Source: a virus (taxonomy: Duplodnaviria; Caudoviricetes). Taken from it: a stretch of DNA of 58,982 nt. Positions 1-58,982 of the stretch are shown one piece after another. Numbering within the stretch: position 1 is the first letter of the stretch; each line of letters begins with the position of its first letter. The DNA lies in the IMG/VR virus record IMGVR_UViG_3300007539_000021, positions 1 to 58,982 of that record; one strand, written 5' to 3'. A program made the position numbers and the translations under genes. The notes beneath the pieces were generated by a model. The model searched no databases. It was not told the DNA's origin and saw only the letters and a list, made by a program, of their open reading frames with translations.

Positions 1-402
1 CTTCCCTTTGCATATTTCCTACAAAAAGAATTTGTTAAATCTAAATCTTGCTGTGATATTTTTTCTACTAATGGCTTTTGTTTTTTTAATATAGCCTCTC
101 CAAAAGGAAAGGCATATATGTGCAAACTTCCTTTTGTAAACCAATTTTTACTGTCTGATGAGCCAAACTTTCCATAAAGAGGTGCTGCTAAATCATGCTT
201 AGTAAAAGAATTTGGTATGGTATTGTTATAATATTTATCTAGATATTGAGCAGCAGCATAATGTATTTCAAAAGTATCATTAAATAAATTAACTATCTCT
301 TCAGATAAAAAATTTTTTACTAAAACAAAACCTTGTTCCTGAAATCTATTTTGTAAAAAATTAATTTTTTCTTTTTCTATAGTTTGAAAAAATTTATCAT
401 CA
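1..402. repeat. Imperfect terminal direct repeat, copy 1 (circular-assembly overlap)
   Basis: 1-402 aligns without gaps to 58581-58982; identical over 1-116, about 26 substitutions counted by eye, nearly all in 117-293. Confidence 0.95.
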
Positions 403-437
403 GCTTGTTCTACTGCTTTCAAAAAACTATGTTCCAT
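1..437 (-). CDS. 2OG-Fe(II) oxygenase, N-terminal part (gene spans the circular junction, continues 58580->58304, ~237 aa)
   Basis: ATG at 437 overlapping the upstream stop; open frame MEHSFLKAVEQ...QGFVLVKNFLSEE...HIYAFPFGEAILKK joins in frame with ORF 58304..58705. Confidence 0.85.
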   Translation of the reverse strand, partial: MEHSFLKAVEQADDKFFQTIEKEKINFLQNRFQEQGFVLVKNFLSEEIVNLFNDTFEIHYAAAQYLDKYYNNTIPNSFTKHDLAAPLYGKFGSSDSKNWFTKGSLHIYAFPFGEAILKKQKPLVEKISQQDLDLTNSFCRKYAKG

Positions 438-1335
438 CTAATCTATACCTTATATAACCTTTTACTTGTTTTACTTCTAGCGTTTCACAGTCATAAACTA
501 TTCCATAACACCATACATCATCTTTTAACTTTTCATCAGGTATAGGAAAAGTATGTCCATATTTTTCGCACCAAGGTCGAAACAATTCATCAGTTGCAAA
601 TAAAAATATATCCCTCTCTTGACATTTACTGCCATCTTCATTGTATATGTCTGCAAAATAATACCAATAAGGGTTAATATCACTAGGCAAACCTTCCGGT
701 CTAGGAATATCTGCAGTTTGTTTTATTCCATAATAAACAGCTTTGAGTAATCTCTCTTTAGTTTCTAAATCGTATTTTAATCCATACCAAGGACACCATG
801 TATGACTATCAGGGTCTATTCCATAACTTTGTAAGAGATATCGACTAGGCTCTCTTTGTACATGATACATACTAATAGAATTAGTATTTTTGTATGGAGG
901 TCTTAAAGGAGCACCATCAGGAGCAAAGTAAGTTCCTATAACATTTAATTCACCTGACTCCCATACTTCTTCTTCTTTAGGAAATGCAGCCTTTACTTTT
1001 TCTAAAAGAGCCGGACCCTCGCCTGTTGCAATATTCCAATCTTTTCTTACAAGCTTTTGATTTACATATACTTCATCATAAATATCAGTTCTGTATAAAA
1101 AAGACTCATTCCTTTGTATTGCATGACTATATGCTTCAGCTTCTTTATGCCAAGTTTCTAGTGTTTCTGCTCCTTCTTTATCAAAATTTCCATATTCATC
1201 TATAAGTAATTTAGAGTCTTGCTCACTCCATTCCATATAATAATTAACGTCTTTATGTCTATATGTTCCTTCAAATGTTAAACGCCAAAACTCTTTACCA
1301 TTTTCATCAATATCTTTTCTTTTACCTGCTACCAT
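427..1335 (-). CDS. Hypothetical protein (302 aa, aromatic/acidic) downstream of tail-fibre cassette
   Basis: Long ORF in late-operon orientation; no motif recognised. Confidence 0.75.
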   Translation of the reverse strand: MVAGKRKDIDENGKEFWRLTFEGTYRHKDVNYYMEWSEQDSKLLIDEYGNFDKEGAETLETWHKEAEAYSHAIQRNESFLYRTDIYDEVYVNQKLVRKDWNIATGEGPALLEKVKAAFPKEEEVWESGELNVIGTYFAPDGAPLRPPYKNTNSISMYHVQREPSRYLLQSYGIDPDSHTWCPWYGLKYDLETKERLLKAVYYGIKQTADIPRPEGLPSDINPYWYYFADIYNEDGSKCQERDIFLFATDELFRPWCEKYGHTFPIPDEKLKDDVWCYGIVYDCETLEVKQVKGYIRYRLDGT

Positions 1336-1356
1336 TTTGTTATTATAACAATATCA

Positions 1357-2145
1357 TTATGTGAATGTGACAGTATTTGTAGTGCTTCCTGTAGCAGGAA
1401 AACCGGGTGAAGTAGGTGCAGGACCAAAAGGATAAAATGTTCCATTACCTGCCCAAGCAGGTTGACCTGACCAAGTCCAACTAACAGAAAACCAACCGGG
1501 CGACAAATATGTAAAATTTGTAAACATACTAAATGTACCACTAGCTCTAGGATAATTTACATTATATGCAGGATTAGCTATGTTCATTGTTGTCCAACCT
1601 CCGTTTGCAGTTGAACTAGGATAAGTTTTTGGAACAGATAAGTCTCCTCCATATTCAAGACGTAAAGGACCGGGACCCGGACTAGCTACTGACCCTGAAG
1701 ATGATGGAGATGTACGCCTTAAACCTTTAAAATTTAATAAAGGTACTACTCCTCTAGATGCAGTCGTATAATTATAAATACCTGTTTGATAAAGACTCGG
1801 ATAATTAATAGGACAACGACCCATATAATTTGTCACAGGGTCATGTCCTGCATCATGTGTGCCTGTTGCAACATTTTCATAACCCCAATAATAAGTTGAT
1901 GTCGCTGCAACTCCGGGACCAGAAGCTGTAGTTTGATTATCCCAACCTATAGTAAAAGTATATTGATTTGAGAAACCATTTTTACTTCGCCATTGTGCAA
2001 GATTTACAGATGTTGAACTTGGTTGATTATACTGATAAGCCATTTGTTTAACTTCAGTATTATTTATGGAAACAGTTGTAGTAGCAGCCAAACCTCTTTC
2101 TGTATTCATTTGAGACATTGAAACTGTAGTTGAAGGAAATGCCAT
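1357..2145 (-). CDS. Putative distal tail fibre / receptor-binding protein
   Basis: N-terminus MAFPSTTVSMSQMNTERG resembles the short helical anchor of adhesins that follow S74-chaperone fibres; S/T/G/N/Y-rich; coupled to the fibre gene. Confidence 0.6.
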   Translation of the reverse strand: MAFPSTTVSMSQMNTERGLAATTTVSINNTEVKQMAYQYNQPSSTSVNLAQWRSKNGFSNQYTFTIGWDNQTTASGPGVAATSTYYWGYENVATGTHDAGHDPVTNYMGRCPINYPSLYQTGIYNYTTASRGVVPLLNFKGLRRTSPSSSGSVASPGPGPLRLEYGGDLSVPKTYPSSTANGGWTTMNIANPAYNVNYPRASGTFSMFTNFTYLSPGWFSVSWTWSGQPAWAGNGTFYPFGPAPTSPGFPATGSTTNTVTFT

Positions 2146-3242
2146 TACTTATCCTCTAATTCTTTTACTCTAGCTTCTAATTCTTTTATAGCTTCTACTA
2201 ACAGACCTACTGTATTGCCATAACGAATAGCTAAATGTTCTTCTTCAGTTTCTAAATCTTTTTCTGTATATACAGCTTCCGGCAAAACTTTTTCTAAATC
2301 TTGTGCTATAAGTCCTGTCAATCTATTACCATCTGATTTTAAATCGTAAGTAATACCTTTTAATTGTTTTACTTTATCTAAGGCATCATCTATAACTTCT
2401 ACATTTTCTTTTAGTCTTATATCAGAGGGAGAGCCATAAGCTGTGACATTTCCTGCAACAACTAAATTACCACTACCATCAACAGAAAATCTATTAGCTC
2501 CACTAGAAGTATCTTGAAAATAAACATAGCTATTTATTTTTATATAAGTTGAGCCACTACTTGCAGTAAAATAAAATCTATTTGCACCATCTGTAGAATT
2601 TATCCAACCATTAGTTCCAAACTGTGCAGAAGTAGCTATTGTTCCTTGATAAGTTCCATTGTAAGTTGCAGTCACACCATTATTAAATGTTGCAGCACCA
2701 CCATTTGACATATCAAGAGTAAGGGCAGTAATTCCTGTACCACCATCATTACCCCTAAAAATTATATCTTTATCTTGTACCCCTGCCTCAAAAGCAAAAT
2801 CACTAGAACTATTAAAAATTTTACCTATTTCTGTTCCAGCATCTTGAAAAGATACCTCTCCATTATTGTCAGCATCTAAAATAATACTTCCGGGAACATC
2901 AAGAGTCATATCTCCAGAAGCAGGTAAAACTACAGCTTTACTTGCAGGTAGTGTACAAAATACATCTTTAGTTCCTGCAGAAAAATTTACTGCAGAGTCA
3001 GAGTTAGAACTACTAATAATTGTAGTTCTCGCTAAAGTATCTGGAGTTGCGTCTGTTATAGTTCCTAAACCAACTTCAAACTCGTCTAAACTTTGATGAA
3101 CGATAGCATAGTAAGTTGTATTGGAATTACCAATACCTGCAACAAATGACTCGAAACCTGTTTCAGCACCTGCTAAGTTTACTGTGCCTGTACCCGTAGT
3201 CGTTGTTGTTTCTTTAACTCTATCGTTAAGAACAAATGCCAT
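2145..3242 (-). CDS. Tail fibre protein with C-terminal intramolecular chaperone (Peptidase S74-like)
   Basis: N-terminal DRVKETTTTTGTG virion motif; SDIRLKENV...GLIAQDLEKVLPEAV...LVEAIKELEARV chaperone signature. Confidence 0.85.
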   Translation of the reverse strand: MAFVLNDRVKETTTTTGTGTVNLAGAETGFESFVAGIGNSNTTYYAIVHQSLDEFEVGLGTITDATPDTLARTTIISSSNSDSAVNFSAGTKDVFCTLPASKAVVLPASGDMTLDVPGSIILDADNNGEVSFQDAGTEIGKIFNSSSDFAFEAGVQDKDIIFRGNDGGTGITALTLDMSNGGAATFNNGVTATYNGTYQGTIATSAQFGTNGWINSTDGANRFYFTASSGSTYIKINSYVYFQDTSSGANRFSVDGSGNLVVAGNVTAYGSPSDIRLKENVEVIDDALDKVKQLKGITYDLKSDGNRLTGLIAQDLEKVLPEAVYTEKDLETEEEHLAIRYGNTVGLLVEAIKELEARVKELEDK

Positions 3243-3670
3243 TAAGCTATTCTAATAATTGCGTTTGAAGCGTCAGGTGTTGGAAATTGTATTGTAAAGT
3301 CACCATTAGTAGAACTTTTATCTCCACCAAAAGCTAATACACATACAGCTTTATTACTATTAGTGCTGTTATAAATTAAAGCACCATTAGCAGTTATTGT
3401 AGAACTACTAAAAGTTAAATCAGCAAAATCAGTAAATGCAGTTGTTCCACTTGAGGTTGGTGTCACATTTGTTAATGCTCCTCCACCAGAAGTATAACCT
3501 GTACCAGAAACTTCATTAGTTGCTGAGAAAGCAGTTGTAGCTGCACCAAGTGTAGCCGAGCTTGTGTACAAAGCTAACTTAAAAGCATTACCACTACTGT
3601 TTGTAAAATTGTGCGTACCTGTCATAAGTTCAACTTTAAACGAAGTACACATTGCTTGAGAAATTGCCAT
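3242..3670 (-). CDS. Virion structural protein
   Basis: MAISQAMCTSFKVELM...FKLALYTS...GALIYN...FGGDKSST, a widespread phage structural family; T/S/A/G-rich. Confidence 0.7.
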   Translation of the reverse strand: MAISQAMCTSFKVELMTGTHNFTNSSGNAFKLALYTSSATLGAATTAFSATNEVSGTGYTSGGGALTNVTPTSSGTTAFTDFADLTFSSSTITANGALIYNSTNSNKAVCVLAFGGDKSSTNGDFTIQFPTPDASNAIIRIA

Positions 3671-3960
3671 TACAGCCTCCTTATAATTTCAGCCATATCT
3701 TTATGACCTTGTTTTTCTAATAAACCTGCAACTGTACTTCTATCACTAGCTACTGCTTGTTTTAGATAGTGCAGGATAAGTTGTTGTATAGAGTCTCTAA
3801 ATGCTTCAGCTTGTGCCTTAACCATAGGGTCTGCTGTGTCACTTATTGAAACTAACCTTTCAACAATTCTATCTGTCCAATACTCAGGACTTAAACCTTT
3901 ATTTTCTGTTGTCTGTACTCCAACAGTACCTGTAGTTGTTTCTATATCAACTGTAAACAT
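3670..3960 (-). CDS. Conserved phage hypothetical protein
   Basis: Translationally coupled ORF within the late operon. Confidence 0.7.
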   Translation of the reverse strand: MFTVDIETTTGTVGVQTTENKGLSPEYWTDRIVERLVSISDTADPMVKAQAEAFRDSIQQLILHYLKQAVASDRSTVAGLLEKQGHKDMAEIIRRL

Positions 3961-4601
3961 TATGTCCTCTTCTGTCTTAACATACCCTCAGCATAGGTAT
4001 CTATAGTATTGTCTGCTTCCCCTAAGTTTTTCAATCTAGATATAGCTTGAAAATATCTTTTTTCATATTCAGCTAACATATCTTGTGCTCCCTTCATATA
4101 TACATAACCCTCTATTAAACAGCCATATAACAAAGCATTTGTTGCATTTACTGATAACCAAGTTGTTCCACTCTCTGCTCCTGCTGTAATAGAAGCAGGT
4201 TTGTAAAAATAATGTAGCTCTACTGTTAAATTTAAACTTGGAGTTGGTGCCACTATAAAAGTATCATCATCATAAAGAGCATAATGTTGTGGTGTTCCTG
4301 TTGCTGTTTTATCTGGGTATGCTTCTCTAATAAAGTTTACATCTCTAAAATATAAAAAGTTTTGAGACTGTCCACTAAAAACAGCTAAAGAAAAATTATC
4401 TAAAAAATCTGAGGGTGTAGATAAATATTCATTATTTGCAGTCAATTGACCGGTGACATTTTTTCTAAAGTTTGGAAGTTTTACGGATTTAACAATCCTT
4501 TCTTCTGCTTGTTTAATAATGTCAGGCAAGTTAGAAACAAACGAAGTTTCGTTGTTTTCTAAATAATTCTGTATTAAAGATTTTAATTCGCTATATGTCA
4601 T
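3960..4601 (-). CDS. Putative head-tail adaptor / tail tubular protein
   Basis: MTYSELKSLIQNYLE...IKQAEERI...APTP...TTWLS...LLYGCLIEGY pattern typical of podoviral adaptor proteins. Confidence 0.7.
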   Translation of the reverse strand: MTYSELKSLIQNYLENNETSFVSNLPDIIKQAEERIVKSVKLPNFRKNVTGQLTANNEYLSTPSDFLDNFSLAVFSGQSQNFLYFRDVNFIREAYPDKTATGTPQHYALYDDDTFIVAPTPSLNLTVELHYFYKPASITAGAESGTTWLSVNATNALLYGCLIEGYVYMKGAQDMLAEYEKRYFQAISRLKNLGEADNTIDTYAEGMLRQKRT

Positions 4602-5380
4602 GGTGTATTTGCTTGTCCTCCCATACCACTATGATTGGTACAGTAATAATAAAGAGTAGGTGCTCCAACAGCTACAGTTATTTGTGTGTATGCTCCTGCA
4701 TTACCCGGAGTTCCATATGTTGTCACGCCTGTTGTATATTCACTTCCTCCTCCATGAGTTCCATCAGAAGTTGTAGAAAATCTTAATGGGTGAGTTGCAT
4801 TACCGGCATTGCTTTGGTCAAACCTATAAGTCTTACCCTCTTCTAAAGTCAATGTAGGTTGTCTAACAGAGTCAATATAAAAACGATTACCTCCACCATA
4901 AGCTTGTACTGTGACTACATAGTTCGTTATTGCTAAGGCACTAACAGCATTTAAGTATGATGTTAATTGGTTTTGAGTTAATTGAACAGATACATTAGCC
5001 GGACTAGGTGAAGGACTAGGACTAGGCGAAGGACTAGGCGAAGGACTAGGACTAGGACTTGGCACATTAGTTGTTGTTATTGTGCTAAAGCCTATTCCTC
5101 CTCTTATGACCATGCCTGTACTGTTCAATGGATTAAATCCAAAATAACTTGTAGAGGCTGCCTCTCCTGAGTCAGGTCTAGGATTGTATAAACCTATATT
5201 GTCTGAAGTATCTACCTCTCCTATTCTATATTGAGGTTGGTCAGGGTCTATACAAGACGGACATATTCTACTGCCTGTTTTCTTTTGGTCTTGTACTTCG
5301 TATTTTAAATCTTTAAGTTTGTAGGTAAAGCCACATCTATCACAGATACCAATTGCTTTTTTACCTGCTGCATATGCCAT
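4598..5380 (-). CDS. Virion-associated protein: N-terminal CxxC...CxxC domain, (Ser-Pro)n linker, C-terminal cupredoxin-like domain
   Basis: CDRCG...CPSC; (SP) repeat; HPLRFS...LYYYCTNHSGMGG His/Cys/His/Met pattern. Confidence 0.65.
   Translation of the reverse strand: MAYAAGKKAIGICDRCGFTYKLKDLKYEVQDQKKTGSRICPSCIDPDQPQYRIGEVDTSDNIGLYNPRPDSGEAASTSYFGFNPLNSTGMVIRGGIGFSTITTTNVPSPSPSPSPSPSPSPSPSPSPANVSVQLTQNQLTSYLNAVSALAITNYVVTVQAYGGGNRFYIDSVRQPTLTLEEGKTYRFDQSNAGNATHPLRFSTTSDGTHGGGSEYTTGVTTYGTPGNAGAYTQITVAVGAPTLYYYCTNHSGMGGQANTP
5000..5063 (-). repeat. Coding hexanucleotide tandem repeat encoding a (Pro-Ser)~10 linker
   Basis: ggacta/ggcgaa-type 6-nt units; protein VPSPSPSPSPSPSPSPSPSPSPA. Confidence 0.9.
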
Positions 5381-5382
5381 GG

Positions 5383-6072
5383 TTAATAACTATTAGTATT
5401 AGGCACAAATCTTATAGCAGCTCTTTCTCTATCTGCTTCTGATACTTCTTTCCAAAGTTCATCATACCTTTGCTTTATCATAGGTATTCGACTTTGAGAT
5501 TGGTCATTCTTACAAGCTATGTTGTATGCCAAAGCATAAGTCAAACATGGTAAATATCTAGCAGGAACATCTGGATTTACACTTGCATTACCACCTGCAT
5601 CTTCAATTCTTTTTATGTAATCATATAGCAAAGTATAGGTTTGCTTTGAGTCAGGTGTTGCCCAAACTCCTATCTTTAATGTCAATCCTTTATCAACATA
5701 GTATTGTGTCGGCTTAGATTGCAAAAGTTTTTTAGCTTGATGGTTGTATTCAGTTCTACTTATCCTTGTAAGTCGTTGGTCAAATTGGTCTGCTACATCT
5801 CCTGCATCAGTTCTAATTACAGCATCAACTACTTCTAATGCTGTACTTTCTGCATCATATAAGTTTGTACCTGCAGTCAAAGTTATACTGCCTTGTTCTA
5901 CTTTCCAAAGATTAAGTCCTTTGTTTTGCCATTCTAAAAAGATTAAATCCAATGCACGTTTAGCTGTGTTGTAATCTCCACCTGACATCATAGATAAACC
6001 ACAGAGGTCAAATGCCTCTTCCATAAGTTCTGTGATATCTAAATTAAATCCGTAAGTTCCACTAGTCGCCAT
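5383..6072 (-). CDS. Putative head-tail connector / tail tubular protein
   Basis: MATSGTYGFNLDITELMEEAFDLCG...EWQNKGLNLW...ISRTEY...PTQYY...DVPARYLPCL conserved virion family. Confidence 0.7.
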   Translation of the reverse strand: MATSGTYGFNLDITELMEEAFDLCGLSMMSGGDYNTAKRALDLIFLEWQNKGLNLWKVEQGSITLTAGTNLYDAESTALEVVDAVIRTDAGDVADQFDQRLTRISRTEYNHQAKKLLQSKPTQYYVDKGLTLKIGVWATPDSKQTYTLLYDYIKRIEDAGGNASVNPDVPARYLPCLTYALAYNIACKNDQSQSRIPMIKQRYDELWKEVSEADRERAAIRFVPNTNSY

Positions 6073-6184
6073 ATCTAACTCTTATTACTGTTATGTCTCC
6101 TCGCTTTTCTTGGGTTATGATTTTTTGTTTTTTTTTACCAGACTTTTCAATCTGTTCTTGCATATTAGTTCTAGCTATCGTCAT
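6062..6184 (-). CDS. Small basic protein (40 aa), not in ORF track
   Basis: MTIARTNMQEQIEKSGKKKQK...; ATGA overlap with the upstream stop, fills the gap in the operon. Confidence 0.6.
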   Translation of the reverse strand: MTIARTNMQEQIEKSGKKKQKIITQEKRGDITVIRVRYGD

Positions 6185-6420
6185 CTGTACCTCGCTGTTT
6201 TTTTTGCAATGTTCTTTGGTTGTTTTACAAACTGTTTGCCTTTTTTAGTTCCTTTTCTTTTAGCTCTTGTAGTAGCTGCATATTCTGCAGAAGATAAAGC
6301 TTTAATTGCTTTTTCCGGTAGATAACGCTCTCCTGTTTTGCCCGAAGGTTTACCAGACTTTGTTCTCCATTTTTGTTTAGTCCAATTCTTTAAAGACCTT
6401 TGTGACTTTTTTAAAGGCAT
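6181..6420 (-). CDS. Small Lys/Arg-rich phage protein
   Basis: SQRSLKNWTKQKWRTKSGKPS...GERYLP conserved phage motif; coupled to neighbours. Confidence 0.75.
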   Translation of the reverse strand: MPLKKSQRSLKNWTKQKWRTKSGKPSGKTGERYLPEKAIKALSSAEYAATTRAKRKGTKKGKQFVKQPKNIAKKTARYR

Positions 6421-6662
6421 TACTTACCGACTTTTTTCATAGCAGCTTTATGAGCTTTTTCAAAACTCTTACCGGCTTCCATCATTTTTTCCATAGCAGA
6501 CATATGCTTTTTAGAATGATGTTTACCATGTTCTTTCATTTGTTTTTTTTGTGCAGGAGTTAAACCACCTGCTTTCATAAATCCCATTTTATTCCTAACA
6601 TCAGTAGGAAGCTTACTTAAACCTTTATTTCCCTCAGGAACTTCTCTAAGTTTCTTATTCAT
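6420..6662 (-). CDS. Small basic phage protein
   Basis: NKGLSKLPTDVRNKMGFMKAGG; coupled. Confidence 0.7.
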   Translation of the reverse strand: MNKKLREVPEGNKGLSKLPTDVRNKMGFMKAGGLTPAQKKQMKEHGKHHSKKHMSAMEKMMEAGKSFEKAHKAAMKKVGK

Positions 6663-6850
6663 TTGTATCCACCACCTTTAGCTTTATATTGTTTAGCTAA
6701 CATCTGAGCTTTACGTGCAGACCATTGACCCGGCTTACCACCTTTGCTACCTGCTTTAATTCTATTAAAAAGATTTTTACGCATAGTAGGTTTTGTATAA
6801 TTACCTGCTTCATTAACTCTTGATTTAGATTTTTTTGCTCTACTCACCAC
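6659..6850 (-). CDS. Small basic phage protein (DUF5872-like)
   Basis: NYTKPTMRK...GSKGGKPGQWSARKAQMLAKQYKAKGGGY motif. Confidence 0.7.
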   Translation of the reverse strand: MVSRAKKSKSRVNEAGNYTKPTMRKNLFNRIKAGSKGGKPGQWSARKAQMLAKQYKAKGGGYK

Positions 6851-7137
6851 TTCACCTTATCTGCCCAATAAGCTGCTGACATCTTACCTTTTTTAATATT
6901 TTTTGCATGACGAGCTTTGAAGGATTTTCGTTTTGCTTTCATACGTGCAGACTCTCCTGCTTTAGGTTTACCTGCAGTCTTAGCTCCTTTTTGTCCAAAC
7001 CTAATAGTTTTTACTTTGTTGCCTTCTTTAGCAACAACAATATGAGACTTCTTAGGGTGGTTAGGAGTACGCTTAGGTTTGTTATAACCTGATACTCCTG
7101 CCCTTTTTAAACGAGAGTCCTTCTTAGCTCCTGACAT
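6844..7137 (-). CDS. Small basic phage protein
   Basis: GYNKPKRTPNHPKKSHIVVAK...IRFGQ...RKSFKARH...SAAYWA conserved phage motif. Confidence 0.75.
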   Translation of the reverse strand: MSGAKKDSRLKRAGVSGYNKPKRTPNHPKKSHIVVAKEGNKVKTIRFGQKGAKTAGKPKAGESARMKAKRKSFKARHAKNIKKGKMSAAYWADKVKW

Positions 7138-7289
7138 TATTTGCCTGTCTTACCACCACGGAACATAGCAGACATTGGTGCCTTCTTTTTCATAACACCA
7201 CCACCCATATAGGTTTGATGTTTATTTTTTTTAAGACCACCACCATGTCCATAAGACATCTTTTTATTTTTTTTCATGTCGCCCGGCAT
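7137..7289 (-). CDS. Small basic protein (50 aa) with three xxGG motifs, not in ORF track
   Basis: GAGG RBS; MPGDMKKNKKMSYGHGGGLKKNKHQTYMGGGVMKKKAPMSAMFRGGKTGK; TAATG overlap with the next gene. Confidence 0.7.
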   Translation of the reverse strand: MPGDMKKNKKMSYGHGGGLKKNKHQTYMGGGVMKKKAPMSAMFRGGKTGK

Positions 7290-7296
7290 AATTACC

Positions 7297-7599
7297 TCAC
7301 TTCTTTTTTGTAGTAGCTTTCTTTTTAGCTACGGGTTTTTTCTTAGTTGTTTTTTTCTTTGGTGCTTTTCCACCTACATATGCTTCATTTACATCAGGTG
7401 TTGAAGGGTCATCAGCCACATAGTGACCTTTTGCTGTTCTAGCTCTGACACCATTTAGTTCATCTGCTTTTCTTTGAGCATCTGCTAAATCAGGGTCAGG
7501 TCCGAATACAACTTCATATATACCTTCAGCATTTGCTTGTAAAACAAAATACTGTGGGGGAAAACCACTTGTAGAAATAATTGCTTTCTTACTTGCCAT
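7297..7599 (-). CDS. Phage hypothetical protein with Lys-rich tail
   Basis: AGGAG RBS; RARTAKGHYVADDPSTPDVNEAY motif common in aquatic phages. Confidence 0.7.
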   Translation of the reverse strand: MASKKAIISTSGFPPQYFVLQANAEGIYEVVFGPDPDLADAQRKADELNGVRARTAKGHYVADDPSTPDVNEAYVGGKAPKKKTTKKKPVAKKKATTKKK

Positions 7600-7608
7600 A
7601 TTAACTCC

Positions 7609-8010
7609 TTAATACGTTTTTATCATTTCAAGAGTAATAGAATAGGTATCCCCATTACTAGCACCCTTAGTTGTGAAAAGAACGTCACCATTCTTTCCTG
7701 TTCCTGCATTATTTGGAATACCACCAAAATCCGAATAGTCCATATGCCCATTACTACTTTCTGCCAACTCCATGATTAAAACATTAGCATTAGCATTAAA
7801 AAATAATTGAACAGACATACCAACAATGGCATGGCTTACTCGTACTATTTTAACTCCGGAACAAGCTGTTCCTTCTGAGTTAGCAGATAAAGCAGAAACG
7901 TCTACTTTAGCTACAGCACTTTCACCCGTGCCATCACTAACATTGGTAAATTTCATAACACAGTTTCTGTCGCCATCTATAATAGTCTGGCTTGTGACTG
8001 CATCTGCCAT
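7609..8010 (-). CDS. Virion structural protein
   Basis: MADAVTSQTIIDG...FTNVSDGTGESAVAKVDVSAL; beta-rich; located in head module. Confidence 0.7.
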   Translation of the reverse strand: MADAVTSQTIIDGDRNCVMKFTNVSDGTGESAVAKVDVSALSANSEGTACSGVKIVRVSHAIVGMSVQLFFNANANVLIMELAESSNGHMDYSDFGGIPNNAGTGKNGDVLFTTKGASNGDTYSITLEMIKTY

Positions 8011-8019
8011 AATTTACCT

Positions 8020-8475
8020 TTAACTTAGATTGTTGTTTTGGATATATAAGACTGTTGCCGTAGCAGCTCCGGTGGTTGAGTCACCATTTGCTCCGGTGAA
8101 GTCGGCTAGAACTTGAATGTCAGTAGTTCCAACATCAGTAGCTTCAGTATCTAAAGTACCTCTTGTTGTTGCAAGTGCTTTTACATTTTGTCCATCAATA
8201 AAAGCATTTCCGTCTGCTGCTGTACCAATAGATACAGTAGCTGCACCACCATCATTATTAACAGTAGTGACGTTTAATACGACATCAATAATTTGTGAAT
8301 TAGCCGGTATAGTAGCTATTACTTGGTTTAAGTGACTTGCACCAAGAATATCTACAACTGCAGATTGTGCCATAACAACTGAGCCGGTATTAGCGACATC
8401 AGTACCTACAGTAGTTCCGGTTGTGTCTTTGATAGTCCCTGCTTTAACAGGTCCTGTAAATGTAGTTGTTGCCAT
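8020..8475 (-). CDS. Putative capsid decoration protein
   Basis: MATTTFTGPVKAG...IPANSQIIDV; immediately downstream of MCP; strong AGGAGG RBS. Confidence 0.65.
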   Translation of the reverse strand: MATTTFTGPVKAGTIKDTTGTTVGTDVANTGSVVMAQSAVVDILGASHLNQVIATIPANSQIIDVVLNVTTVNNDGGAATVSIGTAADGNAFIDGQNVKALATTRGTLDTEATDVGTTDIQVLADFTGANGDSTTGAATATVLYIQNNNLS

Positions 8476-8494
8476 TATTCCCTCCTTAAAGGAA

Positions 8495-8556
8495 AAACTC
8501 TATCATCTTGGCTTGTCTGCTAGGTCAGTTGATAGAGAAATTAATTAATCCTAGAT
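8495..8556 (-). ncRNA. Pseudoknotted RNA element downstream of the capsid gene (candidate Mu-gpT-DE-like motif)
   Basis: 8-bp stem CUCUAUCA/UGAUAGAG whose loop CCUAG can pair with upstream CUAGG; lies between the MCP terminator and the next RBS. Confidence 0.5.
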
Positions 8557-8560
8557 GTAG

Positions 8561-8587
8561 AAAAAGGGAGGACCGAAGTCCTCCCTT
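8561..8587 (-). terminator. Intrinsic terminator after major capsid gene
   Basis: Minus strand GGGAGGAC-UUCG-GUCCUCCC followed by UUUUU. Confidence 0.9.
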
Positions 8588-8592
8588 AATTC

Positions 8593-9504
8593 TTAGCTTG
8601 ACCCCGGAGAGCCGAAGATACCTAGAGGGTCTGATACTCCAAAGGAATATCTTTCTCTAGCCTTGTATCTAACGTTTCCTGTGTCAAAATCCCCGTCCAT
8701 GCTTGTAGTCATTGGACTTCTTACAAAGTGCTTCATTCCGTCAGGAATGTCAGTAGTAATGAAGAAGGCATTAGGGTCAGTTAAATAATGGTTAACTGAG
8801 AAACCTTCTGGAATAACACCATTAGTTTTAATAGCGTTAATGTCATTATCTGCTGTTCCTACTCGGTAGTCACTTTGTAGCAGTCTAGTTGCTACAAACT
8901 GAAGAGCAGAAGGTATGATTAACTTTCTTGCTCTGGCAGCGATTTTCAGACCTCTTTCGTCTGTGTATCCACCGATTTGAATAATTGCATCTTCTAAAGA
9001 TACTTCGTTCAAATCAGCACCTGTGGCAGGTCTATTACTATTTGTACCACCATTAACTAATGGGTGTGCTGTACTAAATAGAGTCACACCATCACCACCA
9101 TTAAAGGAAGTAAAACCATTGTTCAAAGGAACAACACTTTTTACTTGCTTGGTGTAAGCCATAGCTCTAGCTAAAGCTTTAGTGTATCTAGCTGAAAGCG
9201 AAACATAGAGGTTATCCTCCATTGCTTCTTCAGTTATAGCATATCCCATTGCAATAGTTTCGTGAGTATAACGAGCTACAAAAGACTCTTGAGCTGTGTC
9301 ATAACTGATAGCAGCACCCTCGTCTTTAACAGGAGCAGCTCCGAAACCTGATAACTTTAACTCTTCCTCGAAACTTCTTTCAGAGTTTTCAGTCACGTAG
9401 ATATCTTCGTGCTCGTTTTCGTAGTTGTTGTACTCTTCGCCAAATAATGCGTTAAGACCCGGAAGGAGCTGTTTAAGCTCATTTGCTCTTGATATAGCAG
9501 CCAT
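8593..9504 (-). CDS. Major capsid protein (HK97 fold, Mu gpT-like family)
   Basis: MAAISRANELKQLLPGLNALFGEEY...ARYTHETIA...GDFDTGNVRYKARERYSFG; size, position and terminator fit. Confidence 0.9.
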   Translation of the reverse strand: MAAISRANELKQLLPGLNALFGEEYNNYENEHEDIYVTENSERSFEEELKLSGFGAAPVKDEGAAISYDTAQESFVARYTHETIAMGYAITEEAMEDNLYVSLSARYTKALARAMAYTKQVKSVVPLNNGFTSFNGGDGVTLFSTAHPLVNGGTNSNRPATGADLNEVSLEDAIIQIGGYTDERGLKIAARARKLIIPSALQFVATRLLQSDYRVGTADNDINAIKTNGVIPEGFSVNHYLTDPNAFFITTDIPDGMKHFVRSPMTTSMDGDFDTGNVRYKARERYSFGVSDPLGIFGSPGSS

Positions 9505-9516
9505 AATTTATTCTCC

Positions 9517-10104
9517 TTATCCGATACCTGTTGCGTTAAGCAACTGATGTCCTACGTTAAACATTACAAGTACATCAGTTTTTGCATCACCAATTGCACT
9601 ATCAGGACCATCGACAAAGTCGATAATCTTTAAAGGTAGTGTATTGGTAGTGTTAGCTGTACTCCCATCTACTGCATTTTTGCTTGTGCCAATAGAAGTA
9701 GACCCTGCAGTTTGTACAACTGCTACGTTCTTGCCTAAGTCATCTTGGTCTAAAGCCTCGTCTGATTGCATTTGCATAATCAGAAAAGGGTCAGAAGCAA
9801 CGTATGCCATAATATCATCTGCTGCTGTACTAGCAGGATAATATTGATTAAAAGTAGTTTGACCGGTTGAAGGGTCAGTATACGAACAACCTAAAAATAC
9901 TCCAATAGGAGTCATGGAAGTAGTTCCTGTATCCTTTTGGATTGTAGTGTTTGGGTTGTTGTCTGCCCACTTAACAAAGTCACCATAAAAAATATCAGTA
10001 GCATAAGCGTTGTTAATTTTATAGTGAGTAATCTTCGCATTGTAAGCACACGATACTAACGACCCCATTGGTCTTGCACCCATAGGTGAAGCTGTTGAAG
10101 CCAT
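9517..10104 (-). CDS. Putative capsid cement/minor head protein
   Basis: IFYGD...GVFLGCSYTDP...LPLKIIDFVD; directly upstream of MCP. Confidence 0.65.
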   Translation of the reverse strand: MASTASPMGARPMGSLVSCAYNAKITHYKINNAYATDIFYGDFVKWADNNPNTTIQKDTGTTSMTPIGVFLGCSYTDPSTGQTTFNQYYPASTAADDIMAYVASDPFLIMQMQSDEALDQDDLGKNVAVVQTAGSTSIGTSKNAVDGSTANTTNTLPLKIIDFVDGPDSAIGDAKTDVLVMFNVGHQLLNATGIG

Positions 10105-10158
10105 AATTGTTTACTCCTCTGCAAATAGTTGCAGAAAAAAATTATTAATTAAAAGACT

Positions 10159-10683
10159 CTATGAGTCTTTACCAAAAGTCGTTTTTGATTTGCGTTCGTA
10201 AACTTGTTTAGTTGCCATTCTACTATCTTGGTCTTTGAAGTAAGTGTTATCAACAGTTTCAACCTGTTGTTGTGCCATATCTGAAAAATGCTTTTCACGT
10301 GCTTTCGCTCGTTCTTCCGGCATTTTGCATAATAGCAATCCACCAACTTCTATATTACCTTTTGCTGCCCATTCTGAATTATGGTCTTGCATATGTATCT
10401 GTAGTTCTGGGTGGTCCTCTAAACGACAAGGTGACCAACCATCTCGAAAACTTTTAGATACATTAGGGTTGTCAGAATTTCCAACTAAGGAAGTTCTTAC
10501 CCATCTGAAAACCCACCCTTCTTGTGGGTCTGGGTCAGGTAGATTGGCTGTGTTTTCCCAATTCTGATAACGTTGGGTAGCCTCTCGGCTATCTAATCCC
10601 CTAGGGGAACGCTCTTGGTCAGAGGAGTTCACAGAACTTTCCTCCACTTCATTTTCATTTGATGTGTTATCTTGCTCTGTCAT
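10159..10683 (-). CDS. Conserved head-module protein
   Basis: PDPQEGWVFRWVRTS...NVSK...GGLLLCKMP motif between scaffold and capsid genes. Confidence 0.7.
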   Translation of the reverse strand: MTEQDNTSNENEVEESSVNSSDQERSPRGLDSREATQRYQNWENTANLPDPDPQEGWVFRWVRTSLVGNSDNPNVSKSFRDGWSPCRLEDHPELQIHMQDHNSEWAAKGNIEVGGLLLCKMPEERAKAREKHFSDMAQQQVETVDNTYFKDQDSRMATKQVYERKSKTTFGKDS

Positions 10684-11708
10684 ACTTGCTCCTTTAATAA
10701 TTGATTTGCATACTGCTCCGGACTTATACCAAGTTGTCGAGCTATCTTAACTTGAGTCTGGGTCAGACGTACTTGCGAGGGTTTAGAGTTTCCGGTGTTC
10801 CTCGTGGCACCGGCAACAACTGTTTGAGGTTGTCTATCTTTTGTTTCAACCACTTCTTCCGAAGGTGTTTGTTGAATACCAAAAAAATTCGGGAACTTAT
10901 TACGCATTTCTTTATCTACTTCTGCATAATACTTCTCTGCTTCTTTAGCAGGGTCTATGCCATTAGTTCTTAATGCGTTGTCAACATACATAGCATATGA
11001 TGACATTTCTTTGTGGATTGGCTCAGTACCCATAAACCATGGGTTTTTAGCTGCCCACCTTTGTAAATCTTCATCTATTTGTTGAGGTTGTTGTTCAGGT
11101 TTTTCCTCAACCGGCAAGTCATTAAGTATTTGTGTTTGTACTTGCTGAGACATATTGTTAGCTGTTTGCTCTGCAAGAACTGCTTTAGAAAGTTGTTCTT
11201 GAGCCTCAGCCATTTTATCTGCGTCACCTGCCTCATAAGCAGACTTATACATTGCTTGTGCATTTTGTTTTGCCCATAAAGCATTGTTTGCTGCTTGTTT
11301 ATTTAATACTTCTCCACCTTGGTCTACTAAAGCTTGTAGCTTTTTATTTTCTTCCATAAGAGCTGACAGTCTTTGTATTGCTTCTTGCGACTCTCTAGTA
11401 GCCTGTTCTTTAGCTCTACGTTCCTCATGGTAGTCGTATTTTAATTTATTAATTCTGTCACCGGCTCTCTTAGAGTAGTCGGTTATCTCAGCATCTAGCG
11501 TGTCATCATCAACTTCTACTTCTTCAACGCTTTCATCTCGTGGAGGTCGTCTATCTTCTGCAGGAACATCATCTATAATCTCAACAGATAAATCTTCTGG
11601 AACTGTATTATCGACTTCCATTGTTTTGCCAAAGAATTTTTCTTCTTCGGACGTGGTAGGCTGACTATCTATAATCGGCTCTTCATTTATGATTTCAGTA
11701 TTGCTCAT
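10680..11708 (-). CDS. Putative capsid scaffolding protein
   Basis: Acidic N-terminus, long coiled coil, WAAKNPWF, C-terminal VRLTQTQVKIARQLGISPEQYA. Confidence 0.75.
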   Translation of the reverse strand: MSNTEIINEEPIIDSQPTTSEEEKFFGKTMEVDNTVPEDLSVEIIDDVPAEDRRPPRDESVEEVEVDDDTLDAEITDYSKRAGDRINKLKYDYHEERRAKEQATRESQEAIQRLSALMEENKKLQALVDQGGEVLNKQAANNALWAKQNAQAMYKSAYEAGDADKMAEAQEQLSKAVLAEQTANNMSQQVQTQILNDLPVEEKPEQQPQQIDEDLQRWAAKNPWFMGTEPIHKEMSSYAMYVDNALRTNGIDPAKEAEKYYAEVDKEMRNKFPNFFGIQQTPSEEVVETKDRQPQTVVAGATRNTGNSKPSQVRLTQTQVKIARQLGISPEQYANQLLKEQV

Positions 11709-12109
11709 GCTCTTACTACTCCTGTTGGGTCATCAACGACTGCTTCCACAGTATCGTCATTTATTAAACGAAACTCTTGTCCATACATGACCATACGAGT
11801 ACCTGAGTAAGCTCTAAAGATTACCCAATCTCCTTTTTGACACCAAGGTCCTGAAGGAAATCTTTGTTTATCTTTATAGGCTTCAGGTCCAATCTTTAAG
11901 ACATATCCACATATATTAGATACTTCTTCGTCTTTGATTGTTTGTGAGGCTTTAATAATACCACCCTCCGTCTTTTCATCTGCTTGTGGCATAGCTACTA
12001 ATATCTTCCAACCTTTAGGGTCAGGTAGCTGTGTCTTAACATCTTCTTTTACGGGTGGAGCTTTTACACTCTCTGGGTCTGGGATATTTTCTAGTTTTAC
12101 TTCACTCAT
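11705..12109 (-). CDS. groES: GroES-like co-chaperonin
   Basis: PKGWKILV...EKTEGGII...VLKIGP...KGDWVIF..YSGT...FRLINDD matches the Cpn10 pattern. Confidence 0.85.
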   Translation of the reverse strand: MSEVKLENIPDPESVKAPPVKEDVKTQLPDPKGWKILVAMPQADEKTEGGIIKASQTIKDEEVSNICGYVLKIGPEAYKDKQRFPSGPWCQKGDWVIFRAYSGTRMVMYGQEFRLINDDTVEAVVDDPTGVVRA

Positions 12110-12138
12110 ATATTTGCACGACTTTAGGAGTCGAGTAC

Positions 12139-12345
12139 CTATTCACGCTCTTCATGTCTTTTCTTCCAATCCGACATTTCACGCTCTGCAAGGGATAATC
12201 CCTCGATAATTCCACATAATCTTTTATAGTCAGGGTAATCTTTTAGATTGCCTGTTGCTATATGTTGTTCATGCTCCCTAATGATATCATTTAGCCTTCT
12301 CTTTAAAAACTGTGAAAGTGATTGCTCTTTGACATCATTACTCAT
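12139..12345 (-). CDS. Small conserved protein between portal and GroES
   Basis: IATGNLKDYPDYKRLCGIIEGL motif; overlaps portal stop. Confidence 0.7.
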   Translation of the reverse strand: MSNDVKEQSLSQFLKRRLNDIIREHEQHIATGNLKDYPDYKRLCGIIEGLSLAEREMSDWKKRHEERE

Positions 12346-14818
12346 TCTTATTGACATCTTCGACTATTTGTCTAGCTATGTCAATACCTTTTTGGAAATC
12401 TTCTCTTGCCTCTGCCTTTCTAGTTTCATCAACTTCTAGCAAATCACTAGCAACCTGCTGTCCTATTTTAGCTCCGGCTATTTGTTCTTGAGATTGAATT
12501 CTTTCTCTTTCAATTTCATCTCTGTTAATTGCTTTCTCTGCATCAAGCTGTAGCCTTGCAGAACTCTCTGCAATCTTTCTTTGTACTTCAGCTTCTTTAA
12601 CTGCAATCTCTCTATCTTTCATTTGCAGTAATGGGTCTTGCTGTTGCTGTGCAATTCTTTCTTGTTGCTCTTTAGCTTGTGAAGTTATAGCAACTCTTTG
12701 TGCAGCTTCTGCAACTAATTCAGATATACGCTTCTCAACATCTGGTGGAATAGGCTCACCCTCTGGTGGTAGTTCAATACCCATTTCTCTTTCTACTTGT
12801 TTTCTAAACTTCATAGTTAAGTGTTGATTAACATACGCTGAAGCATTAGCCACAATGCTTTGTGCATTAGGACTTTGCTCAATACTTGCAGCGACCTCAG
12901 GATTTTGTTGAGCTGCAACAATAGTTTCAATATGAGCGTCATGGTCTTGGAACGGAAATGCTTTGACCGGTTGACCATTAATTAAATTTTGTACTGCAGT
13001 CACAGGGTCTACAGGTTTAATATCATCTGTATCAGGTATGATATCTTCTACGTTTCTTATGCCTAGTGTTTCTAGCATTTGTCTGTGTAGCTCAGGCATA
13101 TTATAAATCTGTGGAGCTGTAGTAGCTAACTGCATTGCAGCTTGATACTGCATAATTCTTTGTGCCATAGTTGAAGCATTAGGGTCAGAGACCGGTAGTA
13201 CATCTACTCTTTCATCAAAGTCCTCTACCTTTATAAACTCTTCTTCGTCCATCTCATATGGGTAAGAAGGCTCAGTAAAGTCTTTTACAATGCCAACTAG
13301 TATTTCAAATTCTTTTCTCATAGAAGCATGAAGTCTTGCTTGTACTGCTGACATAACTTTCATGTTTCTTTCTAACAAAGCTAAGGTAGTTCCAACCGGA
13401 GCTTGGTTATTCATGTCAGATACTTTCATATCATTCATACTTGCAAACCTTCTACCTTCTTCAACTATATTTTGTAGTAATTGATACAGCGTTTGCGAAG
13501 GCTCTTTGTATGGTAAGAAAGTAATATTATCCCTGATAGCACCACCGGGGACATCAACATCTCTAAACTCTCCGGGCATGATAGGAGTATCATCTCCTTT
13601 GACTCTCAAGCCTCTAGCTTTAAGACCACCCGGCAAGTTAGATAAAGTACCGGCATCAACTAATTGTCTAAGTATTGAAGTTGCTGACTTAGCTAAACCA
13701 CCAACCATGTGTATCAAACCAAAGCCATAAAACCCTAGACCCGGCAAGTATTGGTAGTGTACGAAGTGCATACGTCTTAGTTTCTTAGGGTCATTCTCGT
13801 AATAGTTTCTTCTAATACTAAGTATTGTTCCACTTGGATAATCTATAGTGACAACATAAGGCAAAGCTATTCCGGTCATCTCACCATTAGCCATGTCCTC
13901 AAACCCTTTTAAATCAAGGTCTACCTGCATTTCTAAAAGAGTATGCCTATCATCAAAGTTATAAGTATTGCTCTCGCCTGTCATCTCGTCATACTTCTTG
14001 CGTATATCGGATTGATTATCAGACGGCTCAGGTATATCTATGTCACGATAAAATCCTGCTACCTGACTCTTTCTTATTTCATTCGTAGACTTGTGCATTA
14101 CATGGGTTGCACGTTGACAAGTTTCTAAATCACTTGCTCCATAATTAACTACAACATCTTCTGCCGGAACAAATAAAGAAGCAGGTCTTTCTAAGTTTGG
14201 GTCGTAATAAACCTTTCTAAATGCAGAGCCGGCAAGTGGCAAGGAGAACAACATCTTTTCCGTTTCTGTCCTGTATTCTGACATCTGATATGTCAACAAG
14301 AAGTTTAGATAATCTTGTACTCGACCTGCTTGTTTGGTTTTATCTTCTGTTATCTTTCCAACAATCTTTGTTCTGACAGGTCCTTGTGCCGGAAACATTT
14401 CAGCAATAGATTGAGATTGAAACCTAATTACTGCTTCACTAAGCATAGGGTGGAATACTCCACAGGCTCCTGCCCAAGGTGTAGTCCTTTCTTCAATCTT
14501 CAAACCTAATTGGTCTAAGCCTTTTACATAGGTCTCTTCCCATTCAGAACGTGAGTCTTTGTCTGCTTGATATTGGGAAATCAAATCGCCACCCAAGACA
14601 TTCAAGTCATCTTCTGACATCAAGTCTGCAAGGTTTGCATTGAAACCAGATTGAATTACATTTTCAGACTCAGGGTCGAAATCAATAATCATTCCTCCGT
14701 CCTCCGTAGCTATTGCCACGGAGTCAGGATTATCTATGGAGATTGATAACTCTTCCTGTTCTGGAAGTTCGTCCGTACCCTCGATAGGAGTAGCCGGAGT
14801 ATTTCTTTCTATTGCCAC
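12338..14818 (-). CDS. Portal protein
   Basis: 826 aa after TerL; SRSEWEE...PWAGACGVFHP...GSAFRKVYYD...GFYGFGLIH...APVGTTLALLE; C-terminal coiled coil. Confidence 0.9.
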   Translation of the reverse strand: MAIERNTPATPIEGTDELPEQEELSISIDNPDSVAIATEDGGMIIDFDPESENVIQSGFNANLADLMSEDDLNVLGGDLISQYQADKDSRSEWEETYVKGLDQLGLKIEERTTPWAGACGVFHPMLSEAVIRFQSQSIAEMFPAQGPVRTKIVGKITEDKTKQAGRVQDYLNFLLTYQMSEYRTETEKMLFSLPLAGSAFRKVYYDPNLERPASLFVPAEDVVVNYGASDLETCQRATHVMHKSTNEIRKSQVAGFYRDIDIPEPSDNQSDIRKKYDEMTGESNTYNFDDRHTLLEMQVDLDLKGFEDMANGEMTGIALPYVVTIDYPSGTILSIRRNYYENDPKKLRRMHFVHYQYLPGLGFYGFGLIHMVGGLAKSATSILRQLVDAGTLSNLPGGLKARGLRVKGDDTPIMPGEFRDVDVPGGAIRDNITFLPYKEPSQTLYQLLQNIVEEGRRFASMNDMKVSDMNNQAPVGTTLALLERNMKVMSAVQARLHASMRKEFEILVGIVKDFTEPSYPYEMDEEEFIKVEDFDERVDVLPVSDPNASTMAQRIMQYQAAMQLATTAPQIYNMPELHRQMLETLGIRNVEDIIPDTDDIKPVDPVTAVQNLINGQPVKAFPFQDHDAHIETIVAAQQNPEVAASIEQSPNAQSIVANASAYVNQHLTMKFRKQVEREMGIELPPEGEPIPPDVEKRISELVAEAAQRVAITSQAKEQQERIAQQQQDPLLQMKDREIAVKEAEVQRKIAESSARLQLDAEKAINRDEIERERIQSQEQIAGAKIGQQVASDLLEVDETRKAEAREDFQKGIDIARQIVEDVNKNE

Positions 14819-14826
14819 TTAGTACC

Positions 14827-16317
14827 TCAGTAATAGTCTGCGACTTTATTATGTTCTAAAGGCTCATCTTCCTCGTCACTCTCTAAAGGAATAAACCCAC
14901 CTTGTCTAAATCTTAGTAATGCTTGTGTACTGCTATCAACTAAATCGTCATGTTCCATATTAGGAAACCCTGCGAATTGTTCTATCACTTCTTCTCCCCA
15001 CCTTGTTTCTGGACACCATACTACACCAGAACTAAATAAATCTGAAACTGCATTTACTCTTGAAATCTTATCATTACCTCTGCTAGGTGTGTATTCCTGT
15101 ACCGGAATACCTATGGCACGTAGCTCAAATATCAGAGGCATACCTGCAGCCTTAGCCTCAACTATGAAAGCATCAGGTTTGTATTCGTTGTATTTATCCT
15201 GAGCTTTTCGTTTCAACTCAGGAAACTCTAGTCTTTCTTGGTAAGCGTCTAACAAAATAAGATTAGGTACAAACTTACCTTCATCATCTTCTTTGTAAAA
15301 GACACCCCAAGTAGTACAAGCAGAGAAGTCAGCTCTTTGATTTTTCATAAAGGCTGTATCCCAAGACTGAATAATAAACTCACAATCCGGTGGGTTTCTA
15401 CCTTCCCATACTTTCCACCATTCCCTTTTTATCAAAGCTCCCTCTTCGGAGGTAGGGTCTTGTTGGTATTGTGATTGCCATTTGCTATTAGGTAGCTCTG
15501 CTTTCAAAGCAGTTAATTCATCAAGCGACCAAAACTCTTCCCATAAAGGATTACCTGAGGGCAAGATAGCAGGGAGTTCTATAACTTCCCATTGGTCTGC
15601 ACCACCACGTTTAATACTCGCATCAACAACTTGACCGGTCAAATCCCTTTGGTGCCACCTTGTCATTACCACAATGATAGAGCCATTTGGTTGTAAACGT
15701 TGTCTCGGTCCTGAGGTATACCACTCATAGGTACGATTGAAAACATTTACATCTCCACTAGCACCTTCTTGTTCAGAGTGTGGGTCATCAATAATCAATA
15801 GGTCTGCACCTTTACCGGTCACGGCACCACCAACACCTATCGCAAAGTATTCGCCACCCTTATTGGTATTCCAACGTCCGGCAGCCTTACTATCTGATTG
15901 CAAACTGATATCAGGGTAGATAGCTTTATAGTCCTTACTGTTAACTAGGTTTCTTACCTTCCTTCCAAAACCCACAGCTAACTCTGCAGTATGGGCAGTC
16001 TGAATTATCTTCTTATCAGGATATTGCCCTAGAAACCACGCAGGGAGCAAATAAGAGGCGAATTCACTTTTGGTGTGTCTAGGAGGCATATTAATAATTA
16101 AACGCTTTAAATCGCCTCTAGCGACCTTCTCGAACGCTTCAGCCATTATCTCGTGATGTTTACCATGAATAAAGGCTGACCACATCTCGCCGACGAAACT
16201 TAAAAAATTCTGTTGCGACTGCTCACGTTTCTTCGCAGACTCTAACTCCTCAAGCAAATCAAGAAGCTCTAACTTACTATCAGAGTCTAAATTCTTTACT
16301 TGATTTAATATATTCAT
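14827..16317 (-). CDS. terL: Terminase large subunit
   Basis: RLIINMPPRHTKSEF (Walker A variant), LLIIDDP (Walker B), VMTRW, QSWDTA and HDDLVDS RNase H-like nuclease motifs. Confidence 0.95.
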   Translation of the reverse strand: MNILNQVKNLDSDSKLELLDLLEELESAKKREQSQQNFLSFVGEMWSAFIHGKHHEIMAEAFEKVARGDLKRLIINMPPRHTKSEFASYLLPAWFLGQYPDKKIIQTAHTAELAVGFGRKVRNLVNSKDYKAIYPDISLQSDSKAAGRWNTNKGGEYFAIGVGGAVTGKGADLLIIDDPHSEQEGASGDVNVFNRTYEWYTSGPRQRLQPNGSIIVVMTRWHQRDLTGQVVDASIKRGGADQWEVIELPAILPSGNPLWEEFWSLDELTALKAELPNSKWQSQYQQDPTSEEGALIKREWWKVWEGRNPPDCEFIIQSWDTAFMKNQRADFSACTTWGVFYKEDDEGKFVPNLILLDAYQERLEFPELKRKAQDKYNEYKPDAFIVEAKAAGMPLIFELRAIGIPVQEYTPSRGNDKISRVNAVSDLFSSGVVWCPETRWGEEVIEQFAGFPNMEHDDLVDSSTQALLRFRQGGFIPLESDEEDEPLEHNKVADYY

Positions 16318-16328
16318 AAACAATCCAT

Positions 16329-16417
16329 AGTATCTACTAAGTAAGTATCTACTTATTAAAAAAACTTAATGGGTATATATACCACTTGGTATATACTATA
16401 TAGGAGGTATATCTACT
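16329..16417. repeat. Cluster of near-palindromic (A/G)GTAT(A/C)TACT-like 10-12-mers upstream of terL
   Basis: agtatctact 16329 and 16344, ggtatatatacc 16372, ggtatatact 16388, ggtatatctact 16406. Confidence 0.7.
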
Positions 16418-16485
16418 GCTAGACTTTAACATAATATACCCTCTTCACATTCAACGCAATAACTTATTTAAAAAAAATATACTAT

Positions 16486-16657
16486 GGGGGGTATGGGACT
16501 CCTACCCTTAATCCACATTCGATTATATATATCAAACAAAAAGAGCTATCACTTTGCTATATAATAGGGGGGGGTATACCAAAGTTGGGTATCGAATGAG
16601 TAAATCACTATGTATAGAGTGACAAGCAAGTTGCCAATTACTCAACGGGGGTGGGGG
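16486..16657 (+). other. Oligo-G tracts in the terS-terL intergenic region (candidate pac/terminus region)
   Basis: G6 at 16486, G8 at 16567, G5-T-G5 at 16647 in AT-rich non-coding DNA; function inferred. Confidence 0.45.
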
Positions 16658-16777
16658 TCGCCTAGATTTTTCACTTTGATTTTGCTCAAGTGGTACCTAT
16701 CTTTCCCAATTACTGGGTAAAGCATAATTCCAGATGATCTGAGATTTCAGATGATGATAGCGAAATGAAATCTCTTA

Positions 16778-17281
16778 TTAGTGGTGGTCGTCTACGACTT
16801 CATTCTCTAGAAGTCTGAGTATCTCTGCCTCGATTGTTGAGGAGTCTCTCTGTTCTTTTACCTCGACTGTGTCTGTGAACATACCGGAGGTTTTACCTAG
16901 TAGTTCCAAAGACCTAACCCTACTTGCCGGAGTAGAGTCCTCGTTGTCTCCTCGACTCTCTGCAAGGAGCCGTTCTAAAACATAACTCCTCGTACGGATA
17001 GAGGAAGCTACTACACCCTCCTCTCGCTTACTGATAGCACGTTGTATGCTTAGGGAAATCTTAGGGTTAGCCAACATCTTGGAAGCTTCTACATTTACCC
17101 ATTTAGGAATGGAGCCGTTCTTGTTTAACTTCACGTCATAGACTTTTGCGTATGCTTCTTTGTAAGTTGTTTTTCCTTTTACTATCTCTTCAATAAAGGC
17201 TCTTTGTTTCGGAGTAAGTTCTGTTTCTGGTTTCGGTTTCGTGCCGACTATTTTTAGGTTGGGTTTTTTCTCATCAGTCAT
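16778..17281 (-). CDS. terS: Terminase small subunit
   Basis: LTPKQRAFIEE...YKEAY...ASKMLANPKI...RVRSLELLGKTSGMFTD TerS HTH pattern; upstream of terL; likely start MTDEKK. Confidence 0.8.
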   Translation of the reverse strand: MTDEKKPNLKIVGTKPKPETELTPKQRAFIEEIVKGKTTYKEAYAKVYDVKLNKNGSIPKWVNVEASKMLANPKISLSIQRAISKREEGVVASSIRTRSYVLERLLAESRGDNEDSTPASRVRSLELLGKTSGMFTDTVEVKEQRDSSTIEAEILRLLENEVVDDHH

Positions 17282-17310
17282 AAGAAATATTTTACCGGTA
17301 AACCTTTTCC
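17282..17310. promoter_or_regulatory. 30-bp palindromic motif, copy 1
   Basis: AAGAAATATTTTACCGGTAAACCTTTTCC abutting the terS start codon at the divergent junction. Confidence 0.65.
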
Positions 17311-17367
17311 TACGTAATGACCTCATAGTGATAGCGAATTAAAGGTGTTTCTTGAGGTGGAATTTAG

Positions 17368-17373
17368 TATAAT
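17368..17373 (+). promoter_or_regulatory. Putative early promoter -10 box
   Basis: Perfect TATAAT at the head of the plus-strand arm; no good -35 at canonical spacing. Confidence 0.5.
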
Positions 17374-17379
17374 TCTCTT

Positions 17380-17795
17380 ATGGACATGACGTTTTTCAGT
17401 ACCCAAAAATCAAGCAAGGACTTGAGGCTCGAACACGTCATAATTTTTGAGGAGGTGTCTATAGAAAAGTAGTTTTAATTTTTATCGGTAGTCTATTCGT
17501 ACAGACTCCGTGAAGGTCGTCCTAGTATTCTTTATTACCCAAAAACTAGGTCAGGTCGTGATGACGGATTAATGGAACAATCTCGAGCCGTACCTTAAAC
17601 ACCCTTACCTAACCGGTATATGGAGTATTGAAACAGATACGAAACCGGTAGGTCTCGAAAGCAAAGTGACAGCAATTGCTCCAACGAGACCGAGTCTTGA
17701 TGTTAAATAAACAGACCCTAAATAATTTTTTTTGCGACAGAAATTCCTAACCAAATTATTTGAGAGGGATAGCGTTTTGTTATCCCTTTCAAATT
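17380..17795 (+). ncRNA. Candidate large structured leader RNA
   Basis: Stems AUGACGU/ACGUCAU, UCAAG/CUUGA, AGUCU/AGACU, CCUAGU/ACUAGG, ACCGGU/ACCGGU, GGUCUCG/CGAGACC; long-range GGCUCGA/UCGAGCC; loop-loop UGGAGUA/UGCUCCA; no long ORF. Confidence 0.55.
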
Positions 17796-17799
17796 TCTT
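17758..17799 (+). terminator. Terminator-like hairpin ahead of hammerhead 1
   Basis: AUUUGAGAGGGAUAGC-GUUUU-GUUAUCCCUUUCAAAU then UUCUU (weak U tract). Confidence 0.5.
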
Positions 17800-17848
17800 A
17801 CTGTCACTAGGTGTGTGCCTAGTCTGAGGAAGCGAAAGCAGAAACAGT
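17800..17848 (+). ncRNA. Type III hammerhead ribozyme 1 (predicted GUC cleavage after 17805)
   Basis: Stem III ACUGU/ACAGU; stem I ACUAGG/CCUAGU with loop UGUGUG; core CUGAGGA; stem II A-GC-GAAA-GC-A; GAAA. Confidence 0.8.
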
Positions 17849-17877
17849 TAACCTATAAATATTTCTTAGGAGGAAAT

Positions 17878-18003
17878 ATGAAAATACAAATGACAGACGT
17901 TCATGTCTCTAAACTGAACAGACGTAATAGAAAGAAACCTATTGCGAAATTTAAACTTGAGAAATTCGACAATGAAATTCTCGTATCTAAGGAGGTGTAC
18001 TAA
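17878..18003 (+). CDS. Small basic hypothetical protein (41 aa)
   Basis: AGGAGG RBS, MKIQMTDVHVSKLNRRNRKK; TAATG coupling to the AAA gene. Confidence 0.7.
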   Translation: MKIQMTDVHVSKLNRRNRKKPIAKFKLEKFDNEILVSKEVY

Positions 18004-19109
18004 TGAGTGCCAAAGATAAAACTTATACTCCTTCGGAAGCTATCGAAGGTATGTTGGAAATTACTCCAATGAAAAGTGCAGACGGAACGGACTTAGTTCC
18101 TTGCTTACTCGGTGGAGTAGGTATCGGTAAGTCCTCTCTTGTCGAACAATATGCTAAGACTCTCGCTAATGGTCGAAAGCTTGTCTACGGAAAAATAAAT
18201 CCGAGTGAGGACGAGTTCTCTCTCATTGACTTGAGGATTGCAGACTTGGAGCCGGAGGACACGAGAGGTGTTCCGGTGGTTGATATGGCTGACGGACAGC
18301 CGGTACAACGTCTCGCTCAATTACAAAACTTGCCGGTCTCCGGAAGTGGAGTTTTGTTTCTTGACGAGTTCGCACAAGCTACTCCGGAAATGCAAAAGAT
18401 TGCCGGACGTGGTGTGCGTGAAAGGATTATTGGCGAAACAAAAATCTCTGACGGATTTAAAATTGTTTTAGCCGGTAATAGACAGACCGATAGAGCCGGA
18501 GCAAATTCTATCCTCGCTCACTTGTTAGACAGAGTGATAGAAATGCACGTGGAAGGCGATACTAATTCTTGGTTAGCTTGGGCAACGAAGAATGATGTAC
18601 ACCCTCTGATAACTTCGTTCATAAACTATCAGCCTCAGTTCTTGAATATGTTCGACCCTAAGTTGAAAGAGAGTCAGAGTTCCTCAAGGACTTGGTCAAT
18701 GGCTAGTCCGATAGTCCGAAGGTATGAGAACGATTTGACTAACTCAATGTTCGGTAAGCTTATGAGTGGTTGTGTTGGCTCAGAGAGTACGGCTGAGTTC
18801 TTAACGTTCGTTAACCTCATGCAAAACGTTCCGTCTCTTGACGACATTGTGAGTGGCGAGGACGTGGAAGTTCCGGAAGGAGTTGGTCTGCAATATGCGA
18901 CTTGCTGTGGACTCGTTAAGGTCTTGTCTGAGTGCAAGGACAAGGACTTAGTTTCCTATTGGGAAAATTCTCTCAAGTATGTTGAGAAGTTCCCAACGGC
19001 TGAGTTCGGTATCTACTTCGTACGTTCTTGTGTTGGAGCAAGACCGGAGTTGGAGAAGAGCAAGGCGTTCGGACAATTCCGTGTTGATAACCAAAACCTA
19101 ATTCTGTAG
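18003..19109 (+). CDS. MoxR/CobS-like AAA+ ATPase
   Basis: Walker A GGVGIGKS, IDLR..DLEPEDTRGVP, Walker B LFLDE, LAGNR, sensor LLDR. Confidence 0.9.
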   Translation: MSAKDKTYTPSEAIEGMLEITPMKSADGTDLVPCLLGGVGIGKSSLVEQYAKTLANGRKLVYGKINPSEDEFSLIDLRIADLEPEDTRGVPVVDMADGQPVQRLAQLQNLPVSGSGVLFLDEFAQATPEMQKIAGRGVRERIIGETKISDGFKIVLAGNRQTDRAGANSILAHLLDRVIEMHVEGDTNSWLAWATKNDVHPLITSFINYQPQFLNMFDPKLKESQSSSRTWSMASPIVRRYENDLTNSMFGKLMSGCVGSESTAEFLTFVNLMQNVPSLDDIVSGEDVEVPEGVGLQYATCCGLVKVLSECKDKDLVSYWENSLKYVEKFPTAEFGIYFVRSCVGARPELEKSKAFGQFRVDNQNLIL

Positions 19110-19123
19110 GTCTTGGTTTTTTT
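19089..19123 (+). terminator. Intrinsic terminator overlapping the AAA gene stop
   Basis: AACCAAAACCUA-AUUCUG-UAGGUCUUGGUU followed by a U run. Confidence 0.6.
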
Positions 19124-19129
19124 GGAAGT

Positions 19130-19164
19130 GAGAGAAATATTTTACTAGTAAGATAGTTTCTCTC
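19130..19164. promoter_or_regulatory. 30-bp palindromic motif, copy 2
   Basis: GAGAGAAATATTTTACTAGTAAGATAGTTTCTCTC, 6 nt before hammerhead 2. Confidence 0.75.
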
Positions 19165-19170
19165 GCTCCC

Positions 19171-19230
19171 ATAAACTGATAATCGAGTGTGACTCGGTCT
19201 GACGATTACGAGAGTATGAAATCAGTTTAT
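19171..19230 (+). ncRNA. Type III hammerhead ribozyme 2 (predicted AUA cleavage after 19181)
   Basis: 10-bp stem III AUAAACUGAU/AUCAGUUUAU; stem I AUCGAG/CUCGGU with loop UGUGA; core CUGACGA; stem II U-UAC-GAGA-GUA-U; GAAA. Confidence 0.85.
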
Positions 19231-19255
19231 TAACTTTTTTTTCATGGAGGTATAT

Positions 19256-20212
19256 ATGAAAAAAGATAAAACTTTAGAGTCTGTTTTTTCAGACTCGTTT
19301 GTTAAGGTGGTCTTTCGCAGAGGTTTACCCTCTGACCAAAAGGTCAATCCTAAAAGCAAGAAGGAGTTAGCAAAGATGTTCAAGTCTGACCCTTCAATGC
19401 ACACGGCTTCGGACTATTTGTTTCCGGAGAAAATCAATTCCTATTTTAGGAAATACTTCGTAGCGTTTGAGACGACTGTGTTCAAGCCGTTGTCGTATCC
19501 TTGGTCGGACGGAGATACTAACTCTTCCCAATGGAGGATTATCCCTAACGACAAAGTGACTCAGTTGGAGAAACTCTACAAGCAACACAAGGCAATGTTT
19601 GAAAAAGCAGTTGACTCGTTTTGTTCCAATTACGATTGGCATATTGAAAATGCCAAGAAGAAATTGGGAGAAGCTTTCAACATCAATAACTATGATGATG
19701 TAGAAACTTTCAGAGCGAAGTGCAAATTTGAAATACAGTTTGGAGCCTTTGAGTCTGTGACATTTTCTAATGACGCTAGAGTTCAATTGTCTGCCGAGCA
19801 ACGTTCAATGATTGAGAGTCAAGTTGCGAGTAATTTCAAAGAGACTCACAACATGATTGCCAAAGAGCAAATGGACAGTCTGACTGTGGCTCTCGACAAT
19901 GTCTTAATTGCAATGGACAAGGAAGGCAACAAAGGGTCGTTCTTTAAACGTGCAGTCTTTGATAACCTCAAGTCTAAAGTTGAGGACGTTCAAAGTATCA
20001 ACGACAAGCTTCTTAAAAGTAAGAAATTGTCCGGTGTGATATCTCAAGTGACTGCGACCTTGACCAAGGTCTCGAACGGCATAGAGTCTCTCAAAGGCAA
20101 GGACGACCTTGCAGTTGAAAACCGAGAGTCTATGAAAGAAGAGATAACCTCTGCCAAGAAAAGTCTTAACGACTCTATCTTCGGTGGACTAATGGGAGGC
20201 GACAATGAGTGA
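19256..20212 (+). CDS. Helical hypothetical protein (possibly DUF3150-like partner of AAA/VWA modules)
   Basis: GGAGG RBS; lies between the AAA and VWA genes; family call inferred mainly from context. Confidence 0.6.
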   Translation: MKKDKTLESVFSDSFVKVVFRRGLPSDQKVNPKSKKELAKMFKSDPSMHTASDYLFPEKINSYFRKYFVAFETTVFKPLSYPWSDGDTNSSQWRIIPNDKVTQLEKLYKQHKAMFEKAVDSFCSNYDWHIENAKKKLGEAFNINNYDDVETFRAKCKFEIQFGAFESVTFSNDARVQLSAEQRSMIESQVASNFKETHNMIAKEQMDSLTVALDNVLIAMDKEGNKGSFFKRAVFDNLKSKVEDVQSINDKLLKSKKLSGVISQVTATLTKVSNGIESLKGKDDLAVENRESMKEEITSAKKSLNDSIFGGLMGGDNE

Positions 20213-21689
20213 TTACAACGTTGCACAAAGACGTCCGGAGTACATGGGTCAGACGGCAGAGCAAGTCATAACAAAAGCTAAGTCTCAGCTAATGGACTCG
20301 GCTACCGGTATGACTTCTATTCTCTTAGGACTTGACCTCATTGAGGACGAGTCCATTGGGACAATGGCTACGGACGGCAAGAGTATTATTTACTCTCCGG
20401 ATTTCACTTTGTCTATGAAGTTCGACCAAATAAAAGGAGTCTTAATTCACGAGGCTCTTCACGTTGTTTGGGGACACCATATACGAAGGTGTGAAGGTGG
20501 TCTTGAGAGACACCCTAAGCTTTGGAACATTGCTACTGACTATGCAATCAATTCATATATTGTTTATGACTTGCATTTAGATTTACCGGAAGGTGGTCTG
20601 CTTGATAGGAAGTATCAATCATGGTCGGCTAATGCAATCTATGACTTCTTGTATGCGAATGACGAGGAGTTGGAGAAAGCAAAGTCTCAGGTTGAGCAAG
20701 GACTAGGTCAAGAGTCAGACGAGCAAGGCGAGTCTGAGTCAGGCGAGTCTGAGTCAGGCGAGGACGAAGGTCAGGGCGAAGGTCAAGACGAAGGTCAAGA
20801 CGAAGGTCAGGGTCAGGGTCAGGGTCAGGACGAGAGTCAGGACGAGGACGAAGGCGAAGGTCAAATGTCCGGACAAGGTGGAGTCAATCTTGACGACTTA
20901 CCTCAGCCGGTTGGTGGTGTCATTGACATGAAGGGCGAAGAAGGACAAGACCTCACTCCTCAAGAAGTTCGAGAGGAGCAGACGAGACTTGACCAACAAG
21001 TTCTTATGGCAGAGAAACTTGAAGGAATGAAAGGAGACTCAGGCAACGTTGACTACCTAGGAGGCAGAGCCGGAGAAATCAAGAAACCTCAAGTTGCTTG
21101 GAACGATTACTTGAGAGAGATACTGACCTCTCGTAAATCTAACAAGAGGTCTTACGCTCGACTCAATAAGAAGTACCAACACTCCGGACTAATCTTGCCG
21201 TCAAAGAAACGTGAGAACGAAATCAAAAACGTTGTCATTTTGAATGACGTATCAGGCAGTACCGAATGGTGTCGTGATGAATTCATTACAGAGACCATGA
21301 CGTTGCTTGAGGAGTTTGCAGTTGAGAAACTGTGGGTCGGAAGGTATGCCTCTAACGCTTTTAGAAATGAGCAAGGAGAATACTTCGACTTGTTCGACAC
21401 GACTCAAGGAGACTGTATGCCGGACAAGGATACGTTCCCATGTCATGGCTCCGGTGGTACTTATGGTGTTGCCGGTTTCAATGCTTTCCTATCTAAGCTT
21501 GAAGAGAGAGACGAGGTTGACTTGCTCATTCACTTCTCAGACGGAGAGGACTACTTTGAAATGGAAGAGTTGGACGAGCCTATGCCGGACAATCTTCCGG
21601 TCATTCACGTCTTTACTGTTGAAGGTAGCTACGGCTTCTCTAATCCGGATAGGGATATGCCTTTTGGCGAGAGGGTGTTCATCAAGTGA
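20205..21689 (+). CDS. Metallopeptidase-like + VWA domain protein (DUF2201-like)
   Basis: TMATDG...HEALH...WNIATDYAIN; acidic G/Q/E linker; MIDAS DVSGS, GGT, FSDG. Confidence 0.85.
   Translation: MSDYNVAQRRPEYMGQTAEQVITKAKSQLMDSATGMTSILLGLDLIEDESIGTMATDGKSIIYSPDFTLSMKFDQIKGVLIHEALHVVWGHHIRRCEGGLERHPKLWNIATDYAINSYIVYDLHLDLPEGGLLDRKYQSWSANAIYDFLYANDEELEKAKSQVEQGLGQESDEQGESESGESESGEDEGQGEGQDEGQDEGQGQGQGQDESQDEDEGEGQMSGQGGVNLDDLPQPVGGVIDMKGEEGQDLTPQEVREEQTRLDQQVLMAEKLEGMKGDSGNVDYLGGRAGEIKKPQVAWNDYLREILTSRKSNKRSYARLNKKYQHSGLILPSKKRENEIKNVVILNDVSGSTEWCRDEFITETMTLLEEFAVEKLWVGRYASNAFRNEQGEYFDLFDTTQGDCMPDKDTFPCHGSGGTYGVAGFNAFLSKLEERDEVDLLIHFSDGEDYFEMEELDEPMPDNLPVIHVFTVEGSYGFSNPDRDMPFGERVFIK
20700..20865 (+). 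repeat. Coding low-complexity repeat (GQ/GE/DE linker)
   Basis: gagtctgagtcaggc x2, gaaggtcaagac x2, cagggt x3. Confidence 0.8.
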
Positions 21690-21749
21690 ACACCTTTTCC
21701 CCGAAAGTTTTACACCATGTTTGACAATTTGTGTTTCGGAATGTCGCTA

Positions 21750-21779
21750 GAGAAAGTATTTACTAGTAAATATTTTCTC
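21750..21779. promoter_or_regulatory. 30-bp palindromic motif, copy 3 (consensus-like)
   Basis: GAGAAAGTATTTACTAGTAAATATTTTCTC; flanks extend the hairpin (UUCGGAAUGUC/GACGUUUCGGG); ~36 nt before hammerhead 3. Confidence 0.8.
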
Positions 21780-21815
21780 GCAGGGACGTTTCGGGACGCA
21801 GATTTTCACCTCTGA

Positions 21816-21875
21816 AAAACTGATAATCAAGTGTGTGCTTGGTCTGAATGATTACAAAAGTATGAAATCAGTTTT
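21816..21875 (+). ncRNA. Type III hammerhead ribozyme 3, core-insertion variant (predicted AUA cleavage after 21825)
   Basis: Stem III AAAACUGAU/AUCAGUUUU; stem I AUCAAG/CUUGGU with loop UGUGUG; core CUGAAUGA (one extra nt); stem II U-UAC-AAAA-GUA-U; GAAA. Confidence 0.75.
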
Positions 21876-21902
21876 ATTAACTTAATCTTTATAGGAGGTA
21901 CT

Positions 21903-22631
21903 ATGGAAGATTTAAAACTACAGTTGTGGTTAGCCAAAGACGGAATGTTTACAGAAGTCTGTAAGCATGACGACCACACCAAATGGGACATTTCTTTTTT
22001 AAGAAGTGTGAGACATCAATTAGACATGAAGGGTAGCTTGTCCGAGAAACAATGGACTATGGTTGCGAAGATACGAGACAAAGTTCTTGCTCCTCCAAAA
22101 CCTAAAGAGACTATTCAAGTCAACGAGATAAGCAAAGTGTTGGAGTTCCTAAACAGAGTTCCTAACTTTTCATCTATCAGAGTTGCTATGTCTGTTCCAA
22201 TTGCCGGAGGTAGTTCCGGAAATGCTGATTGGTTTTTGAAGATGTACGTTGCTACTGACAAGTCAAAGTTTGAAGGTCAGTTGCAGTTGCTCGTCAGTTG
22301 TGACCCTGACTTTCAATATAGCAAAGAGTATCTTGGTAGGGTGGACTTGAACGGATTGTTCTTTCCTCACTTTAGATACTCCAATGTTCAGTTGGACTTC
22401 GAGAAACAAGCAATCAAAGACGAGGCAGTCAAGACTCTAAATGCAATTGCCCTTGACCCTGAGAAAGTTGTCCGAGAGTTCGGACAGTTGACCGGTCAAT
22501 GTTCTTTCTGCAAAAGGAGATTGTCTGACGATATCTCAAAAGCGTACGGATACGGAAAGCATTGTGCTAAGAAGTATTCGTTAACGTATCCGACTAAAAA
22601 ACAATTTGAAATGCAAGGAGGTGTAGCATGA
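21903..22631 (+). CDS. DUF6011-like Zn-finger protein
   Basis: C-terminal GQCSFCKRRLSDDISKAYGYGKHCAK; AGGAGG RBS. Confidence 0.7.
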   Translation: MEDLKLQLWLAKDGMFTEVCKHDDHTKWDISFLRSVRHQLDMKGSLSEKQWTMVAKIRDKVLAPPKPKETIQVNEISKVLEFLNRVPNFSSIRVAMSVPIAGGSSGNADWFLKMYVATDKSKFEGQLQLLVSCDPDFQYSKEYLGRVDLNGLFFPHFRYSNVQLDFEKQAIKDEAVKTLNAIALDPEKVVREFGQLTGQCSFCKRRLSDDISKAYGYGKHCAKKYSLTYPTKKQFEMQGGVA

Positions 22632-22933
22632 CAGAAGTTAAAGAAGAGATGTTATATATAGATGAACGTATAGTTCTGAAAGATATAGTCAACGACTTGG
22701 TATTGGCAGTTGATGTCATTAAGAGGTTAAGTAAACAATTGTCTTATCGAGTAGATAATATCCAAAGACTAGACGCTATAAGTCTAGACGAGGTTGAGTC
22801 TATTCGAGACTATCTTGACTCTATTCTTAGGTTGTCCGTGGAAAGCGTTGACGACTTTCAACAAGGAGCCGACCATTTATCAGACTTGGTTGTTGCTATC
22901 AAAGACAACAGAAAGTCCGGAGGTGGAGCATGA
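22628..22933 (+). CDS. Hypothetical protein
   Basis: AGGAGG RBS, ATGA coupling. Confidence 0.7.
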   Translation: MTEVKEEMLYIDERIVLKDIVNDLVLAVDVIKRLSKQLSYRVDNIQRLDAISLDEVESIRDYLDSILRLSVESVDDFQQGADHLSDLVVAIKDNRKSGGGA

Positions 22934-23214
22934 GTTATATCGACAATAAGACAATCCAAAAATGGTCAAAGCAGAGGTACAAGCTTATGCAAAAGTCTGC
23001 AAGGAAGGTTGACGTTCTGCTCACAATTCCGGTGGAAGAAGCTATAGCTATAGCAACACTTCTTGAAGTCTTGATTGAGTCTGCTAGTGGCTCAGAGCCT
23101 TTGGAGTTTTGGAAGAGTGATGAAGAAGTTGTAAAGATTTGTAATTCAGTTTTGAAATTACTCGACAAAGGAAAAGTCAAAGTCTCGGAGGTGGAAGATG
23201 AAAAGACTACTTAG
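22930..23214 (+). CDS. Hypothetical protein
   Basis: GGAG RBS, ATGA coupling. Confidence 0.7.
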   Translation: MSYIDNKTIQKWSKQRYKLMQKSARKVDVLLTIPVEEAIAIATLLEVLIESASGSEPLEFWKSDEEVVKICNSVLKLLDKGKVKVSEVEDEKTT

Positions 23215-23767
23215 GTTTAAGTTCTACCCTCGTGGTGGATTAATGGGCAGAGCCGGTATTATCCATGGCGAAAGCTTTGCTGAGTTAGTTCCTCAAGTGG
23301 AAGAGATTATGTTCTCAGAGTCAAAGCCTTATGGAAAATACTTTGTGTTCAAGGACGACTACAGAAGTGGGCAGTTTGAAATCGCTAGTGAGGTTTCAAA
23401 GTTTAGGTCTCGCTCCGGCAGACCTATGGCTTTCAGTATGGTCTTTCGTCACTACGCAATGTTAAGACAAGCCGGTTGTTATGACCCTGACCTTTCTATT
23501 GCAGAGATAGACGAGAAGTATCACAAGTTCTTGAATAACAAAAAGAACAAAAAAGATATTGAGTTGTTTCGCTATGCCAATACTCACTTCACAATAACTC
23601 ATACTCCTATTGCTGAGTTATTTCTAAAGTGGCTTGATAAGTTTGGGACGGAAGAAGATTTGAAAGTTCTAGATGATTTTTTACATCATGGCAATATGTA
23701 TACTCCGACTGAACAGTTTGAGAAAGGTATTAGATATAGATTAAAAAATATAAAACAGTCTGCTTAA
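23198..23767 (+). CDS. Hypothetical protein
   Basis: GGAGG RBS; last gene before a strong terminator. Confidence 0.7.
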   Translation: MKRLLRFKFYPRGGLMGRAGIIHGESFAELVPQVEEIMFSESKPYGKYFVFKDDYRSGQFEIASEVSKFRSRSGRPMAFSMVFRHYAMLRQAGCYDPDLSIAEIDEKYHKFLNNKKNKKDIELFRYANTHFTITHTPIAELFLKWLDKFGTEEDLKVLDDFLHHGNMYTPTEQFEKGIRYRLKNIKQSA

Positions 23768-23771
23768 AATT

Positions 23772-23820
23772 AGCCGAGGCTATGTGGTATTTATTTACTG
23801 CATAGTCTCGGTTTTTTTTT
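23772..23820 (+). terminator. Intrinsic terminator ending the early operon
   Basis: AGCCGAGGCUAUGUGGUA...UACUGCAUAGUCUCGGU followed by a long U tract. Confidence 0.9.
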
Positions 23821-23901
23821 GGCTCAAAATTTCTAGAGATGATGACATTTTTCAGGTTTGTTCTCCTGCGACTTTACATTTTTTTATGACAATCCCTTGT
23901 T

Positions 23902-23931
23902 GAGAAAGTATTTACTAGTAAATATTTTTTC
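23902..23931. promoter_or_regulatory. 30-bp palindromic motif, copy 4
   Basis: GAGAAAGTATTTACTAGTAAATATTTTTTC, intergenic; flanked by complementary TCCTGCG/CGCAGGA. Confidence 0.8.
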
Positions 23932-24086
23932 ACGCAGGATAAATCTGGCTGTGGAATACAACAAAGTTTGTGAAAAAAATCAACAGCAGATAGTTATTTT
24001 TACGCTATAAAAACTAATCGTATTATTCCGTATGATTATTAAGTGGCTGACGTATACCGGTCTTAATATAAATGGCTGACGTATGC

Positions 24087-24116
24087 TTGTCAGGTCATAT
24101 CATAATGCTATATAAT
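24087..24116 (+). promoter_or_regulatory. Sigma70-type promoter, preceded by tandem TGGCTGACGTAT boxes (24044, 24073)
   Basis: TTGTCA-18 bp-TATAAT. Confidence 0.65.
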
Positions 24117-24122
24117 GTGGAT

Positions 24123-24262
24123 AAGTTCGTGTCCTTTGCACGAACACCTCCTAAGAAAACAAAGACTTGAGGCAGAGTCTTTGGAAGTTAAAAGATTGGA
24201 GGCAGACTTGAACATAGATAATTCTCCAAAGTTCTTCTATCAAGTTTGTCTCCTTTTTTTTA
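24123..24262 (+). ncRNA. Candidate ~140-nt small RNA with exposed anti-SD (CACCUCCU)
   Basis: Between a promoter and a U8 tract; hairpins GUUCGUGU/GCACGAAC, AAAGACU/AGUCUUU, 14-bp GGAGGCAGACUUGA/UCAAGUUUGUCUCC. Confidence 0.55.
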
Positions 24263-24284
24263 TGCTAGTTCCTTGCTATCTATA

Positions 24285-24293
24285 TGATATAAT
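24285..24293 (+). promoter_or_regulatory. Extended -10 promoter predicting a leaderless mRNA at 24300
   Basis: TGaTATAAT ending 7 nt before the ATG; no SD sequence. Confidence 0.6.
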
Positions 24294-24299
24294 CATCTG

Positions 24300-24590
24300 A
24301 TGTATGCAGTTGTCAGACACACTTTTGAGTTAACTATCCCTGAGCCTTTTGTTAAATCTTCTCAGAAAAGTTTTGGGGATTGGAAATATAAAGTGTGGAC
24401 GTTTGACACCTATGAGGAGGCGAGTAAGTTTGCATTTAAACTTTTATTGGTAGAGCCTTTGCTTAGGTATGACGAGCAATCGTATCACAACGCAATGAAT
24501 TCTCTTGCCGAGAATGGATACTATACCTTGGGTAAAGAAAGCATAGCGATAGCAGAAGTAGAAGATAAAATTACAAGTGAGGATACCTAA
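24300..24590 (+). CDS. Hypothetical protein
   Basis: ORF coupled (TAATG) to the Arc-like gene. Confidence 0.7.
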   Translation: MYAVVRHTFELTIPEPFVKSSQKSFGDWKYKVWTFDTYEEASKFAFKLLLVEPLLRYDEQSYHNAMNSLAENGYYTLGKESIAIAEVEDKITSEDT

Positions 24591-24871
24591 TGGCTAATAG
24601 TATTTTTATAAGATGTAGTGAGGACACTTGGAAACTTGCGAACAAAATAGCAGAGAAGGACTCTCGTTCTTTGAACAAGCAAGTCATTCATTTAATACAT
24701 CAAGAGGCTGAGAGGCGAGGCATTGTATTGACTGAGGCTGAAAACCAACCTGAGGAAGTGCAAGAAGAATTTGCAATAGAAGAATACAACCCTGACACAG
24801 TTGTACAACCTATGACTGACTCTACGAAGTCTCCTTTAGAAAGGCTTTCTGAAATAACGAAACCGGACTAG
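24590..24871 (+). CDS. Arc-like ribbon-helix-helix DNA-binding protein
   Basis: SIFIRCSEDTWKLANKIAEKDSRSLNKQVIHLI fits the Arc beta-alpha-alpha pattern (RSxN). Confidence 0.75.
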   Translation: MANSIFIRCSEDTWKLANKIAEKDSRSLNKQVIHLIHQEAERRGIVLTEAENQPEEVQEEFAIEEYNPDTVVQPMTDSTKSPLERLSEITKPD

Positions 24872-25379
24872 TCTCGTTAACATACCACAGTTGAAGTAAA
24901 GCCTCGGCACAATCAACAATCACATTATATTCTGACTCGGTAATTCTTTTAGGATTACCGGTCATTATTCTATAAAACACTTTCTCTTTTTCATTTCCAC
25001 ATAGCTCCTGAAGTTGTTTCACAGGGGGAGAAAGTACAATTGAGCGTGGCATAGCCCTTTGCAGAAAGTAATTACTAGTAAATATTTTCTCCATGGAGGG
25101 TGGAGCTGAAGCGAAACAACCTGATTTAGATAACAAGTTATAGTATTTATCACATACCATGTGTTGTCTTTCGTTCAGATAATCTTGGATATAAAGCTTG
25201 TCTATTATGTGTTGGTCAAAGACAATTGCCTGACCTATACGAGAGTTGTCTATCTTTTGGACTTGGACTTTATGTCTCTTGTGTAAGTAAGGATTGCCTA
25301 CATCATTTACGTAGACTTCGTCTCTAGAAATCCCAATCGTAGTCGTCAGTTTCTTCTTGAGTCTCAGAGTATCTTCCAT
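24822..25379 (-). CDS. Hypothetical protein downstream of primase-helicase
   Basis: 185-aa ORF overlapping the helicase end; true start uncertain. Confidence 0.6.
   Translation of the reverse strand: MEDTLRLKKKLTTTIGISRDEVYVNDVGNPYLHKRHKVQVQKIDNSRIGQAIVFDQHIIDKLYIQDYLNERQHMVCDKYYNLLSKSGCFASAPPSMEKIFTSNYFLQRAMPRSIVLSPPVKQLQELCGNEKEKVFYRIMTGNPKRITESEYNVIVDCAEALLQLWYVNETSPVSLFQKAFLKETS
25062..25091. promoter_or_regulatory. 30-bp palindromic motif, copy 5 (intragenic)
   Basis: CAGAAAGTAATTACTAGTAAATATTTTCTC. Confidence 0.7.
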
Positions 25380-27087
25380 TGATAGGATTGAATGATAAGT
25401 CTGCCTTGCCTAGCTGTGCGTTCCAATTCCACCTCGCCTTGGTACAATGGACTTCTACATTATCCGACCCTCTGTATACTGTCAACCCTACATCTGCCTT
25501 TGTACTCCACGAAATACTGCCTGATATATCCATGAGATTACAGACATTCTTTTTACTTCTGTCTTGTGGTTTCTGTGGGTGTGCTATGAAGATACACAAC
25601 ACGTCATGTTGCTTACAAAACAATTGCACTTTGCTTAACATATCTGAAATCATGTGGGTTTCTAGACCACTAGTCCTATCAGTATGGATAAAATTAAAGG
25701 GGTCAATCACACAAATCTTTACTGAGTTTCTCATTATGGAATGATGAAACTTTTCAAGCACGTTCTCAATCGTTGGCAACCCTCCGTCTAAATAGTCTTG
25801 GAACAGCACGTGTTCTCCTATCCATGCCTCTGCTTCGTCCTTCTCCTCTTGGCTCATACGCTCATGCCCATTGGTTTTGAAGAAAGGTTTGCCGGTTATT
25901 ATTTGTGCTAACTGTACCGAATGATAGCTAGGATTTTTTTCAAAACTAGCATAACAAGTTTTCCAATTGTAATTCTTACCGGCATTGACTACTAATTGGT
26001 CTATGAAAGCACTCTTACCTTCTCCGGCATAGCCGGTCACTACATAAAGCAATCCGGTTTGTAGATTAAATACCTTATCAACAGACTCATATCCGGTGTT
26101 TATGCCCTGAGGTTTGCCCTCGTCATACAAGCTTTGAAATTCATCTGTGTAAAAACTTATATCGTTTAGACCATGCAAAGGTATTGGCTCTGCATTAATC
26201 ACTTGCTTACGTACTGTCTCCTCGTCTGTCTCAATAAGCAATTCGTTTGCGTCTTTGTATCCTTTGTAATCCATGCGATAGCACTTTGCTTTCCCTATCC
26301 TACGGCTCAATTCATGGGTCAATACATCTCCGGCTGAGTCTTGGTCAGTAGCTAAGATAACTTTCTTTACATCAAGGAACTTATCTCTATCCTCCCATAC
26401 ATAAGCAAATCTTCCGTCCTCACTTGGGTCTACCTTGCCCTCAGTAATCTTGTTTGGACTCCCATTTGGCACAGAATAAACAGCTATGTTGTAGTCTTTG
26501 AAAGCTTCTGCTATAGCTAGTACGTCCATTTCCCCTTCGGTAATAACAACTGTATCCTCTATTGTTTCTTTGTTGCTATCAAATTCATGCTCTCCCCAAA
26601 ACCTTTTTGCATTGTTCTCCCACCAAAAATCCTTGTCGCCATTGGCTTTCCTGAACTTGACAGCTTCAACTTCTCCGTCAGGATTGTAGAAAGAGAAACC
26701 TATTACCGGTAAATATTTTCTCTTTTCCCGTGCTACACGAAATTTATCTGCTGTTTCTAAACTAATCTTCCTATCAAGCAACCACTTGTTTGCTTTCTCT
26801 TCTTGCTTATCTGCTAAAACTATTTTCTTCTGTGGCTTTTCTGCCTTAACTACTTTCATAACTCCTCCCTTTTTGATAGCACTTTGGTATCTATTTATAA
26901 CTCCCTTGATGTTGCAATGATGACAATGATAAACAACCTTACTCTCGTCAATCTTTACGCTCAATGGTGTATCGTGTTTGTTTTTTGTTCTTGTATCTTG
27001 GCAATTTGGACATGATATTTTTCTTTGTCCGTGACTCAGACCTGACGTATGCCGGTCTAACTTTTCATTTAATTCTTGGCTAATCAT
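25324..27087 (-). CDS. Primase-helicase (T7 gp4/Twinkle-like)
   Basis: Zn-binding CPNC...CHHC, TOPRIM ITEGEMD and ATDQDSAG, Walker A GYAGEGKS, VIDPFN, IAHP, DISGS. Confidence 0.92.
   Translation of the reverse strand: MISQELNEKLDRHTSGLSHGQRKISCPNCQDTRTKNKHDTPLSVKIDESKVVYHCHHCNIKGVINRYQSAIKKGGVMKVVKAEKPQKKIVLADKQEEKANKWLLDRKISLETADKFRVAREKRKYLPVIGFSFYNPDGEVEAVKFRKANGDKDFWWENNAKRFWGEHEFDSNKETIEDTVVITEGEMDVLAIAEAFKDYNIAVYSVPNGSPNKITEGKVDPSEDGRFAYVWEDRDKFLDVKKVILATDQDSAGDVLTHELSRRIGKAKCYRMDYKGYKDANELLIETDEETVRKQVINAEPIPLHGLNDISFYTDEFQSLYDEGKPQGINTGYESVDKVFNLQTGLLYVVTGYAGEGKSAFIDQLVVNAGKNYNWKTCYASFEKNPSYHSVQLAQIITGKPFFKTNGHERMSQEEKDEAEAWIGEHVLFQDYLDGGLPTIENVLEKFHHSIMRNSVKICVIDPFNFIHTDRTSGLETHMISDMLSKVQLFCKQHDVLCIFIAHPQKPQDRSKKNVCNLMDISGSISWSTKADVGLTVYRGSDNVEVHCTKARWNWNAQLGKADLSFNPINGRYSETQEETDDYDWDF
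26693..26722. promoter_or_regulatory. 30-bp palindromic motif, copy 6 (intragenic)
   Basis: GAGAAACCTATTACCGGTAAATATTTTCTC. Confidence 0.6.
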
Positions 27088-27094
27088 TTTTCCT

Positions 27095-27172
27095 CCTATA
27101 TACTTAGTATATACTTACTACAGTATATACTTCCTAAATAAACTACTTAGTACATACTACCTAGTATCTACT
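27095..27172. repeat. Cluster of AGTATATACT-like 10-mers upstream of primase-helicase (candidate iterons)
   Basis: agtatatact 27106 and 27122, agtacatact 27149, agtatctact 27163, cctatatact 27095. Confidence 0.7.
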
Positions 27173-27419
27173 ACTGTCCCTCGATAAGCTTACTAATTTT
27201 ATTAGCTAACTTTTTCTTTGAAACTATTGGGTACTCGTTCAATTCTATAACTGCCAATTTGACTGTGTCTGAGTCTATAGAATTTCTTGTGCAAAGTTTC
27301 TCAAAATCTTGAGAAAGAAAGTAGGCTTTTGCCTCGGTAGATGTTCTTGGATTTTTACTTGCGATATCTCTGACTGCTTGTTGTAAAACTTTCTTGTCTA
27401 ACTCCCTAGAAAAATCCAT
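27171..27419 (-). CDS. Hypothetical protein, probably leaderless
   Basis: MDFSRELDKKVLQQAVRD...; ATG 7 nt from the -10 box. Confidence 0.65.
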   Translation of the reverse strand: MDFSRELDKKVLQQAVRDIASKNPRTSTEAKAYFLSQDFEKLCTRNSIDSDTVKLAVIELNEYPIVSKKKLANKISKLIEGQ

Positions 27420-27425
27420 GGCTCG

Positions 27426-27454
27426 ATTGTAGCCGAACAAAAAACACAATTCAA
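27426..27454 (-). promoter_or_regulatory. Leftward sigma70-type promoter
   Basis: Minus strand TTGAAT-17 bp-TACAAT. Confidence 0.7.
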
Positions 27455-27468
27455 TACCTCATTTACAC

Positions 27469-27497
27469 TTGTAAAAACTTTTTGTATGCCTCATAAT
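27469..27497 (+). promoter_or_regulatory. Rightward sigma70-type promoter
   Basis: TTGTAA-17 bp-CATAAT, back-to-back with the leftward promoter. Confidence 0.6.
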
Positions 27498-27530
27498 GAC
27501 ATCATATACAGTTAAACCACGAGGTGTTAT

Positions 27531-27782
27531 ATGGAATTTGAAATCAAAAAGGGGATACCCTTGCCACGCAACAAAGGTAGACCCTCTAAATACAACCTCC
27601 CTCTCGAAGATATGAAAGTTGGAGACAGCATTGAGATACCGGTATCAAAAAAAGACATAGCAGTTGAAATAAAAATCTTGCGAAACGCAGTTGATAGATA
27701 CAAAGCTAAAAGACTTGATACTAATTTTAGTGTTATGAAACTTTCAGATAACTCAGGGGTAGGAATATGGAGGACTAAATGA
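27531..27782 (+). CDS. Small putative DNA-binding phage protein
   Basis: FEIKKGIPLP...SKY..PLEDMKVGDS...GVGIWR conserved phage motif; first gene of its operon. Confidence 0.65.
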   Translation: MEFEIKKGIPLPRNKGRPSKYNLPLEDMKVGDSIEIPVSKKDIAVEIKILRNAVDRYKAKRLDTNFSVMKLSDNSGVGIWRTK

Positions 27783-28315
27783 AAGACAAGATATTAATAG
27801 AGGCACTACAAAGCTACGTTATATCTCTCAAGCTAGAGATAGACGAATTGAAAAGTCAGTTGAAAGAAAAAGCAACAGATGTCAAGGCAGTACAACAGAC
27901 TACACAAAAAAGATTTGCCGTAATCCAAAATACTAAACCGATTGTTGTAGAAGAAAAAGCACAAGAGGTAAAGGAAGAAGAGGTAGTAGTCATACCTCAC
28001 AACCCAAAAGAAATTCTCAAGAAGATAGGTCATTGCAAATACTCAGAACTAGATATCATAGCTTCTATCTACAAAGAAGCTGATTGGTTTTTAGAAACAG
28101 TCACAAGGCGACCTATGAACGCTAAGGCTGAATTAGTTGCTCAACAATGTCTAGATAGATACAGAGATAACAACATAAGTTTTTACGAACTTAGGAAGGA
28201 GTCTTACAATATGTATACTCATACTGTACTATCATCACAAGGACTACTTTGCAGATTGGGTAGAGCCATATATCATTGTGGCAACGAGGAGGAAAGAAAG
28301 CTTTGGGATTTCTAG
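27779..28315 (+). CDS. Hypothetical protein
   Basis: GGAGG RBS, ATGA coupling. Confidence 0.7.
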   Translation: MKDKILIEALQSYVISLKLEIDELKSQLKEKATDVKAVQQTTQKRFAVIQNTKPIVVEEKAQEVKEEEVVVIPHNPKEILKKIGHCKYSELDIIASIYKEADWFLETVTRRPMNAKAELVAQQCLDRYRDNNISFYELRKESYNMYTHTVLSSQGLLCRLGRAIYHCGNEEERKLWDF

Positions 28316-28386
28316 ATTATTACTTCACAGTATTGGGAGCGACTCTCGTTGTCGCTATAGTCATTATTATTTCTGCAACAAGATGA
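28303..28386 (+). CDS. Small hydrophobic peptide (27 aa), not in ORF track
   Basis: GAGGAGG RBS, TTG start, GFLDYYFTVLGATLVVAIVIIISATR; ATGA overlap with exonuclease start. Confidence 0.45.
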   Translation: MGFLDYYFTVLGATLVVAIVIIISATR

Positions 28387-29279
28387 AACTAACTAATAAA
28401 TTTAAACTGCCTAAGGAAATAATTCGTGCCATAAGCAACGATACTTACTCGAAGGGAGAGTCTACTATTTCTGTGTCAGGATTATTGTCTGCTCCTCGTC
28501 CAAGGATACTTGGTGTTGAACACAAAGACAGTATAGTTGTGGACGCAGTAGACCAAGTATGGAAGATATTAGGCACGGCTACTCACACTATCTTAGAGAG
28601 GGCAAATGAAGGGTACGAAGATACCATGATTGAGGAAAGAATGTATGCCTCTGTATTGGGGTGGACTATATCCGGTCAGACGGACTCTATTAGCCTTGAG
28701 GAGAACACTTTAAAAGATTATAAGGTCACGTCCGTCTACAAAGTTATGAAGGCTCAGAAGGAAGGAGACGACTCGTGGGAGGCACAATTAAACTGCTATG
28801 CTTGGCTGTATCAACACAACATAGGCAAGACCATAGATAAGCTACAGATTATTACAGTAAACAGAGATTGGAATAAGAGTCAGAAGAAGAGAATGGGTAA
28901 TGATTATCCGGACTCTCCTATCTCAGTTATAGATATACCGGTATGGGATACCGAGACACAAAAAGAATTTATAGAAGAAAGAGTCAAGCTACATCAAGAA
29001 GCTGAGGCTGACTTTCTAATAAATAGGGAACTGCCTTTCTGCTCAGAGGAGGAACGTTGGAAAAGACCGGACTCTTTCCGAGTAATGAAGAAGGGTAGAA
29101 AGACTGCACTTAGAGTTTTGGATACTCAGTCAAAGGCTGATGATTACATTGCTAAGAGTAGTGATAATAATTTAACTATAGAGTTTGCAAAGGGAGAGTC
29201 AATCAAGTGTAAAGACTATTGTGACGTGGCAGAATTTTGCGAACAGTACCAAGAGGAGGTAGCCAATGAAAGACTATAG
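28383..29279 (+). CDS. PD-(D/E)XK Cas4-like exonuclease
   Basis: GTATHTILE...EERM...ISGQTD...DYKVTS...QLNCY...C..YCDVAEFC. Confidence 0.85.
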   Translation: MKLTNKFKLPKEIIRAISNDTYSKGESTISVSGLLSAPRPRILGVEHKDSIVVDAVDQVWKILGTATHTILERANEGYEDTMIEERMYASVLGWTISGQTDSISLEENTLKDYKVTSVYKVMKAQKEGDDSWEAQLNCYAWLYQHNIGKTIDKLQIITVNRDWNKSQKKRMGNDYPDSPISVIDIPVWDTETQKEFIEERVKLHQEAEADFLINRELPFCSEEERWKRPDSFRVMKKGRKTALRVLDTQSKADDYIAKSSDNNLTIEFAKGESIKCKDYCDVAEFCEQYQEEVANERL

Positions 29280-29475
29280 TATGTTTAAGATACAGATTGA
29301 ATTGCCTGACGGCTCTAAACAATTTGTATGGTCGAAGATTGTCGAAGGCGATATTCAATTTGATAGAGACATGGATAAGGAAGTTGCAAGACTTGAAGAG
29401 TCCGGTCACAAAGTTGTGTATTCAAGAAGAGCAATCTTTGGGAGTAAATCTTTGTTCGCCAAGGGGGTAATCTAA
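29266..29475 (+). CDS. Hypothetical protein
   Basis: GGAGG RBS, coupled. Confidence 0.65.
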   Translation: MKDYSMFKIQIELPDGSKQFVWSKIVEGDIQFDRDMDKEVARLEESGHKVVYSRRAIFGSKSLFAKGVI

Positions 29476-29834
29476 TGAGGGAAGTATATACAGAAGAAAA
29501 CCAAATAGAATTCCTGAGACAAGGCGTACGTGATTTAAAAAAAGCTATGATGAAACTTGATGAATTTATAGGAGACTGCGACCAACAGACTGCTAACGCT
29601 GTTAGTGATGTATGGGACGAGATAGAGTATCTTGATGATACTACAGACGTGACTCTAAACATTGATAGGTGGTGTGAAAAAAAATTCGGACACAATGATT
29701 GGGCATTTTTGGATACGTTTTCAGACCAAGAGAAAGTAGGTCTAGAAGATGTTGCAGATATAGTAGATTACAAAGGTCAAACAATTGTAGTTTACTTTGA
29801 AGCTAGACCTGAGTTTCTTAACGGAGATATCTAA
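29475..29834 (+). CDS. Hypothetical acidic protein
   Basis: TAATG coupling. Confidence 0.65.
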   Translation: MREVYTEENQIEFLRQGVRDLKKAMMKLDEFIGDCDQQTANAVSDVWDEIEYLDDTTDVTLNIDRWCEKKFGHNDWAFLDTFSDQEKVGLEDVADIVDYKGQTIVVYFEARPEFLNGDI

Positions 29835-29836
29835 GT

Positions 29837-30007
29837 ATGAGTAGAGATTACAAGATTGATATTCAGTACGAGAAAGTATCTGAGGAAAAACTATGTGATG
29901 TCTGTGGAGGTTTCTTACCTGACGTGGACGAACAAGAAATAAAAGAATTATCTACTACACACGGCATACAAGCTGATAAGTGTAGTGGATATAAATGTTG
30001 GATTTAA
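29837..30007 (+). CDS. Small Cys-rich protein (56 aa), not in ORF track
   Basis: MSRDYKIDIQY...LCDVCGG...KCSGYKCWI; GGAG upstream; fills the operon gap. Confidence 0.6.
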   Translation: MSRDYKIDIQYEKVSEEKLCDVCGGFLPDVDEQEIKELSTTHGIQADKCSGYKCWI

Positions 30008-30025
30008 TTAAATATGGAGGAATAT

Positions 30026-30799
30026 ATGGATAATCAACAAGAAGCAAAAGCAGAGAAGTTTCGTGAGATATGGAACACACTATCGAAAGTAGATGTGTCT
30101 GAATTTAAAGAGACTAAGATGAACTTGGATTACCTCAGTTGGAGTAGAGCATGGTTTCTACTTTGCGAGAAGTATCCTGAGGCTGAGTATGAATTCATGC
30201 CGTCAATTAAAATGGACGATAACACCATGGAAGTTTGTACTGCAATTAAGATTGGCGAATGTGTTCGCATGATGTCATTGCCAATCATGGACTATAAAAA
30301 TCAACCGATAATTACACCTGACTCTAGGCAAGTATCTGATAACAGAATGAGATGTCTTGTTAAGAACATGGCTATGTTTGGATTAGGCATAAGTCTTTAC
30401 ATGGGATTTAGTGACGACTTACCTGACGAGGACAAAGATAAGGTGTCTGAAAAAACACGCAAGAAAAATCCGGTAAAAGCAAAAAAGCCTGAGGTGACTG
30501 AGGCTGTAGTTGAAGAAGAGAAAAATATTCCTAGTAAGGAAGTTTCTTCACCGGACGAAGATAGTGGAGTTGAGTATGACGAAGATTGGGCGAAGGTTTT
30601 TATTGAAGGAGTTGATACGTTTATGCACTCCCCTTTATGCCAAACCAAGCAACAGTTGACTAACTACTACAAGGCTAATGGAAAAGACATAGGTATCTTA
30701 GGCGAGAAGTTTCCGGATAAGAAAGCTGAACTCGACCAAATGTTTGTAGACTATGCAGAGACTTTACCGGCTGACTCGAAAGAGAGGAACGCTCAATGA
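30026..30799 (+). CDS. Sak/Rad52-like ssDNA annealing protein (DUF1071-like)
   Basis: LDYLSWSRAW...LPIMDYKN...MRCLVKNMAMFGLGISLY. Confidence 0.85.
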   Translation: MDNQQEAKAEKFREIWNTLSKVDVSEFKETKMNLDYLSWSRAWFLLCEKYPEAEYEFMPSIKMDDNTMEVCTAIKIGECVRMMSLPIMDYKNQPIITPDSRQVSDNRMRCLVKNMAMFGLGISLYMGFSDDLPDEDKDKVSEKTRKKNPVKAKKPEVTEAVVEEEKNIPSKEVSSPDEDSGVEYDEDWAKVFIEGVDTFMHSPLCQTKQQLTNYYKANGKDIGILGEKFPDKKAELDQMFVDYAETLPADSKERNAQ

Positions 30800-31287
30800 T
30801 TGACGACATCAAGAAAGCTACGATAGATAGATATGTTATGAAGAGCGAGGGTCATACCAATTGGGTACTTTGGTCTATGCTAGATGAACATGAGGCTGTT
30901 CACATACAGACTTGTATCAAGGAAGATTTGCCTATCGCTTGTCGAGTTGTCGACATACCGGTAGGCTCTACCGATACAGATTGTAGGTGGGAAATGGTCA
31001 AGGTAGTTATCTATCACAAGAACACTTTGACTAACAACGAAAGAGAAAAGCTTGACAAGATACAAGACAAGCTGACTCTCAAGAAACACATTAGCAATTA
31101 TTCCATTCTCAAGTACGGACACGACAGTTGGCAATACTATGACAATCTATCTCCTGAGATAAAACTTAATCCCTCAAGGTACGGACACCTAGAGGACAAC
31201 ATTCTTTTCTTTTACGAAGGGAGTGATTGGACGGAACTAACGGACGAGCATAACGTTTGTCCTCATTGTAATTCATTTCTAATATAG
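30796..31287 (+). CDS. Hypothetical protein
   Basis: GAGG RBS, ATGA coupling; C-terminal CPHC. Confidence 0.65.
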   Translation: MIDDIKKATIDRYVMKSEGHTNWVLWSMLDEHEAVHIQTCIKEDLPIACRVVDIPVGSTDTDCRWEMVKVVIYHKNTLTNNEREKLDKIQDKLTLKKHISNYSILKYGHDSWQYYDNLSPEIKLNPSRYGHLEDNILFFYEGSDWTELTDEHNVCPHCNSFLI

Positions 31288-31297
31288 CGAGGTAAAA

Positions 31298-31624
31298 ATG
31301 GCGAATGAAAACAAACCACAATCGGACGGAGCAATCTATCCTAACAGCTTTAAGAAAGCACAAAACCAACCTGACCACACCGGTAAGATAGAACTCAACA
31401 AAGACTTGATGAAAGAACTTGTTGAGGAAATCAAAGCCGGTAAAGAGCCTATCCTCAGAGTAGCTTTGTGGGATAGGGTAAGTAAGAACGACAACCCTTA
31501 TATGTATGCAAGAGTTGACGTGGCACAACCAAAGCCTGAGGCAAAGCCTGAGCCACAGCCGGAAAAGAAAGCTGTCTCTAGCTTTGACCCTTACGGAGAA
31601 GATGATATTGAGGTACCTTTCTAA
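31298..31624 (+). CDS. Putative single-stranded DNA-binding protein
   Basis: GAIYPN..K...QPDHTG...RVALW; acidic tail EDDIEVPF. Confidence 0.7.
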   Translation: MANENKPQSDGAIYPNSFKKAQNQPDHTGKIELNKDLMKELVEEIKAGKEPILRVALWDRVSKNDNPYMYARVDVAQPKPEAKPEPQPEKKAVSSFDPYGEDDIEVPF

Positions 31625-31923
31625 TGATGAACTCAATAGTAGATTTTGTAGACATGGAGATTGATAACAATGTCCTTGTTAATTGGGTAGACCATAGAAA
31701 CGCTTTGCTCAGAGAGTTTGGTAGGATTATTGAAGTGATGAAAAAAGCAGTAGAAGAAGGCGAGTTAGATGTTCAAGGTGTAGAAGTTTTAGACCCTGAT
31801 ATTCTTATGTCTATCTATCTTGGCAGTATCGTAGGCTTGGGTAGAGTCAATGCTGACTTTAACTTTCGTGAGTTAGAGGAGCAACCAAGAAACTCACGTG
31901 AGTTAGAGGAGGCTGAGAAATAG
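31624..31923 (+). CDS. Hypothetical protein
   Basis: TAATG coupling. Confidence 0.65.
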   Translation: MMNSIVDFVDMEIDNNVLVNWVDHRNALLREFGRIIEVMKKAVEEGELDVQGVEVLDPDILMSIYLGSIVGLGRVNADFNFRELEEQPRNSRELEEAEK

Positions 31924-31925
31924 AT

Positions 31926-32153
31926 ATGGAAGAATTTGTTTGGTCTGATGATGAAACATACGAAGAGAACTTTGAACGTTGGTATCGTATGCAGAGTAGG
32001 GAACGTTATACTTGGAAAGATAATATAGACCCTCGACCTCTAGCCGAGGCTAAGTTTGATGAACTCTACGGAGACAGAACTGCACTCTCAGTTTCTAAAA
32101 CCAAAGAGGTATTGAATGTCTTTGATACATACAAGAAGGAGGAAGATAGCTAA
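31926..32153 (+). CDS. Hypothetical protein
   Basis: WSDDETYEENFERWYRM motif; in operon. Confidence 0.65.
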   Translation: MEEFVWSDDETYEENFERWYRMQSRERYTWKDNIDPRPLAEAKFDELYGDRTALSVSKTKEVLNVFDTYKKEEDS

Positions 32154-32494
32154 TGTCAGAAGAACTAATTGAGAATTGGCAACACGAGATTAGAAAACTT
32201 GCTCCGTTAATTGAACAAGCTATGTATCAGGTACATGAGAAGGAAGCTGATGTTAAGAAACTACAAGCGACCTTGAAACTCAAAGCTATTGATATGGGTA
32301 TCAAAACGAACTCAGGGCAAGAAACTCATGCCGAAGCCTCAGAAGATTTACACAAAGCTAGGCTGAAAGTAGGAGTTGCGAAAGGAACTCTAGAGGCAAT
32401 ACGAGTTAAACTCAAAAGCTTAGAGATAGGCTACGAGGTTTGGCGAACAAGAGAAGTCTCTCAGAGAAGAGAACAAGCTAGGTATGGAGCATAG
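32153..32494 (+). CDS. Coiled-coil protein (possibly UvsY-like recombination mediator)
   Basis: QETHAEASEDL...EVWRTREVSQR helical pattern; function inferred. Confidence 0.55.
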   Translation: MSEELIENWQHEIRKLAPLIEQAMYQVHEKEADVKKLQATLKLKAIDMGIKTNSGQETHAEASEDLHKARLKVGVAKGTLEAIRVKLKSLEIGYEVWRTREVSQRREQARYGA

Positions 32495-32537
32495 ACTTAA
32501 TTGGTACTTTGCTATCTTCATACCTAGTCCTTTCTAG

Positions 32538-32846
32538 ATGAAAGGAAAACCCCCCACAAAAGAAGAGCAAGAACACATGGACTTAGTCCGTGGCATTGGG
32601 TGTATCGTCTGTTATAACAATGGATATCCGTATGTTCCGGCAGAGATACACCACATTGTAGGAAAAGAAAAAAGAAATCACATGAGAGTATTACCTCTCT
32701 GTGACATTCATCATAGAAACGGCAGTCACAAAAGACCAATAAGCAGACACCCCAACAAGAAAAGATTTGAAGAGGCTTATGGCACGGAAGAAGAACTGCT
32801 CGAACAGGTAGAGCATTTACTTAAAGAGCCAAGAGAACTACCATGA
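32538..32846 (+). CDS. Ref/DUF968-like HNH-type nuclease
   Basis: GCIVC...AEIHH...VLPLCDIHH...FEEAYGTEEELL. Confidence 0.75.
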   Translation: MKGKPPTKEEQEHMDLVRGIGCIVCYNNGYPYVPAEIHHIVGKEKRNHMRVLPLCDIHHRNGSHKRPISRHPNKKRFEEAYGTEEELLEQVEHLLKEPRELP

Positions 32847-32875
32847 GAAAAGGTTTTACTAGTAAATATTTTCGC
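32845..32875. promoter_or_regulatory. 30-bp palindromic motif, copy 7
   Basis: GAGAAAAGGTTTTACTAGTAAATATTTTCGC, intergenic. Confidence 0.7.
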
Positions 32876-32918
32876 AGCGAAAAAATGATGGGAAAAAAAT
32901 GATGGTAAGTTTTAAGGT

Positions 32919-33272
32919 ATGAAAACACAATCTGCAAAAGCAAAAGGAAGGAAACTACAGAAGTGGGTTGTGGATAAGTTGATAGAGATATTAAAACTAG
33001 ACCCTGAGGATATAGAGTCTCGACCTATGGGAAGCCAAGGGGAAGATGTGATAATGGGTAAGCAATCAAGAGAGAAGTTTCCCTTTAGTATTGAGTGTAA
33101 AAACCAAGAGGCTCTGAACATTTGGAAAGCTTACGAACAAGCTGAGGAGAATTGCAAAGGCTATGAGCCTATAGTCGTAATCAAAAGAAACAAGACTAAA
33201 CCTTTGTTGGTTATTGACGCTGAAAAGTTTATTAAGTTTATAGGTATATTAGTTGAAGAGGAGGAACAGTAA
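32919..33272 (+). CDS. PD-(D/E)XK Holliday-junction-resolvase-like endonuclease
   Basis: SAKAKGRKLQKWV...SRPMGSQGED...FPFSIECKNQE...QA...PIVVIKRN. Confidence 0.75.
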   Translation: MKTQSAKAKGRKLQKWVVDKLIEILKLDPEDIESRPMGSQGEDVIMGKQSREKFPFSIECKNQEALNIWKAYEQAEENCKGYEPIVVIKRNKTKPLLVIDAEKFIKFIGILVEEEEQ

Positions 33273-33619
33273 TGTCTATGTTAGTAAAACAATTACAAGA
33301 AGAGTTGAAAGAACGGAAGAAGGCTTGGTGGGAGTGGCATAAGAAAAACCCTCAGGTATGGGAGAAGTTTGAAGAGTACACCTTACAAGCGATAGCCTCA
33401 GGGAGAAAGAACTATTCTCAATGGGCAATCATCAATCGTATAAGGTGGAACGCTGAGGTCGAAACAAAGGGTGGGGACTTCAAGATAAGCAATGACTACA
33501 TATCTTTTTACGCTAGGCTATTCCATGTTAGGTATCCACAGTATGAAGGCTTCTTCAAAACTAAACCATTCAAAGAAGAGAAGCTAATCGAAAGATTAGT
33601 TGGTGCTGAAATATACTAG
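33272..33619 (+). CDS. Conserved phage hypothetical protein
   Basis: HKKNPQVWEKF...YSQWAIINRIRW...FKISNDYISFYARLF. Confidence 0.7.
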   Translation: MSMLVKQLQEELKERKKAWWEWHKKNPQVWEKFEEYTLQAIASGRKNYSQWAIINRIRWNAEVETKGGDFKISNDYISFYARLFHVRYPQYEGFFKTKPFKEEKLIERLVGAEIY

Positions 33620-33620
33620 A

Positions 33621-33887
33621 ATGAATTCTAGATATATGGTTGCCTATAAGATTAGTTATATAAATTCTTATGGAGATAAGGAGGCTGTTGATATAACAGA
33701 CAATCCTCATAGGTGGTTGGAACACAACAACAAAATAAGAATTAGCAATGGCTATGAGCCTAAAAAACTAGATGACTTTGAAATCGAAAGTATCCATATA
33801 GAACTTTTTCCTTGGGACACTTATCCAGAAAAAATCTGGGTCGCAGGTGGGACGTTGTGTCCTAAAAAACTTTCATACCCTAGCTAG
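33621..33887 (+). CDS. Hypothetical protein
   Basis: Last plus-strand ORF before the convergent junction. Confidence 0.55.
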   Translation: MNSRYMVAYKISYINSYGDKEAVDITDNPHRWLEHNNKIRISNGYEPKKLDDFEIESIHIELFPWDTYPEKIWVAGGTLCPKKLSYPS

Positions 33888-33916
33888 AGAAAGTATTTAC
33901 CGGTAAATATTTTATC
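33887..33916. promoter_or_regulatory. 30-bp palindromic motif, copy 8
   Basis: GAGAAAGTATTTACCGGTAAATATTTTATC at the convergent junction of the middle and late arms. Confidence 0.75.
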
Positions 33917-33947
33917 GTTGTATCTTGGATACAGCCCGGACTGTCAC

Positions 33948-35876
33948 CTATTGCAATCCTAAATATGTTTCTTGTTGCCTTCTCATATTAGGAATATATT
34001 GCAAGATTGCATTACGTCTTTCTTCTAGACTTCTGAGTGCTACTCTTTTTTGTTCAGGGTCTAGAGTTTCGCTACGATAAACTGCTTTTACTTGGTCTGC
34101 TATTCTCTTCAAGCCTCTGTCTATTCTTAATACTTGTTGCCTTGTTTGTAAGTATCCTTGGTTGTTATTTGCGTAAGCTTGATACTCGTCTAGTCTGCCT
34201 TCTTTGACAAGCTTGTTCATAGTTGCTATCACTTTGTTGCTCTCTTCTCTCATTTCGTAATACTGTTGTTGTAAACCACCACCCAAAGGACTGCCAAAGA
34301 AACGTTTTAAGAGGGGTAATTGGTCTACCCTAGGTCTGATGAAGTCTCTGCCGGTAAGACCCTTTAGAACGGAGTCTACGAGGCTCAGACCATATCCACC
34401 GAGGGTACCTAAATAACCATTCAACATATACTCTAATTTGATTGGACTTATGTTGAACGCTTCTCCAACAATCTTAGCTAACTCATTAGTCGTCTCTCTA
34501 TATTGTTGTCCTTCCTCAATAGATTGCTCCATGTACGGAGGCACAATAGGACTTCCGGTAAAGCTACTACGATTGTAAACAAAAGCTTCCATGAATGGTT
34601 TCAACACTTGGAATGAGAGAGGGTTGAATTTCAAAGTATCTTTTGTTGCTCTACTAAAAGACTCAATTGTTTCTTCGACACTTGCTCGTCCGGATACTAC
34701 GTCCATTGTCCTTTCCGGTATTACTTTAAACATGACACCAACCTCAAATGGAATAGGTAGCTTGAGAGGAGGAAGGTCTTTACCCGTGAAAATCAACCAA
34801 TTGTTATCTCTCTCTTCTCTTCGTCTTGCCTTATATTCATCTGTATCTCCAACCATTAAGTAATACAAAGCCGTGGCTAAAGTAAGCAAGGCTCCGTTTG
34901 CTACAAAACCTTTGATGACTCTCTTTTGTAATTCAGGGTCCTGACGAATACTAGCGTCAAATTCTTTTGCTGAGTATTGACCTGTGGCAGACCTATAAAG
35001 AACATCAAGACCTTGTATCCTTGCGTTCATAAAAGGTATGGCAGTCGTCACAATCCTAAATATAGGATTAGCTCCTCTTCTTGAAAAGTTAATTATCTCT
35101 TTAGCTTGATAGGCTGCCTCTGCTACATCTCCGGTTTCTTGTAAAACTTTGAGATAAACAGCTTTTCTAGTTGCTCCATCTGATTTGTATGTTTGTTGTC
35201 CTAACCAATCCCATAATTTAACTGTAGCGTCTACAGGATTATATGACCCATTCTTACCTAAGCCTTGGAGTCTGTATTGTTTCTTTAAAAAAGATGAAAT
35301 GCTCATTGCATCGTTTGAATAGTCATATCCACCTAACACACCAAATCTTTCAAGGTCAGTCATGTCAGAAGCAAAACCTTTGACTGTATCTAACACAGGT
35401 ATAAAGTTTGCACCACTTGTGACAAATGCTGATAACGTATCTCTGAACATATTGACCATCATAAATCCGGGGTCTCTTGTGACAGTCTCACGAAGTATTG
35501 AAGCCGGTACTGCTAGAGCTCTTAATAAAAATCCATCATCAGTCACACCTAAATTATTTAAACCTTCGAGATATGGACCAAGCTCTGCGTCTACTTCTAA
35601 AAATCTTCTTACGCCTTCTACATGAACAGGTATAACTTCTTTACCTATTCTGCCTTTAACTTCATCAGGTCTAATAAATCTACCTCTGCCACTTACTACA
35701 AAGTTTCTAGCTAGTTTAGATAAGCCATCGTTCTTCATTCCGGCTGTAAGAATTGCAAGTTGATTTCTTAATATGGCATCTAAAAAAGGAACATCTATAT
35801 CTTTCTTACTACCTTTAAGTTCTATACTTAATGGATTACCTGTAAGCAATCCGGCTCCTATACGTGGAGCAGCCAT
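33948..35876 (-). CDS. C-terminal part of large ejection/polyvalent protein (LPD38-like)
   Basis: PGFMMVNMFRD...INFSRRG...IPFMNARIQGLD...RDNNWLI...LPIPFEVG...SPIKLEY; in frame with the upstream 2120-aa ORF across one TAA. Confidence 0.75.
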   Translation of the reverse strand: MAAPRIGAGLLTGNPLSIELKGSKKDIDVPFLDAILRNQLAILTAGMKNDGLSKLARNFVVSGRGRFIRPDEVKGRIGKEVIPVHVEGVRRFLEVDAELGPYLEGLNNLGVTDDGFLLRALAVPASILRETVTRDPGFMMVNMFRDTLSAFVTSGANFIPVLDTVKGFASDMTDLERFGVLGGYDYSNDAMSISSFLKKQYRLQGLGKNGSYNPVDATVKLWDWLGQQTYKSDGATRKAVYLKVLQETGDVAEAAYQAKEIINFSRRGANPIFRIVTTAIPFMNARIQGLDVLYRSATGQYSAKEFDASIRQDPELQKRVIKGFVANGALLTLATALYYLMVGDTDEYKARRREERDNNWLIFTGKDLPPLKLPIPFEVGVMFKVIPERTMDVVSGRASVEETIESFSRATKDTLKFNPLSFQVLKPFMEAFVYNRSSFTGSPIVPPYMEQSIEEGQQYRETTNELAKIVGEAFNISPIKLEYMLNGYLGTLGGYGLSLVDSVLKGLTGRDFIRPRVDQLPLLKRFFGSPLGGGLQQQYYEMREESNKVIATMNKLVKEGRLDEYQAYANNNQGYLQTRQQVLRIDRGLKRIADQVKAVYRSETLDPEQKRVALRSLEERRNAILQYIPNMRRQQETYLGLQ

Positions 35877-35891
35877 GTCTAAACTTTGATT

Positions 35892-38800
35892 TTACATTTC
35901 TCTATAGAAAGGAAAGTGGTCTGCGTTTTCTCTCCAGATTTGTGCAGTACCTCTAGTTTCGATTAGCTCTCCTTCTTTTGCACGTGAGTTATATATTTCA
36001 ACTGCTTTAAGTAGTGCCTCTCTGTTTCCGGATTTAGCTACATCAGTAAACCCAACTTTATTTAATTCAACTCTAAACTCGTTGTCACTTCTTTCTTCCT
36101 GAAGTATACCGGTATCTACTCCATAGTTTATTGTGTACTCATTAAACTTCTGATAGTCGTCAAATACTTTTTCAATCCATTTATACTCCTGACCTATTTG
36201 CAAACCATCTTGTATTTCTTGGTCAGACAAAGGTATGTCTATAAGTCTTTCTTCTGTAAATGTTCCGTCCTCTTGTTGAACTTTAATTTTTTCTTTTACT
36301 AATCTTCTACCTCTTCTAGCTATAAAATAAGCTTTAGTTAAAGACTCAAAGTCTATGCCGTACTCTGCAGAGTTTTGATAAATTGGAGCAAATATATTTA
36401 TTAAATTTAATTTAGAGTCTTTAAGCGTAGAAGTTAAACCATATTTTAAAGTCAAAGGTCCATGACTCATCATGGCAGATAAAACACCTCTAGCATTATC
36501 TATAAATCTTAAAGCTTGAATTGCTCCGGTAGAAGCACGTCTTTCTAATTCAAGCACTTGACTAGAGTCACCGGCTAAAATCTTTTGACCCGTCAATAAC
36601 ATTTGTCTGTTGTCTATAATCTCTTGTCTAAATCTATTTATAAAAGAACGAGCAGACTCTGCAGCATTTGTGACACTATTTAGTGCGTCAAAGAAACCAC
36701 CTTTTTCTTGAGGCTTACTTTTACCTCCTGTTTTGTCTACAACATTTTTATACTGTGGAGGTATAGTTCCTGTACCTCTCATGTATGGGTCCTCAGGTAA
36801 AATGTTTTCAGGCTTTAATCCGTTCCTGACTTCTAGTGCAGTACGTATAGCTAGTCCACTAGCATTAGGATTTATTAAAGGAACAGCTCCGGCTGTATAA
36901 TTTTGTGCCTCTGCTTTTGCAAAAGCTACAGCCTCTGCGTCTGCAAGTTCATCTTTAGTAGGTTTGTTAGTAGTAAGTTGTGGATTAAAAGCCGAGTTAG
37001 GCATAGCAAAATTTCTGCTTCTGCCTTGTGTCGGTACGCTAACTCCTAGTTCTTTTTGGAAACCTTGGAAGGCTCTAAGGGCAGGGAGGTAGAGATTACT
37101 GAGGAGGGCTCTCCGTATATCGGGTGCGTTGAAGGTACTGGTGTAATCCCTAAGGTTTTCAATACCTCCTCTTGTTCCTGTTCTGTCATCTCTTGTTGGT
37201 CCGTAGCTGACGAGTTCTGCTTTTTGTCCATAAGTATTTATATTATATCCTGAATTAGCAAACAAATCATTTAAGAAAGTCATGTATGTTTGATACATTT
37301 CTTTTGAATATGGCTCACCATTAAATTGTTTTTTGTCTGTGAAAGTCAAGGCATTGCCTGATGACTGTAAAACAAACTCTCCTATATCTCCGTTAGGGTC
37401 ACCTCTTTGAATTCTTTCTTGAATAGATTTTATTTCATCAATAGTAAAGCCTTCATTATTAGGCTTTGTTAACATAGCAGCTTGTCTCTTAGCACCTTGT
37501 GCTGTAGGTGTAGTTATCAAAGTAGAGTCTAAATATAAAGCGTCAGTTAAAAACTGTGCAACTCCTCTAAGTGTTGCGTCACTTGCATTAGGCATAGATA
37601 AATTAAATCCCGGAGTCAGATATCCACCATTGTATGTTCCTGCATTAAGAGTTATAGAGTGAGGTATCTTTAAAAATTTAAGAAACTTTAATTGATTGCC
37701 CTCAGTTATTGAACGAAAAACTGTATTGAAATATTCTATTTTTTTTCTATATGGAATAGATTTAGACTCAGACCAAACACCACGTATCTCAGTACCGGGC
37801 ATGATACCTACTTCAATTACGGGTGACAGTTCTGCAATAGCCTCTTGATAGTTTCTCTGTGTCACACTTCCATATGTGCCTTTAACATTTTGATATGCAA
37901 TGTTTTGAGGCGAGTTAATCATTCTATCTGTTAATGGAGTAGCAGTATCAAACTTACCTTCTCTTTGCATTTCTTGTATTTCAGCTATTTGTTCTTGTGC
38001 TGCTGCTTCTGCTGAAGCATAACTACCTTCGTTAGTAGGATTAGTTCCTCCTTCATATCTTTGCAATCCCCACAACATAGCTTGGATTTCTGATGGCTCT
38101 TGATATTTTTTACGTACTCCATTAACGTTATAAACTTCTGTGCTTAATAATCTCATTAAGTCATTTTGAAATTGATACTCGATAGCAGTAGGACTCTCTT
38201 GATTTTTCTCTGGTTTGTTTGGGTCTATCATTCCAAACTGCCTTCTCATATGAATATCGTTAACTGTAAATGGAGTAAACCTACCCTGACTTGCTTCAAA
38301 TATTTGATTAGCATAAAAAGCTGTCTTAGCTCCTGTATCTTTATTCTGAAATAGACCTGTCTTATAAAACTCTTGTATTTGTTTTAATCGAGTAGGATTT
38401 TTCATGCCCACACTTTTGTCTGCTAAAGCAGTTATAAATCTTTTAGGACTTTTGATAGGGTCTATCTTCCTAGCAATTATCATAGTATTTAAAGTATCTT
38501 GATAATTTTTTTCAGGAGTCTGTTGTGCAGATGTTATTCCAAAGACAGCACTAAACTCTGTCATGTTAGCATCACCAATTAATAAAGGAACTTTCTGTGC
38601 CCATCTTGTATACCATAAATGGTCATAACCCATACGTGCAGCTTCGGCTACTTTCTTTTTTAATTCCTTATATGAAGGTATAGGTAAAAACTTTTGAGAC
38701 TGTGGAGCAAACTGTTTGAATATTGCTCTCATTTCTGCAGAAGATATATCTCCTTTCTGCACTAAAGTATTCTCAAGCTCTTCAAATATAGCTGAACGAT

Positions 38801-41800
38801 TTATTTCATCTTCGCTCAAGACCTCTCTCATTTGTGGGTCAACATCTTGTCCGGCTAAAATATCTTGTGCTGTAGGTCTACCCTGAGTCCCTCCTTCTTC
38901 TAGTTCATCTAACTCGGCTGCAGGTTGTAAAAGTCTAGACTGATTACTTGCTGTCATACGCAAGTTTCTTTTTACACCTCTTTCTCTGCTACCTATTTCT
39001 CCTGACGCAATCCTCTCTAATAAAACAGTAGGACTGCCAAACTCAGAAGCATTTATTGAAAATAAAAACTCTTGTAAAAAATTTAATATCCTTTGGATTA
39101 AACTTCTTGGTTTACCAATAACTCCTTTAGGGTCATTTCTATAATATCGAAACAATTCTGCTACAAGTTCTTCCTCAAAACCTCTAGCTGTTATACCACC
39201 GGGTTGTCCTAGTCCATATGATTTAGCCATGCCGTCTTGTATATCTTGAGACAATGCTTTTTTTGCATATCGAACAAGATTTAAAAACTCATCTTCAGTT
39301 ATTAAATCCAATTGCATCATAGCGTGTATAGCTTCGTGGTCTATTCTGCCACTTAAAACGTCTACTAGTTCTGCTTCAGATAGCTGATTATTAGGGTCAA
39401 TACTTTCTAATTTCAATAAGATAGTATTCAAAGCTTTGTCATACATACCAACAGCTTCTTTATCAATCAAGCTCATTTTGTCAGTACGATTTGGGTCAGC
39501 AATATAAACAAGTTTGCCATTGCCATCACGTCTTATGTTTTGTGAACTAGATAAGAAGTTTGTAATTCTAAGTGCTACATCTTTAAGACCTAATTTATTT
39601 AATCTACCTTGCAATTCTTTTGCAAGATTAGGCATAGACTCATTTGTAATAGGTGCAGGTAATAGAGGTATATTGAATTGCTCTTCAGTCATACCTAGGT
39701 CAGCTATTTGTTCAGCAGATAAAACAGTAGATATTCTAGCTTTGTAATCTTCTACAGTTTCGCCTTCTTTCCTAGAAGCCTTAGACATTTCATCTGTTTT
39801 AAATTGACTGTTGCCTAACGTTCTGCCTTTTACTTTTTTTAGTCTGCCACTATTTATTAAATCTTCTTTAAACTGTCTAATATTCTGCTGACTTTTTTTA
39901 ATGTTTTGATTATCAAAAAATGTTTTTATATCATTTTCAGTTATAGCTTGACCTCTAGCTAAACCAAACAGCTCGTAAAAAGAATTCATTTGCTGTGCTG
40001 TATAAACTCTAGGAGTCAGCAAAGGTAATTTAGTTTTTACATCTAGTCTAGGCATACTATATATACGACTTAACAAGACCATCTTCTGTCCTTTGTTCAT
40101 CTTGTTATAGTTTTTTTCACCTGTAAGCTGTTCTGCAAAATATTGAAACTCTTTGCTGTTTATTTTTGCCTCAAGGTTTCTACTTTCTAATGCTTCATAT
40201 ATTGCTTGTCTACTTGTATCTTGAAATTTATTAGGAGAAAAATTATATCTTTGTATACTAGCTCCTCTTGGATTTAATCCGGACGCTATCCTATCTCCTG
40301 TTCTTTCGTTTCTTCTGCCGGTTGGTAAATATGCTCCTTCTTTTTCAGAATACTTAAAGATGATGTTTGCTTTTTCCATCATCAATTGATTGAAGTCATC
40401 AGGCTTTAGAATTTTTTTAGCTTCTTGATAAGTGTAGAAATTTTTACGAGGCAATCCAACTTGTTCAGCTCTGTCTTGCAAAAGTTGTACTAAACTTTTT
40501 TGCTCGTCTGTTTGTTTGTCAGCAGTAATTTGTTTGAGAGGAGATATATCTAAAGCTCCTTCTGTACTGTCTAATGTGCCCGGTATATCTAGCTGTTTAA
40601 ATCTTTGGTCTGGCTGACCACTTTTAGTAAGTCTTGTTTTGCCTTCCCTTCTATCTTTTAATCTTTTAGCTTTTAGTCTTTCAGCTTGTTTATTTAATTT
40701 TTCTAATTTTTTAGCTTGTTTTTGTCTAGCCTCACTTATCCTTGAGTCCATTACAGATAGAGTTCTTACGTCTACTACATTAAACAAAGGCGACAAAACT
40801 CTTTTGCCTAAACTTTTTATAGAGCCACTTTCTTTTAGACCTGCAATATCTAATACATTATCAATTGCATCATTTACAAATTTTGTTCTATTTTTCTTTT
40901 CTTGTTCTACAGCAGATTGTGCAGCTTCATTTACTGTAGCTATAGGGTCAAAGTCAAATTTTTGTATACGCTGACCTTGTTCATCTAAAAGTGGATTACC
41001 TTGAGCGTCTATTTCAAATCCGGCAGCAACTTCAACTTTGTGTGTGCTGTATATCTTTCCTGTATCTTCACCTATAACTAATACACTTCCATCAGTTTGC
41101 TCTTCAAGTTTTAATTGCTCAATAACTTGTAATTCTTTTTTCTCTTCTGGCTCTATAGTTTCTTCATATTCTTCAACCAAATCTTCTTCACGCATTATTG
41201 AAGGACCTGTAGCCTGTAGCTCTTCATCATCTTGTTTTCTTGCTTCAAAGATTTCTTTTTCACCACTTTCTTCAACAGCTTGTTTTTCTAAGTCAAGAGT
41301 ATATTTGTTAGCAATAGGTCGTCTACCTGTGAAGCCTCTAACTAATAAGTCAGCTATTGCTCCTGTACCACCACCTACAGTAAAGTCATCAAACATACTG
41401 TCACCAATAGGTATCTCGTCACTATAAAGTCCACGTGCTACAGCGTCTTGCATAATACTTGCCATAGTTTCTTGAACAGCCTCTACAGTACCTGTGCCTA
41501 ATGCTGACCTAATACGTGCAGCTACATCTAAAACTTCGCCATCACTTTTAGTAATCTTTCTTAAAAGTCTGTCAGGTGCAAATAGTTCTGTAAGACCTAT
41601 AAGACCACCGGCAGTCTCTGCAGCAAATTCTCTAAATGGACTTACCTCTTCCCCTAACTGTCTAGCTTGTTCTATCCTATCTCCTTGTTCTGATATACCC
41701 AAAGGCACAGCTAATGAGGCACTAGCAATCGTAGGTCCTCTTTGGACAGCTCTAATCATTTTGTCAATTTTTTGTATTTCAGAAAGCTCAGTTGCTTTTG

Positions 41801-42254
41801 CTCTTAGATTGCCTAACCTCCTTAATTTTTCTGTAGTATTTAATACTTTGGCTGCACCAAATCCCGGAACAAAAAAAGAAGCAAAACTACCAAGACCTTG
41901 TCCTAGTTTAGTAGTGTACAAATCTTCATAGCCTTCTTCTGTGGGTAAAAGACTTTCATTGAGATATCGTTGCATACCTCTAAGTCCGTCACCAATAGCA
42001 CTATCATTACCACTATCAAAGAAATTTACTAAACCTTCTGCACCTCCAATAAAGCCTCCGGCTAATCCTTTAGCAACTCCTTTGGTAAATTCACTAGCTC
42101 TACCAACAACAGTAGGGTCTACCTCTTCTTTATATGGAGTGTAGTAATCAGGATATTGTTCTGCTAAAAAGTTTTGTAAACCAATAACATATTCTCTAGA
42201 AGGATTATCTTCTATCTCAATATATTTGCCATCTGGTAAATTAAATCTTTGCAT
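35892..42254 (-). CDS. Large internal virion / ejection polyvalent protein (N-terminal 2120 aa)
   Basis: Gly/Ala-rich hydrophobic N-terminus; HEAIH...EELVAE zincin motif; WY...TSAQQTPEKN...NDIHM...QAMLW domain; ends FPFYR. Confidence 0.8.
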   Translation of the reverse strand: MQRFNLPDGKYIEIEDNPSREYVIGLQNFLAEQYPDYYTPYKEEVDPTVVGRASEFTKGVAKGLAGGFIGGAEGLVNFFDSGNDSAIGDGLRGMQRYLNESLLPTEEGYEDLYTTKLGQGLGSFASFFVPGFGAAKVLNTTEKLRRLGNLRAKATELSEIQKIDKMIRAVQRGPTIASASLAVPLGISEQGDRIEQARQLGEEVSPFREFAAETAGGLIGLTELFAPDRLLRKITKSDGEVLDVAARIRSALGTGTVEAVQETMASIMQDAVARGLYSDEIPIGDSMFDDFTVGGGTGAIADLLVRGFTGRRPIANKYTLDLEKQAVEESGEKEIFEARKQDDEELQATGPSIMREEDLVEEYEETIEPEEKKELQVIEQLKLEEQTDGSVLVIGEDTGKIYSTHKVEVAAGFEIDAQGNPLLDEQGQRIQKFDFDPIATVNEAAQSAVEQEKKNRTKFVNDAIDNVLDIAGLKESGSIKSLGKRVLSPLFNVVDVRTLSVMDSRISEARQKQAKKLEKLNKQAERLKAKRLKDRREGKTRLTKSGQPDQRFKQLDIPGTLDSTEGALDISPLKQITADKQTDEQKSLVQLLQDRAEQVGLPRKNFYTYQEAKKILKPDDFNQLMMEKANIIFKYSEKEGAYLPTGRRNERTGDRIASGLNPRGASIQRYNFSPNKFQDTSRQAIYEALESRNLEAKINSKEFQYFAEQLTGEKNYNKMNKGQKMVLLSRIYSMPRLDVKTKLPLLTPRVYTAQQMNSFYELFGLARGQAITENDIKTFFDNQNIKKSQQNIRQFKEDLINSGRLKKVKGRTLGNSQFKTDEMSKASRKEGETVEDYKARISTVLSAEQIADLGMTEEQFNIPLLPAPITNESMPNLAKELQGRLNKLGLKDVALRITNFLSSSQNIRRDGNGKLVYIADPNRTDKMSLIDKEAVGMYDKALNTILLKLESIDPNNQLSEAELVDVLSGRIDHEAIHAMMQLDLITEDEFLNLVRYAKKALSQDIQDGMAKSYGLGQPGGITARGFEEELVAELFRYYRNDPKGVIGKPRSLIQRILNFLQEFLFSINASEFGSPTVLLERIASGEIGSRERGVKRNLRMTASNQSRLLQPAAELDELEEGGTQGRPTAQDILAGQDVDPQMREVLSEDEINRSAIFEELENTLVQKGDISSAEMRAIFKQFAPQSQKFLPIPSYKELKKKVAEAARMGYDHLWYTRWAQKVPLLIGDANMTEFSAVFGITSAQQTPEKNYQDTLNTMIIARKIDPIKSPKRFITALADKSVGMKNPTRLKQIQEFYKTGLFQNKDTGAKTAFYANQIFEASQGRFTPFTVNDIHMRRQFGMIDPNKPEKNQESPTAIEYQFQNDLMRLLSTEVYNVNGVRKKYQEPSEIQAMLWGLQRYEGGTNPTNEGSYASAEAAAQEQIAEIQEMQREGKFDTATPLTDRMINSPQNIAYQNVKGTYGSVTQRNYQEAIAELSPVIEVGIMPGTEIRGVWSESKSIPYRKKIEYFNTVFRSITEGNQLKFLKFLKIPHSITLNAGTYNGGYLTPGFNLSMPNASDATLRGVAQFLTDALYLDSTLITTPTAQGAKRQAAMLTKPNNEGFTIDEIKSIQERIQRGDPNGDIGEFVLQSSGNALTFTDKKQFNGEPYSKEMYQTYMTFLNDLFANSGYNINTYGQKAELVSYGPTRDDRTGTRGGIENLRDYTSTFNAPDIRRALLSNLYLPALRAFQGFQKELGVSVPTQGRSRNFAMPNSAFNPQLTTNKPTKDELADAEAVAFAKAEAQNYTAGAVPLINPNASGLAIRTALEVRNGLKPENILPEDPYMRGTGTIPPQYKNVVDKTGGKSKPQEKGGFFDALNSVTNAAESARSFINRFRQEIIDNRQMLLTGQKILAGDSSQVLELERRASTGAIQALRFIDNARGVLSAMMSHGPLTLKYGLTSTLKDSKLNLINIFAPIYQNSAEYGIDFESLTKAYFIARRGRRLVKEKIKVQQEDGTFTEERLIDIPLSDQEIQDGLQIGQEYKWIEKVFDDYQKFNEYTINYGVDTGILQEERSDNEFRVELNKVGFTDVAKSGNREALLKAVEIYNSRAKEGELIETRGTAQIWRENADHFPFYREM

Positions 42255-43702
42255 TACTTAGTAAAGCTTATGCCTCCAACACCGGTACTAGGACTTGTAA
42301 TCCTTCCGGAAGGTGAAAGAAAACTTTCTAGTTGTTTTAAATACATAGCTTTTTTATCTTCACCTAAATCCATTGCAGGGTCTTGCAATAAATCAAATAA
42401 CAATTGTGCTCTTTGTTGTCCTAGTTGTCGTTCTTTTATATCATTACTTCTTATTCTAGCTCCTATATCTTGCAGACTAGAAATAATTTGTATTTCACTT
42501 ACAACATCTGCACGTTGAGCTTTTACGAATTCAGCATCTTCTTTTCTATCAGAAGCAGATTTGCCAACTGCTAAAGCTGTAGCATCAGCAAGACCTTCAC
42601 CTATACCTGATAGATTTGTTGCAGTAGCAATATTTTTAGCAAGTGTAGAAAAAATTAAAGCCTCTTTTTCTCTATCTCTTTGCTCTTGTGTAGGGGGAGG
42701 TGAAGCAGAAGAAGGTAAATTAAATGTTCCCATTTGGCTTCTTACAATCTCAGATATATTATTATTTGTTTGAGTGTTTTCATTTGGAGGTGGCGATACT
42801 TCTCCATCTTGTATTACAAATTTTCCTGAGCCTTCAGCATTAACAGGAGGATTAGGTTTTGCATTTTCATCAGAGCTTCCAAATATATTTTCTACGTTTG
42901 CTCCTAAAAGATTTGCTCCTAAAAGACCTGCTCCATATGTTCTAGGATTTCTAAAAAAGCCTTTTCCGGGACCTTTTAAAAATTGAGGAATTTTTAGATT
43001 TTTTATAAAAGGCAAAGCTCCTCTTAAACCTGTTAATACTCTACCACCTACTTGAGTCATAGGTGTAGGAACAAGAGTTGCTGCAGTTGCTGCAGCTAAT
43101 AAAGTTCCATCAATACCATCATATATAGCTCTTGCAGTATCAAAACTACCATCTGGTTTTGTGTATCTATTCCTTATACTTTGTATAAGTCCTTGGTTAA
43201 CTTGAGTTGTACCACCTTCGTTATAACCTGTTATGCCTCCTTCATTCATAGACATTCGTATGCCAGAAAGCAATCCTTTCAAACCACCAGACTTTTTAAA
43301 TGCTTCTAAGCCTTCAAGTTCATTGCCTTCTTCATCAAAGACTGTTGGTCCGGTGTATTCCATTTTACCACCACCTAGATAGCCACCGGCAGCCAGACCG
43401 GAGGCAGGTATTCCTCTATCCTCATATACAGTTTGGGAGGAGGGGGGGAGAGAAATGTCTGCTGACATTCCCTGAGGCATACCTGCCAAGCCTTGTGGTT
43501 GTGCAAACTCTGATACTACTTCTTGAGCGACAGTAGTATTAGGTTTAGGTTGCATGACCATGTTCTCTAATTGTGTTCTTCTTTGTATTTCAGACAATAC
43601 TAAGTAAGGAGGATATTTCATATCTCCTTGTTCCATCATACGTACTAACTCTTGTTTAGGAACGTACTCTAATTCTTCTGCTGCTTGAACTAAATTTGAC
43701 AT
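42254..43702 (-). CDS. Putative internal virion/ejection protein
   Basis: PPYLVLSEIQRR...TTVAQE N-terminus; repeated xxGG motifs; position before the giant protein. Confidence 0.65.
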   Translation of the reverse strand: MSNLVQAAEELEYVPKQELVRMMEQGDMKYPPYLVLSEIQRRTQLENMVMQPKPNTTVAQEVVSEFAQPQGLAGMPQGMSADISLPPSSQTVYEDRGIPASGLAAGGYLGGGKMEYTGPTVFDEEGNELEGLEAFKKSGGLKGLLSGIRMSMNEGGITGYNEGGTTQVNQGLIQSIRNRYTKPDGSFDTARAIYDGIDGTLLAAATAATLVPTPMTQVGGRVLTGLRGALPFIKNLKIPQFLKGPGKGFFRNPRTYGAGLLGANLLGANVENIFGSSDENAKPNPPVNAEGSGKFVIQDGEVSPPPNENTQTNNNISEIVRSQMGTFNLPSSASPPPTQEQRDREKEALIFSTLAKNIATATNLSGIGEGLADATALAVGKSASDRKEDAEFVKAQRADVVSEIQIISSLQDIGARIRSNDIKERQLGQQRAQLLFDLLQDPAMDLGEDKKAMYLKQLESFLSPSGRITSPSTGVGGISFTK

Positions 43703-44739
43703 TATGCTCTGCCTCCTCCTTGTGTAGCTCTATACAAACCAAGACCACCTAATCCTGCAGAAAGTGCAGTTTGGAAAAGTCCGGGTTGTTGTGTATATGT
43801 GCTAACTGATTGGTCAGGTTTAATAGGTACACCCTGTAATATTGAACTTAAATAATTAAGTTGGTCTCTAGTGTAATCTCTTTGACGAGTAAAATCATCA
43901 TAGCCAATATCTAGACCTGCTTGTCGCATAGCTCTTTCTTGTTCACCTATTTGTGCAAGAGCAGCTATTCTTCTTAGAGCGTCATCTTGTATTGTGCTAC
44001 CAACATCTGTCATTAACTGTTGTTGTTGTAAACCAAGTTTACCTGCACCTTGGTCAACTAGTGCTGCTTTTTGTGCAAGTTCTTCTTGTTTTAAACCAAG
44101 CTGTTCAAACAGTTGTTGCTCTGCTAAACCGGTTTTTCTTTCTTCTTGTAATTGTTTCATAGCATTTTGGAAAGCTAAGTTGCTACCTTTAAGCTGTATA
44201 TCATCTAATCTTTGACCAAGTCCTCTCTCACGTTCAGCTTGTAAAATTGCTTCTCGATACCCACCTAATCCACCAGACTGTGCAGCCTTAGACTCTATCT
44301 GATTAGCCAAAATTTCTGAGTCTCTTCTTGCTTCTCGTTTTGCAATGTCTGTGACACCTTGTTGAAAAGGATTAGTAAATCTATTTATACCTTCTTCAAA
44401 AGATAATCTTTGATATGGGTCAACAGAAAACCTCCTGTCATACATAGAGTCTCCTCTTTGAAAAGCAGTTGGGTCCATTGCAGATAAATTTTGTGCTGCT
44501 TGATTGTATAAATCAGGAGTGCCTTGTGTAGCAAAACCTCTTGTCATAGCTTGAGCTAATCCTTCATCAGCACCAAACTCTGCAAGACGCTGTCCTCCAT
44601 AAGGAGTATATCCTTGTAAACTTTCTGACTCAGCTCTGCCTAATAACCTAGTAAAATAAGGCTCTGCATAAGAGGGTAGTTTAGTTTGTACAATCTCTTG
44701 TTTGGCAGGAGTGCCACCACCACCTTTAAATTTTCTCAT
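43702..44739 (-). CDS. Putative DNA ejection/pilot protein
   Basis: KGGGG...LPSYAEPY...Q/A-rich...NPFQQGV...GGLGGYR; C-terminal hydrophobic Gly-rich helix. Confidence 0.7.
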   Translation of the reverse strand: MRKFKGGGGTPAKQEIVQTKLPSYAEPYFTRLLGRAESESLQGYTPYGGQRLAEFGADEGLAQAMTRGFATQGTPDLYNQAAQNLSAMDPTAFQRGDSMYDRRFSVDPYQRLSFEEGINRFTNPFQQGVTDIAKREARRDSEILANQIESKAAQSGGLGGYREAILQAERERGLGQRLDDIQLKGSNLAFQNAMKQLQEERKTGLAEQQLFEQLGLKQEELAQKAALVDQGAGKLGLQQQQLMTDVGSTIQDDALRRIAALAQIGEQERAMRQAGLDIGYDDFTRQRDYTRDQLNYLSSILQGVPIKPDQSVSTYTQQPGLFQTALSAGLGGLGLYRATQGGGRA

Positions 44740-45205
44740 CTTCTACCTCAAAATTATATTCAATGAAAATCGCTAACTTAGACCAATCTCTATCTTTAAC
44801 CCAATTCCAAAAACCTGCACGACCTATACCTTCAATGCCATCACAACCATCTCTTTTACCTACTTCCTCTAAAGCATCAAGAACAGTTGGTGCCCAACCT
44901 TCCATGTTATTACCTGTTATATGCTCTACGCTCAACATGGTTTTGCCTGTTGGATAAACTATTTTTTGTGTGACTGCAATACCACGAATATCAAACGAGC
45001 CTGTATCATAAATAATCCAAAGCCTATGACTGCCATTTAAACAATCATAAAAAATATCTTCTGGTCTAATACGACCATTAGAACGTTTGCAAGATTTTTC
45101 TAAATACTTTTTAGCTCCTTCCCAAATCAATATGAGTTGGTCATTGTTTACTATAGAAAAATCATATTCACCCGAAGGCTCTTGATTTAATGCTACGTTT
45201 GTCAT
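44726..45205 (-). CDS. GNAT-like tail-module protein
   Basis: LWII...AVTQKIVYP...GCDGIEGIGRAGFW pattern. Confidence 0.55.
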   Translation of the reverse strand: MTNVALNQEPSGEYDFSIVNNDQLILIWEGAKKYLEKSCKRSNGRIRPEDIFYDCLNGSHRLWIIYDTGSFDIRGIAVTQKIVYPTGKTMLSVEHITGNNMEGWAPTVLDALEEVGKRDGCDGIEGIGRAGFWNWVKDRDWSKLAIFIEYNFEVEDEKI

Positions 45206-46929
45206 ACGGGAAATACCTCGTTAAAGTCAATTGGTTTTACTTGTGCTGTTGTACCTGTGCCTTTCTGTCTTATCTTATCCATCATGTCATAAAGCTTAGC
45301 AGCACCAGAGTCAGTATCACCACCACCTACAATAGAAACTACATCTGCAGGAAAAATAAACTCTCCTTGTGAGACAGCTATAGTTTCGCCACCCATGTCT
45401 GCCATTACATCATCAGCTTGACCACCTTGATTGTTGCCTTCTATTTTGCCTTCTACTAATTGTGCTGAAGGTGTGTTCTCTAAAAGCACGGCTTGTCTGA
45501 AGGCACTATAAGCTTCAGCTCCATATTTATCTATAAACTCAGCTACAACGCTATCATCTTCTGACCTACCTTCAATGTAATCTCTTACTTTATTCATTAA
45601 CTCAAGGTCAGTTTCTCCACCCATATTAAATTGCATTGAGCCAAGATTAGGTATGTTAGCTAAACTTGCTACTGATGTATCTATACTTGGCACAAAGTTA
45701 TATGAAGCTTCTGCTGTATCTACTTTTTCTAGCATAGGTGGTGCAATACCTGTGTATTGTTTAAATGGGTCTACAGTCTGAGACGGCATTGGTGTATTCA
45801 TTGGAGCACCAAAACCACCTAAAGAAGTTTGAGGTGTCACAGCCAACTCTCTATTTGCTACTTCTGGTCCTTGATTTATTGCAGAGTCAGTAGGCGTTCC
45901 TAAATTTTGGAAAGGGTCAATAATATCGTTAGGATTAAAGTTTGTTGCAATCTGTTCACTTACAGGAACGTTAAGAGTGCTTGGGTCAAAATACAAAGCT
46001 TCAGGATTTATTCCCGGCAAAAACTCTGGATTTACCGGCACAGTTTTTCTTTGAGGTGCAGTCCTTACTACCTGTCCACCTTCGTTATATCCTGTTAGTC
46101 CACCCATTGCTGAATATAAAATTGGCTCAGGATTATTAAGATAGTTCATTCTTCTTTCATCTTCTGCTGCCATATCTCTAGCAAGAACATCTCTTTCAAA
46201 AGCTTCTTGTGCTTGTGTTATAGCTAATCCACCACCACCAATAGTAAGTGGAATATATGCTCCGGGTTGTGCAGCTCCTGCTGCAAGAGCATCAAAACTT
46301 GCTCTAGCTCCACCTTCAAATGGAGTAGCAAATAATTCTTTAGCTCCGGTTGCAAAATCTGCAGCAGGATTAGCTAATGAAGCAGCTCCTTGTTTGAAAC
46401 TTTCTTCTGCTAAAGTTCTTGCAGCTACATCTGTACCTTGTTTCAATGCTTCTTCAACTCCTGCTGTAGCACCCTCTTTTATTAGTTCACTAGAAATACC
46501 TTCTGCTGCCATACCACCTGCATCAGCTATAGCTGTTGCAACTCCTTGACTAGCTGCATCTGATACAGCTCCTGAAGCAGCCTGAGCTCCTTTAGCTGCA
46601 GCACCGGCTCCTTGGAATATTGCACCCAAGCCATAACTTGTAAGACCTGCCATCAAACCTTTTTTCAAATCACCTTCTAGTATTCCGGTTGCAAGACCTG
46701 AGCCAAGACCTGCACCTACAGGTCCACCAAACACACCACCTACAATACTTGCTGCAATAGGTATTGCGTCCTTCAAGCTAAATGCTTCAGGCAATCCTGT
46801 CTGTGGGTTTATTGTCATTTGACCCATTTGTGCTAACCCTGCAACTTCAGATGGAGCCATATGCACTAATGTGCTGTCTCCAAATCTTCCTTGTTGAGCT
46901 ATGTTTTTTACTTGGTTTTGTATACTCAT
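45202..46929 (-). CDS. Putative internal virion protein
   Basis: GRFGDSTLVHM...TINPQTGLPEAF; C-terminal GGQADD...SQGEFIFPADVVS..GGGDTDSGA. Confidence 0.7.
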   Translation of the reverse strand: MSIQNQVKNIAQQGRFGDSTLVHMAPSEVAGLAQMGQMTINPQTGLPEAFSLKDAIPIAASIVGGVFGGPVGAGLGSGLATGILEGDLKKGLMAGLTSYGLGAIFQGAGAAAKGAQAASGAVSDAASQGVATAIADAGGMAAEGISSELIKEGATAGVEEALKQGTDVAARTLAEESFKQGAASLANPAADFATGAKELFATPFEGGARASFDALAAGAAQPGAYIPLTIGGGGLAITQAQEAFERDVLARDMAAEDERRMNYLNNPEPILYSAMGGLTGYNEGGQVVRTAPQRKTVPVNPEFLPGINPEALYFDPSTLNVPVSEQIATNFNPNDIIDPFQNLGTPTDSAINQGPEVANRELAVTPQTSLGGFGAPMNTPMPSQTVDPFKQYTGIAPPMLEKVDTAEASYNFVPSIDTSVASLANIPNLGSMQFNMGGETDLELMNKVRDYIEGRSEDDSVVAEFIDKYGAEAYSAFRQAVLLENTPSAQLVEGKIEGNNQGGQADDVMADMGGETIAVSQGEFIFPADVVSIVGGGDTDSGAAKLYDMMDKIRQKGTGTTAQVKPIDFNEVFPV

Positions 46930-47264
46930 TATCTTTCCTCTAATGTTTCACAACCAAACGCATTGAAACTAAAGTCTCCGGTACTTGCGTATACTCTTAT
47001 TTTATCAGCCTCATTAAGAGTTATGCCAATAACAATCGTATCGGAAGTATTTGCGTTCACCGATTTGTCATAAAATAAATACTGTGGATTAGCAGTTGTT
47101 GCTCCTGCTACTGCCACAGATATTCTATAAGTTCCTGTATTACCTCTATTGCAAACAACTATAGAGCTTACAGTCGTTTGTGTTTGAGCAGGTACTGTAT
47201 AAAAATCTGTTTCTGTAGTTGCACTAGGAGCTGACTGTCCTAATACTTTTAAACTATCAGACAT
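46929..47264 (-). CDS. Small virion structural protein
   Basis: KVLGQSAPSATTETDFYTVP...VSSIVVCN...GITL...SFNAFG. Confidence 0.7.
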   Translation of the reverse strand: MSDSLKVLGQSAPSATTETDFYTVPAQTQTTVSSIVVCNRGNTGTYRISVAVAGATTANPQYLFYDKSVNANTSDTIVIGITLNEADKIRVYASTGDFSFNAFGCETLEER

Positions 47265-47463
47265 TTCCTTTAGACCCCATTAATAAAAACTGATGTCTAC
47301 GTATAGCTTTTGAAACTATTGTTGACTTCAATTCATCTATCAAACCTATGTCACTATGTATGTCTTGTATTATTTGCTCAATAGTTCTTCGAGTAATCAA
47401 TTCATTATCCATTACATATTCAGGTGTTGGTATAGGTAAAGGTATAGAAGTTTTATTAGCCAT
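47257..47463 (-). CDS. Small tail-module protein
   Basis: LPIPTPEY...; coupled to the stabilisation gene. Confidence 0.65.
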   Translation of the reverse strand: MANKTSIPLPIPTPEYVMDNELITRRTIEQIIQDIHSDIGLIDELKSTIVSKAIRRHQFLLMGSKGNV

Positions 47464-49316
47464 TATTTTTCTCCGTCAGCTCTTATATCTAATCTCAAGT
47501 CACCAAGTCTCCAACCAAAATCTCCTGATGTTGATTGTATTTTTAGTGCTGTTTGTCTAGACCTTCCTCTTGTACTTACAAAAGTAGTAGATGGAGTCAC
47601 GCTAGATGTAGAGAGTATGCTTAAATTTTCTAAAGGATATTTTCTTCCTCTTAAAATAAAATTTACTGTGTCATTAGAACTAGTAGACTCAAGGAATTTT
47701 AAATCAGGTATGACTTTAGAAATAAACATTAACTGTTCTCCGGCAGGGTCTAAATCAAAATCTGCAGTTTCTACATATGATGTAAAGCCTGAGCCATCTG
47801 CTAAATTGCCATCTTCTTGATTGTATAAATAATTTGTATTTGTATTATCTAACTTACCTGCAGCTAAAGGAAAATCTAAAGTAGGTGCTTGTGACCAAGC
47901 TGTTCTTGTATAACCATCTGCTGTTGTACCTACTGCCCAAGCATTTTCTAAATAATTATAGGAAACATATCTATCTATTTCACTACTACTTGAAGAAGGA
48001 TAAAACCAAATTATTTCATTAAAAGCAGAATTGTTTGCAGCAAAAACTTTATACTTTTGAGATTGGTTAAAGTCACTAAAAACATAATCTAAAACTGTAC
48101 ATGGCAACTTACCCACACTACCTTCAGCTTTATAAAAAGCTCCATCGTCCATAAAGAAAACTGCTGTACCTACAGCTATTCCTGCATTAGGTCCAATCAT
48201 TCCTAAACCTGTTGCAACTTCATTAAAAGAAAAATAAAACGGAGACCCAACAAATCTCATAGAAACTACACTTGTATCTGTAAACACCAAAGTTTCTTGC
48301 CTAGTTGGTATAGCTCCAATAATTTGACTACCTGAAGATAACTTTACTCCACCGGCACTATTGGTTGCTTTGGGTGTCCAATCTAAAAAAGACTCAGAGT
48401 CTGACCATCTTACAAATAAAGGGTCTACTACAGCAGAGCCTATAGGATTAGCACCAAAAGCTATACAATGTCTATCTACATCAGAAATCATTACCTGCAA
48501 TATTGAAGTTGGAATATCACTAGCTCCTCCTAAAGAACTTGCAAGAACTGCACGAGTTGTGACTCCATTGCTTTCGTCCCACAAATAAAGTGGACCACCT
48601 CTAGGTGCTGCTAAAGTATCTTCTCCAAAATTATCTATTGTCCAAAGTCTAAGTTGACTGTTTAATGCAATAGGATTTGTACTACCAAAACCACCTGCAC
48701 CCCAAGCACCTGACCCCCAACCTGAGCCTGAAACAAACGTATCAAGACCACCGGTTATTTGATATGTACCAACAGTATTAGACCCACCTGACTGACCTAC
48801 ATCATTTGCAGTAGCTGTTGCAGTAGCTGTAATCGTATATGTATTTGCAGTTGGTGTTGTTTGTATTTGATACTCTTGATTTAAAACAGAAGCAGTTATA
48901 TTACCACCTAAGGTTTGTGCTCCACTAAAAGTGACAAAGTCACCCGGATTAGCTCCATGGTTTGCATCAGTCACAGTAAGAGTGCTTGAGTTTTCTGTTG
49001 CTGCAAATGTCACATCTCCTGCAGCAGTAGTAAGTCGTATAGGAGTAATGTCATTAAAAGCATTACCTTCTTTAACATAAAGCTTTTGGTGTGTTCCAAG
49101 AATTGTGTAATTAGTTAAACCGGTATCGCTATAGTTGTGTATTTTTCTACAAGTGCCTACAAAAGTATTTGTGCTATTTTTTGTCCAACCATTAATCTTT
49201 TCAGGCACACCCTTTCTAAATCTTATTTTGTCTGAGTCAACATACCCACCATCTGCAGCATAAGCTGTAGACTCTTTATTTATTCCGGGTTTAAACTGAA
49301 ACTTTACTAATGCCAT
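47463..49316 (-). CDS. Tail stabilisation / nozzle protein (P22 gp10 / tubular B-like)
   Basis: FKPGINKE...IRFRKGVPEKINGW...DNFGED...VRWSDSE...FNEIIWFYP...WRLGDLRLDIRADG. Confidence 0.8.
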   Translation of the reverse strand: MALVKFQFKPGINKESTAYAADGGYVDSDKIRFRKGVPEKINGWTKNSTNTFVGTCRKIHNYSDTGLTNYTILGTHQKLYVKEGNAFNDITPIRLTTAAGDVTFAATENSSTLTVTDANHGANPGDFVTFSGAQTLGGNITASVLNQEYQIQTTPTANTYTITATATATANDVGQSGGSNTVGTYQITGGLDTFVSGSGWGSGAWGAGGFGSTNPIALNSQLRLWTIDNFGEDTLAAPRGGPLYLWDESNGVTTRAVLASSLGGASDIPTSILQVMISDVDRHCIAFGANPIGSAVVDPLFVRWSDSESFLDWTPKATNSAGGVKLSSGSQIIGAIPTRQETLVFTDTSVVSMRFVGSPFYFSFNEVATGLGMIGPNAGIAVGTAVFFMDDGAFYKAEGSVGKLPCTVLDYVFSDFNQSQKYKVFAANNSAFNEIIWFYPSSSSSEIDRYVSYNYLENAWAVGTTADGYTRTAWSQAPTLDFPLAAGKLDNTNTNYLYNQEDGNLADGSGFTSYVETADFDLDPAGEQLMFISKVIPDLKFLESTSSNDTVNFILRGRKYPLENLSILSTSSVTPSTTFVSTRGRSRQTALKIQSTSGDFGWRLGDLRLDIRADGEK

Positions 49317-49760
49317 TTACACCTCATGCCATTGCTCTCCTTGAAATAAAAGAGCTTCTGCTTCACGCCTTCTTACTAATCCGTTAAGTACCTCTCCTCC
49401 TGCTTTATTCCATCTTTTCATTTGATACGGAACTTCTTCATACATACCTTTATTTAAAACTTTTAGCATTGTAGAACTAGCTAAGTTTGTTGGTCCTAAG
49501 TTATATGTCCAACACACTAGTGCATCAAACTGACATTGCTCTAATTCTACATCTACTAAATCTTCTACATAGCTTTCAAACTCTTCAAGTTCTATTTCTA
49601 AAAAGGCTTCTGCTTCTTCTTTAGATATTTCCATGCCTTCAAAAACATCTTTGGTATGACCCCAACCTATTGTCCATATACCAACACTATCTTGATAGGC
49701 TGTAAGTTCTAAGCCTTCAAACTTTTTAATAAGAGCAATGCCCTCTTTAGATATCTTCAT
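49317..49760 (-). CDS. Endolysin, GH24 lysozyme
   Basis: IKKFEG...AYQDSVGIWTIGWGHT (E-x8-D-x5-T), QFDALV, GLVRRREAE. Confidence 0.92.
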   Translation of the reverse strand: MKISKEGIALIKKFEGLELTAYQDSVGIWTIGWGHTKDVFEGMEISKEEAEAFLEIELEEFESYVEDLVDVELEQCQFDALVCWTYNLGPTNLASSTMLKVLNKGMYEEVPYQMKRWNKAGGEVLNGLVRRREAEALLFQGEQWHEV

Positions 49761-49764
49761 TTTC

Positions 49765-50112
49765 TTATTCCTCGTTGGTAGTGACTTTTCTATAGTAGAC
49801 CACCACTTCTTTAAGTTCATTTATATACCTCTTTAGTTCTTGCATATTGTAAGCCATCAACTCATAGTCAGGAATTGACATAGCTACAAAGACTATTCGC
49901 CCTTCTTCTTTTTTTACTCTTTCTAAAAATTCATCAACATTAAGCTCTGATACTACAAACCAATATGGCTCATTAAGATTTATCTCTCTCGGCATGACCG
50001 GTTGAGCTATTGTTCTTTCTATAGGTTTACTTAGTATGTCAACTTGTTTAGGGATTAGACTGCAACTGTAAGCCGTCATCAAGACTATCAATAATACGGC
50101 TGTCTTGTTCAA
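49765..50112 (-). CDS. Putative o-spanin-like lipoprotein
   Basis: Signal peptide with lipobox-like AYSC; overlaps the 3' end of the upstream TM/coiled-coil gene; start uncertain. Confidence 0.55.
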   Translation of the reverse strand: MNKTAVLLIVLMTAYSCSLIPKQVDILSKPIERTIAQPVMPREINLNEPYWFVVSELNVDEFLERVKKEEGRIVFVAMSIPDYELMAYNMQELKRYINELKEVVVYYRKVTTNEE

Positions 50113-50440
50113 TGCCGTCAAATACTTCTTTTGTTCCATTGTTCACCCTCTTTTCTATTAATCCCGGTTTAGCTGCTGCTAACTTACTAAGATTATGTCG
50201 TTTGAAAATATCAAGATACCTATTCATTTCTTGTTGAATTTCTTGATTTCTTGATTGTAGTTCTACTAATCCTCTTGTTTGCATTTCAAAATCTTGTTGC
50301 ATACTCTCAATAGCTTCTTTTTGTTCTTGGTCTCTCAACTCATAAGCTCTATTCAAAGATTGCAAAGAAGAATTTTGCCAATACAAAAATCCACATATAG
50401 AAATTAAAACTGCTATTACACCTAATAAAATTTTACTCAT
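50048..50440 (-). CDS. Putative i-spanin-like protein
   Basis: N-terminal TM helix followed by a coiled coil; adjacent to the endolysin. Confidence 0.55.
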   Translation of the reverse strand: MSKILLGVIAVLISICGFLYWQNSSLQSLNRAYELRDQEQKEAIESMQQDFEMQTRGLVELQSRNQEIQQEMNRYLDIFKRHNLSKLAAAKPGLIEKRVNNGTKEVFDGIEQDSRIIDSLDDGLQLQSNP

Positions 50441-50628
50441 TGACCACAAACCATAAATAAATCATCAACTACCTGACAACTATCTCCTTCATTTAAAGTT
50501 ATAGTTCCTTCTGTTGGTTTACCTTTTTGTACTACAAATTCGTTAGTATTTTCATCAAACGCAACAATTGTTTTTGTACAGCTTATTACTAATAAAAATG
50601 TAGTTAAAATTAAAATTATTTTTTTCAT
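50437..50628 (-). CDS. Small lipoprotein
   Basis: MKKIILILTTFLLVISC lipobox. Confidence 0.65.
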   Translation of the reverse strand: MKKIILILTTFLLVISCTKTIVAFDENTNEFVVQKGKPTEGTITLNEGDSCQVVDDLFMVCGQ

Positions 50629-51743
50629 TGACTTTGCCTTATTACTATTACAGAAGAGCCACCACCATTTACTTTGACTTGATTAGTGACACCATCTTGT
50701 TCTAAAACTACTAAGTAGCTTTCTCCACTATCTATTTGTATAGAAGTAGATGACGCTACTGACCTTGTTAATTTAACTTCTTGACCAGAAACTATTGTAG
50801 TAATTTGTGTTTTCTGGTCTTGTCCTATTGTAGTCCCCTCTATATTTACTGCTGAAATTGTTTGAGTTAATTCTTCTTCATTATCTAAAACATCTAGCTC
50901 AGTAATTATATCTAATAAATCCTCTAAAAAATTTACATTCAGAGCGTCATAGTCTAATTCTGTAAACTCAAGTTCATCTTTATCCAATGAGTCATCAGCT
51001 AAATAATCTACATCTAATTCATCAAAATCTAACAAGTTATCTTCTTGTTTGCTTTCAGTATTTTCGTCTATATCTTTTTCTTCTTCAGGTGGAGCAATCA
51101 ACAACATATTATTTATAAAATCTAAAGATAAATCTAAAATAACCGGATTACTAGGTGGAGCTTCAAATACTCTGGTTGTTGTTGCTTGATAGGGTTTGTT
51201 AAGTATTACTGTACCCATTGCTGTTGTCACAGATATTTCGCCTGATGGGTTGCCATCTTCATCAGGCAATAATATAAACAAACTCTTACCTGTATCTGGC
51301 TCTACTGTTATTGTAAAGTCTGTGCCTCTAATACCTACAACTGCACTATTTGTTGTCAGTTTTATATTTTTTTTAGATATTTTATTTGTAAGGCTTGAAG
51401 TAAATCTTGCTGTACCTTTTACAAAATTCAAAGCTAATCTAGAATTATCTGGGTTTGGGTCAAATACAAATTCATCTATAACAACCATTGAGTGTTCAGT
51501 AATCCGAATACTCGTGTCGTCTATAAATCTTATACCCATACGACCTGCTTCTGTTTGTGCTTTGTCGTAAGACTGTATGCCAAAGTCTGTAATTACATCA
51601 TAACCTTTGTCACGTTCTATTCTGGCATATCCTGATACTTGTTCTACAGTTCCTATATCAACAGCTTGTGCTTGTGCCTTGGTCGTTTTGATTGACACAG
51701 AAAGTACCATTAGAGCCGTTAGAAGTAATCTTGAGCCAATCAT
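50625..51743 (-). CDS. Exported FecR-domain protein
   Basis: IGTVEQVSG...D.AQT..GRMGIRFIDDTSIRITEHSMVVIDEFVFDP...GTARF...AVVGIRGTDF; start uncertain. Confidence 0.8.
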   Translation of the reverse strand: MIGSRLLLTALMVLSVSIKTTKAQAQAVDIGTVEQVSGYARIERDKGYDVITDFGIQSYDKAQTEAGRMGIRFIDDTSIRITEHSMVVIDEFVFDPNPDNSRLALNFVKGTARFTSSLTNKISKKNIKLTTNSAVVGIRGTDFTITVEPDTGKSLFILLPDEDGNPSGEISVTTAMGTVILNKPYQATTTRVFEAPPSNPVILDLSLDFINNMLLIAPPEEEKDIDENTESKQEDNLLDFDELDVDYLADDSLDKDELEFTELDYDALNVNFLEDLLDIITELDVLDNEEELTQTISAVNIEGTTIGQDQKTQITTIVSGQEVKLTRSVASSTSIQIDSGESYLVVLEQDGVTNQVKVNGGGSSVIVIRQSQ

Positions 51744-52365
51744 TATCGAGTGTGCTTTGTTGTGTGACATTTATTGTTCTTGACCCTCCTGTATGAGTCA
51801 AATGGAAATATGCTCCCTGATAGCCGTCACCATCAAATGTCACAGTATTATCAGACCCATCTATGTTCATATAGTTTGTAGCTAAGTCTTGGTCAATTGC
51901 AGATGTAATTGAATTGTTAGAGCCATTTATTGTCCAATCTAAATCTAATGTAGAAGCTTGTGCATTAGTTGCTTGACTAAAAGTAAAAGCATTTGATGAC
52001 CCTGATACTTGTACATTTACATTAGAACTGTCTGCACCATAAGTATTGTTAGGGTCTGTCTGTATAGCAAATGTATTAGAGTCTCCGGTAAATTCAAAAA
52101 AGCCTGTATAACTATCAGCATATATATCGCCTTTAAATATATTTGAATTACCTAATTGGTTTACATCAAGTGTCATTGTTGCACCATCTAAGTCTAATGG
52201 TGTCATAGTACCTGATACAGCAGAAGCTCCACCGATTAAATTTCCAGACCCAAGCTGCTCAATATCTATATTTGCCGTAGCTCCTGCTTGGTCTATAGAT
52301 ATTTCATTGTCTGTAGCAAAAATATTTATACTTATAAAAATAATTACTGGTAAATACTTTCTCAT
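51658..52365 (-). CDS. Secreted curlin-like beta-solenoid protein (CsgA/CsgB-like repeats)
   Basis: Signal peptide; repeats of xIxQxGxxN type (ISIDQAGATAN, IDIEQLGSGN, LDVNQLGNSN, VNVQVSGSSN, WTINGSNN); directly after csgG. Confidence 0.65.
   Translation of the reverse strand: MRKYLPVIIFISINIFATDNEISIDQAGATANIDIEQLGSGNLIGGASAVSGTMTPLDLDGATMTLDVNQLGNSNIFKGDIYADSYTGFFEFTGDSNTFAIQTDPNNTYGADSSNVNVQVSGSSNAFTFSQATNAQASTLDLDWTINGSNNSITSAIDQDLATNYMNIDGSDNTVTFDGDGYQGAYFHLTHTGGSRTINVTQQSTLDNDWLKITSNGSNGTFCVNQNDQGTSTSC
52336..52363. promoter_or_regulatory. 30-bp palindromic motif, copy 9, overlapping the curlin-like start
   Basis: Minus strand (AT)GAGAAAGTATTTACCAGTAATTATTTTT. Confidence 0.55.
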
Positions 52366-53165
52366 TCTTTATAGCTCCAATATTGTTTTTCAATTCCTTT
52401 TTTTATTGTAGCAAGGATAGCCTCTTCAATAGCTGCCTGAACTGCTATCGTCACGCTTTCATTCTCTACATCACCATTTTCTATTTCAATCAATTCGGTT
52501 TTATTTTCTATAAATCTAAAAGCGTCTTGATTAGTACCAACACTTAATATCGTTTTAGATACTGTGACTTCTATAAGAACTCTGCCGGTTAAAACAGATA
52601 CAGTTCTCAAAGACAATGTGACAGTATCTTGTCTATATTGTTTTGATAAACCTATGCCTAAAAGTCTAGCTCCACGACCTCCACTTCTTGTATTAGTTTC
52701 ATAGCCGACTATAGCTCCTTCCATAATTAAACCTGCAAAAACTAATGGTTTTAATTTTTGTGGGTCATCAAATGTTTCTCTGGTACTTCTTATTAGTTGT
52801 CTTTCTTTAGTAAGATTATCTAAACCTATTCTTTCTACAACTTCAAAAAACTCTCCGTTAGATACAGCTTTCAAAGTCTTTATCAAAAGCACATATGGTG
52901 CTTGTGTGACTGCTGTGCTAAACGTAGCAAAATTACTATTACTTCTTCTTTGTCCTGTTTGGTCTGTAAAAGATGTTGGGTATATAGCTACTATAGGTTT
53001 TTTTTCTGCCGGTAAAATAGTTTCTATTTCTTTATTAATAACTCCAACTCTTTCAGCATACTTCGAAATCTTTTGATTTTGTAAAGCATCATCATAAAAG
53101 ACAGTACAGCTAGAAAGTAAAACTATTAAGAGGAAAAGTAATAACTGTTTGTTTATTAGCTTCAT
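52362..53165 (-). CDS. csgG: Curli secretion channel lipoprotein CsgG
   Basis: Lipobox LSSC; FTDQTGQ...FSTAVTQ...VVERIGLDNLTKERQLIR...EGAIVGYETN..SGGRGARLLGIG..QYRQDTVT.SLR.VSV.TG...SKTILS. Confidence 0.92.
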   Translation of the reverse strand: MKLINKQLLLFLLIVLLSSCTVFYDDALQNQKISKYAERVGVINKEIETILPAEKKPIVAIYPTSFTDQTGQRRSNSNFATFSTAVTQAPYVLLIKTLKAVSNGEFFEVVERIGLDNLTKERQLIRSTRETFDDPQKLKPLVFAGLIMEGAIVGYETNTRSGGRGARLLGIGLSKQYRQDTVTLSLRTVSVLTGRVLIEVTVSKTILSVGTNQDAFRFIENKTELIEIENGDVENESVTIAVQAAIEEAILATIKKGIEKQYWSYKE

Positions 53166-53652
53166 TGGTGACTGTCAAAGTTATATTGGTTTCATCAACC
53201 TTATAGTCAATAGTATTCCCCTCAAGTTCTATTGTTCCGTTATCTTGTGCTTCTTCTCCAAATAATTTATCAACTAATTGTTGAGATAATTTTGCATAAA
53301 CTCTTGTTTCAAAGTTTCTTATAAATCTTGCAGTTGTGGTATTTTGTTCATCTCTTTCTGCTTGTTCTACTAAAGCTTCTACTTCTTCTTGTAATGTTTT
53401 GTATCTAGTATGTTCTTGATTTTCTATTGTTAAATAGTGTTGAGATGTATTTACACCTGAAAAACTTGGAGACTTAAATTTAAAATTCATTTCATCTGCT
53501 AATGCTAGATTTACACAAAATGCTATGACTATGAATAAACCAACATACATACAAATAATTAAAGCTAAGTCTTTTTGCTCTGCTTTTTTTCTTGCAGCTA
53601 CTTCTGCCTTAGAAGGTCTGCCTCTTTTTCTTTTAATCTTTTCTTTGGTCAT
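53110..53652 (-). CDS. csgF: Curli assembly component CsgF-like, with N-terminal AT-hook-like extension
   Basis: After the TM/signal segment: DEMNFKFKSPSFSG (cf. CsgF N-terminal MTFQFRNPNFGG)...LSQQL...; adjacent to csgG. Confidence 0.8.
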   Translation of the reverse strand: MTKEKIKRKRGRPSKAEVAARKKAEQKDLALIICMYVGLFIVIAFCVNLALADEMNFKFKSPSFSGVNTSQHYLTIENQEHTRYKTLQEEVEALVEQAERDEQNTTTARFIRNFETRVYAKLSQQLVDKLFGEEAQDNGTIELEGNTIDYKVDETNITLTVTNEANKQTVITFPLNSFTF

Positions 53653-53983
53653 CTCTATCTGCCTTTGCTATTTTATCTTTCTGTACTAATTGTGGCACAC
53701 CTAACATTGTTTTTAATAATGTATCTTGTCTTATTATTTCATTGTCTACACTTCTTACTCTATCTATAAGTGATACCAAAATGCCTTGTTGTGAGTCTAG
53801 TTTCTGTTGCAATCTACCTTCCATAGCTTTTAGTTGTTCATTTACTTTGTCATCAACTACATCAATCTTAGACTCCATGCCATCTATAATTCTGTTTATT
53901 AACTTCCATACAAATATACCAAGACCTAAAGCTGCAGCTACAGGAAATCCTAACTCAGTTATTAGCCTTACTATATCGTCCAT
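53633..53983 (-). CDS. Putative holin-like membrane protein
   Basis: LITELGFPVAAALGLGIFVWKL TM helix plus coiled coil. Confidence 0.5.
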   Translation of the reverse strand: MDDIVRLITELGFPVAAALGLGIFVWKLINRIIDGMESKIDVVDDKVNEQLKAMEGRLQQKLDSQQGILVSLIDRVRSVDNEIIRQDTLLKTMLGVPQLVQKDKIAKADRDDQRKD

Positions 53984-54405
53984 TATTCAACAGGCTCAAA
54001 CAAACCAAGCTCAATTAATTTAGTTCTATTAGACTGATGTACAGCTTCTATTGCAGTTTTGTTTTGTCCAAAGTATTTTGCTGCCATATAATTTTCTACC
54101 ATAGCATTATTTATATCTACGCCATCACAAACTATTGTTCCTAAAACTCTACCAAACTTTCCTCTAGAGTCTCTAAGTTCTGTACGGATAATTACAGTAT
54201 CTGCTTTTTCTATAGCATCACCCAAAAACTTAGCAGCTAGTTTGCCTCTAGCTTTTTCATCTTTGTTTCTTGTTCTAGACTCAGGAGTATCTATACCAAA
54301 AAGTCTTACTCTACTTTTGTATAAAACAGAAAACCCTAAATCTAGAGTAGCGTCTACAGTATCGCCATCTACTACTCTATCTATTGTGCATTTATATTCG
54401 TACAT
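53983..54405 (-). CDS. Thermonuclease (SNase-like)
   Basis: RVVDGDTVD...RVRLFGIDTPE...GKFGRVLG...IN. Confidence 0.88.
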   Translation of the reverse strand: MYEYKCTIDRVVDGDTVDATLDLGFSVLYKSRVRLFGIDTPESRTRNKDEKARGKLAAKFLGDAIEKADTVIIRTELRDSRGKFGRVLGTIVCDGVDINNAMVENYMAAKYFGQNKTAIEAVHQSNRTKLIELGLFEPVE

Positions 54406-54577
54406 TATATTTTCTCTTGTTTCTTAAATATCTAAGATAAGCTTTCATATTTCTTTCAGCTCGTCTTTTCAAATAAAATTTTAATCCAAGCAAACCTAGC
54501 AGGAATGAAATGTTCAAGACTACTACAAAAACTAACTCGCTATTCAATGCAAGACTTTGTTTTCGTCTGCCTCCCAC
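54392..54577 (-). CDS. Small membrane protein
   Basis: One TM helix plus basic tail; fills the operon; start uncertain. Confidence 0.5.
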   Translation of the reverse strand: MGGRRKQSLALNSELVFVVVLNISFLLGLLGLKFYLKRRAERNMKAYLRYLRNKRKYNVRI

Positions 54578-54738
54578 ATTGACTCTAATAATACTGAAAC
54601 CAAACTGTCTAGTTCCCCAACTACCTCTACACCTAAATCTGCAGCAGAGTCCTCTGCTATCTGCAAAGTCTCAGCTACTATAGTAGGTCCTGAATATCTT
54701 TTTTCATCATGTGTAAATTCTGTAATAAATAATTTCAT
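54544..54738 (-). CDS. Hypothetical protein
   Basis: MKLFITEF...YSGPTIVAE...VVGEL; ATGA coupling. Confidence 0.65.
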   Translation of the reverse strand: MKLFITEFTHDEKRYSGPTIVAETLQIAEDSAADLGVEVVGELDSLVSVLLESMWEADENKVLH

Positions 54739-54911
54739 ACAAACCTCGAAGTTATTTCTATTGCTGCCATACCTGCATATAAACCATATATAAGCAACTC
54801 AATACGTACAAATCTTTTAGAGCCTTCTTCTAATCTTTTTTCTAAATTTTCATATCTAATAGTACATTCTCTTTCATGTGAGTGTATTTTATTTAAAGCT
54901 TCATCTTTCAT
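54735..54911 (-). CDS. Small coiled-coil/TM protein (XhlA/holin-like)
   Basis: HERECTIRYENLEKRLEEGSKRF then a hydrophobic tail; likely start MKDEALNK. Confidence 0.6.
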   Translation of the reverse strand: MKDEALNKIHSHERECTIRYENLEKRLEEGSKRFVRIELLIYGLYAGMAAIEITSRFV

Positions 54912-54912
54912 G

Positions 54913-55584
54913 CTATGTCCAATATACGTAGTTTGTTTGACTATTTTGATAATAAATTGTATTCCAAGCAGGAGGTGCAGTATATGTATATTTTGTTTGA
55001 CCTGTCGTAGTAGGTTGTCCGGGAGTCCAATATGTTGCATAAGCCATACTTGTTCTTGGAATTGTTAGTTGTCCATTTATTGTTTGAGAGTGTCTCATTG
55101 TATTCCAATTACTATTAGTTCTTCTTTGATTGAATGTGACTTCTAAACGAGCATTACCAAAATTTGTTTTTTGGTATGAAATAGATGAAGAAAATTGAGC
55201 TCCTGACCAACCGGTATATGTAGAAGGAGAGCAAGAGCCAAGAGTGCTGCTTCCATAAGGTACTCCGGCAGGGTTAAATCCACCCATATCTGAAGGAGAA
55301 AGAGTCACAGGTCCATTTACATAACCATCTACATTAGCAAAAGGATTATTAAAAGGAACATAAACCATTGTGTGCATTTGTGTAGTTGTTCCTGTTGCAG
55401 CAATCGCAGGTGGAGGTCCAGAAGAAGCTCCATACCATTCTGTAAAAGCCATCTGTACACTTGCTGATTTATTTATTAAACCTCGTATTGGTGCAGAATT
55501 TATGTTCGACTGTGTTCCAGAAGTGCCACTAGCCTCAACGTGCATTTCATTTAGAGTTATTTGTCCTGAACTAGGTAATGGCAT
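54913..55584 (-). CDS. Putative distal tail fibre / receptor-binding protein
   Basis: MPLPSSGQITLNEMHVE...IRGL...FTEWYGAS anchor; follows an S74 fibre gene. Confidence 0.65.
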   Translation of the reverse strand: MPLPSSGQITLNEMHVEASGTSGTQSNINSAPIRGLINKSASVQMAFTEWYGASSGPPPAIAATGTTTQMHTMVYVPFNNPFANVDGYVNGPVTLSPSDMGGFNPAGVPYGSSTLGSCSPSTYTGWSGAQFSSSISYQKTNFGNARLEVTFNQRRTNSNWNTMRHSQTINGQLTIPRTSMAYATYWTPGQPTTTGQTKYTYTAPPAWNTIYYQNSQTNYVYWT

Positions 55585-56951
55585 TAGTCAGTTTGCTCCG
55601 GTGTTTTATCTGCAGCTAAAATAGCTTCCATTACTTTTATCAATTCTCTATTACCACGAACTTCATCAGCTAACTCATTTACTGCTGCAATTAATACAGC
55701 AGTAAGTTTTTCATACTTTACTGCCATATATCCATCGGAACGAGTAGTGGTCAGCTCAGGAAATTGTTTGGCTACTTCTTGTGCTATGACACCTATATCA
55801 CTTCCTTCATATGCTTCTTGTTTATCATTCCAATCAAAAGTCACACCTCTGATTTTGCTCAATCTTTCTAATGGACTTTGTATATCTTTTATATTTTCTT
55901 TTAACTTTTCATCTGATGAATAGTAAGCAACAACATCATTATCAAATCTGCCTATACCTGCAGAAGTTAATTCTACAACAACTGTATCAGAAGCATTTCT
56001 GAATAGATGACTTCCATCTGCTTTTAAGATAGTCTCGCCACTATTTGCAAAATAAAACCTTTGGTCACCCTCGCTCGAAGTTTGCCAAGCATTAGCAGTA
56101 TTGCCTAGCTTTGAATTTAATTGTGTTTGTATTGCTGATGTGACTCCATTTACATAACCTATCTCTGTAGACGTTGTAGTTGCCGGTGTGACATCTCCAC
56201 TACCATCTGAAACTAAAGCTCTATTAATAGTTAGGTTTGCCATCTTGCTAAAAGCAATAGCAGCATTAGCATCTACACTAGCATTGACAACTGCGTCTGA
56301 AGCTAATTGGTCTGCACCAACTGCATCATCTGCAATCATAGCTTGTTCTACTGCATCGTTAGCTATGGTTAGTGCACCATTCCCTGCTATGGTTGCGTCT
56401 CCACTCATAGCTACAGGATTAAAATTAGTACCATCTGCAATCAGCATATGACCACTAGTATTAGTACCCATTTTTAAATCGTCACCTTCTATAGTTAGGT
56501 CACCACTCAAAGCTAAATTATTTAAGCCATCATATACAGCAGCACCTGTACCTGCTCCATCTAAAAATAATAATTTGCAACTGCCATTAGGAACAGTCAC
56601 AGAAGCTCCAGAGCCTTGTTTAACAACAATAGATTGACCACCGGTTGTTGAGTTTTCTACAAATAAAACTTTTGATGCAGTTCTAGGCAAGACTTCTAAA
56701 TCTCTAGTAGCAGAAAGAGTACCATTAACTGTAGACGTGACTTTAATATACATACCTCTGTATTTATCAGAAGCTCCATTTGCTATGGTCACTTGCTTGT
56801 TTGCATCTGTTGTAAATGTTGCGTCTGTTTGATATGAGAAGGCTTCTGCTATCAAACGTAAATTTAAGTTTGTAGTGTCACCCCATGTACCACTTTGGTC
56901 ACCGGTTGCCATTTCATTCAAACGCAAATCGTTATCATATGTACTTGCCAT
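55584..56951 (-). CDS. Tail fibre protein with C-terminal intramolecular chaperone (Peptidase S74-like)
   Basis: MASTY...LNEMATGDQSGTWGDTTN; SSDEKLKENI...GVIAQEV...VKYEKLTAVLIAAVNEL. Confidence 0.85.
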   Translation of the reverse strand: MASTYDNDLRLNEMATGDQSGTWGDTTNLNLRLIAEAFSYQTDATFTTDANKQVTIANGASDKYRGMYIKVTSTVNGTLSATRDLEVLPRTASKVLFVENSTTGGQSIVVKQGSGASVTVPNGSCKLLFLDGAGTGAAVYDGLNNLALSGDLTIEGDDLKMGTNTSGHMLIADGTNFNPVAMSGDATIAGNGALTIANDAVEQAMIADDAVGADQLASDAVVNASVDANAAIAFSKMANLTINRALVSDGSGDVTPATTTSTEIGYVNGVTSAIQTQLNSKLGNTANAWQTSSEGDQRFYFANSGETILKADGSHLFRNASDTVVVELTSAGIGRFDNDVVAYYSSDEKLKENIKDIQSPLERLSKIRGVTFDWNDKQEAYEGSDIGVIAQEVAKQFPELTTTRSDGYMAVKYEKLTAVLIAAVNELADEVRGNRELIKVMEAILAADKTPEQTD

Positions 56952-56971
56952 ATTGTTCCTCTTTTAAAAAA

Positions 56972-57685
56972 TTATGCTACGTCAGTCCAATCAGGATTTT
57001 GAGTTGTATTAACTTCAGAATATCCTGCAGATTGACTATCATTAACGGGATAATAATTTGGAACTTGGTCATCATTAACCAGACCCCAAATATTTATAAT
57101 ACCTAAACTGCCACTTGTACTTACTCCCGAAACATTAACTTTACATTCCGGAATTACTACTACTGTACCTAACGAAGCAGAGCTGCTCAAACCTGTCATA
57201 GGTATTACATTAACAGTTTGTAAACTTATAGAGCCTAGTGCAGTTGTAGCTGTTGCATCTCCTACTTGTGCTGCTGTGATATTACAGTCACCTATTATTG
57301 TTTCTTCTCCAAGAGCTAAAGTTTTTCCTGATGAAGATACACCTGACACAGAGCCACCAAATACTACAGCATTTCCAACAGCAGATAGTGCAACTACACC
57401 TGTGACACTTACAATAGCACCTGCTGTATTTTGTATTGACCCTACAGCAGATACTCCTTGTACACCAACAATAAACTCATGTAGTCTTGCATCTCCACTA
57501 ACTGCAACAGTACCTAACTCTGTTTGACCAAATCCTTGATTGACTATAAAGCTTACTGTAATTACAGGAGTGACAGAATTAACAGAGCCGTTAAGTTCAA
57601 AGCCTACCGGTACAAAAGAAGCATTTCCTGTGATACTGCCCAATCCTGCAAAAGGCGATTGAGCAAAAGCTGTTATTCCAAACAT
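56972..57685 (-). CDS. Virion structural protein (G/V/S/T-rich repeats)
   Basis: MFGITAFAQSPFA N-terminus; repeated VTGV...AVG units. Confidence 0.65.
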   Translation of the reverse strand: MFGITAFAQSPFAGLGSITGNASFVPVGFELNGSVNSVTPVITVSFIVNQGFGQTELGTVAVSGDARLHEFIVGVQGVSAVGSIQNTAGAIVSVTGVVALSAVGNAVVFGGSVSGVSSSGKTLALGEETIIGDCNITAAQVGDATATTALGSISLQTVNVIPMTGLSSSASLGTVVVIPECKVNVSGVSTSGSLGIINIWGLVNDDQVPNYYPVNDSQSAGYSEVNTTQNPDWTDVA

Positions 57686-57691
57686 ATTGTG

Positions 57692-58291
57692 TTATCTCCA
57701 TGGCGTTCCCTCTATCCAAGATACAAGAGAGTGCCTTGTTCCTTCATTTACCATTGTGACTCTATGTTGTAAAAAAGAAGGAAATATAATTACTGTTCCT
57801 TGTTTTCTTACTAAATGTTTAGGTAAATTTATTTCTCTTTCAAAAAATTCTAAATCTCCACCATCATAACTATCTGGGTCTGATAGTTGTATGGTAATAC
57901 TTAATTTTCTTTCCATCGCATATCTTTGCGTATTGATTTCAAGAGGAGCAAAATCTGTATCCATGTGCCATCTATAGTGCTGACCTTCTGTGTATTCAGT
58001 ATGTTGTATTTCATTACACCCACCTGAAATATCTACGCAATAGTTTGTTCGATTACAAGTATGAATATACGGCATTATTACTGCTATAAGCTTGTTATAG
58101 AGTTCTTCAGTATATGGATTTACCCAACGTATTGCTGTACTTCTTACAACATTATCTTGAGTTCCTGCTGTACCTGCACCTATTTCTCCCTCTTGTGGCT
58201 CTATTTTATTTAATATTTCTTCATTTATTTCATTGCAAAGTTCTGGACTTACTCCTTGGTCTCCATGAAACATACCTATTTTCCCAAACAT
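57692..58291 (-). CDS. 2OG-Fe(II) oxygenase (PKHD/P4H-like)
   Basis: YRWHMD...RKLSITIQLSD..YDGGDLE...FPSFLQHRVT....G.RHSLVSW. Confidence 0.9.
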   Translation of the reverse strand: MFGKIGMFHGDQGVSPELCNEINEEILNKIEPQEGEIGAGTAGTQDNVVRSTAIRWVNPYTEELYNKLIAVIMPYIHTCNRTNYCVDISGGCNEIQHTEYTEGQHYRWHMDTDFAPLEINTQRYAMERKLSITIQLSDPDSYDGGDLEFFEREINLPKHLVRKQGTVIIFPSFLQHRVTMVNEGTRHSLVSWIEGTPWR

Positions 58292-58303
58292 ATTTAACCC
58301 CGT

Positions 58304-58982
58304 TTATTTTATTTGTCCTAAAAATTCTCTACCATCTAAAACCCATTCTGAGTCTTTTTTACAATAGTGTAAAAAACACATATTAACTTCGCCTTCTTTT
58401 AGCTCCTCTCTCCAATGCTCAAGCTCTGTGCCTAAATATACTATAGCGTCACCTGCACTCATAGTTATGCTATGTGTATTATCTGTTTTATCTTTTATAA
58501 ATATTTCCCACTTTTCTCCACCCAGACAAACTGTAGCAGAAACTTGAAGTGCAGGTCTATCTTTGTGTTTTCCTAAAATACTTCCCTTTGCATATTTCCT
58601 ACAAAAAGAATTTGTTAAATCTAAATCTTGCTGTGATATTTTTTCTACTAATGGCTTTTGTTTTTTTAATATAGCCTCTCCAAAAGGAAAGGCATAAACG
58701 TGCAAACTTCCTTTAGTAAACCAATTCTTTTTATCTGTCGTACCAAATTTTCCATAAATAGGTGTTGCTAAATTATGCTTGGTAAAAGAATTTGGTATGG
58801 TATTAGTATAATATTTTTCTATATATTGAGCAGCAGCATAATGTATTTCAAAAGTATCATTGAATAGACTAGTTATCTCTTCAGATAAAAAATTTTTTAC
58901 TAAAACAAAACCTTGTTCTTGAAATCTATTTTGTAAAAAATTAATTTTTTCTTTTTCTATAGTTTGAAAAAATTTATCATCA
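58304..58982 (-). CDS. 2OG-Fe(II) oxygenase (5' end truncated by the window; start lies at 437 across the junction)
   Basis: HKDRP...SATVCLG...GDAIVYLG..LEHWRE...FLHY; frame open to the window end. Confidence 0.85.
   Translation of the reverse strand, partial: DDKFFQTIEKEKINFLQNRFQEQGFVLVKNFLSEEITSLFNDTFEIHYAAAQYIEKYYTNTIPNSFTKHNLATPIYGKFGTTDKKNWFTKGSLHVYAFPFGEAILKKQKPLVEKISQQDLDLTNSFCRKYAKGSILGKHKDRPALQVSATVCLGGEKWEIFIKDKTDNTHSITMSAGDAIVYLGTELEHWREELKEGEVNMCFLHYCKKDSEWVLDGREFLGQIK
58581..58982. repeat. Imperfect terminal direct repeat, copy 2
   Basis: Ungapped match to 1-402. Confidence 0.95.

What the first reader, a model, noticed from the sequence alone, without database searches (positions are those of the whole stretch)
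17282..23931. Candidate RNA-processing system for the early operon: repeating [hairpin/terminator]-[palindrome]-[hammerhead]-[RBS] units
Seen: each non-overlapping gene block of the early arm starts behind a similar unit. Block 1: palindrome 17282, -10 box, ~400-nt structured leader, hairpin, hammerhead 1, RBS. Block 2: terminator 19089, palindrome 19130, hammerhead 2, RBS. Block 3: extended hairpin with palindrome 21750, hammerhead 3, RBS. The operon ends at terminator 23772, followed by palindrome 23902. Predicted cleavage sites lie 73, 75 and 78 nt upstream of the three start codons. Established: hammerhead cleavage leaves a 5'-OH, a poor substrate for 5'-monophosphate-stimulated RNase E decay; T7 cuts its early transcript with RNase III hairpins. 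Inference: the phage self-processes its early transcript into three stabilised mRNAs (small ORF+AAA; helical protein+peptidase-VWA; DUF6011 block) plus a free leader RNA, with the palindrome as a control site. I know of no description of this combination, but I could not search for one.
Basis: partly seen in the sequence, partly recalled or inferred. Interest (0 to 1): 0.88.

Follow-up and report, generated by a model that had tools for sequence, protein, structure and literature searches.

The report
Hammerhead ribozymes punctuating a phage operon
Three small self-cutting (hammerhead) RNAs, each sitting behind a stable hairpin and just ahead of a ribosome-binding site, divide one operon of an uncultured marine phage into three gene blocks; the layout is real and well conserved, but it is a kind of arrangement known in phages since 2011.

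Summary
The window is a 58,982-bp marine phage record. It carries exactly three type III hammerhead motifs (17800-17848, 19171-19230, 21816-21875), all on the + strand, in the only three sizeable gaps of the operon 17380-23813. A model built only from other phages scores them 54-64 bits; the next best hit is 16 bits. Across 92 distinct relatives, 94% of stem cells pair, with strong covariation. Each hammerhead follows a stable hairpin and lies 25-30 nt before a Shine-Dalgarno and start codon. This stop-hairpin-hammerhead-RBS geometry is family-wide.

Self-processing into three mRNAs is plausible but untested, and all three cores here are non-canonical. The arrangement is not new: Perreault et al. 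2011 described and tested clustered hammerheads flanking genes in prophages. This scan holds 254 similar notes on other DNA.

The palindrome is a separate element. It has nine copies in the genome, seven of them away from ribozymes, and it is absent from two hammerhead-bearing related records I checked. Rfam thresholds miss this subfamily. The 400-nt leader is conserved and always ends in hairpin plus hammerhead.

Verdict: a new member of a known kind.

The parts
17283..17310 (.). Palindrome copy 1 (AGAAATATTTTACCGGTAAACCTTTTCC). It lies inside the first codons of the minus-strand small terminase gene, about 60 bp upstream of the -10 box.
   Evidence: conserved in relatives; terS identity
17368..17373 (+). 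TATAAT -10 box of the operon promoter. Inferred transcription start is near 17380.
   Evidence: Invariant in 4 of 4 aligned sequences. Relatives of the second clade have TATAAT/TAGAAT at the equivalent place. No convincing -35 was found.
17380..17757 (+). Conserved non-coding leader with no ORF of 40 aa or more on this strand. It is probably a structured RNA.
   Evidence: About 95% mean column identity among close relatives, with a CCGG/CCGG to UGCU/AGCA compensatory change. nhmmer homologues were found in a second clade. RNAalifold gives 37 pairs, 8 of them with changes on both sides. No Rfam hit.
17758..17794 (+). 16-bp hairpin closing the leader, 5 nt before hammerhead 1.
   Evidence: -21.7 kcal/mol, z -8.15; flagged terminator-like; conserved with G-U/A-U changes in 11 of 11 leaders
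17800..17848 (+). Hammerhead 1, type III. GUC cleavage after 17805; core CUGAGGA; stem II A-GC-GAAA-GC-A (A.A at 10.1/11.1, 2 bp).
   Evidence: R2 56.7 bits, E 2.6e-14. The same minimal stem II follows the leader hairpin in 9 of 9 relatives printed.
17878..19109 (+). Block 1: a 41-aa ORF (ATG 17878, RBS AGGAGG) overlapping the AAA_5/MoxR-like ATPase gene 18003-19109.
19089..19125 (+). Terminator-like hairpin over the ATPase stop codon, followed by a U-run.
   Evidence: Fold. A C-G to U-A compensatory change is seen in a relative (context lines). It was not picked up by the consensus scan.
19124..19169 (+). Palindrome copy 2 (core 19130-19164), extended into a roughly 20-bp hairpin that abuts hammerhead 2.
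19171..19230 (+). Hammerhead 2, type III. AUA cleavage after 19181; core CUGACGA; stem II U-UAC-GAGA-GUA-U (U.U at 10.1/11.1).
   Evidence: R2 54.1 bits. In relatives with about 93% ATPase identity it reads CUGAUGA with G10.1-C11.1 and a 4-bp stem II.
19256..21689 (+). Block 2: a weak DUF3150-like gene (19256-20212) overlapping the DUF2201 metallopeptidase/VWA-like gene 20205-21689.
21722..21808 (+). 38-pair extended hairpin with palindrome copy 3 (21750-21779) at its tip.
   Evidence: -44.8 kcal/mol, z -7.5. The outer arms differ in sequence but still pair in relatives: CGGAAUGUC/GACGUUUCG versus CGUGACC/GGUCACG (context lines).
21816..21875 (+). Hammerhead 3, type III. AUA cleavage after 21825; 8-nt box CUGAAUGA (one extra base at position 6a/7); U.U at 10.1/11.1.
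   Evidence: R2 64.5 bits. The same 8-nt box is kept in relatives whose stem I carries a compensatory A-U to G-C change.
21903..23767 (+). Block 3: the DUF6011 gene and three overlapping small genes.
23772..23822 (+). Intrinsic terminator ending the operon (18 pairs plus U9).
23902..23931 (.). Palindrome copy 4, with no ribozyme next to it.

Best explanation
One promoter (-10 box at 17368) drives a transcript that runs to the terminator at 23772. Three type III hammerhead ribozymes in it cut themselves after 17805, 19181 and 21825.

Each sits in a compact cassette: [upstream gene stop] - [stable hairpin] - [hammerhead] - [25-30 nt with Shine-Dalgarno] - [start codon].

Cleavage would give:
(i) a roughly 425-nt leader RNA, and two upstream mRNAs, whose 3' ends are a hairpin plus an 11-17 nt tail ending in a 2',3'-cyclic phosphate;
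(ii) three mRNAs that begin with a 5'-OH and carry most of the folded ribozyme as a structured 5' cap ahead of the ribosome-binding site.

The likely benefit is to uncouple the fate and dosage of the three gene blocks. Ends become defined and protected, independent of what lies upstream. This resembles what RNase III sites do in T7 early RNA and what ribozyme insulators do in synthetic circuits.

The 30-bp palindrome is a different thing. It is a dispersed, sequence-conserved element of this phage subclade, most likely the site of a sequence-specific protein. It happens to form the tip of two of the three upstream hairpins.

Shown: motif identity, covariation, placement and family-wide geometry. 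Inferred: cleavage in vivo, single-transcript origin, and the effect on stability.
For: Identity of the ribozymes:
- The descriptor finds 3 hits against 0.02 per shuffle.
- The minimum-free-energy folds are three-way junctions.
- Model R2 was built from 123 hits in other viral contigs; the window was not among them. It scores the three at 64.5, 56.7 and 54.1 bits with filters off. The next best hit is 16.0 bits.
- On 92 distinct family sequences, 94.0% of cells pair against 60.7% in shuffles. The covariation score is 0.809 against 0.214 (0 of 500 shuffles reach it) and against 0.04-0.13 for slid partners. U16.1-A15.1 is kept in 91 of 91 sequences.
- One family member hits Rfam Hammerhead_3 at 41.8 bits, E 3.2e-6.
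- In close relatives HH2 changes from U.U to G10.1-C11.1 and from CUGACGA to CUGAUGA. Stem I shows A-U/G-C swaps.

Placement:
- In 27 of 27 loci with two or more hits, all ribozymes are on one strand.
- 118 of 123 hits are not inside a long same-strand ORF.
- The upstream stop lies a median 36 nt before the ribozyme.
- 86 of 124 distinct contexts have an SD plus start codon within 140 nt. Among these, the start lies a median 28 nt after the ribozyme (10th-90th percentile 21-42).

Upstream hairpin:
- The 60 nt upstream fold at a mean of -17.5 kcal/mol, against -10.5 for 263 ribozyme-free same-strand gaps (p 3.6e-21).
- 92 of 118 contexts fold at -15 kcal/mol or lower, and the last paired base lies a median 0 nt from the ribozyme.

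Precedent: clustered hammerheads flanking genes in prophages cleave in vitro and in vivo. U10.1-U11.1, 2-bp stem II and an insertion after A6 are all documented natural variants (PMC3088659; passages, section 8).

Palindrome as a separate element: nine copies in the window. There are 6 sites in record G001 and 10 in G004, against 0 for the reversed control. Hammerhead-bearing records G003 and G005 have 0.
Against: - No cleavage data exist. The only transcript evidence I could lay was assembled contigs, which cannot show RNA ends.
- RNA-library contigs of relatives at least 90% alike bridge the HH1 site (17767-18035) and the HH3 site (21754-21974). So uncut RNA, or carried-over DNA, exists.
- All three window cores deviate from the consensus. 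By the 2011 paper's own filter, a mispair at 10.1/11.1 leads to rejection of a hit. The insertion after A6 gave low activity.
- Rfam's Hammerhead_3 finds nothing in the window even at E <= 10.
- A terminator-like hairpin with a U-run lies between blocks 1 and 2. Block 2 may therefore need read-through or its own promoter.
- A 5'-OH is not stabilising everywhere. The glmS ribozyme's cleaved mRNA is degraded by cellular RNases (review passage; that this is RNase J1 acting on the 5'-OH is recalled).
- Predicted accessibility of the SD and start barely changes on cleavage: 0.468 to 0.499, n = 79.
Confidence: 0.6

Rival explanations
1. Each block is its own transcription unit. A terminator ends the previous unit, and the palindrome is or overlaps a regulated promoter/operator. 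The hammerhead merely trims a short 5' leader off each primary transcript. It would then act as a natural insulator that makes the 5' UTR independent of the promoter, not as a cutter of a polycistronic RNA.
For: - A terminator-like hairpin plus U-run lies at 19089-19125, directly before palindrome 2 and HH2.
- The palindrome at 23900-23928 scores as a weak sigma-70-like site, TTGAGA-17-TATTTT, 9 of 12. The same halves occur in the other copies.
- The core TTTACYRGTAAA is conserved in sequence between copies and between diverged phages. That fits protein recognition better than a mere hairpin.
- Copies 32842 and 33883 are not stable as RNA hairpins: -3.8 and -6.1 kcal/mol, no better than shuffles.
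Against: - Family-wide, the gap from the upstream stop to the ribozyme is a median 36 nt. That is too short for a terminator plus a promoter.
- HH1 has no palindrome within 480 nt and follows a 425-nt leader.
- Promoter-like matches in the region are no more frequent than in shuffles: 17 against 15.7.
- Three palindrome copies lie inside coding sequence.
- Pfam found no helix-turn-helix regulator in the 30 ORFs I scanned.
Confidence: 0.2
2. The three window ribozymes are slow or dead derivatives of once-active hammerheads. The hairpins and the internal terminator do the real work (attenuation, 3'-end protection, perhaps RNase III processing of the 38-pair hairpin), and the hammerhead shapes persist only as structured 5' UTRs.
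For: - Non-canonical cores in all three: A.A with a 2-bp stem II, U.U, and U.U with an 8-nt box.
- Low activity was reported for the A6a insertion.
- There is no Rfam hit.
- RNA-library contigs bridge two of the sites.
- A 38-pair duplex at 21722-21808 is long enough for RNase III. The length requirement is recalled, not tested.
Against: - The variant features are themselves conserved while the stems covary.
- The A-GC-GAAA-GC-A stem II follows the leader hairpin in 9 of 9 relatives printed, across three different stem I sequences.
- CUGAAUGA recurs in 4 distinct family sequences with compensatory stem changes.
- All invariant catalytic positions are intact: C3, U4, G5, A6, G8, A9, G12, A13, A14, A15.1-U16.1 and H17.
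- U.U at 10.1/11.1 and 2-bp stem II are described in active natural ribozymes.
Confidence: 0.13
3. After cleavage, the ends of a ribozyme-flanked segment are rejoined, either by the hammerhead's reverse reaction or by an RtcB-type ligase. This would give circular or spliced RNAs.
For: - The block 2 RNA (19182-21825) would start with HH2's body and end with HH3's 5' strand. The two share the same stem III (AAACUGAU/AUCAGUUU), so the ends can rebuild a complete hammerhead.
- Among 57 successive pairs in 57 non-redundant loci, 25 (44%) give a chimeric stem III of 5 bp or more. Random pairs from different loci give 28%. Chimeric stem I gives 7% against 5%.
Against: - HH2 and HH3 may simply be recent duplicates.
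- The HH1/HH2 pair gives only 1 bp.
- The search pattern I used fixed part of stem III in one ribozyme per locus, which inflates compatibility.
- The 2011 authors looked for circular or spliced products in other clusters and detected none (passage).
- No back-joint appeared in the laid contigs. The single joint listed, 22163/22641 on opposite strands, is unrelated.
Confidence: 0.05

Closest known systems
Clustered hammerhead ribozymes flanking genes or short gene blocks in prophages (Perreault et al. 2011, PMC3088659; passages and section 8 read)
   Same: - Several hammerheads lie on one strand, between genes of a phage operon, with varying cargo genes.
- The proposed role is to cut long phage transcripts into operon- or gene-length mRNAs.
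- The natural variants include U10.1-U11.1, 2-bp stem II and an insertion after A6.
   Different: - The published tested clusters are from Agrobacterium, Azorhizobium and Clostridium prophages. This one is in an uncultured marine phage of about 59 kb.
- This is a type III subfamily with a U-GUGU-G loop I that stays below Rfam's threshold.
- The abutting upstream hairpin and the fixed spacing of about 28 nt to the start codon are not mentioned in the passages I read. The paper's figures and supplements were not visible to me.
HHphage of haloviruses HF1/HF2 (same paper, passage)
   Same: A hammerhead lies just upstream of the start codon of the first gene of an early polycistronic transcript. 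The mapped 5' end falls within 3 nt of the cleavage site.
   Different: It is a single ribozyme of a structurally different variant, 13 nt from the start codon, in an archaeal virus.
RNase III processing sites of the T7 early transcript
   Same: Intercistronic structured elements cut a phage polycistronic RNA into separate mRNAs and leave a protective hairpin at the upstream 3' end.
   Different: T7 relies on a host protein enzyme acting on dsRNA hairpins. Here the RNA is predicted to cut itself, giving 5'-OH and 2',3'-cyclic phosphate ends.
RiboJ-type ribozyme insulators of synthetic biology (seen only as use in the listing; the original design is recalled)
   Same: A type III hammerhead placed between a variable upstream sequence and the ribosome-binding site, so that the mature 5' UTR is constant.
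   Different: RiboJ is engineered from a plant satellite RNA ribozyme and carries an added downstream hairpin. Here the extra hairpin is upstream, and the elements are natural and intercistronic.
Rfam RF00008 Hammerhead_3
   Same: Same topology and same catalytic boxes. One member of this phage subfamily matches at 41.8 bits, E 3.2e-6.
   Different: - None of the window's three appears even at E <= 10.
- No match of any family reached its gathering score in the 16 relatives' loci I scanned.

Membership tests
Hammerhead ribozyme (type III) | Three-way junction with stems I and II closed by loops and stem III open, supported by covariation | tested here: met
   Minimum-free-energy folds. With 9 distinct sequences: 97.2% paired, 11 of 17 pairs changed on both sides, 0 of 500 shuffles reach it. 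With 92 distinct sequences: 94.0% paired, covariation 0.809 against 0.214. Both alignments were fitted to the model, which favours the structure.
Hammerhead ribozyme (type III) | Core boxes C3-U4-G5-A6-N7-G8-A9 and G12-A13-A14 in the correct junction strands | tested here: met
   HH1 has CUGAGGA...GAAA and HH2 has CUGACGA...GAAA. For HH3 see the next row.
Hammerhead ribozyme (type III) | Seven-nucleotide CUGANGA box without insertions (applied to HH3) | tested here: not met
   HH3 reads CUGAAUGA. An insertion after A6 is a documented natural variant with low activity. The same box occurs in 4 of 96 parsed family sequences and in 3 of 9 HH1 orthologues.
Hammerhead ribozyme (type III) | A15.1-U16.1 pair and a non-G nucleotide (H17) at the cleavage site | tested here: met
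   The triplets are GUC, AUA and AUA. U-A is kept in 91 of 91 family sequences.
Hammerhead ribozyme (type III) | Watson-Crick pair at 10.1/11.1 (usually G-C) | tested here: not met
   The window has A.A, U.U and U.U. G-C is present in HH2 of relatives with about 93% ATPase identity and in 53 of 83 family sequences with letters there. Natural U.U variants are described.
Hammerhead ribozyme (type III) | Score at or above Rfam RF00008 gathering threshold (48.5 bits) | tested here: not met
   No hit in the window at gathering, at E <= 10, or with the single family on the genome. The best relative scores 41.8 bits. There were 0 hits in 16 relatives' loci at gathering.
Hammerhead ribozyme (type III) | Site-specific self-cleavage giving 5'-OH and 2',3'-cyclic phosphate | not testable with these tools
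   Only assembled contigs of RNA libraries were available.
Clustered phage/prophage hammerheads (Perreault 2011) | Two or more hammerheads on one strand flanking genes or short gene blocks of a phage | tested here: met
   Three on the + strand bound three gene blocks. In 27 of 27 multi-hit relatives' loci all hits are on one strand.
RNase III-type intercistronic processing (T7-like) | Long imperfect dsRNA hairpin between cistrons that is cut by host RNase III | tested here: inconclusive
   A 38-pair hairpin at 21722-21808 and a roughly 20-pair one at 19124-19169 exist. Cutting by RNase III cannot be tested here.
Ribozyme insulator (RiboJ-like) | Cleavage frees or standardises the ribosome-binding site | tested here: inconclusive
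   The predicted unpaired probability of SD through start rises only from 0.468 to 0.499 (n = 79, Wilcoxon p 0.0096). The window values are 0.35 to 0.31, 0.61 to 0.61 and 0.47 to 0.50.

The most novel reading that the evidence does not exclude
The hairpin-hammerhead cassettes may be more than cutters. Block 2 RNA (19182-21825) has ends that can rebuild a complete hammerhead with an 8-bp stem III. It would then be rejoined, by the ribozyme's reverse reaction or by a host RtcB-type ligase acting on its 5'-OH and 2',3'-cyclic phosphate ends. The product would be a circular, exonuclease-proof, translatable phage mRNA. The conserved 425-nt leader would be released by HH1 as a free regulatory RNA.
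Probability: 0.05. Interest if true: 0.85.

Novelty: new member of a known kind. Interest (0 to 1): 0.33.

Why it matters
[quoted passage not shown] This phage adds no new principle.

The family around it is nonetheless a useful comparative set. I collected 100 distinct ribozyme sequences. They sit in a strict stop-hairpin-ribozyme-SD geometry, in front of at least 37 unrelated gene clusters, and they include conserved 'sub-optimal' cores.

That geometry points to a concrete, testable function: two-sided end protection and insulation of neighbouring cistrons.

It also shows that standard Rfam thresholds miss a widespread phage hammerhead subtype. This matters for annotating marine viromes and Patescibacteria MAGs.

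Tried and rejected
1. Rfam. There was no hammerhead at gathering on the whole window, at E <= 10 on 17000-24200, or with RF00008 alone on the genome. The microRNA-family matches are just the long hairpins. I did not take the absence as evidence against the motif, because a family member scores 41.8 bits and my own models are decisive.

2. Transcript evidence. Laying four of them, all from one study, gave low-depth fragments of relatives 90-97% alike and no table of ends. Uncovered stretches, for example 19240-19493 in all four runs, prove nothing. I draw no habitat or expression claim from these small shares.

3. Translation unmasking by cleavage. The predicted SD accessibility changes by only 0.03. 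I rejected this as the main function.

4. A cultured model. R1 and R2 find no credible hammerhead in Pelagibacter phages HTVC027P and HTVC023P, phage DSL-LC04, phage 023Pt_psg01 or Synechococcus phage MinM2. The best scores are 14.9 and 14.6 bits, E about 0.09. DNA similarity to deposited phages: none.

5. A regulator for the palindrome. Pfam found no DNA-binding family in the 30 ORFs scanned. This was not exhaustive for the genome.

6. The palindrome centre as covariation evidence for a hairpin. The two central bases occur as TA, CG, TG and CA in different copies and relatives. They also fall in the 4-nt loop of the RNA fold. They therefore say nothing either way.

7. Distant ATPase relatives L009 and L010 (28% identity) have no hammerhead by descriptor or by R1.

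8. Literature. Searches found no paper describing the abutting hairpin, the fixed spacing or the palindrome association. The library is partial and supplements are closed. Dataset S1 and Figures S6-S8 of PMC3088659 may already contain this subtype.

9. Of the 114 stretches found by the pattern, I searched with R1 only the 79 new loci listed (L022-L100; L015, also listed, had been searched). The stored but unlisted loci entered only the nhmmer search. One hammerhead per locus in that set was selected by a pattern fixing CUGUC, UGUGUG and CUGAUGA. Core, loop and stem III frequencies are therefore biased towards those letters.

Full report
WHAT THE WINDOW IS

The window is a complete virus record of 58,982 bases. 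It has about 38% G+C and no tRNA. The first 300 bases recur near the far end at 92% identity.

The large terminase is closest, at 53-58% identity, to phage DSL-LC04, phage 023Pt_psg01 and Pelagibacter phages HTVC027P and HTVC023P, all 57-62 kb. The relatives found in IMG/VR are mostly contigs of 56-62 kb.

The finding lies between the minus-strand terminase genes and a strong terminator. The terminase genes are terL at 14827-16323 and terS at 16778-17326. The plus-strand genes between them and the terminator are:
- a 41-codon ORF (ATG 17878);
- an AAA_5/MoxR-like ATPase (18003-19109);
- a weak DUF3150-like protein (19256-20212);
- a DUF2201 metallopeptidase/VWA-like protein (20205-21689);
- a DUF6011 protein (21903-22631);
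- three small ORFs, running to 23767.

Genes inside each block overlap. The only gaps are 17327-17877, 19110-19255 and 21690-21902.

THE OBSERVATION

A hammerhead descriptor of my own found exactly three matches, all on the plus strand, one in each gap: 17800-17848, 19171-19230 and 21816-21875. One hundred shuffles gave 0.02 matches on average. Each folds at minimum free energy into the expected three-way junction.

The cuts would fall after C17805 (GUC), A19181 (AUA) and A21825 (AUA). The resulting 5' UTRs are 72, 74 and 77 nt.

The accompanying features are also there:
- TATAAT at 17368, invariant in relatives.
- A 16-pair hairpin at 17758-17794 (-21.7 kcal/mol).
- A terminator-like hairpin with a U-run at 19089-19125.
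- Palindrome-tipped hairpins at 19124-19169 and 21722-21808. The latter has 38 pairs and -44.8 kcal/mol.
- The terminator at 23772-23813.

ARE THEY REALLY HAMMERHEADS?

Rfam says nothing. There is no hit at gathering, none at E <= 10 on the region, and none for RF00008 alone on this genome. All three cores deviate from the consensus:
- HH1 has an A.A pair at 10.1/11.1 and a 2-bp stem II.
- HH2 has U.U at 10.1/11.1.
- HH3 has U.U and an 8-nt CUGAAUGA box.

Comparative evidence settles the matter.

In contigs whose ATPase is about 93% identical, HH2 reads CUGAUGA with G10.1-C11.1 and a 4-bp stem II. Its stem I gains a C-G in place of U.G. HH3-like copies elsewhere swap A-U for G-C in stem I while keeping the 8-nt box.

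I built a first model (R1) from four HH2/HH3 sequences. It recovered HH1 and further ribozymes in relatives. On nine distinct sequences, 97.2% of cells pair and 11 of 17 pairs change on both sides; no shuffle of 500 reaches this.

I then scanned IMG/VR with a pattern fixing CUGUC, a 6-bp stem I, loop UGUGUG and CUGAUGA. It matched 114 stretches. In the 79 newly listed loci, R1 found 123 ribozymes at E <= 0.01.

On their 92 distinct rows, 94.0% of cells pair against 60.7% when shuffled. The covariation score is 0.809 against 0.214, and against 0.04-0.13 with slid partners. The U16.1-A15.1 pair is kept in 91 of 91. One measure, the number of pairs with any double change, does not discriminate: 15 observed, reached by 320 of 500 shuffles. 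The alignment is also fitted to the model.

A second model (R2) was built from those external hits only. With filters off it scores the window's three at 64.5, 56.7 and 54.1 bits; the next match is 16.0 bits.

One family member matches Rfam Hammerhead_3 at 41.8 bits, below the 48.5 cut-off. No match of any Rfam family reaches its gathering score in the 16 relatives' loci scanned. The subfamily is therefore real but sits under Rfam's threshold.

The deviations seen here are all described in natural ribozymes. They include a U10.1-U11.1 start of stem II, 2-bp stems II and an insertion after A6, the last with low activity (PMC3088659, section 8).

The variants are themselves conserved:
- The A-GC-GAAA-GC-A stem II follows the leader hairpin in 9 of 9 relatives printed, with three different stem I sequences.
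- Position 7 in those relatives is A, U, G or AU.

THE CASSETTE

Across 124 distinct ribozyme contexts, 86 have a Shine-Dalgarno and start codon within 140 nt downstream. Among those 86, the start codon lies a median 28 nt past the ribozyme (10th-90th percentile 21-42).

Other placement figures come:
- In 27 of 27 loci with several hits, all lie on one strand.
- The median spacing between successive hits is 1,110 nt.
- 118 of 123 hits are outside long same-strand ORFs.
- The upstream stop lies a median 36 nt before the ribozyme.

The 60 nt upstream fold far better than ribozyme-free intergenic gaps of the same loci: -17.5 against -10.5 kcal/mol, p 3.6e-21. The fold reaches -15 kcal/mol or lower in 92 of 118 contexts, and the last paired base lies a median 0 nt from the ribozyme.

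The genes that follow fall into 37 similarity clusters among 75 distinct ORFs. They include the ATPase and the DUF2201 protein themselves in some relatives.

THE PALINDROME

The 30-bp element (consensus GAGAAAGTATTTACYRGTAAATATTTTCTC) has nine copies in the window. Only 19130 and 21750 abut a ribozyme. Copy 17283 lies 500 nt before HH1, inside terS.

Its core stands within 130 nt upstream of 14 of 124 family contexts. From the flanking sequence I read, these sit after the ATPase or DUF2201 genes.

Whole-record searches gave 6 sites in G001 and 10 in G004, against 0 for a reversed control. There were none in G002, G003 or G005, although G003 and G005 carry hammerheads.

As RNA, copies 32842 and 33883 are no more stable than shuffles. 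At the ribozyme-linked sites the stability comes from extended arms, which differ in sequence between relatives yet still pair.

The conserved core therefore looks like a recognition site for a sequence-specific factor. The extensions look like RNA hairpins. I found no DNA-binding family among 30 ORFs. I regard the palindrome as a separate dispersed element that has been co-opted as the tip of two upstream hairpins. It is not a defining part of the ribozyme unit.

THE LEADER

Bases 17380-17799 carry no ORF of 40 aa or more on the plus strand. They are about 95% identical in mean column identity among close relatives, with a four-base compensatory swap.

Homologues exist in a second clade, where whole hairpin modules come and go. 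A -10 box stands at the equivalent start. RNAalifold predicts 37 pairs, 8 with double changes. This is modest support, because it rests on essentially two clades.

In every case the leader ends in the same hairpin followed by an HH1-type ribozyme. Release of a free RNA of about 425 nt is plausible.

MECHANISM

The best reading is a single transcript from about 17380 to the terminator at 23772-23813, cut by the three ribozymes.

Upstream products would end in hairpin, short tail and cyclic phosphate. Downstream products would start with a 5'-OH and the folded ribozyme body, then the SD.

The inference is that this protects both new ends and uncouples the blocks, possibly together with attenuation at 19089. 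That a 5'-OH evades 5'-monophosphate-stimulated RNase E is recalled knowledge.

Points against:
- In Bacillus, the 5'-OH glmS product is degraded (review passage; enzyme recalled). The effect therefore depends on the unknown host.
- Predicted SD exposure hardly changes on cleavage, so unmasking of translation is not supported.
- Contigs from RNA libraries bridge the HH1 and HH3 sites. This may be uncut RNA or DNA carry-over; contigs cannot show ends.

COMPARISON WITH WHAT IS KNOWN

Perreault et al. [quoted passage not shown] They showed cleavage of three clusters in vitro and of the Agrobacterium one in vivo.

A 2019 review repeats the idea and calls the roles largely elusive.

This scan holds 254 notes with the same words in at least 242 genomes. 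They include hairpin-plus-type-III arrays in a Saccharibacteria-like operon. My own search agrees: the pattern matches 36 bacterial or MAG contigs, many labelled Saccharibacteria or other Patescibacteria, and these carry 44 R2 hits.

The finding is thus a clean new member of a known kind. The details that may be new are the abutting upstream hairpin, the fixed spacing, the conserved minimal variants and the leader. I could not check them against the 2011 supplements.

VERDICT

Novelty: a new member of a known kind. Interest is about 0.33.

The boldest reading not excluded is ligation of the block 2 RNA into a circle. Its ends rebuild a full hammerhead. Chimeric stem III of 5 bp or more occurs in 25 of 57 successive pairs, against 28% of controls. 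I give this reading about 5%.

Noticed in passing
window 17380-17799; L097:1241-1671, L176, L177, L042, L178, L179, L120, L070: A conserved non-coding leader of about 420 nt lies between the -10 box and hammerhead 1. It has homologues in a second clade, with hairpin modules inserted or deleted. Shared sequence islands include GGAGGUG, CCGA(G/C)UCU and AAUAAA. It has no Rfam family.
   Followed up: partly
L176, L177, L042, L178, L179, L097, L120, L004, L070 (75 nt after the leader hairpin): In HH1 orthologues the variable core position 7 is A (4 of 9), AU (3 of 9), U (1) or G (1). Stem II (A-GC-GAAA-GC-A) is invariant. The 8-nt box therefore looks like a tolerated expansion of position 7 rather than decay.
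   Followed up: partly
L140-L175 (GTDB genome/MAG contigs): The same hammerhead subtype (6-7 bp stem I, U-GUGU-G loop) gives 44 strong R2 hits in 36 contigs. Many are labelled Saccharibacteria or other Patescibacteria, some Gammaproteobacteria, and one is the isolate Dyella tabacisoli L4-6. Several contigs hold 3-4 copies.
   Followed up: partly
window 1-300 vs 58581-58880; 348-387 vs 58928-58967: The two ends of the record repeat each other (92% over 300 nt, then 40 nt identical). This fits a terminal repeat or a circular assembly with strain variation, although the record is classed as linear.
   Followed up: no
window 20749-20876: A 12-nt periodic repeat lies inside the DUF2201 gene. It encodes a Gly/Gln/Asp/Glu-rich low-complexity linker. 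The read-laying tool skipped 20795-20866 as a repeat.
   Followed up: no
window 19173-19227 (contigs of runs X1 and X5): RNA-library contigs carry an HH2-like ribozyme with different flanks. Upstream is a hairpin like the one before HH1; downstream is another AAGGAGG leader. The same ribozyme therefore sits in another cassette in a co-occurring phage.
   Followed up: no
window 24087-24116: This is the best sigma-70-like promoter match of the region (TTGTCA-18-TATAAT, 11 of 12). It lies just after the operon's terminator and palindrome copy 4, ahead of ORFs starting at 24115.
   Followed up: no
L064:6724-6803 and 9239-9325: A hammerhead-rich relative has long AT-rich intergenic palindromic hairpins with ACTAGT-containing arms. 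They have a different sequence from the window's palindrome.
   Followed up: no
window 25324-27087, 28278-29279, 30014-30799, 32538-32846: Replication/recombination module: a Toprim-DnaB-like primase-helicase, a PD-(D/E)XK nuclease, a Sak single-strand annealing protein and a RecA-dependent nuclease. Palindrome copies lie inside or beside several of these genes.
   Followed up: no

Follow-up and report, generated by a model that had tools for sequence, protein, structure and literature searches.

A conserved leader RNA, structured in its 3' half, at the start of a phage operon and predicted to be released by a hammerhead-like element

Background

What is the long RNA that a phage operon would produce ahead of its first gene, and why should a ribozyme-like element follow it? 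Phage and prophage operons can contain clusters of hammerheads, all on one strand and between genes, which have been proposed to cut polycistronic RNA into gene-length pieces; in the part of that catalogue drawn on here, the role of the clusters has stayed open since they were described (PMC3088659). Hammerhead-segmented phage operons are therefore nothing new. The present locus makes the question of their role testable, in that its first segment is non-coding, is more constrained than synonymous sites, contains a loop that matches the cut site, and is exchanged as a unit. Neither a conserved non-coding first segment with a cut-site-complementary loop nor an exchange of such cassettes was found in the main texts of the literature searched.

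The locus and its relatives

The window, meaning the whole stretch of DNA that was analysed, is a complete phage genome of 58,982 bp held as one virus record. The leader stretch lies inside a 551-nt gap that separates the divergent terS gene from an operon headed by an AAA ATPase, and the DNA runs that hold it are labelled as aquatic, freshwater and marine metagenomes. The main features of the locus are as follows.

427-17326, minus strand: block headed by terS, read from 17326 down to 427
16778-17326, minus strand: terS (Terminase_2; PHROG terminase small subunit), at the head of the long structural-gene block
17368-17373, plus strand: -10 box TATAAT, putative promoter of leader and operon
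17380-17805, plus strand: leader RNA, 426 nt, predicted; the start at A17380 and the cut after C17805 are predicted rather than mapped
17878-18003, plus strand: 41-codon ORF, first ORF of the plus-strand operon
18003-19109, plus strand: AAA_5/MoxR-like ATPase

Behind the ATPase, the plus-strand operon continues with a DUF3150-like gene, a DUF2201_N gene and further genes up to about 24.9 kb. A protein search of a phage database found no cultured phage relative of the ATPase above 32% identity, the DNA of 17300-17900 matched nothing in a phage database search, and a tRNA/tmRNA search of the window returned none. The gap is also the sole upstream region found that could house a promoter for the minus-strand terS block.

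Relatives were located by a protein-guided scan, which found 8 close loci with AAA proteins 93-100% identical, and by a scan with an alignment of more distant ATPases, which added about 74 further loci at 41-46%. Searches with nhmmer, using the gap sequence and then a profile, recovered full-length counterparts of the leader in only a subset of loci. The full-length homologues, collected from 19 IMG/VR contigs by the terminal-hairpin pattern, reduce to 13 distinct versions in two clades: clade A comprises the window, L003, L004 and L006, and clade B nine versions (L106, which contains Ns, was excluded from the counts). Two other scans yielded candidates that were rejected. All 120 stretches from a loose-pattern metagenome scan were chance matches, none fitting the leader profile, and both matches from a hairpin-pattern genome scan were likewise due to chance, one of them a terminator from a Maribacter bin.

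Clades A and B have the same type of leader even though their AAA proteins (about 43% identical) are more distant from each other than those of clades B and C (52%). When the leader bodies were compared without promoter, terminal hairpin and hammerhead, those of A and B proved collinearly alike, with global alignment z scores of 5.1-6.4 and 0 of 200 shuffles as good. When the leader body was searched on its own, single-sequence nhmmer gave no clade B match at E values up to 1; the full-length matches were seeded by the flanks, and the homology of the bodies rests on the shuffle test. Comparisons of either clade with the C1 or C2 leaders stayed at chance level (z -0.3 to 1.6), and a covariance model of clade B did not detect the C-type leaders, apart from one match at E 0.034 (L079). 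The C-type leaders are treated here as different cassettes. Their fold z scores are not significant (-1.57 for C1 and -0.34 for C2), although the C1 family does covary: over 15 sequences, 22 of 30 predicted pairs change on both sides.

Contigs from RNA libraries, of depth 2-5 and possibly derived from DNA, fall on the leader in three of four libraries, the three coming from two studies (17442-17757, 17416-17564 and 17375-17532). Another starts at 17812, and one spanning 17767-18035 bridges the predicted cut site, so that uncut molecules or DNA must exist. These contigs are a weak hint that the leader is transcribed, and they are silent about its ends; gaps in their coverage are given no weight.

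Promoter, boundaries and selection

A17380 is the seventh base past the TATAAT box, just as the sequence-only reading of this DNA had placed the start of its proposed RNA. The box, in the form TA[TG]AAT, is invariant in all 13 versions, and most relatives have a TGn extended -10. No good -35 element was found upstream of it in the window, the consensus promoter scan left it out, and by itself the motif is no rarer than chance; its conservation is what suggests a promoter at this site.

That conservation has a sharp upstream edge. The 41 nt between terS and the -10 box (17327-17367) are only 63% and 58.5% identical to L005 and L008, respectively, whereas the 5' half of the leader is 93.4% and 91.2% identical and the 3' half 96.5% and 96.0% identical. 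With identity high in the leader and low in the spacer upstream, conservation starts at the -10 box, and it extends from there as far as the hammerhead-like element. Third codon positions of terL, terS, AAA, DUF3150 and DUF2201 are 76-93% identical in the same comparison. As judged from these alignments, the bases of the leader are under selection and more constrained than neighbouring third codon positions.

The conserved -10 box on one side and the hammerhead-like element on the other are consistent with the bounded, released RNA that had been proposed, the release itself being predicted. Whether the RNA belongs to a described family was checked with Rfam 15. None of its 4227 models matched anywhere in the 58,982 bases at gathering score, relaxation to E values up to 10 brought only chance-level matches (E 2-10) in 17200-18100, and a scan of seven related loci gave nothing except one hammerhead. 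The leader thus matches no described Rfam family. The view of it as a non-coding RNA of unrecognised family has held up: it is conserved, it lacks an Rfam match, and it carries no coding signature.

The 30-codon ORF

Two coding-like features lie in the first part of the leader:

17380-17472, plus strand: 30-codon ORF, leaderless, starting at the predicted +1
17451-17457, plus strand: GGAGGTG box, Shine-Dalgarno-like, with no start codon behind it

The leaderless ORF is present exactly as previously reported, and it invites a different account of the locus, namely an mRNA that lacks a leader, codes for a 30-residue peptide and ends in a long structured 3' UTR, or an RNA with both functions. In all 13 versions an ATG stands 6-7 nt behind the -10 box and opens a frame of 30-35 codons, and the indels that separate the clade B subtypes sum to a multiple of three. 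An open frame of such length has a chance of about 0.13-0.15 per lineage. The substitutions argue against a peptide, since variable sites are spread evenly over the three codon positions (3/4/4, 5/6/5 and 5/3/3) and phages with a 93% identical AAA protein disagree at 8 of the 30 residues. Between clades A and B the peptides show no significant similarity (z -0.01 to 2.1), conserved bases of this region fall into different frames in the two clade B subtypes, and a 1-nt insertion in L100 and L051 alters the C-terminus. Apart from a 1-nt insertion in these two versions, the GGAGGTG box is retained in both clades. The ORF is probably not a conserved protein, and an mRNA for it seems very improbable as an explanation of the locus. 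Nor can the ORF alone account for the conservation of the leader, an outcome that would have undone the non-coding interpretation: it occupies 93 of the 426 nt, shows no codon-position bias, and includes none of the covarying 3' domain, where conservation must have another cause.

Folding of the leader

The sequence-only reading had described a highly structured RNA with at least six stems. Folded as a whole, the 416 nt are only mildly ahead of shuffles, with a z score of -1.89 on the plus strand (3 of 100 shuffles as good) and -2.26 on the minus strand. The signal is concentrated in one half. The 3' half (17606-17805) reaches -3.92, with 0 of 200 shuffles as good, and the 5' half (17380-17605) only +0.25, with 124 of 200 as good; the same split in the distant homologue L071 gives -5.53 (0 of 200) and +0.35, respectively. 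Without the terminal hairpin, the two-hairpin core of the 3' domain still gives -1.9 to -3.65. Trained only on clade B, a covariance model matches the window at 17618-17792 with 47.8 bits and an E value of 2.5e-7.

Changes among close variants, judged on the minimum free energy (MFE) fold of the window, follow the same division. All 3 double changes keep pairing, and single changes keep it in 8 cases and break it in 8, seven of the breaks falling in the 5' part. The 5' half contains conserved blocks (GGAGGUG, GAAGGUSG and CUA..UCAGG), and neither the shuffles nor the variant comparison lends its fold thermodynamic or covariation support. Only the 3' half is demonstrably structured; stems can be drawn in the 5' half and are unsupported. 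More than half of the leader RNA is thereby left unexplained.

Three particular elements that had been singled out exist in the sequence and are confined to the window's own clade. The complementary segments of a proposed long-range helix, GGCTCGA (17426-17432) and TCGAGCC (17583-17589), pair in the MFE fold of the isolated 5' half and not in that of the full-length leader. One pair is compensated (G-C to A-U) in L004 and L006, where a 1-nt deletion leaves a mismatch, and no equivalent was found in clade B. The proposed loop-loop contact between TGGAGTA (17621-17627) and TGCTCCA (17678-17684) would comprise 7 pairs including one G-U; the two segments are invariant in clade A and absent from clade B, so that nothing supports the pairing. 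The duplicated loop sequence, TACCCAAAAA at 17400-17409 and 17536-17545, is kept in all close variants (the second copy as 9 of 10 in L006) and is missing from clade B.

Hairpins of the 3' domain

The structured half resolves into the following elements, all on the plus strand:

17612-17649, plus strand: hairpin Pa, ACCGGU 17612-17617 / ACCGGU 17644-17649, inner helix 17625-17629 / 17636-17640, in MFE and centroid folds
17651-17691, plus strand: hairpin Pb, GGUCUCG 17651-17657 / CGAGACC 17685-17691, inner helix 17660-17664 / 17676-17680
17665-17675, plus strand: Pb loop, AGUGACAGCAA, containing GUGACAG
17692-17757, plus strand: A/U-rich linker, mostly single-stranded, unpaired in centroid folds
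17758-17794, plus strand: terminal hairpin, with a 14-bp core at 17760-17792

Pb is the hairpin common to both clades. In an end-anchored alignment, 88.5% of 61 cells are paired, compared with 24-40% when the strands are slid; both sides differ in 5 of 12 pairs, the covariation score is matched by 0 of 500 shuffles, and the clade B covariance model aligns it. Pa varies more. In L004 and L005 two of its pairs are changed on both sides (C-G to U-A and G-C to C-G) and one is broken, and clade B has a different hairpin at this position. In the linker region, blocks kept in clades A and B are CCGAGUCU (17690-17697), AAUAAA and AAAUUCCU (17741-17748).

In the terminal hairpin all 84 cells are paired (44-57% when slid), and 13 of 500 shuffles do as well. 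Both sides are altered in two of its pairs and one side, through G-U, in five, and each version contains 2-3 G-U pairs and no A-C. Because these G-U pairs would be C-A mismatches on the opposite strand, the RNA is that of the plus strand. A column-wise helix search on a two-clade alignment (MAFFT E-INS-i), in which the interior is misaligned, recovered only the terminal hairpin and stem I of the hammerhead. A scan listed the terminal hairpin as terminator-like, but its tail begins AAAUUU; it is probably a weak terminator at best, and most likely it protects the 3' end of the released piece.

The contrast between the two halves could be read in another way, with most of the region serving as a DNA-level control region (divergent promoters, operator or packaging sites) and only the 3' hairpins acting as RNA, to protect an end for the ribozyme module. 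A 5' half that is 91-93% conserved and yet folds no better than shuffles would suit such a region, as would the clade A direct repeat with its spacing of 136 nt. The terS block, with no alternative upstream region for its promoter, could be served by a weak -35/-10 match that the consensus scan found on the minus strand of the gap (17783-17755), and one RNA-library contig runs from terS across the spacer into the leader. That minus-strand match is not retained in the C-type leaders, however, and no iteron-like repeats are shared between the window's clade and clades B or C. The identity drop exactly upstream of the -10 box fits a transcribed unit, and Pa and Pb covary although they lie outside any end-protection role. 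Moreover, a looser form of the Pb loop motif, AAGUG[AG]C[AU]1-2G, occurs 38 times on the plus strand and once on the minus strand across 79 loci. A control region acting mainly as DNA is therefore a distinctly unlikely account, and a transcribed plus-strand leader is preferred.

Hammerhead-like elements

The motif scan found three hammerhead-like elements in the window, the first of them directly behind the leader, where a hammerhead had been expected:

17799-17849, plus strand: hammerhead-like motif of type III
19175-19226, plus strand: hammerhead-like motif between genes
21819-21872, plus strand: hammerhead-like motif between genes

In the first element, stem III is formed by ACUGU/ACAGU, the GUC triplet occupies 17803-17805 with a predicted cut after C17805, and stem I covers 17806-17823. 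The core consists of CUGAGGA, a minimal stem II (AGC-GAAA-GCA) and GAAAC. Both the type III core with its NUH triplet and three stems with covariation are found. The core is invariant in all leader types, position N7 varying, and 3-4 pairs of stem I change on both sides. Stem III reads ACUGU/ACAGU or UCUGU/ACAGA. Stem II is AGC/GCA in most versions and the longer GGAAC/GUUCC in L051; in the window it has only 2 pairs plus an A-A. The Rfam Hammerhead_3 model gave 17799-17849 no score at gathering level or at E values up to 10, even in an 81-nt slice, and a sibling hammerhead (L038:1243-1298) scores 39.4 bits against a gathering score of 48.5. By its sequence features, the element is a probable hammerhead with a minimal stem II.

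Hairpins also precede both internal hammerheads, and neither carries a U tract. A hairpin followed by a hammerhead is thus a repeated module of this operon.

A loop that matches the cut site

The Pb loop is complementary at 10 of 11 positions to UUACUGUCACU (17798-17808), the strand that bears the cut site, the two forming an inverted repeat (I8). Its GUGACAG recurs in hairpin loops whose stems differ by leader: AGCAA/UUGCU in the window and L058, CAAUAA/UUAUUG in C2, and GUUA/UAAC in L024, the last read from the sequence and not drawn by the local MFE fold. The looser motif lies mostly 126-185 nt upstream of the first hammerhead. Of 53 distinct CTGTC-type hammerheads, 11 have exact GUGACAG 60-250 nt upstream, compared with 0 of 62 that have other cut sites, in a count whose rows are not all independent and represent about six leader types; its background frequency is about 60 per 717 kb per strand. 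The other 42 CTGTC-type hammerheads are without the exact motif, most C1 leaders are without the full motif, and the short form in clade B keeps only GUGAC. The recurrence of the GUGACAG loop is nevertheless solid.

The flanks of the putative duplex vary by leader type and yet retain partial complementarity to the site of the same leader (AGTGACAG in A, GTGACAGA in B, GTGACAGTT in C2 and TAGTGACAGT in L024), and in 5 of 9 leader types tested the motif ranks first among duplex partners for the site. Taken alone, the pairing of loop and site is not significant, 8 contiguous pairs (G-U allowed) being the mode for shuffled upstream sequence, and the duplex energies beat shuffles weakly (47, 11, 62, 22 and 77 of 300 as good). 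Complementarity of the leader to the rest of the genome does not go beyond chance, the longest match being 12-13 nt and the shuffle mode 13. We hypothesize from these sequence relations that the loop may pair with the cut site. That it would gate cleavage of the ribozyme is a tentative further step, and one that we think will more probably fail than succeed.

Exchange of leader cassettes

Two loci show how leaders may change hands. L041, with a C2 leader, and L044, with a C1 leader, have AAA proteins 99% identical, TerS proteins 97% identical and 300 nt on the terS side that are 96% identical, and their leader bodies are at shuffle level (109/233 versus 108/260). In each of the four C-type loci measured, 326-328 nt separate the -35 box from the cut, and among L041, L042, L043 and L044 the first ORF past the hammerhead varies independently of the leader type. 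These comparisons indicate that the slot of promoter, RNA, hairpin and hammerhead is kept while its contents are exchanged between phages.

Such exchange bears on the possibility that the region is a cis-acting 5' leader, for antitermination or processivity of the nut or put type or for translation control, which the hammerhead merely trims afterwards. All transcription of the operon would pass through the leader, since no other promoter-like site lies between 17850 and 17877, and terminator-like sites, the terminal hairpin among them, are more numerous than expected (8 in 16500-19500 versus 2.3 in shuffles). Clade A also has a basic 41-residue ORF directly behind the leader, with the run NRRNRKK, in a position that recalls lambda N behind nutL. 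A nut/N-type arrangement is not what the relatives present, however: the small basic ORF is missing from the other clades, which have unrelated acidic ORFs there, and the ORFs behind the first hammerhead vary by phage. With hairpins that lack a U tract before the internal hammerheads, there would be little to antiterminate; no Rfam cis-regulatory family matches; and leader bodies swapped between phages with 99% identical operon genes are hard to fit to a housekeeping cis element.

A put-like antiterminator in particular had been suggested for this locus. A put site of HK022 is a pair of neighbouring stem-loops of about 70 nt, placed immediately after the promoter, and works on the polymerase without protein factors. 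In the leader, folding of the first 226 nt does not surpass shuffles, no covariation is seen in the stems of that part, and the Rfam scans give nothing there. No put features were found by these comparisons, and the suggestion is unsupported. We consider a cis-acting leader of any of these kinds unlikely, and return to an RNA that is released.

A model for the leader RNA

With high confidence, the locus encodes a new, conserved plus-strand RNA that runs from a promoter to a ribozyme-like element and has a structured 3' domain. Its release as a discrete molecule, predicted from the arrangement of these elements, is moderately probable. The fuller account, in which a ribozyme-released leader RNA is the first, non-coding segment of a hammerhead-punctuated operon and its loop may gate its own cleavage, could as easily prove wrong as right.

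In this account, the host RNA polymerase would initiate at about A17380 from the conserved -10 box and transcribe about 426 nt before it meets the hammerhead-like element. Cutting after C17805 would free a leader that begins with a 5' triphosphate and closes with a stable 3' hairpin and a cyclic phosphate, and would leave the downstream mRNA, with the 41-codon ORF, the AAA ATPase and further genes, with a 5'-OH. The functional core would be the 3' domain, that is Pa, Pb, the A/U-rich linker and the terminal hairpin. The GUGACAG of the Pb loop would pair across the scissile site, CUGUC^AC. Transcribed about 135 nt ahead of the site and about 175 nt ahead of the strand needed to complete the ribozyme, the loop could hold the site in an uncleavable duplex until it is freed, and the leader would thereby gate its own release and the maturation of the operon mRNA. 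An extension of this model treats the leaders as swappable RNA cassettes, the GUGACAG heptaloop, their one shared element, as a built-in anti-ribozyme that makes cleavage conditional on a factor that binds the loop or unfolds it, and the conserved ribozyme sequences as recombination joints between the cassettes; we offer it as a speculation and think it doubtful.

We infer a role in trans for the released RNA from its stability features, its position as the first product and the turnover of cassettes. In its likeliest form, a phage or host protein would bind the conserved loop, and the protein sponge suggested earlier is possible. As a separate observation bearing on a CsrB-like GGA sponge, a count by eye gives about 7 GGA in the 426 nt, near expectation.

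If the loop gates cleavage, the locus would provide a natural case of a hammerhead under the control of an RNA element upstream of it. Should the released RNA act in trans, the turnover of cassettes would suggest a role in specificity, such as defence, counter-defence or exclusion. Either way, the leader represents an unrecorded RNA family from abundant uncultured aquatic phages.

Comparison with known systems

The pL leader of phage lambda, in which the nutL hairpin is a recognition element and RNase III processes the RNA upstream of N, offers a close formal parallel, with promoter, structured hairpin leader, a processing event that separates leader from mRNA, and early genes in the same order. 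The present leader differs in being twice as long, in having a cis ribozyme, as predicted, in place of RNase III, and in having no conserved boxA/boxB or N-like protein.

The C4 RNA of P1 and P7 and the CI RNA of P4 are immunity RNAs of about 77-80 nt that are cut by RNase P from an operon leader and pair with targets in the same operon. The leader described here would resemble them as a discrete, stable RNA from the leader of its own operon, should it be released as predicted, and as one that is allelic between related phages; unlike theirs, its complementarity finds no target beyond chance except the ribozyme site. GOLLD, ROOL, HEARO and IMES are large phage-associated RNAs in Rfam, long, conserved and structured. 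The leader is likewise long, conserved, structured and phage- or metagenome-borne, with the differences that its structured part is smaller (about 200 nt), that it is tied to a ribozyme, and that it has no Rfam match.

The nearest relatives of the arrangement are the clustered hammerheads of Perreault et al. 2011 (PMC3088659). The present locus is set apart by its conserved non-coding first segment and its upstream complement to the cut site, which are not described in the portion of that report covered here; what it shares with those operons is the clustering itself, the window having three such elements, at 17799, 19175 and 21819.

Cassette Exchange at the First Hammerhead

The exchange of parts around the leader can be followed in four related phage loci (L041, L042, L043 and L044), which were compared over the region from terS to the AAA gene and whose AAA proteins are 99% identical. 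The leader in these loci is of one of two types, C1 or C2, that differ from the leader of the window, and the first ORF past the first hammerhead is 98, 101 or 126 residues long; leader type and first ORF turn up in every combination in these phages. Judged from these sequences, the conserved hammerheads look like the joints between shuffled cassettes in the terS-AAA region.

The C1 type is a second, larger family of leader RNA that occupies the same slot as the window's leader (alignment A11, made up of L042:735-1035 and 14 loci related to it). In that alignment, compensatory changes were detected in 22 of the 30 predicted pairs, and the conserved blocks are AAAGGUUCUAG, AAAGUGGCUAGUGUGAGAGAG and AUUAAAGAG. 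No Rfam match to the C1 leader was found among the loci scanned. The C2 leader has an ATG at its predicted +1, as does the window's leader; the resulting ORF (L041:644-682) has only 13 codons and includes a run of three prolines.

Behind the first hammerhead of the window lies a short ORF that has a strong Shine-Dalgarno site and occurs only in clade A, the leader clade to which the window belongs:

17878-18003 (+): 41-residue basic ORF (NRRNRKK), directly 3' of the first hammerhead and overlapping the AAA start

Further Hammerhead-like Motifs in the Operon

Two more motifs of this kind were found within the AAA-ATPase operon, and on the 5' side of each stands a hairpin whose loop reads UUUACUAGUAA:

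19175-19226 (+): intergenic hammerhead-like motif, cut site CUGAUA
21819-21872 (+): intergenic hammerhead-like motif, cut site CUGAUA

Related loci carry from one to five hammerhead-like motifs each, with 190 on the operon strand versus 29 on the opposite strand (counts in which some loci enter more than once).

Other Gaps and a Possible Minus-strand Promoter

Three other features of the window deserve mention:

16324-16777 (-): 454-nt terL-terS gap, longest ORF at most 37 codons
23768-24114 (+): 347-nt ORF-free gap within the AAA-ATPase operon
35892-42254 (-): 2120-residue ORF, without a family match in the PHROG comparison

The terL-terS gap is 96-97% identical among close relatives, which exceeds the third-codon-position identity; it contains C tracts (e.g. 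ACCCCCACCCCC) and has a fold z of -2.04. The gap in the AAA-ATPase operon contains, at 24041, a relative of the leader's loop motif, AAGTGGCTG, and several related loci carry this variant as well, 3' of the AAA gene.

The minus-strand block headed by terS offers no alternative upstream region where a promoter could sit, and one weak match lies inside the leader itself:

17755-17783 (-): weak -35/-10 match, within the leader's terminal hairpin

Were transcription to start from this site, about 420 nt of 5' UTR, all of it antisense to the leader, would precede the terS operon.
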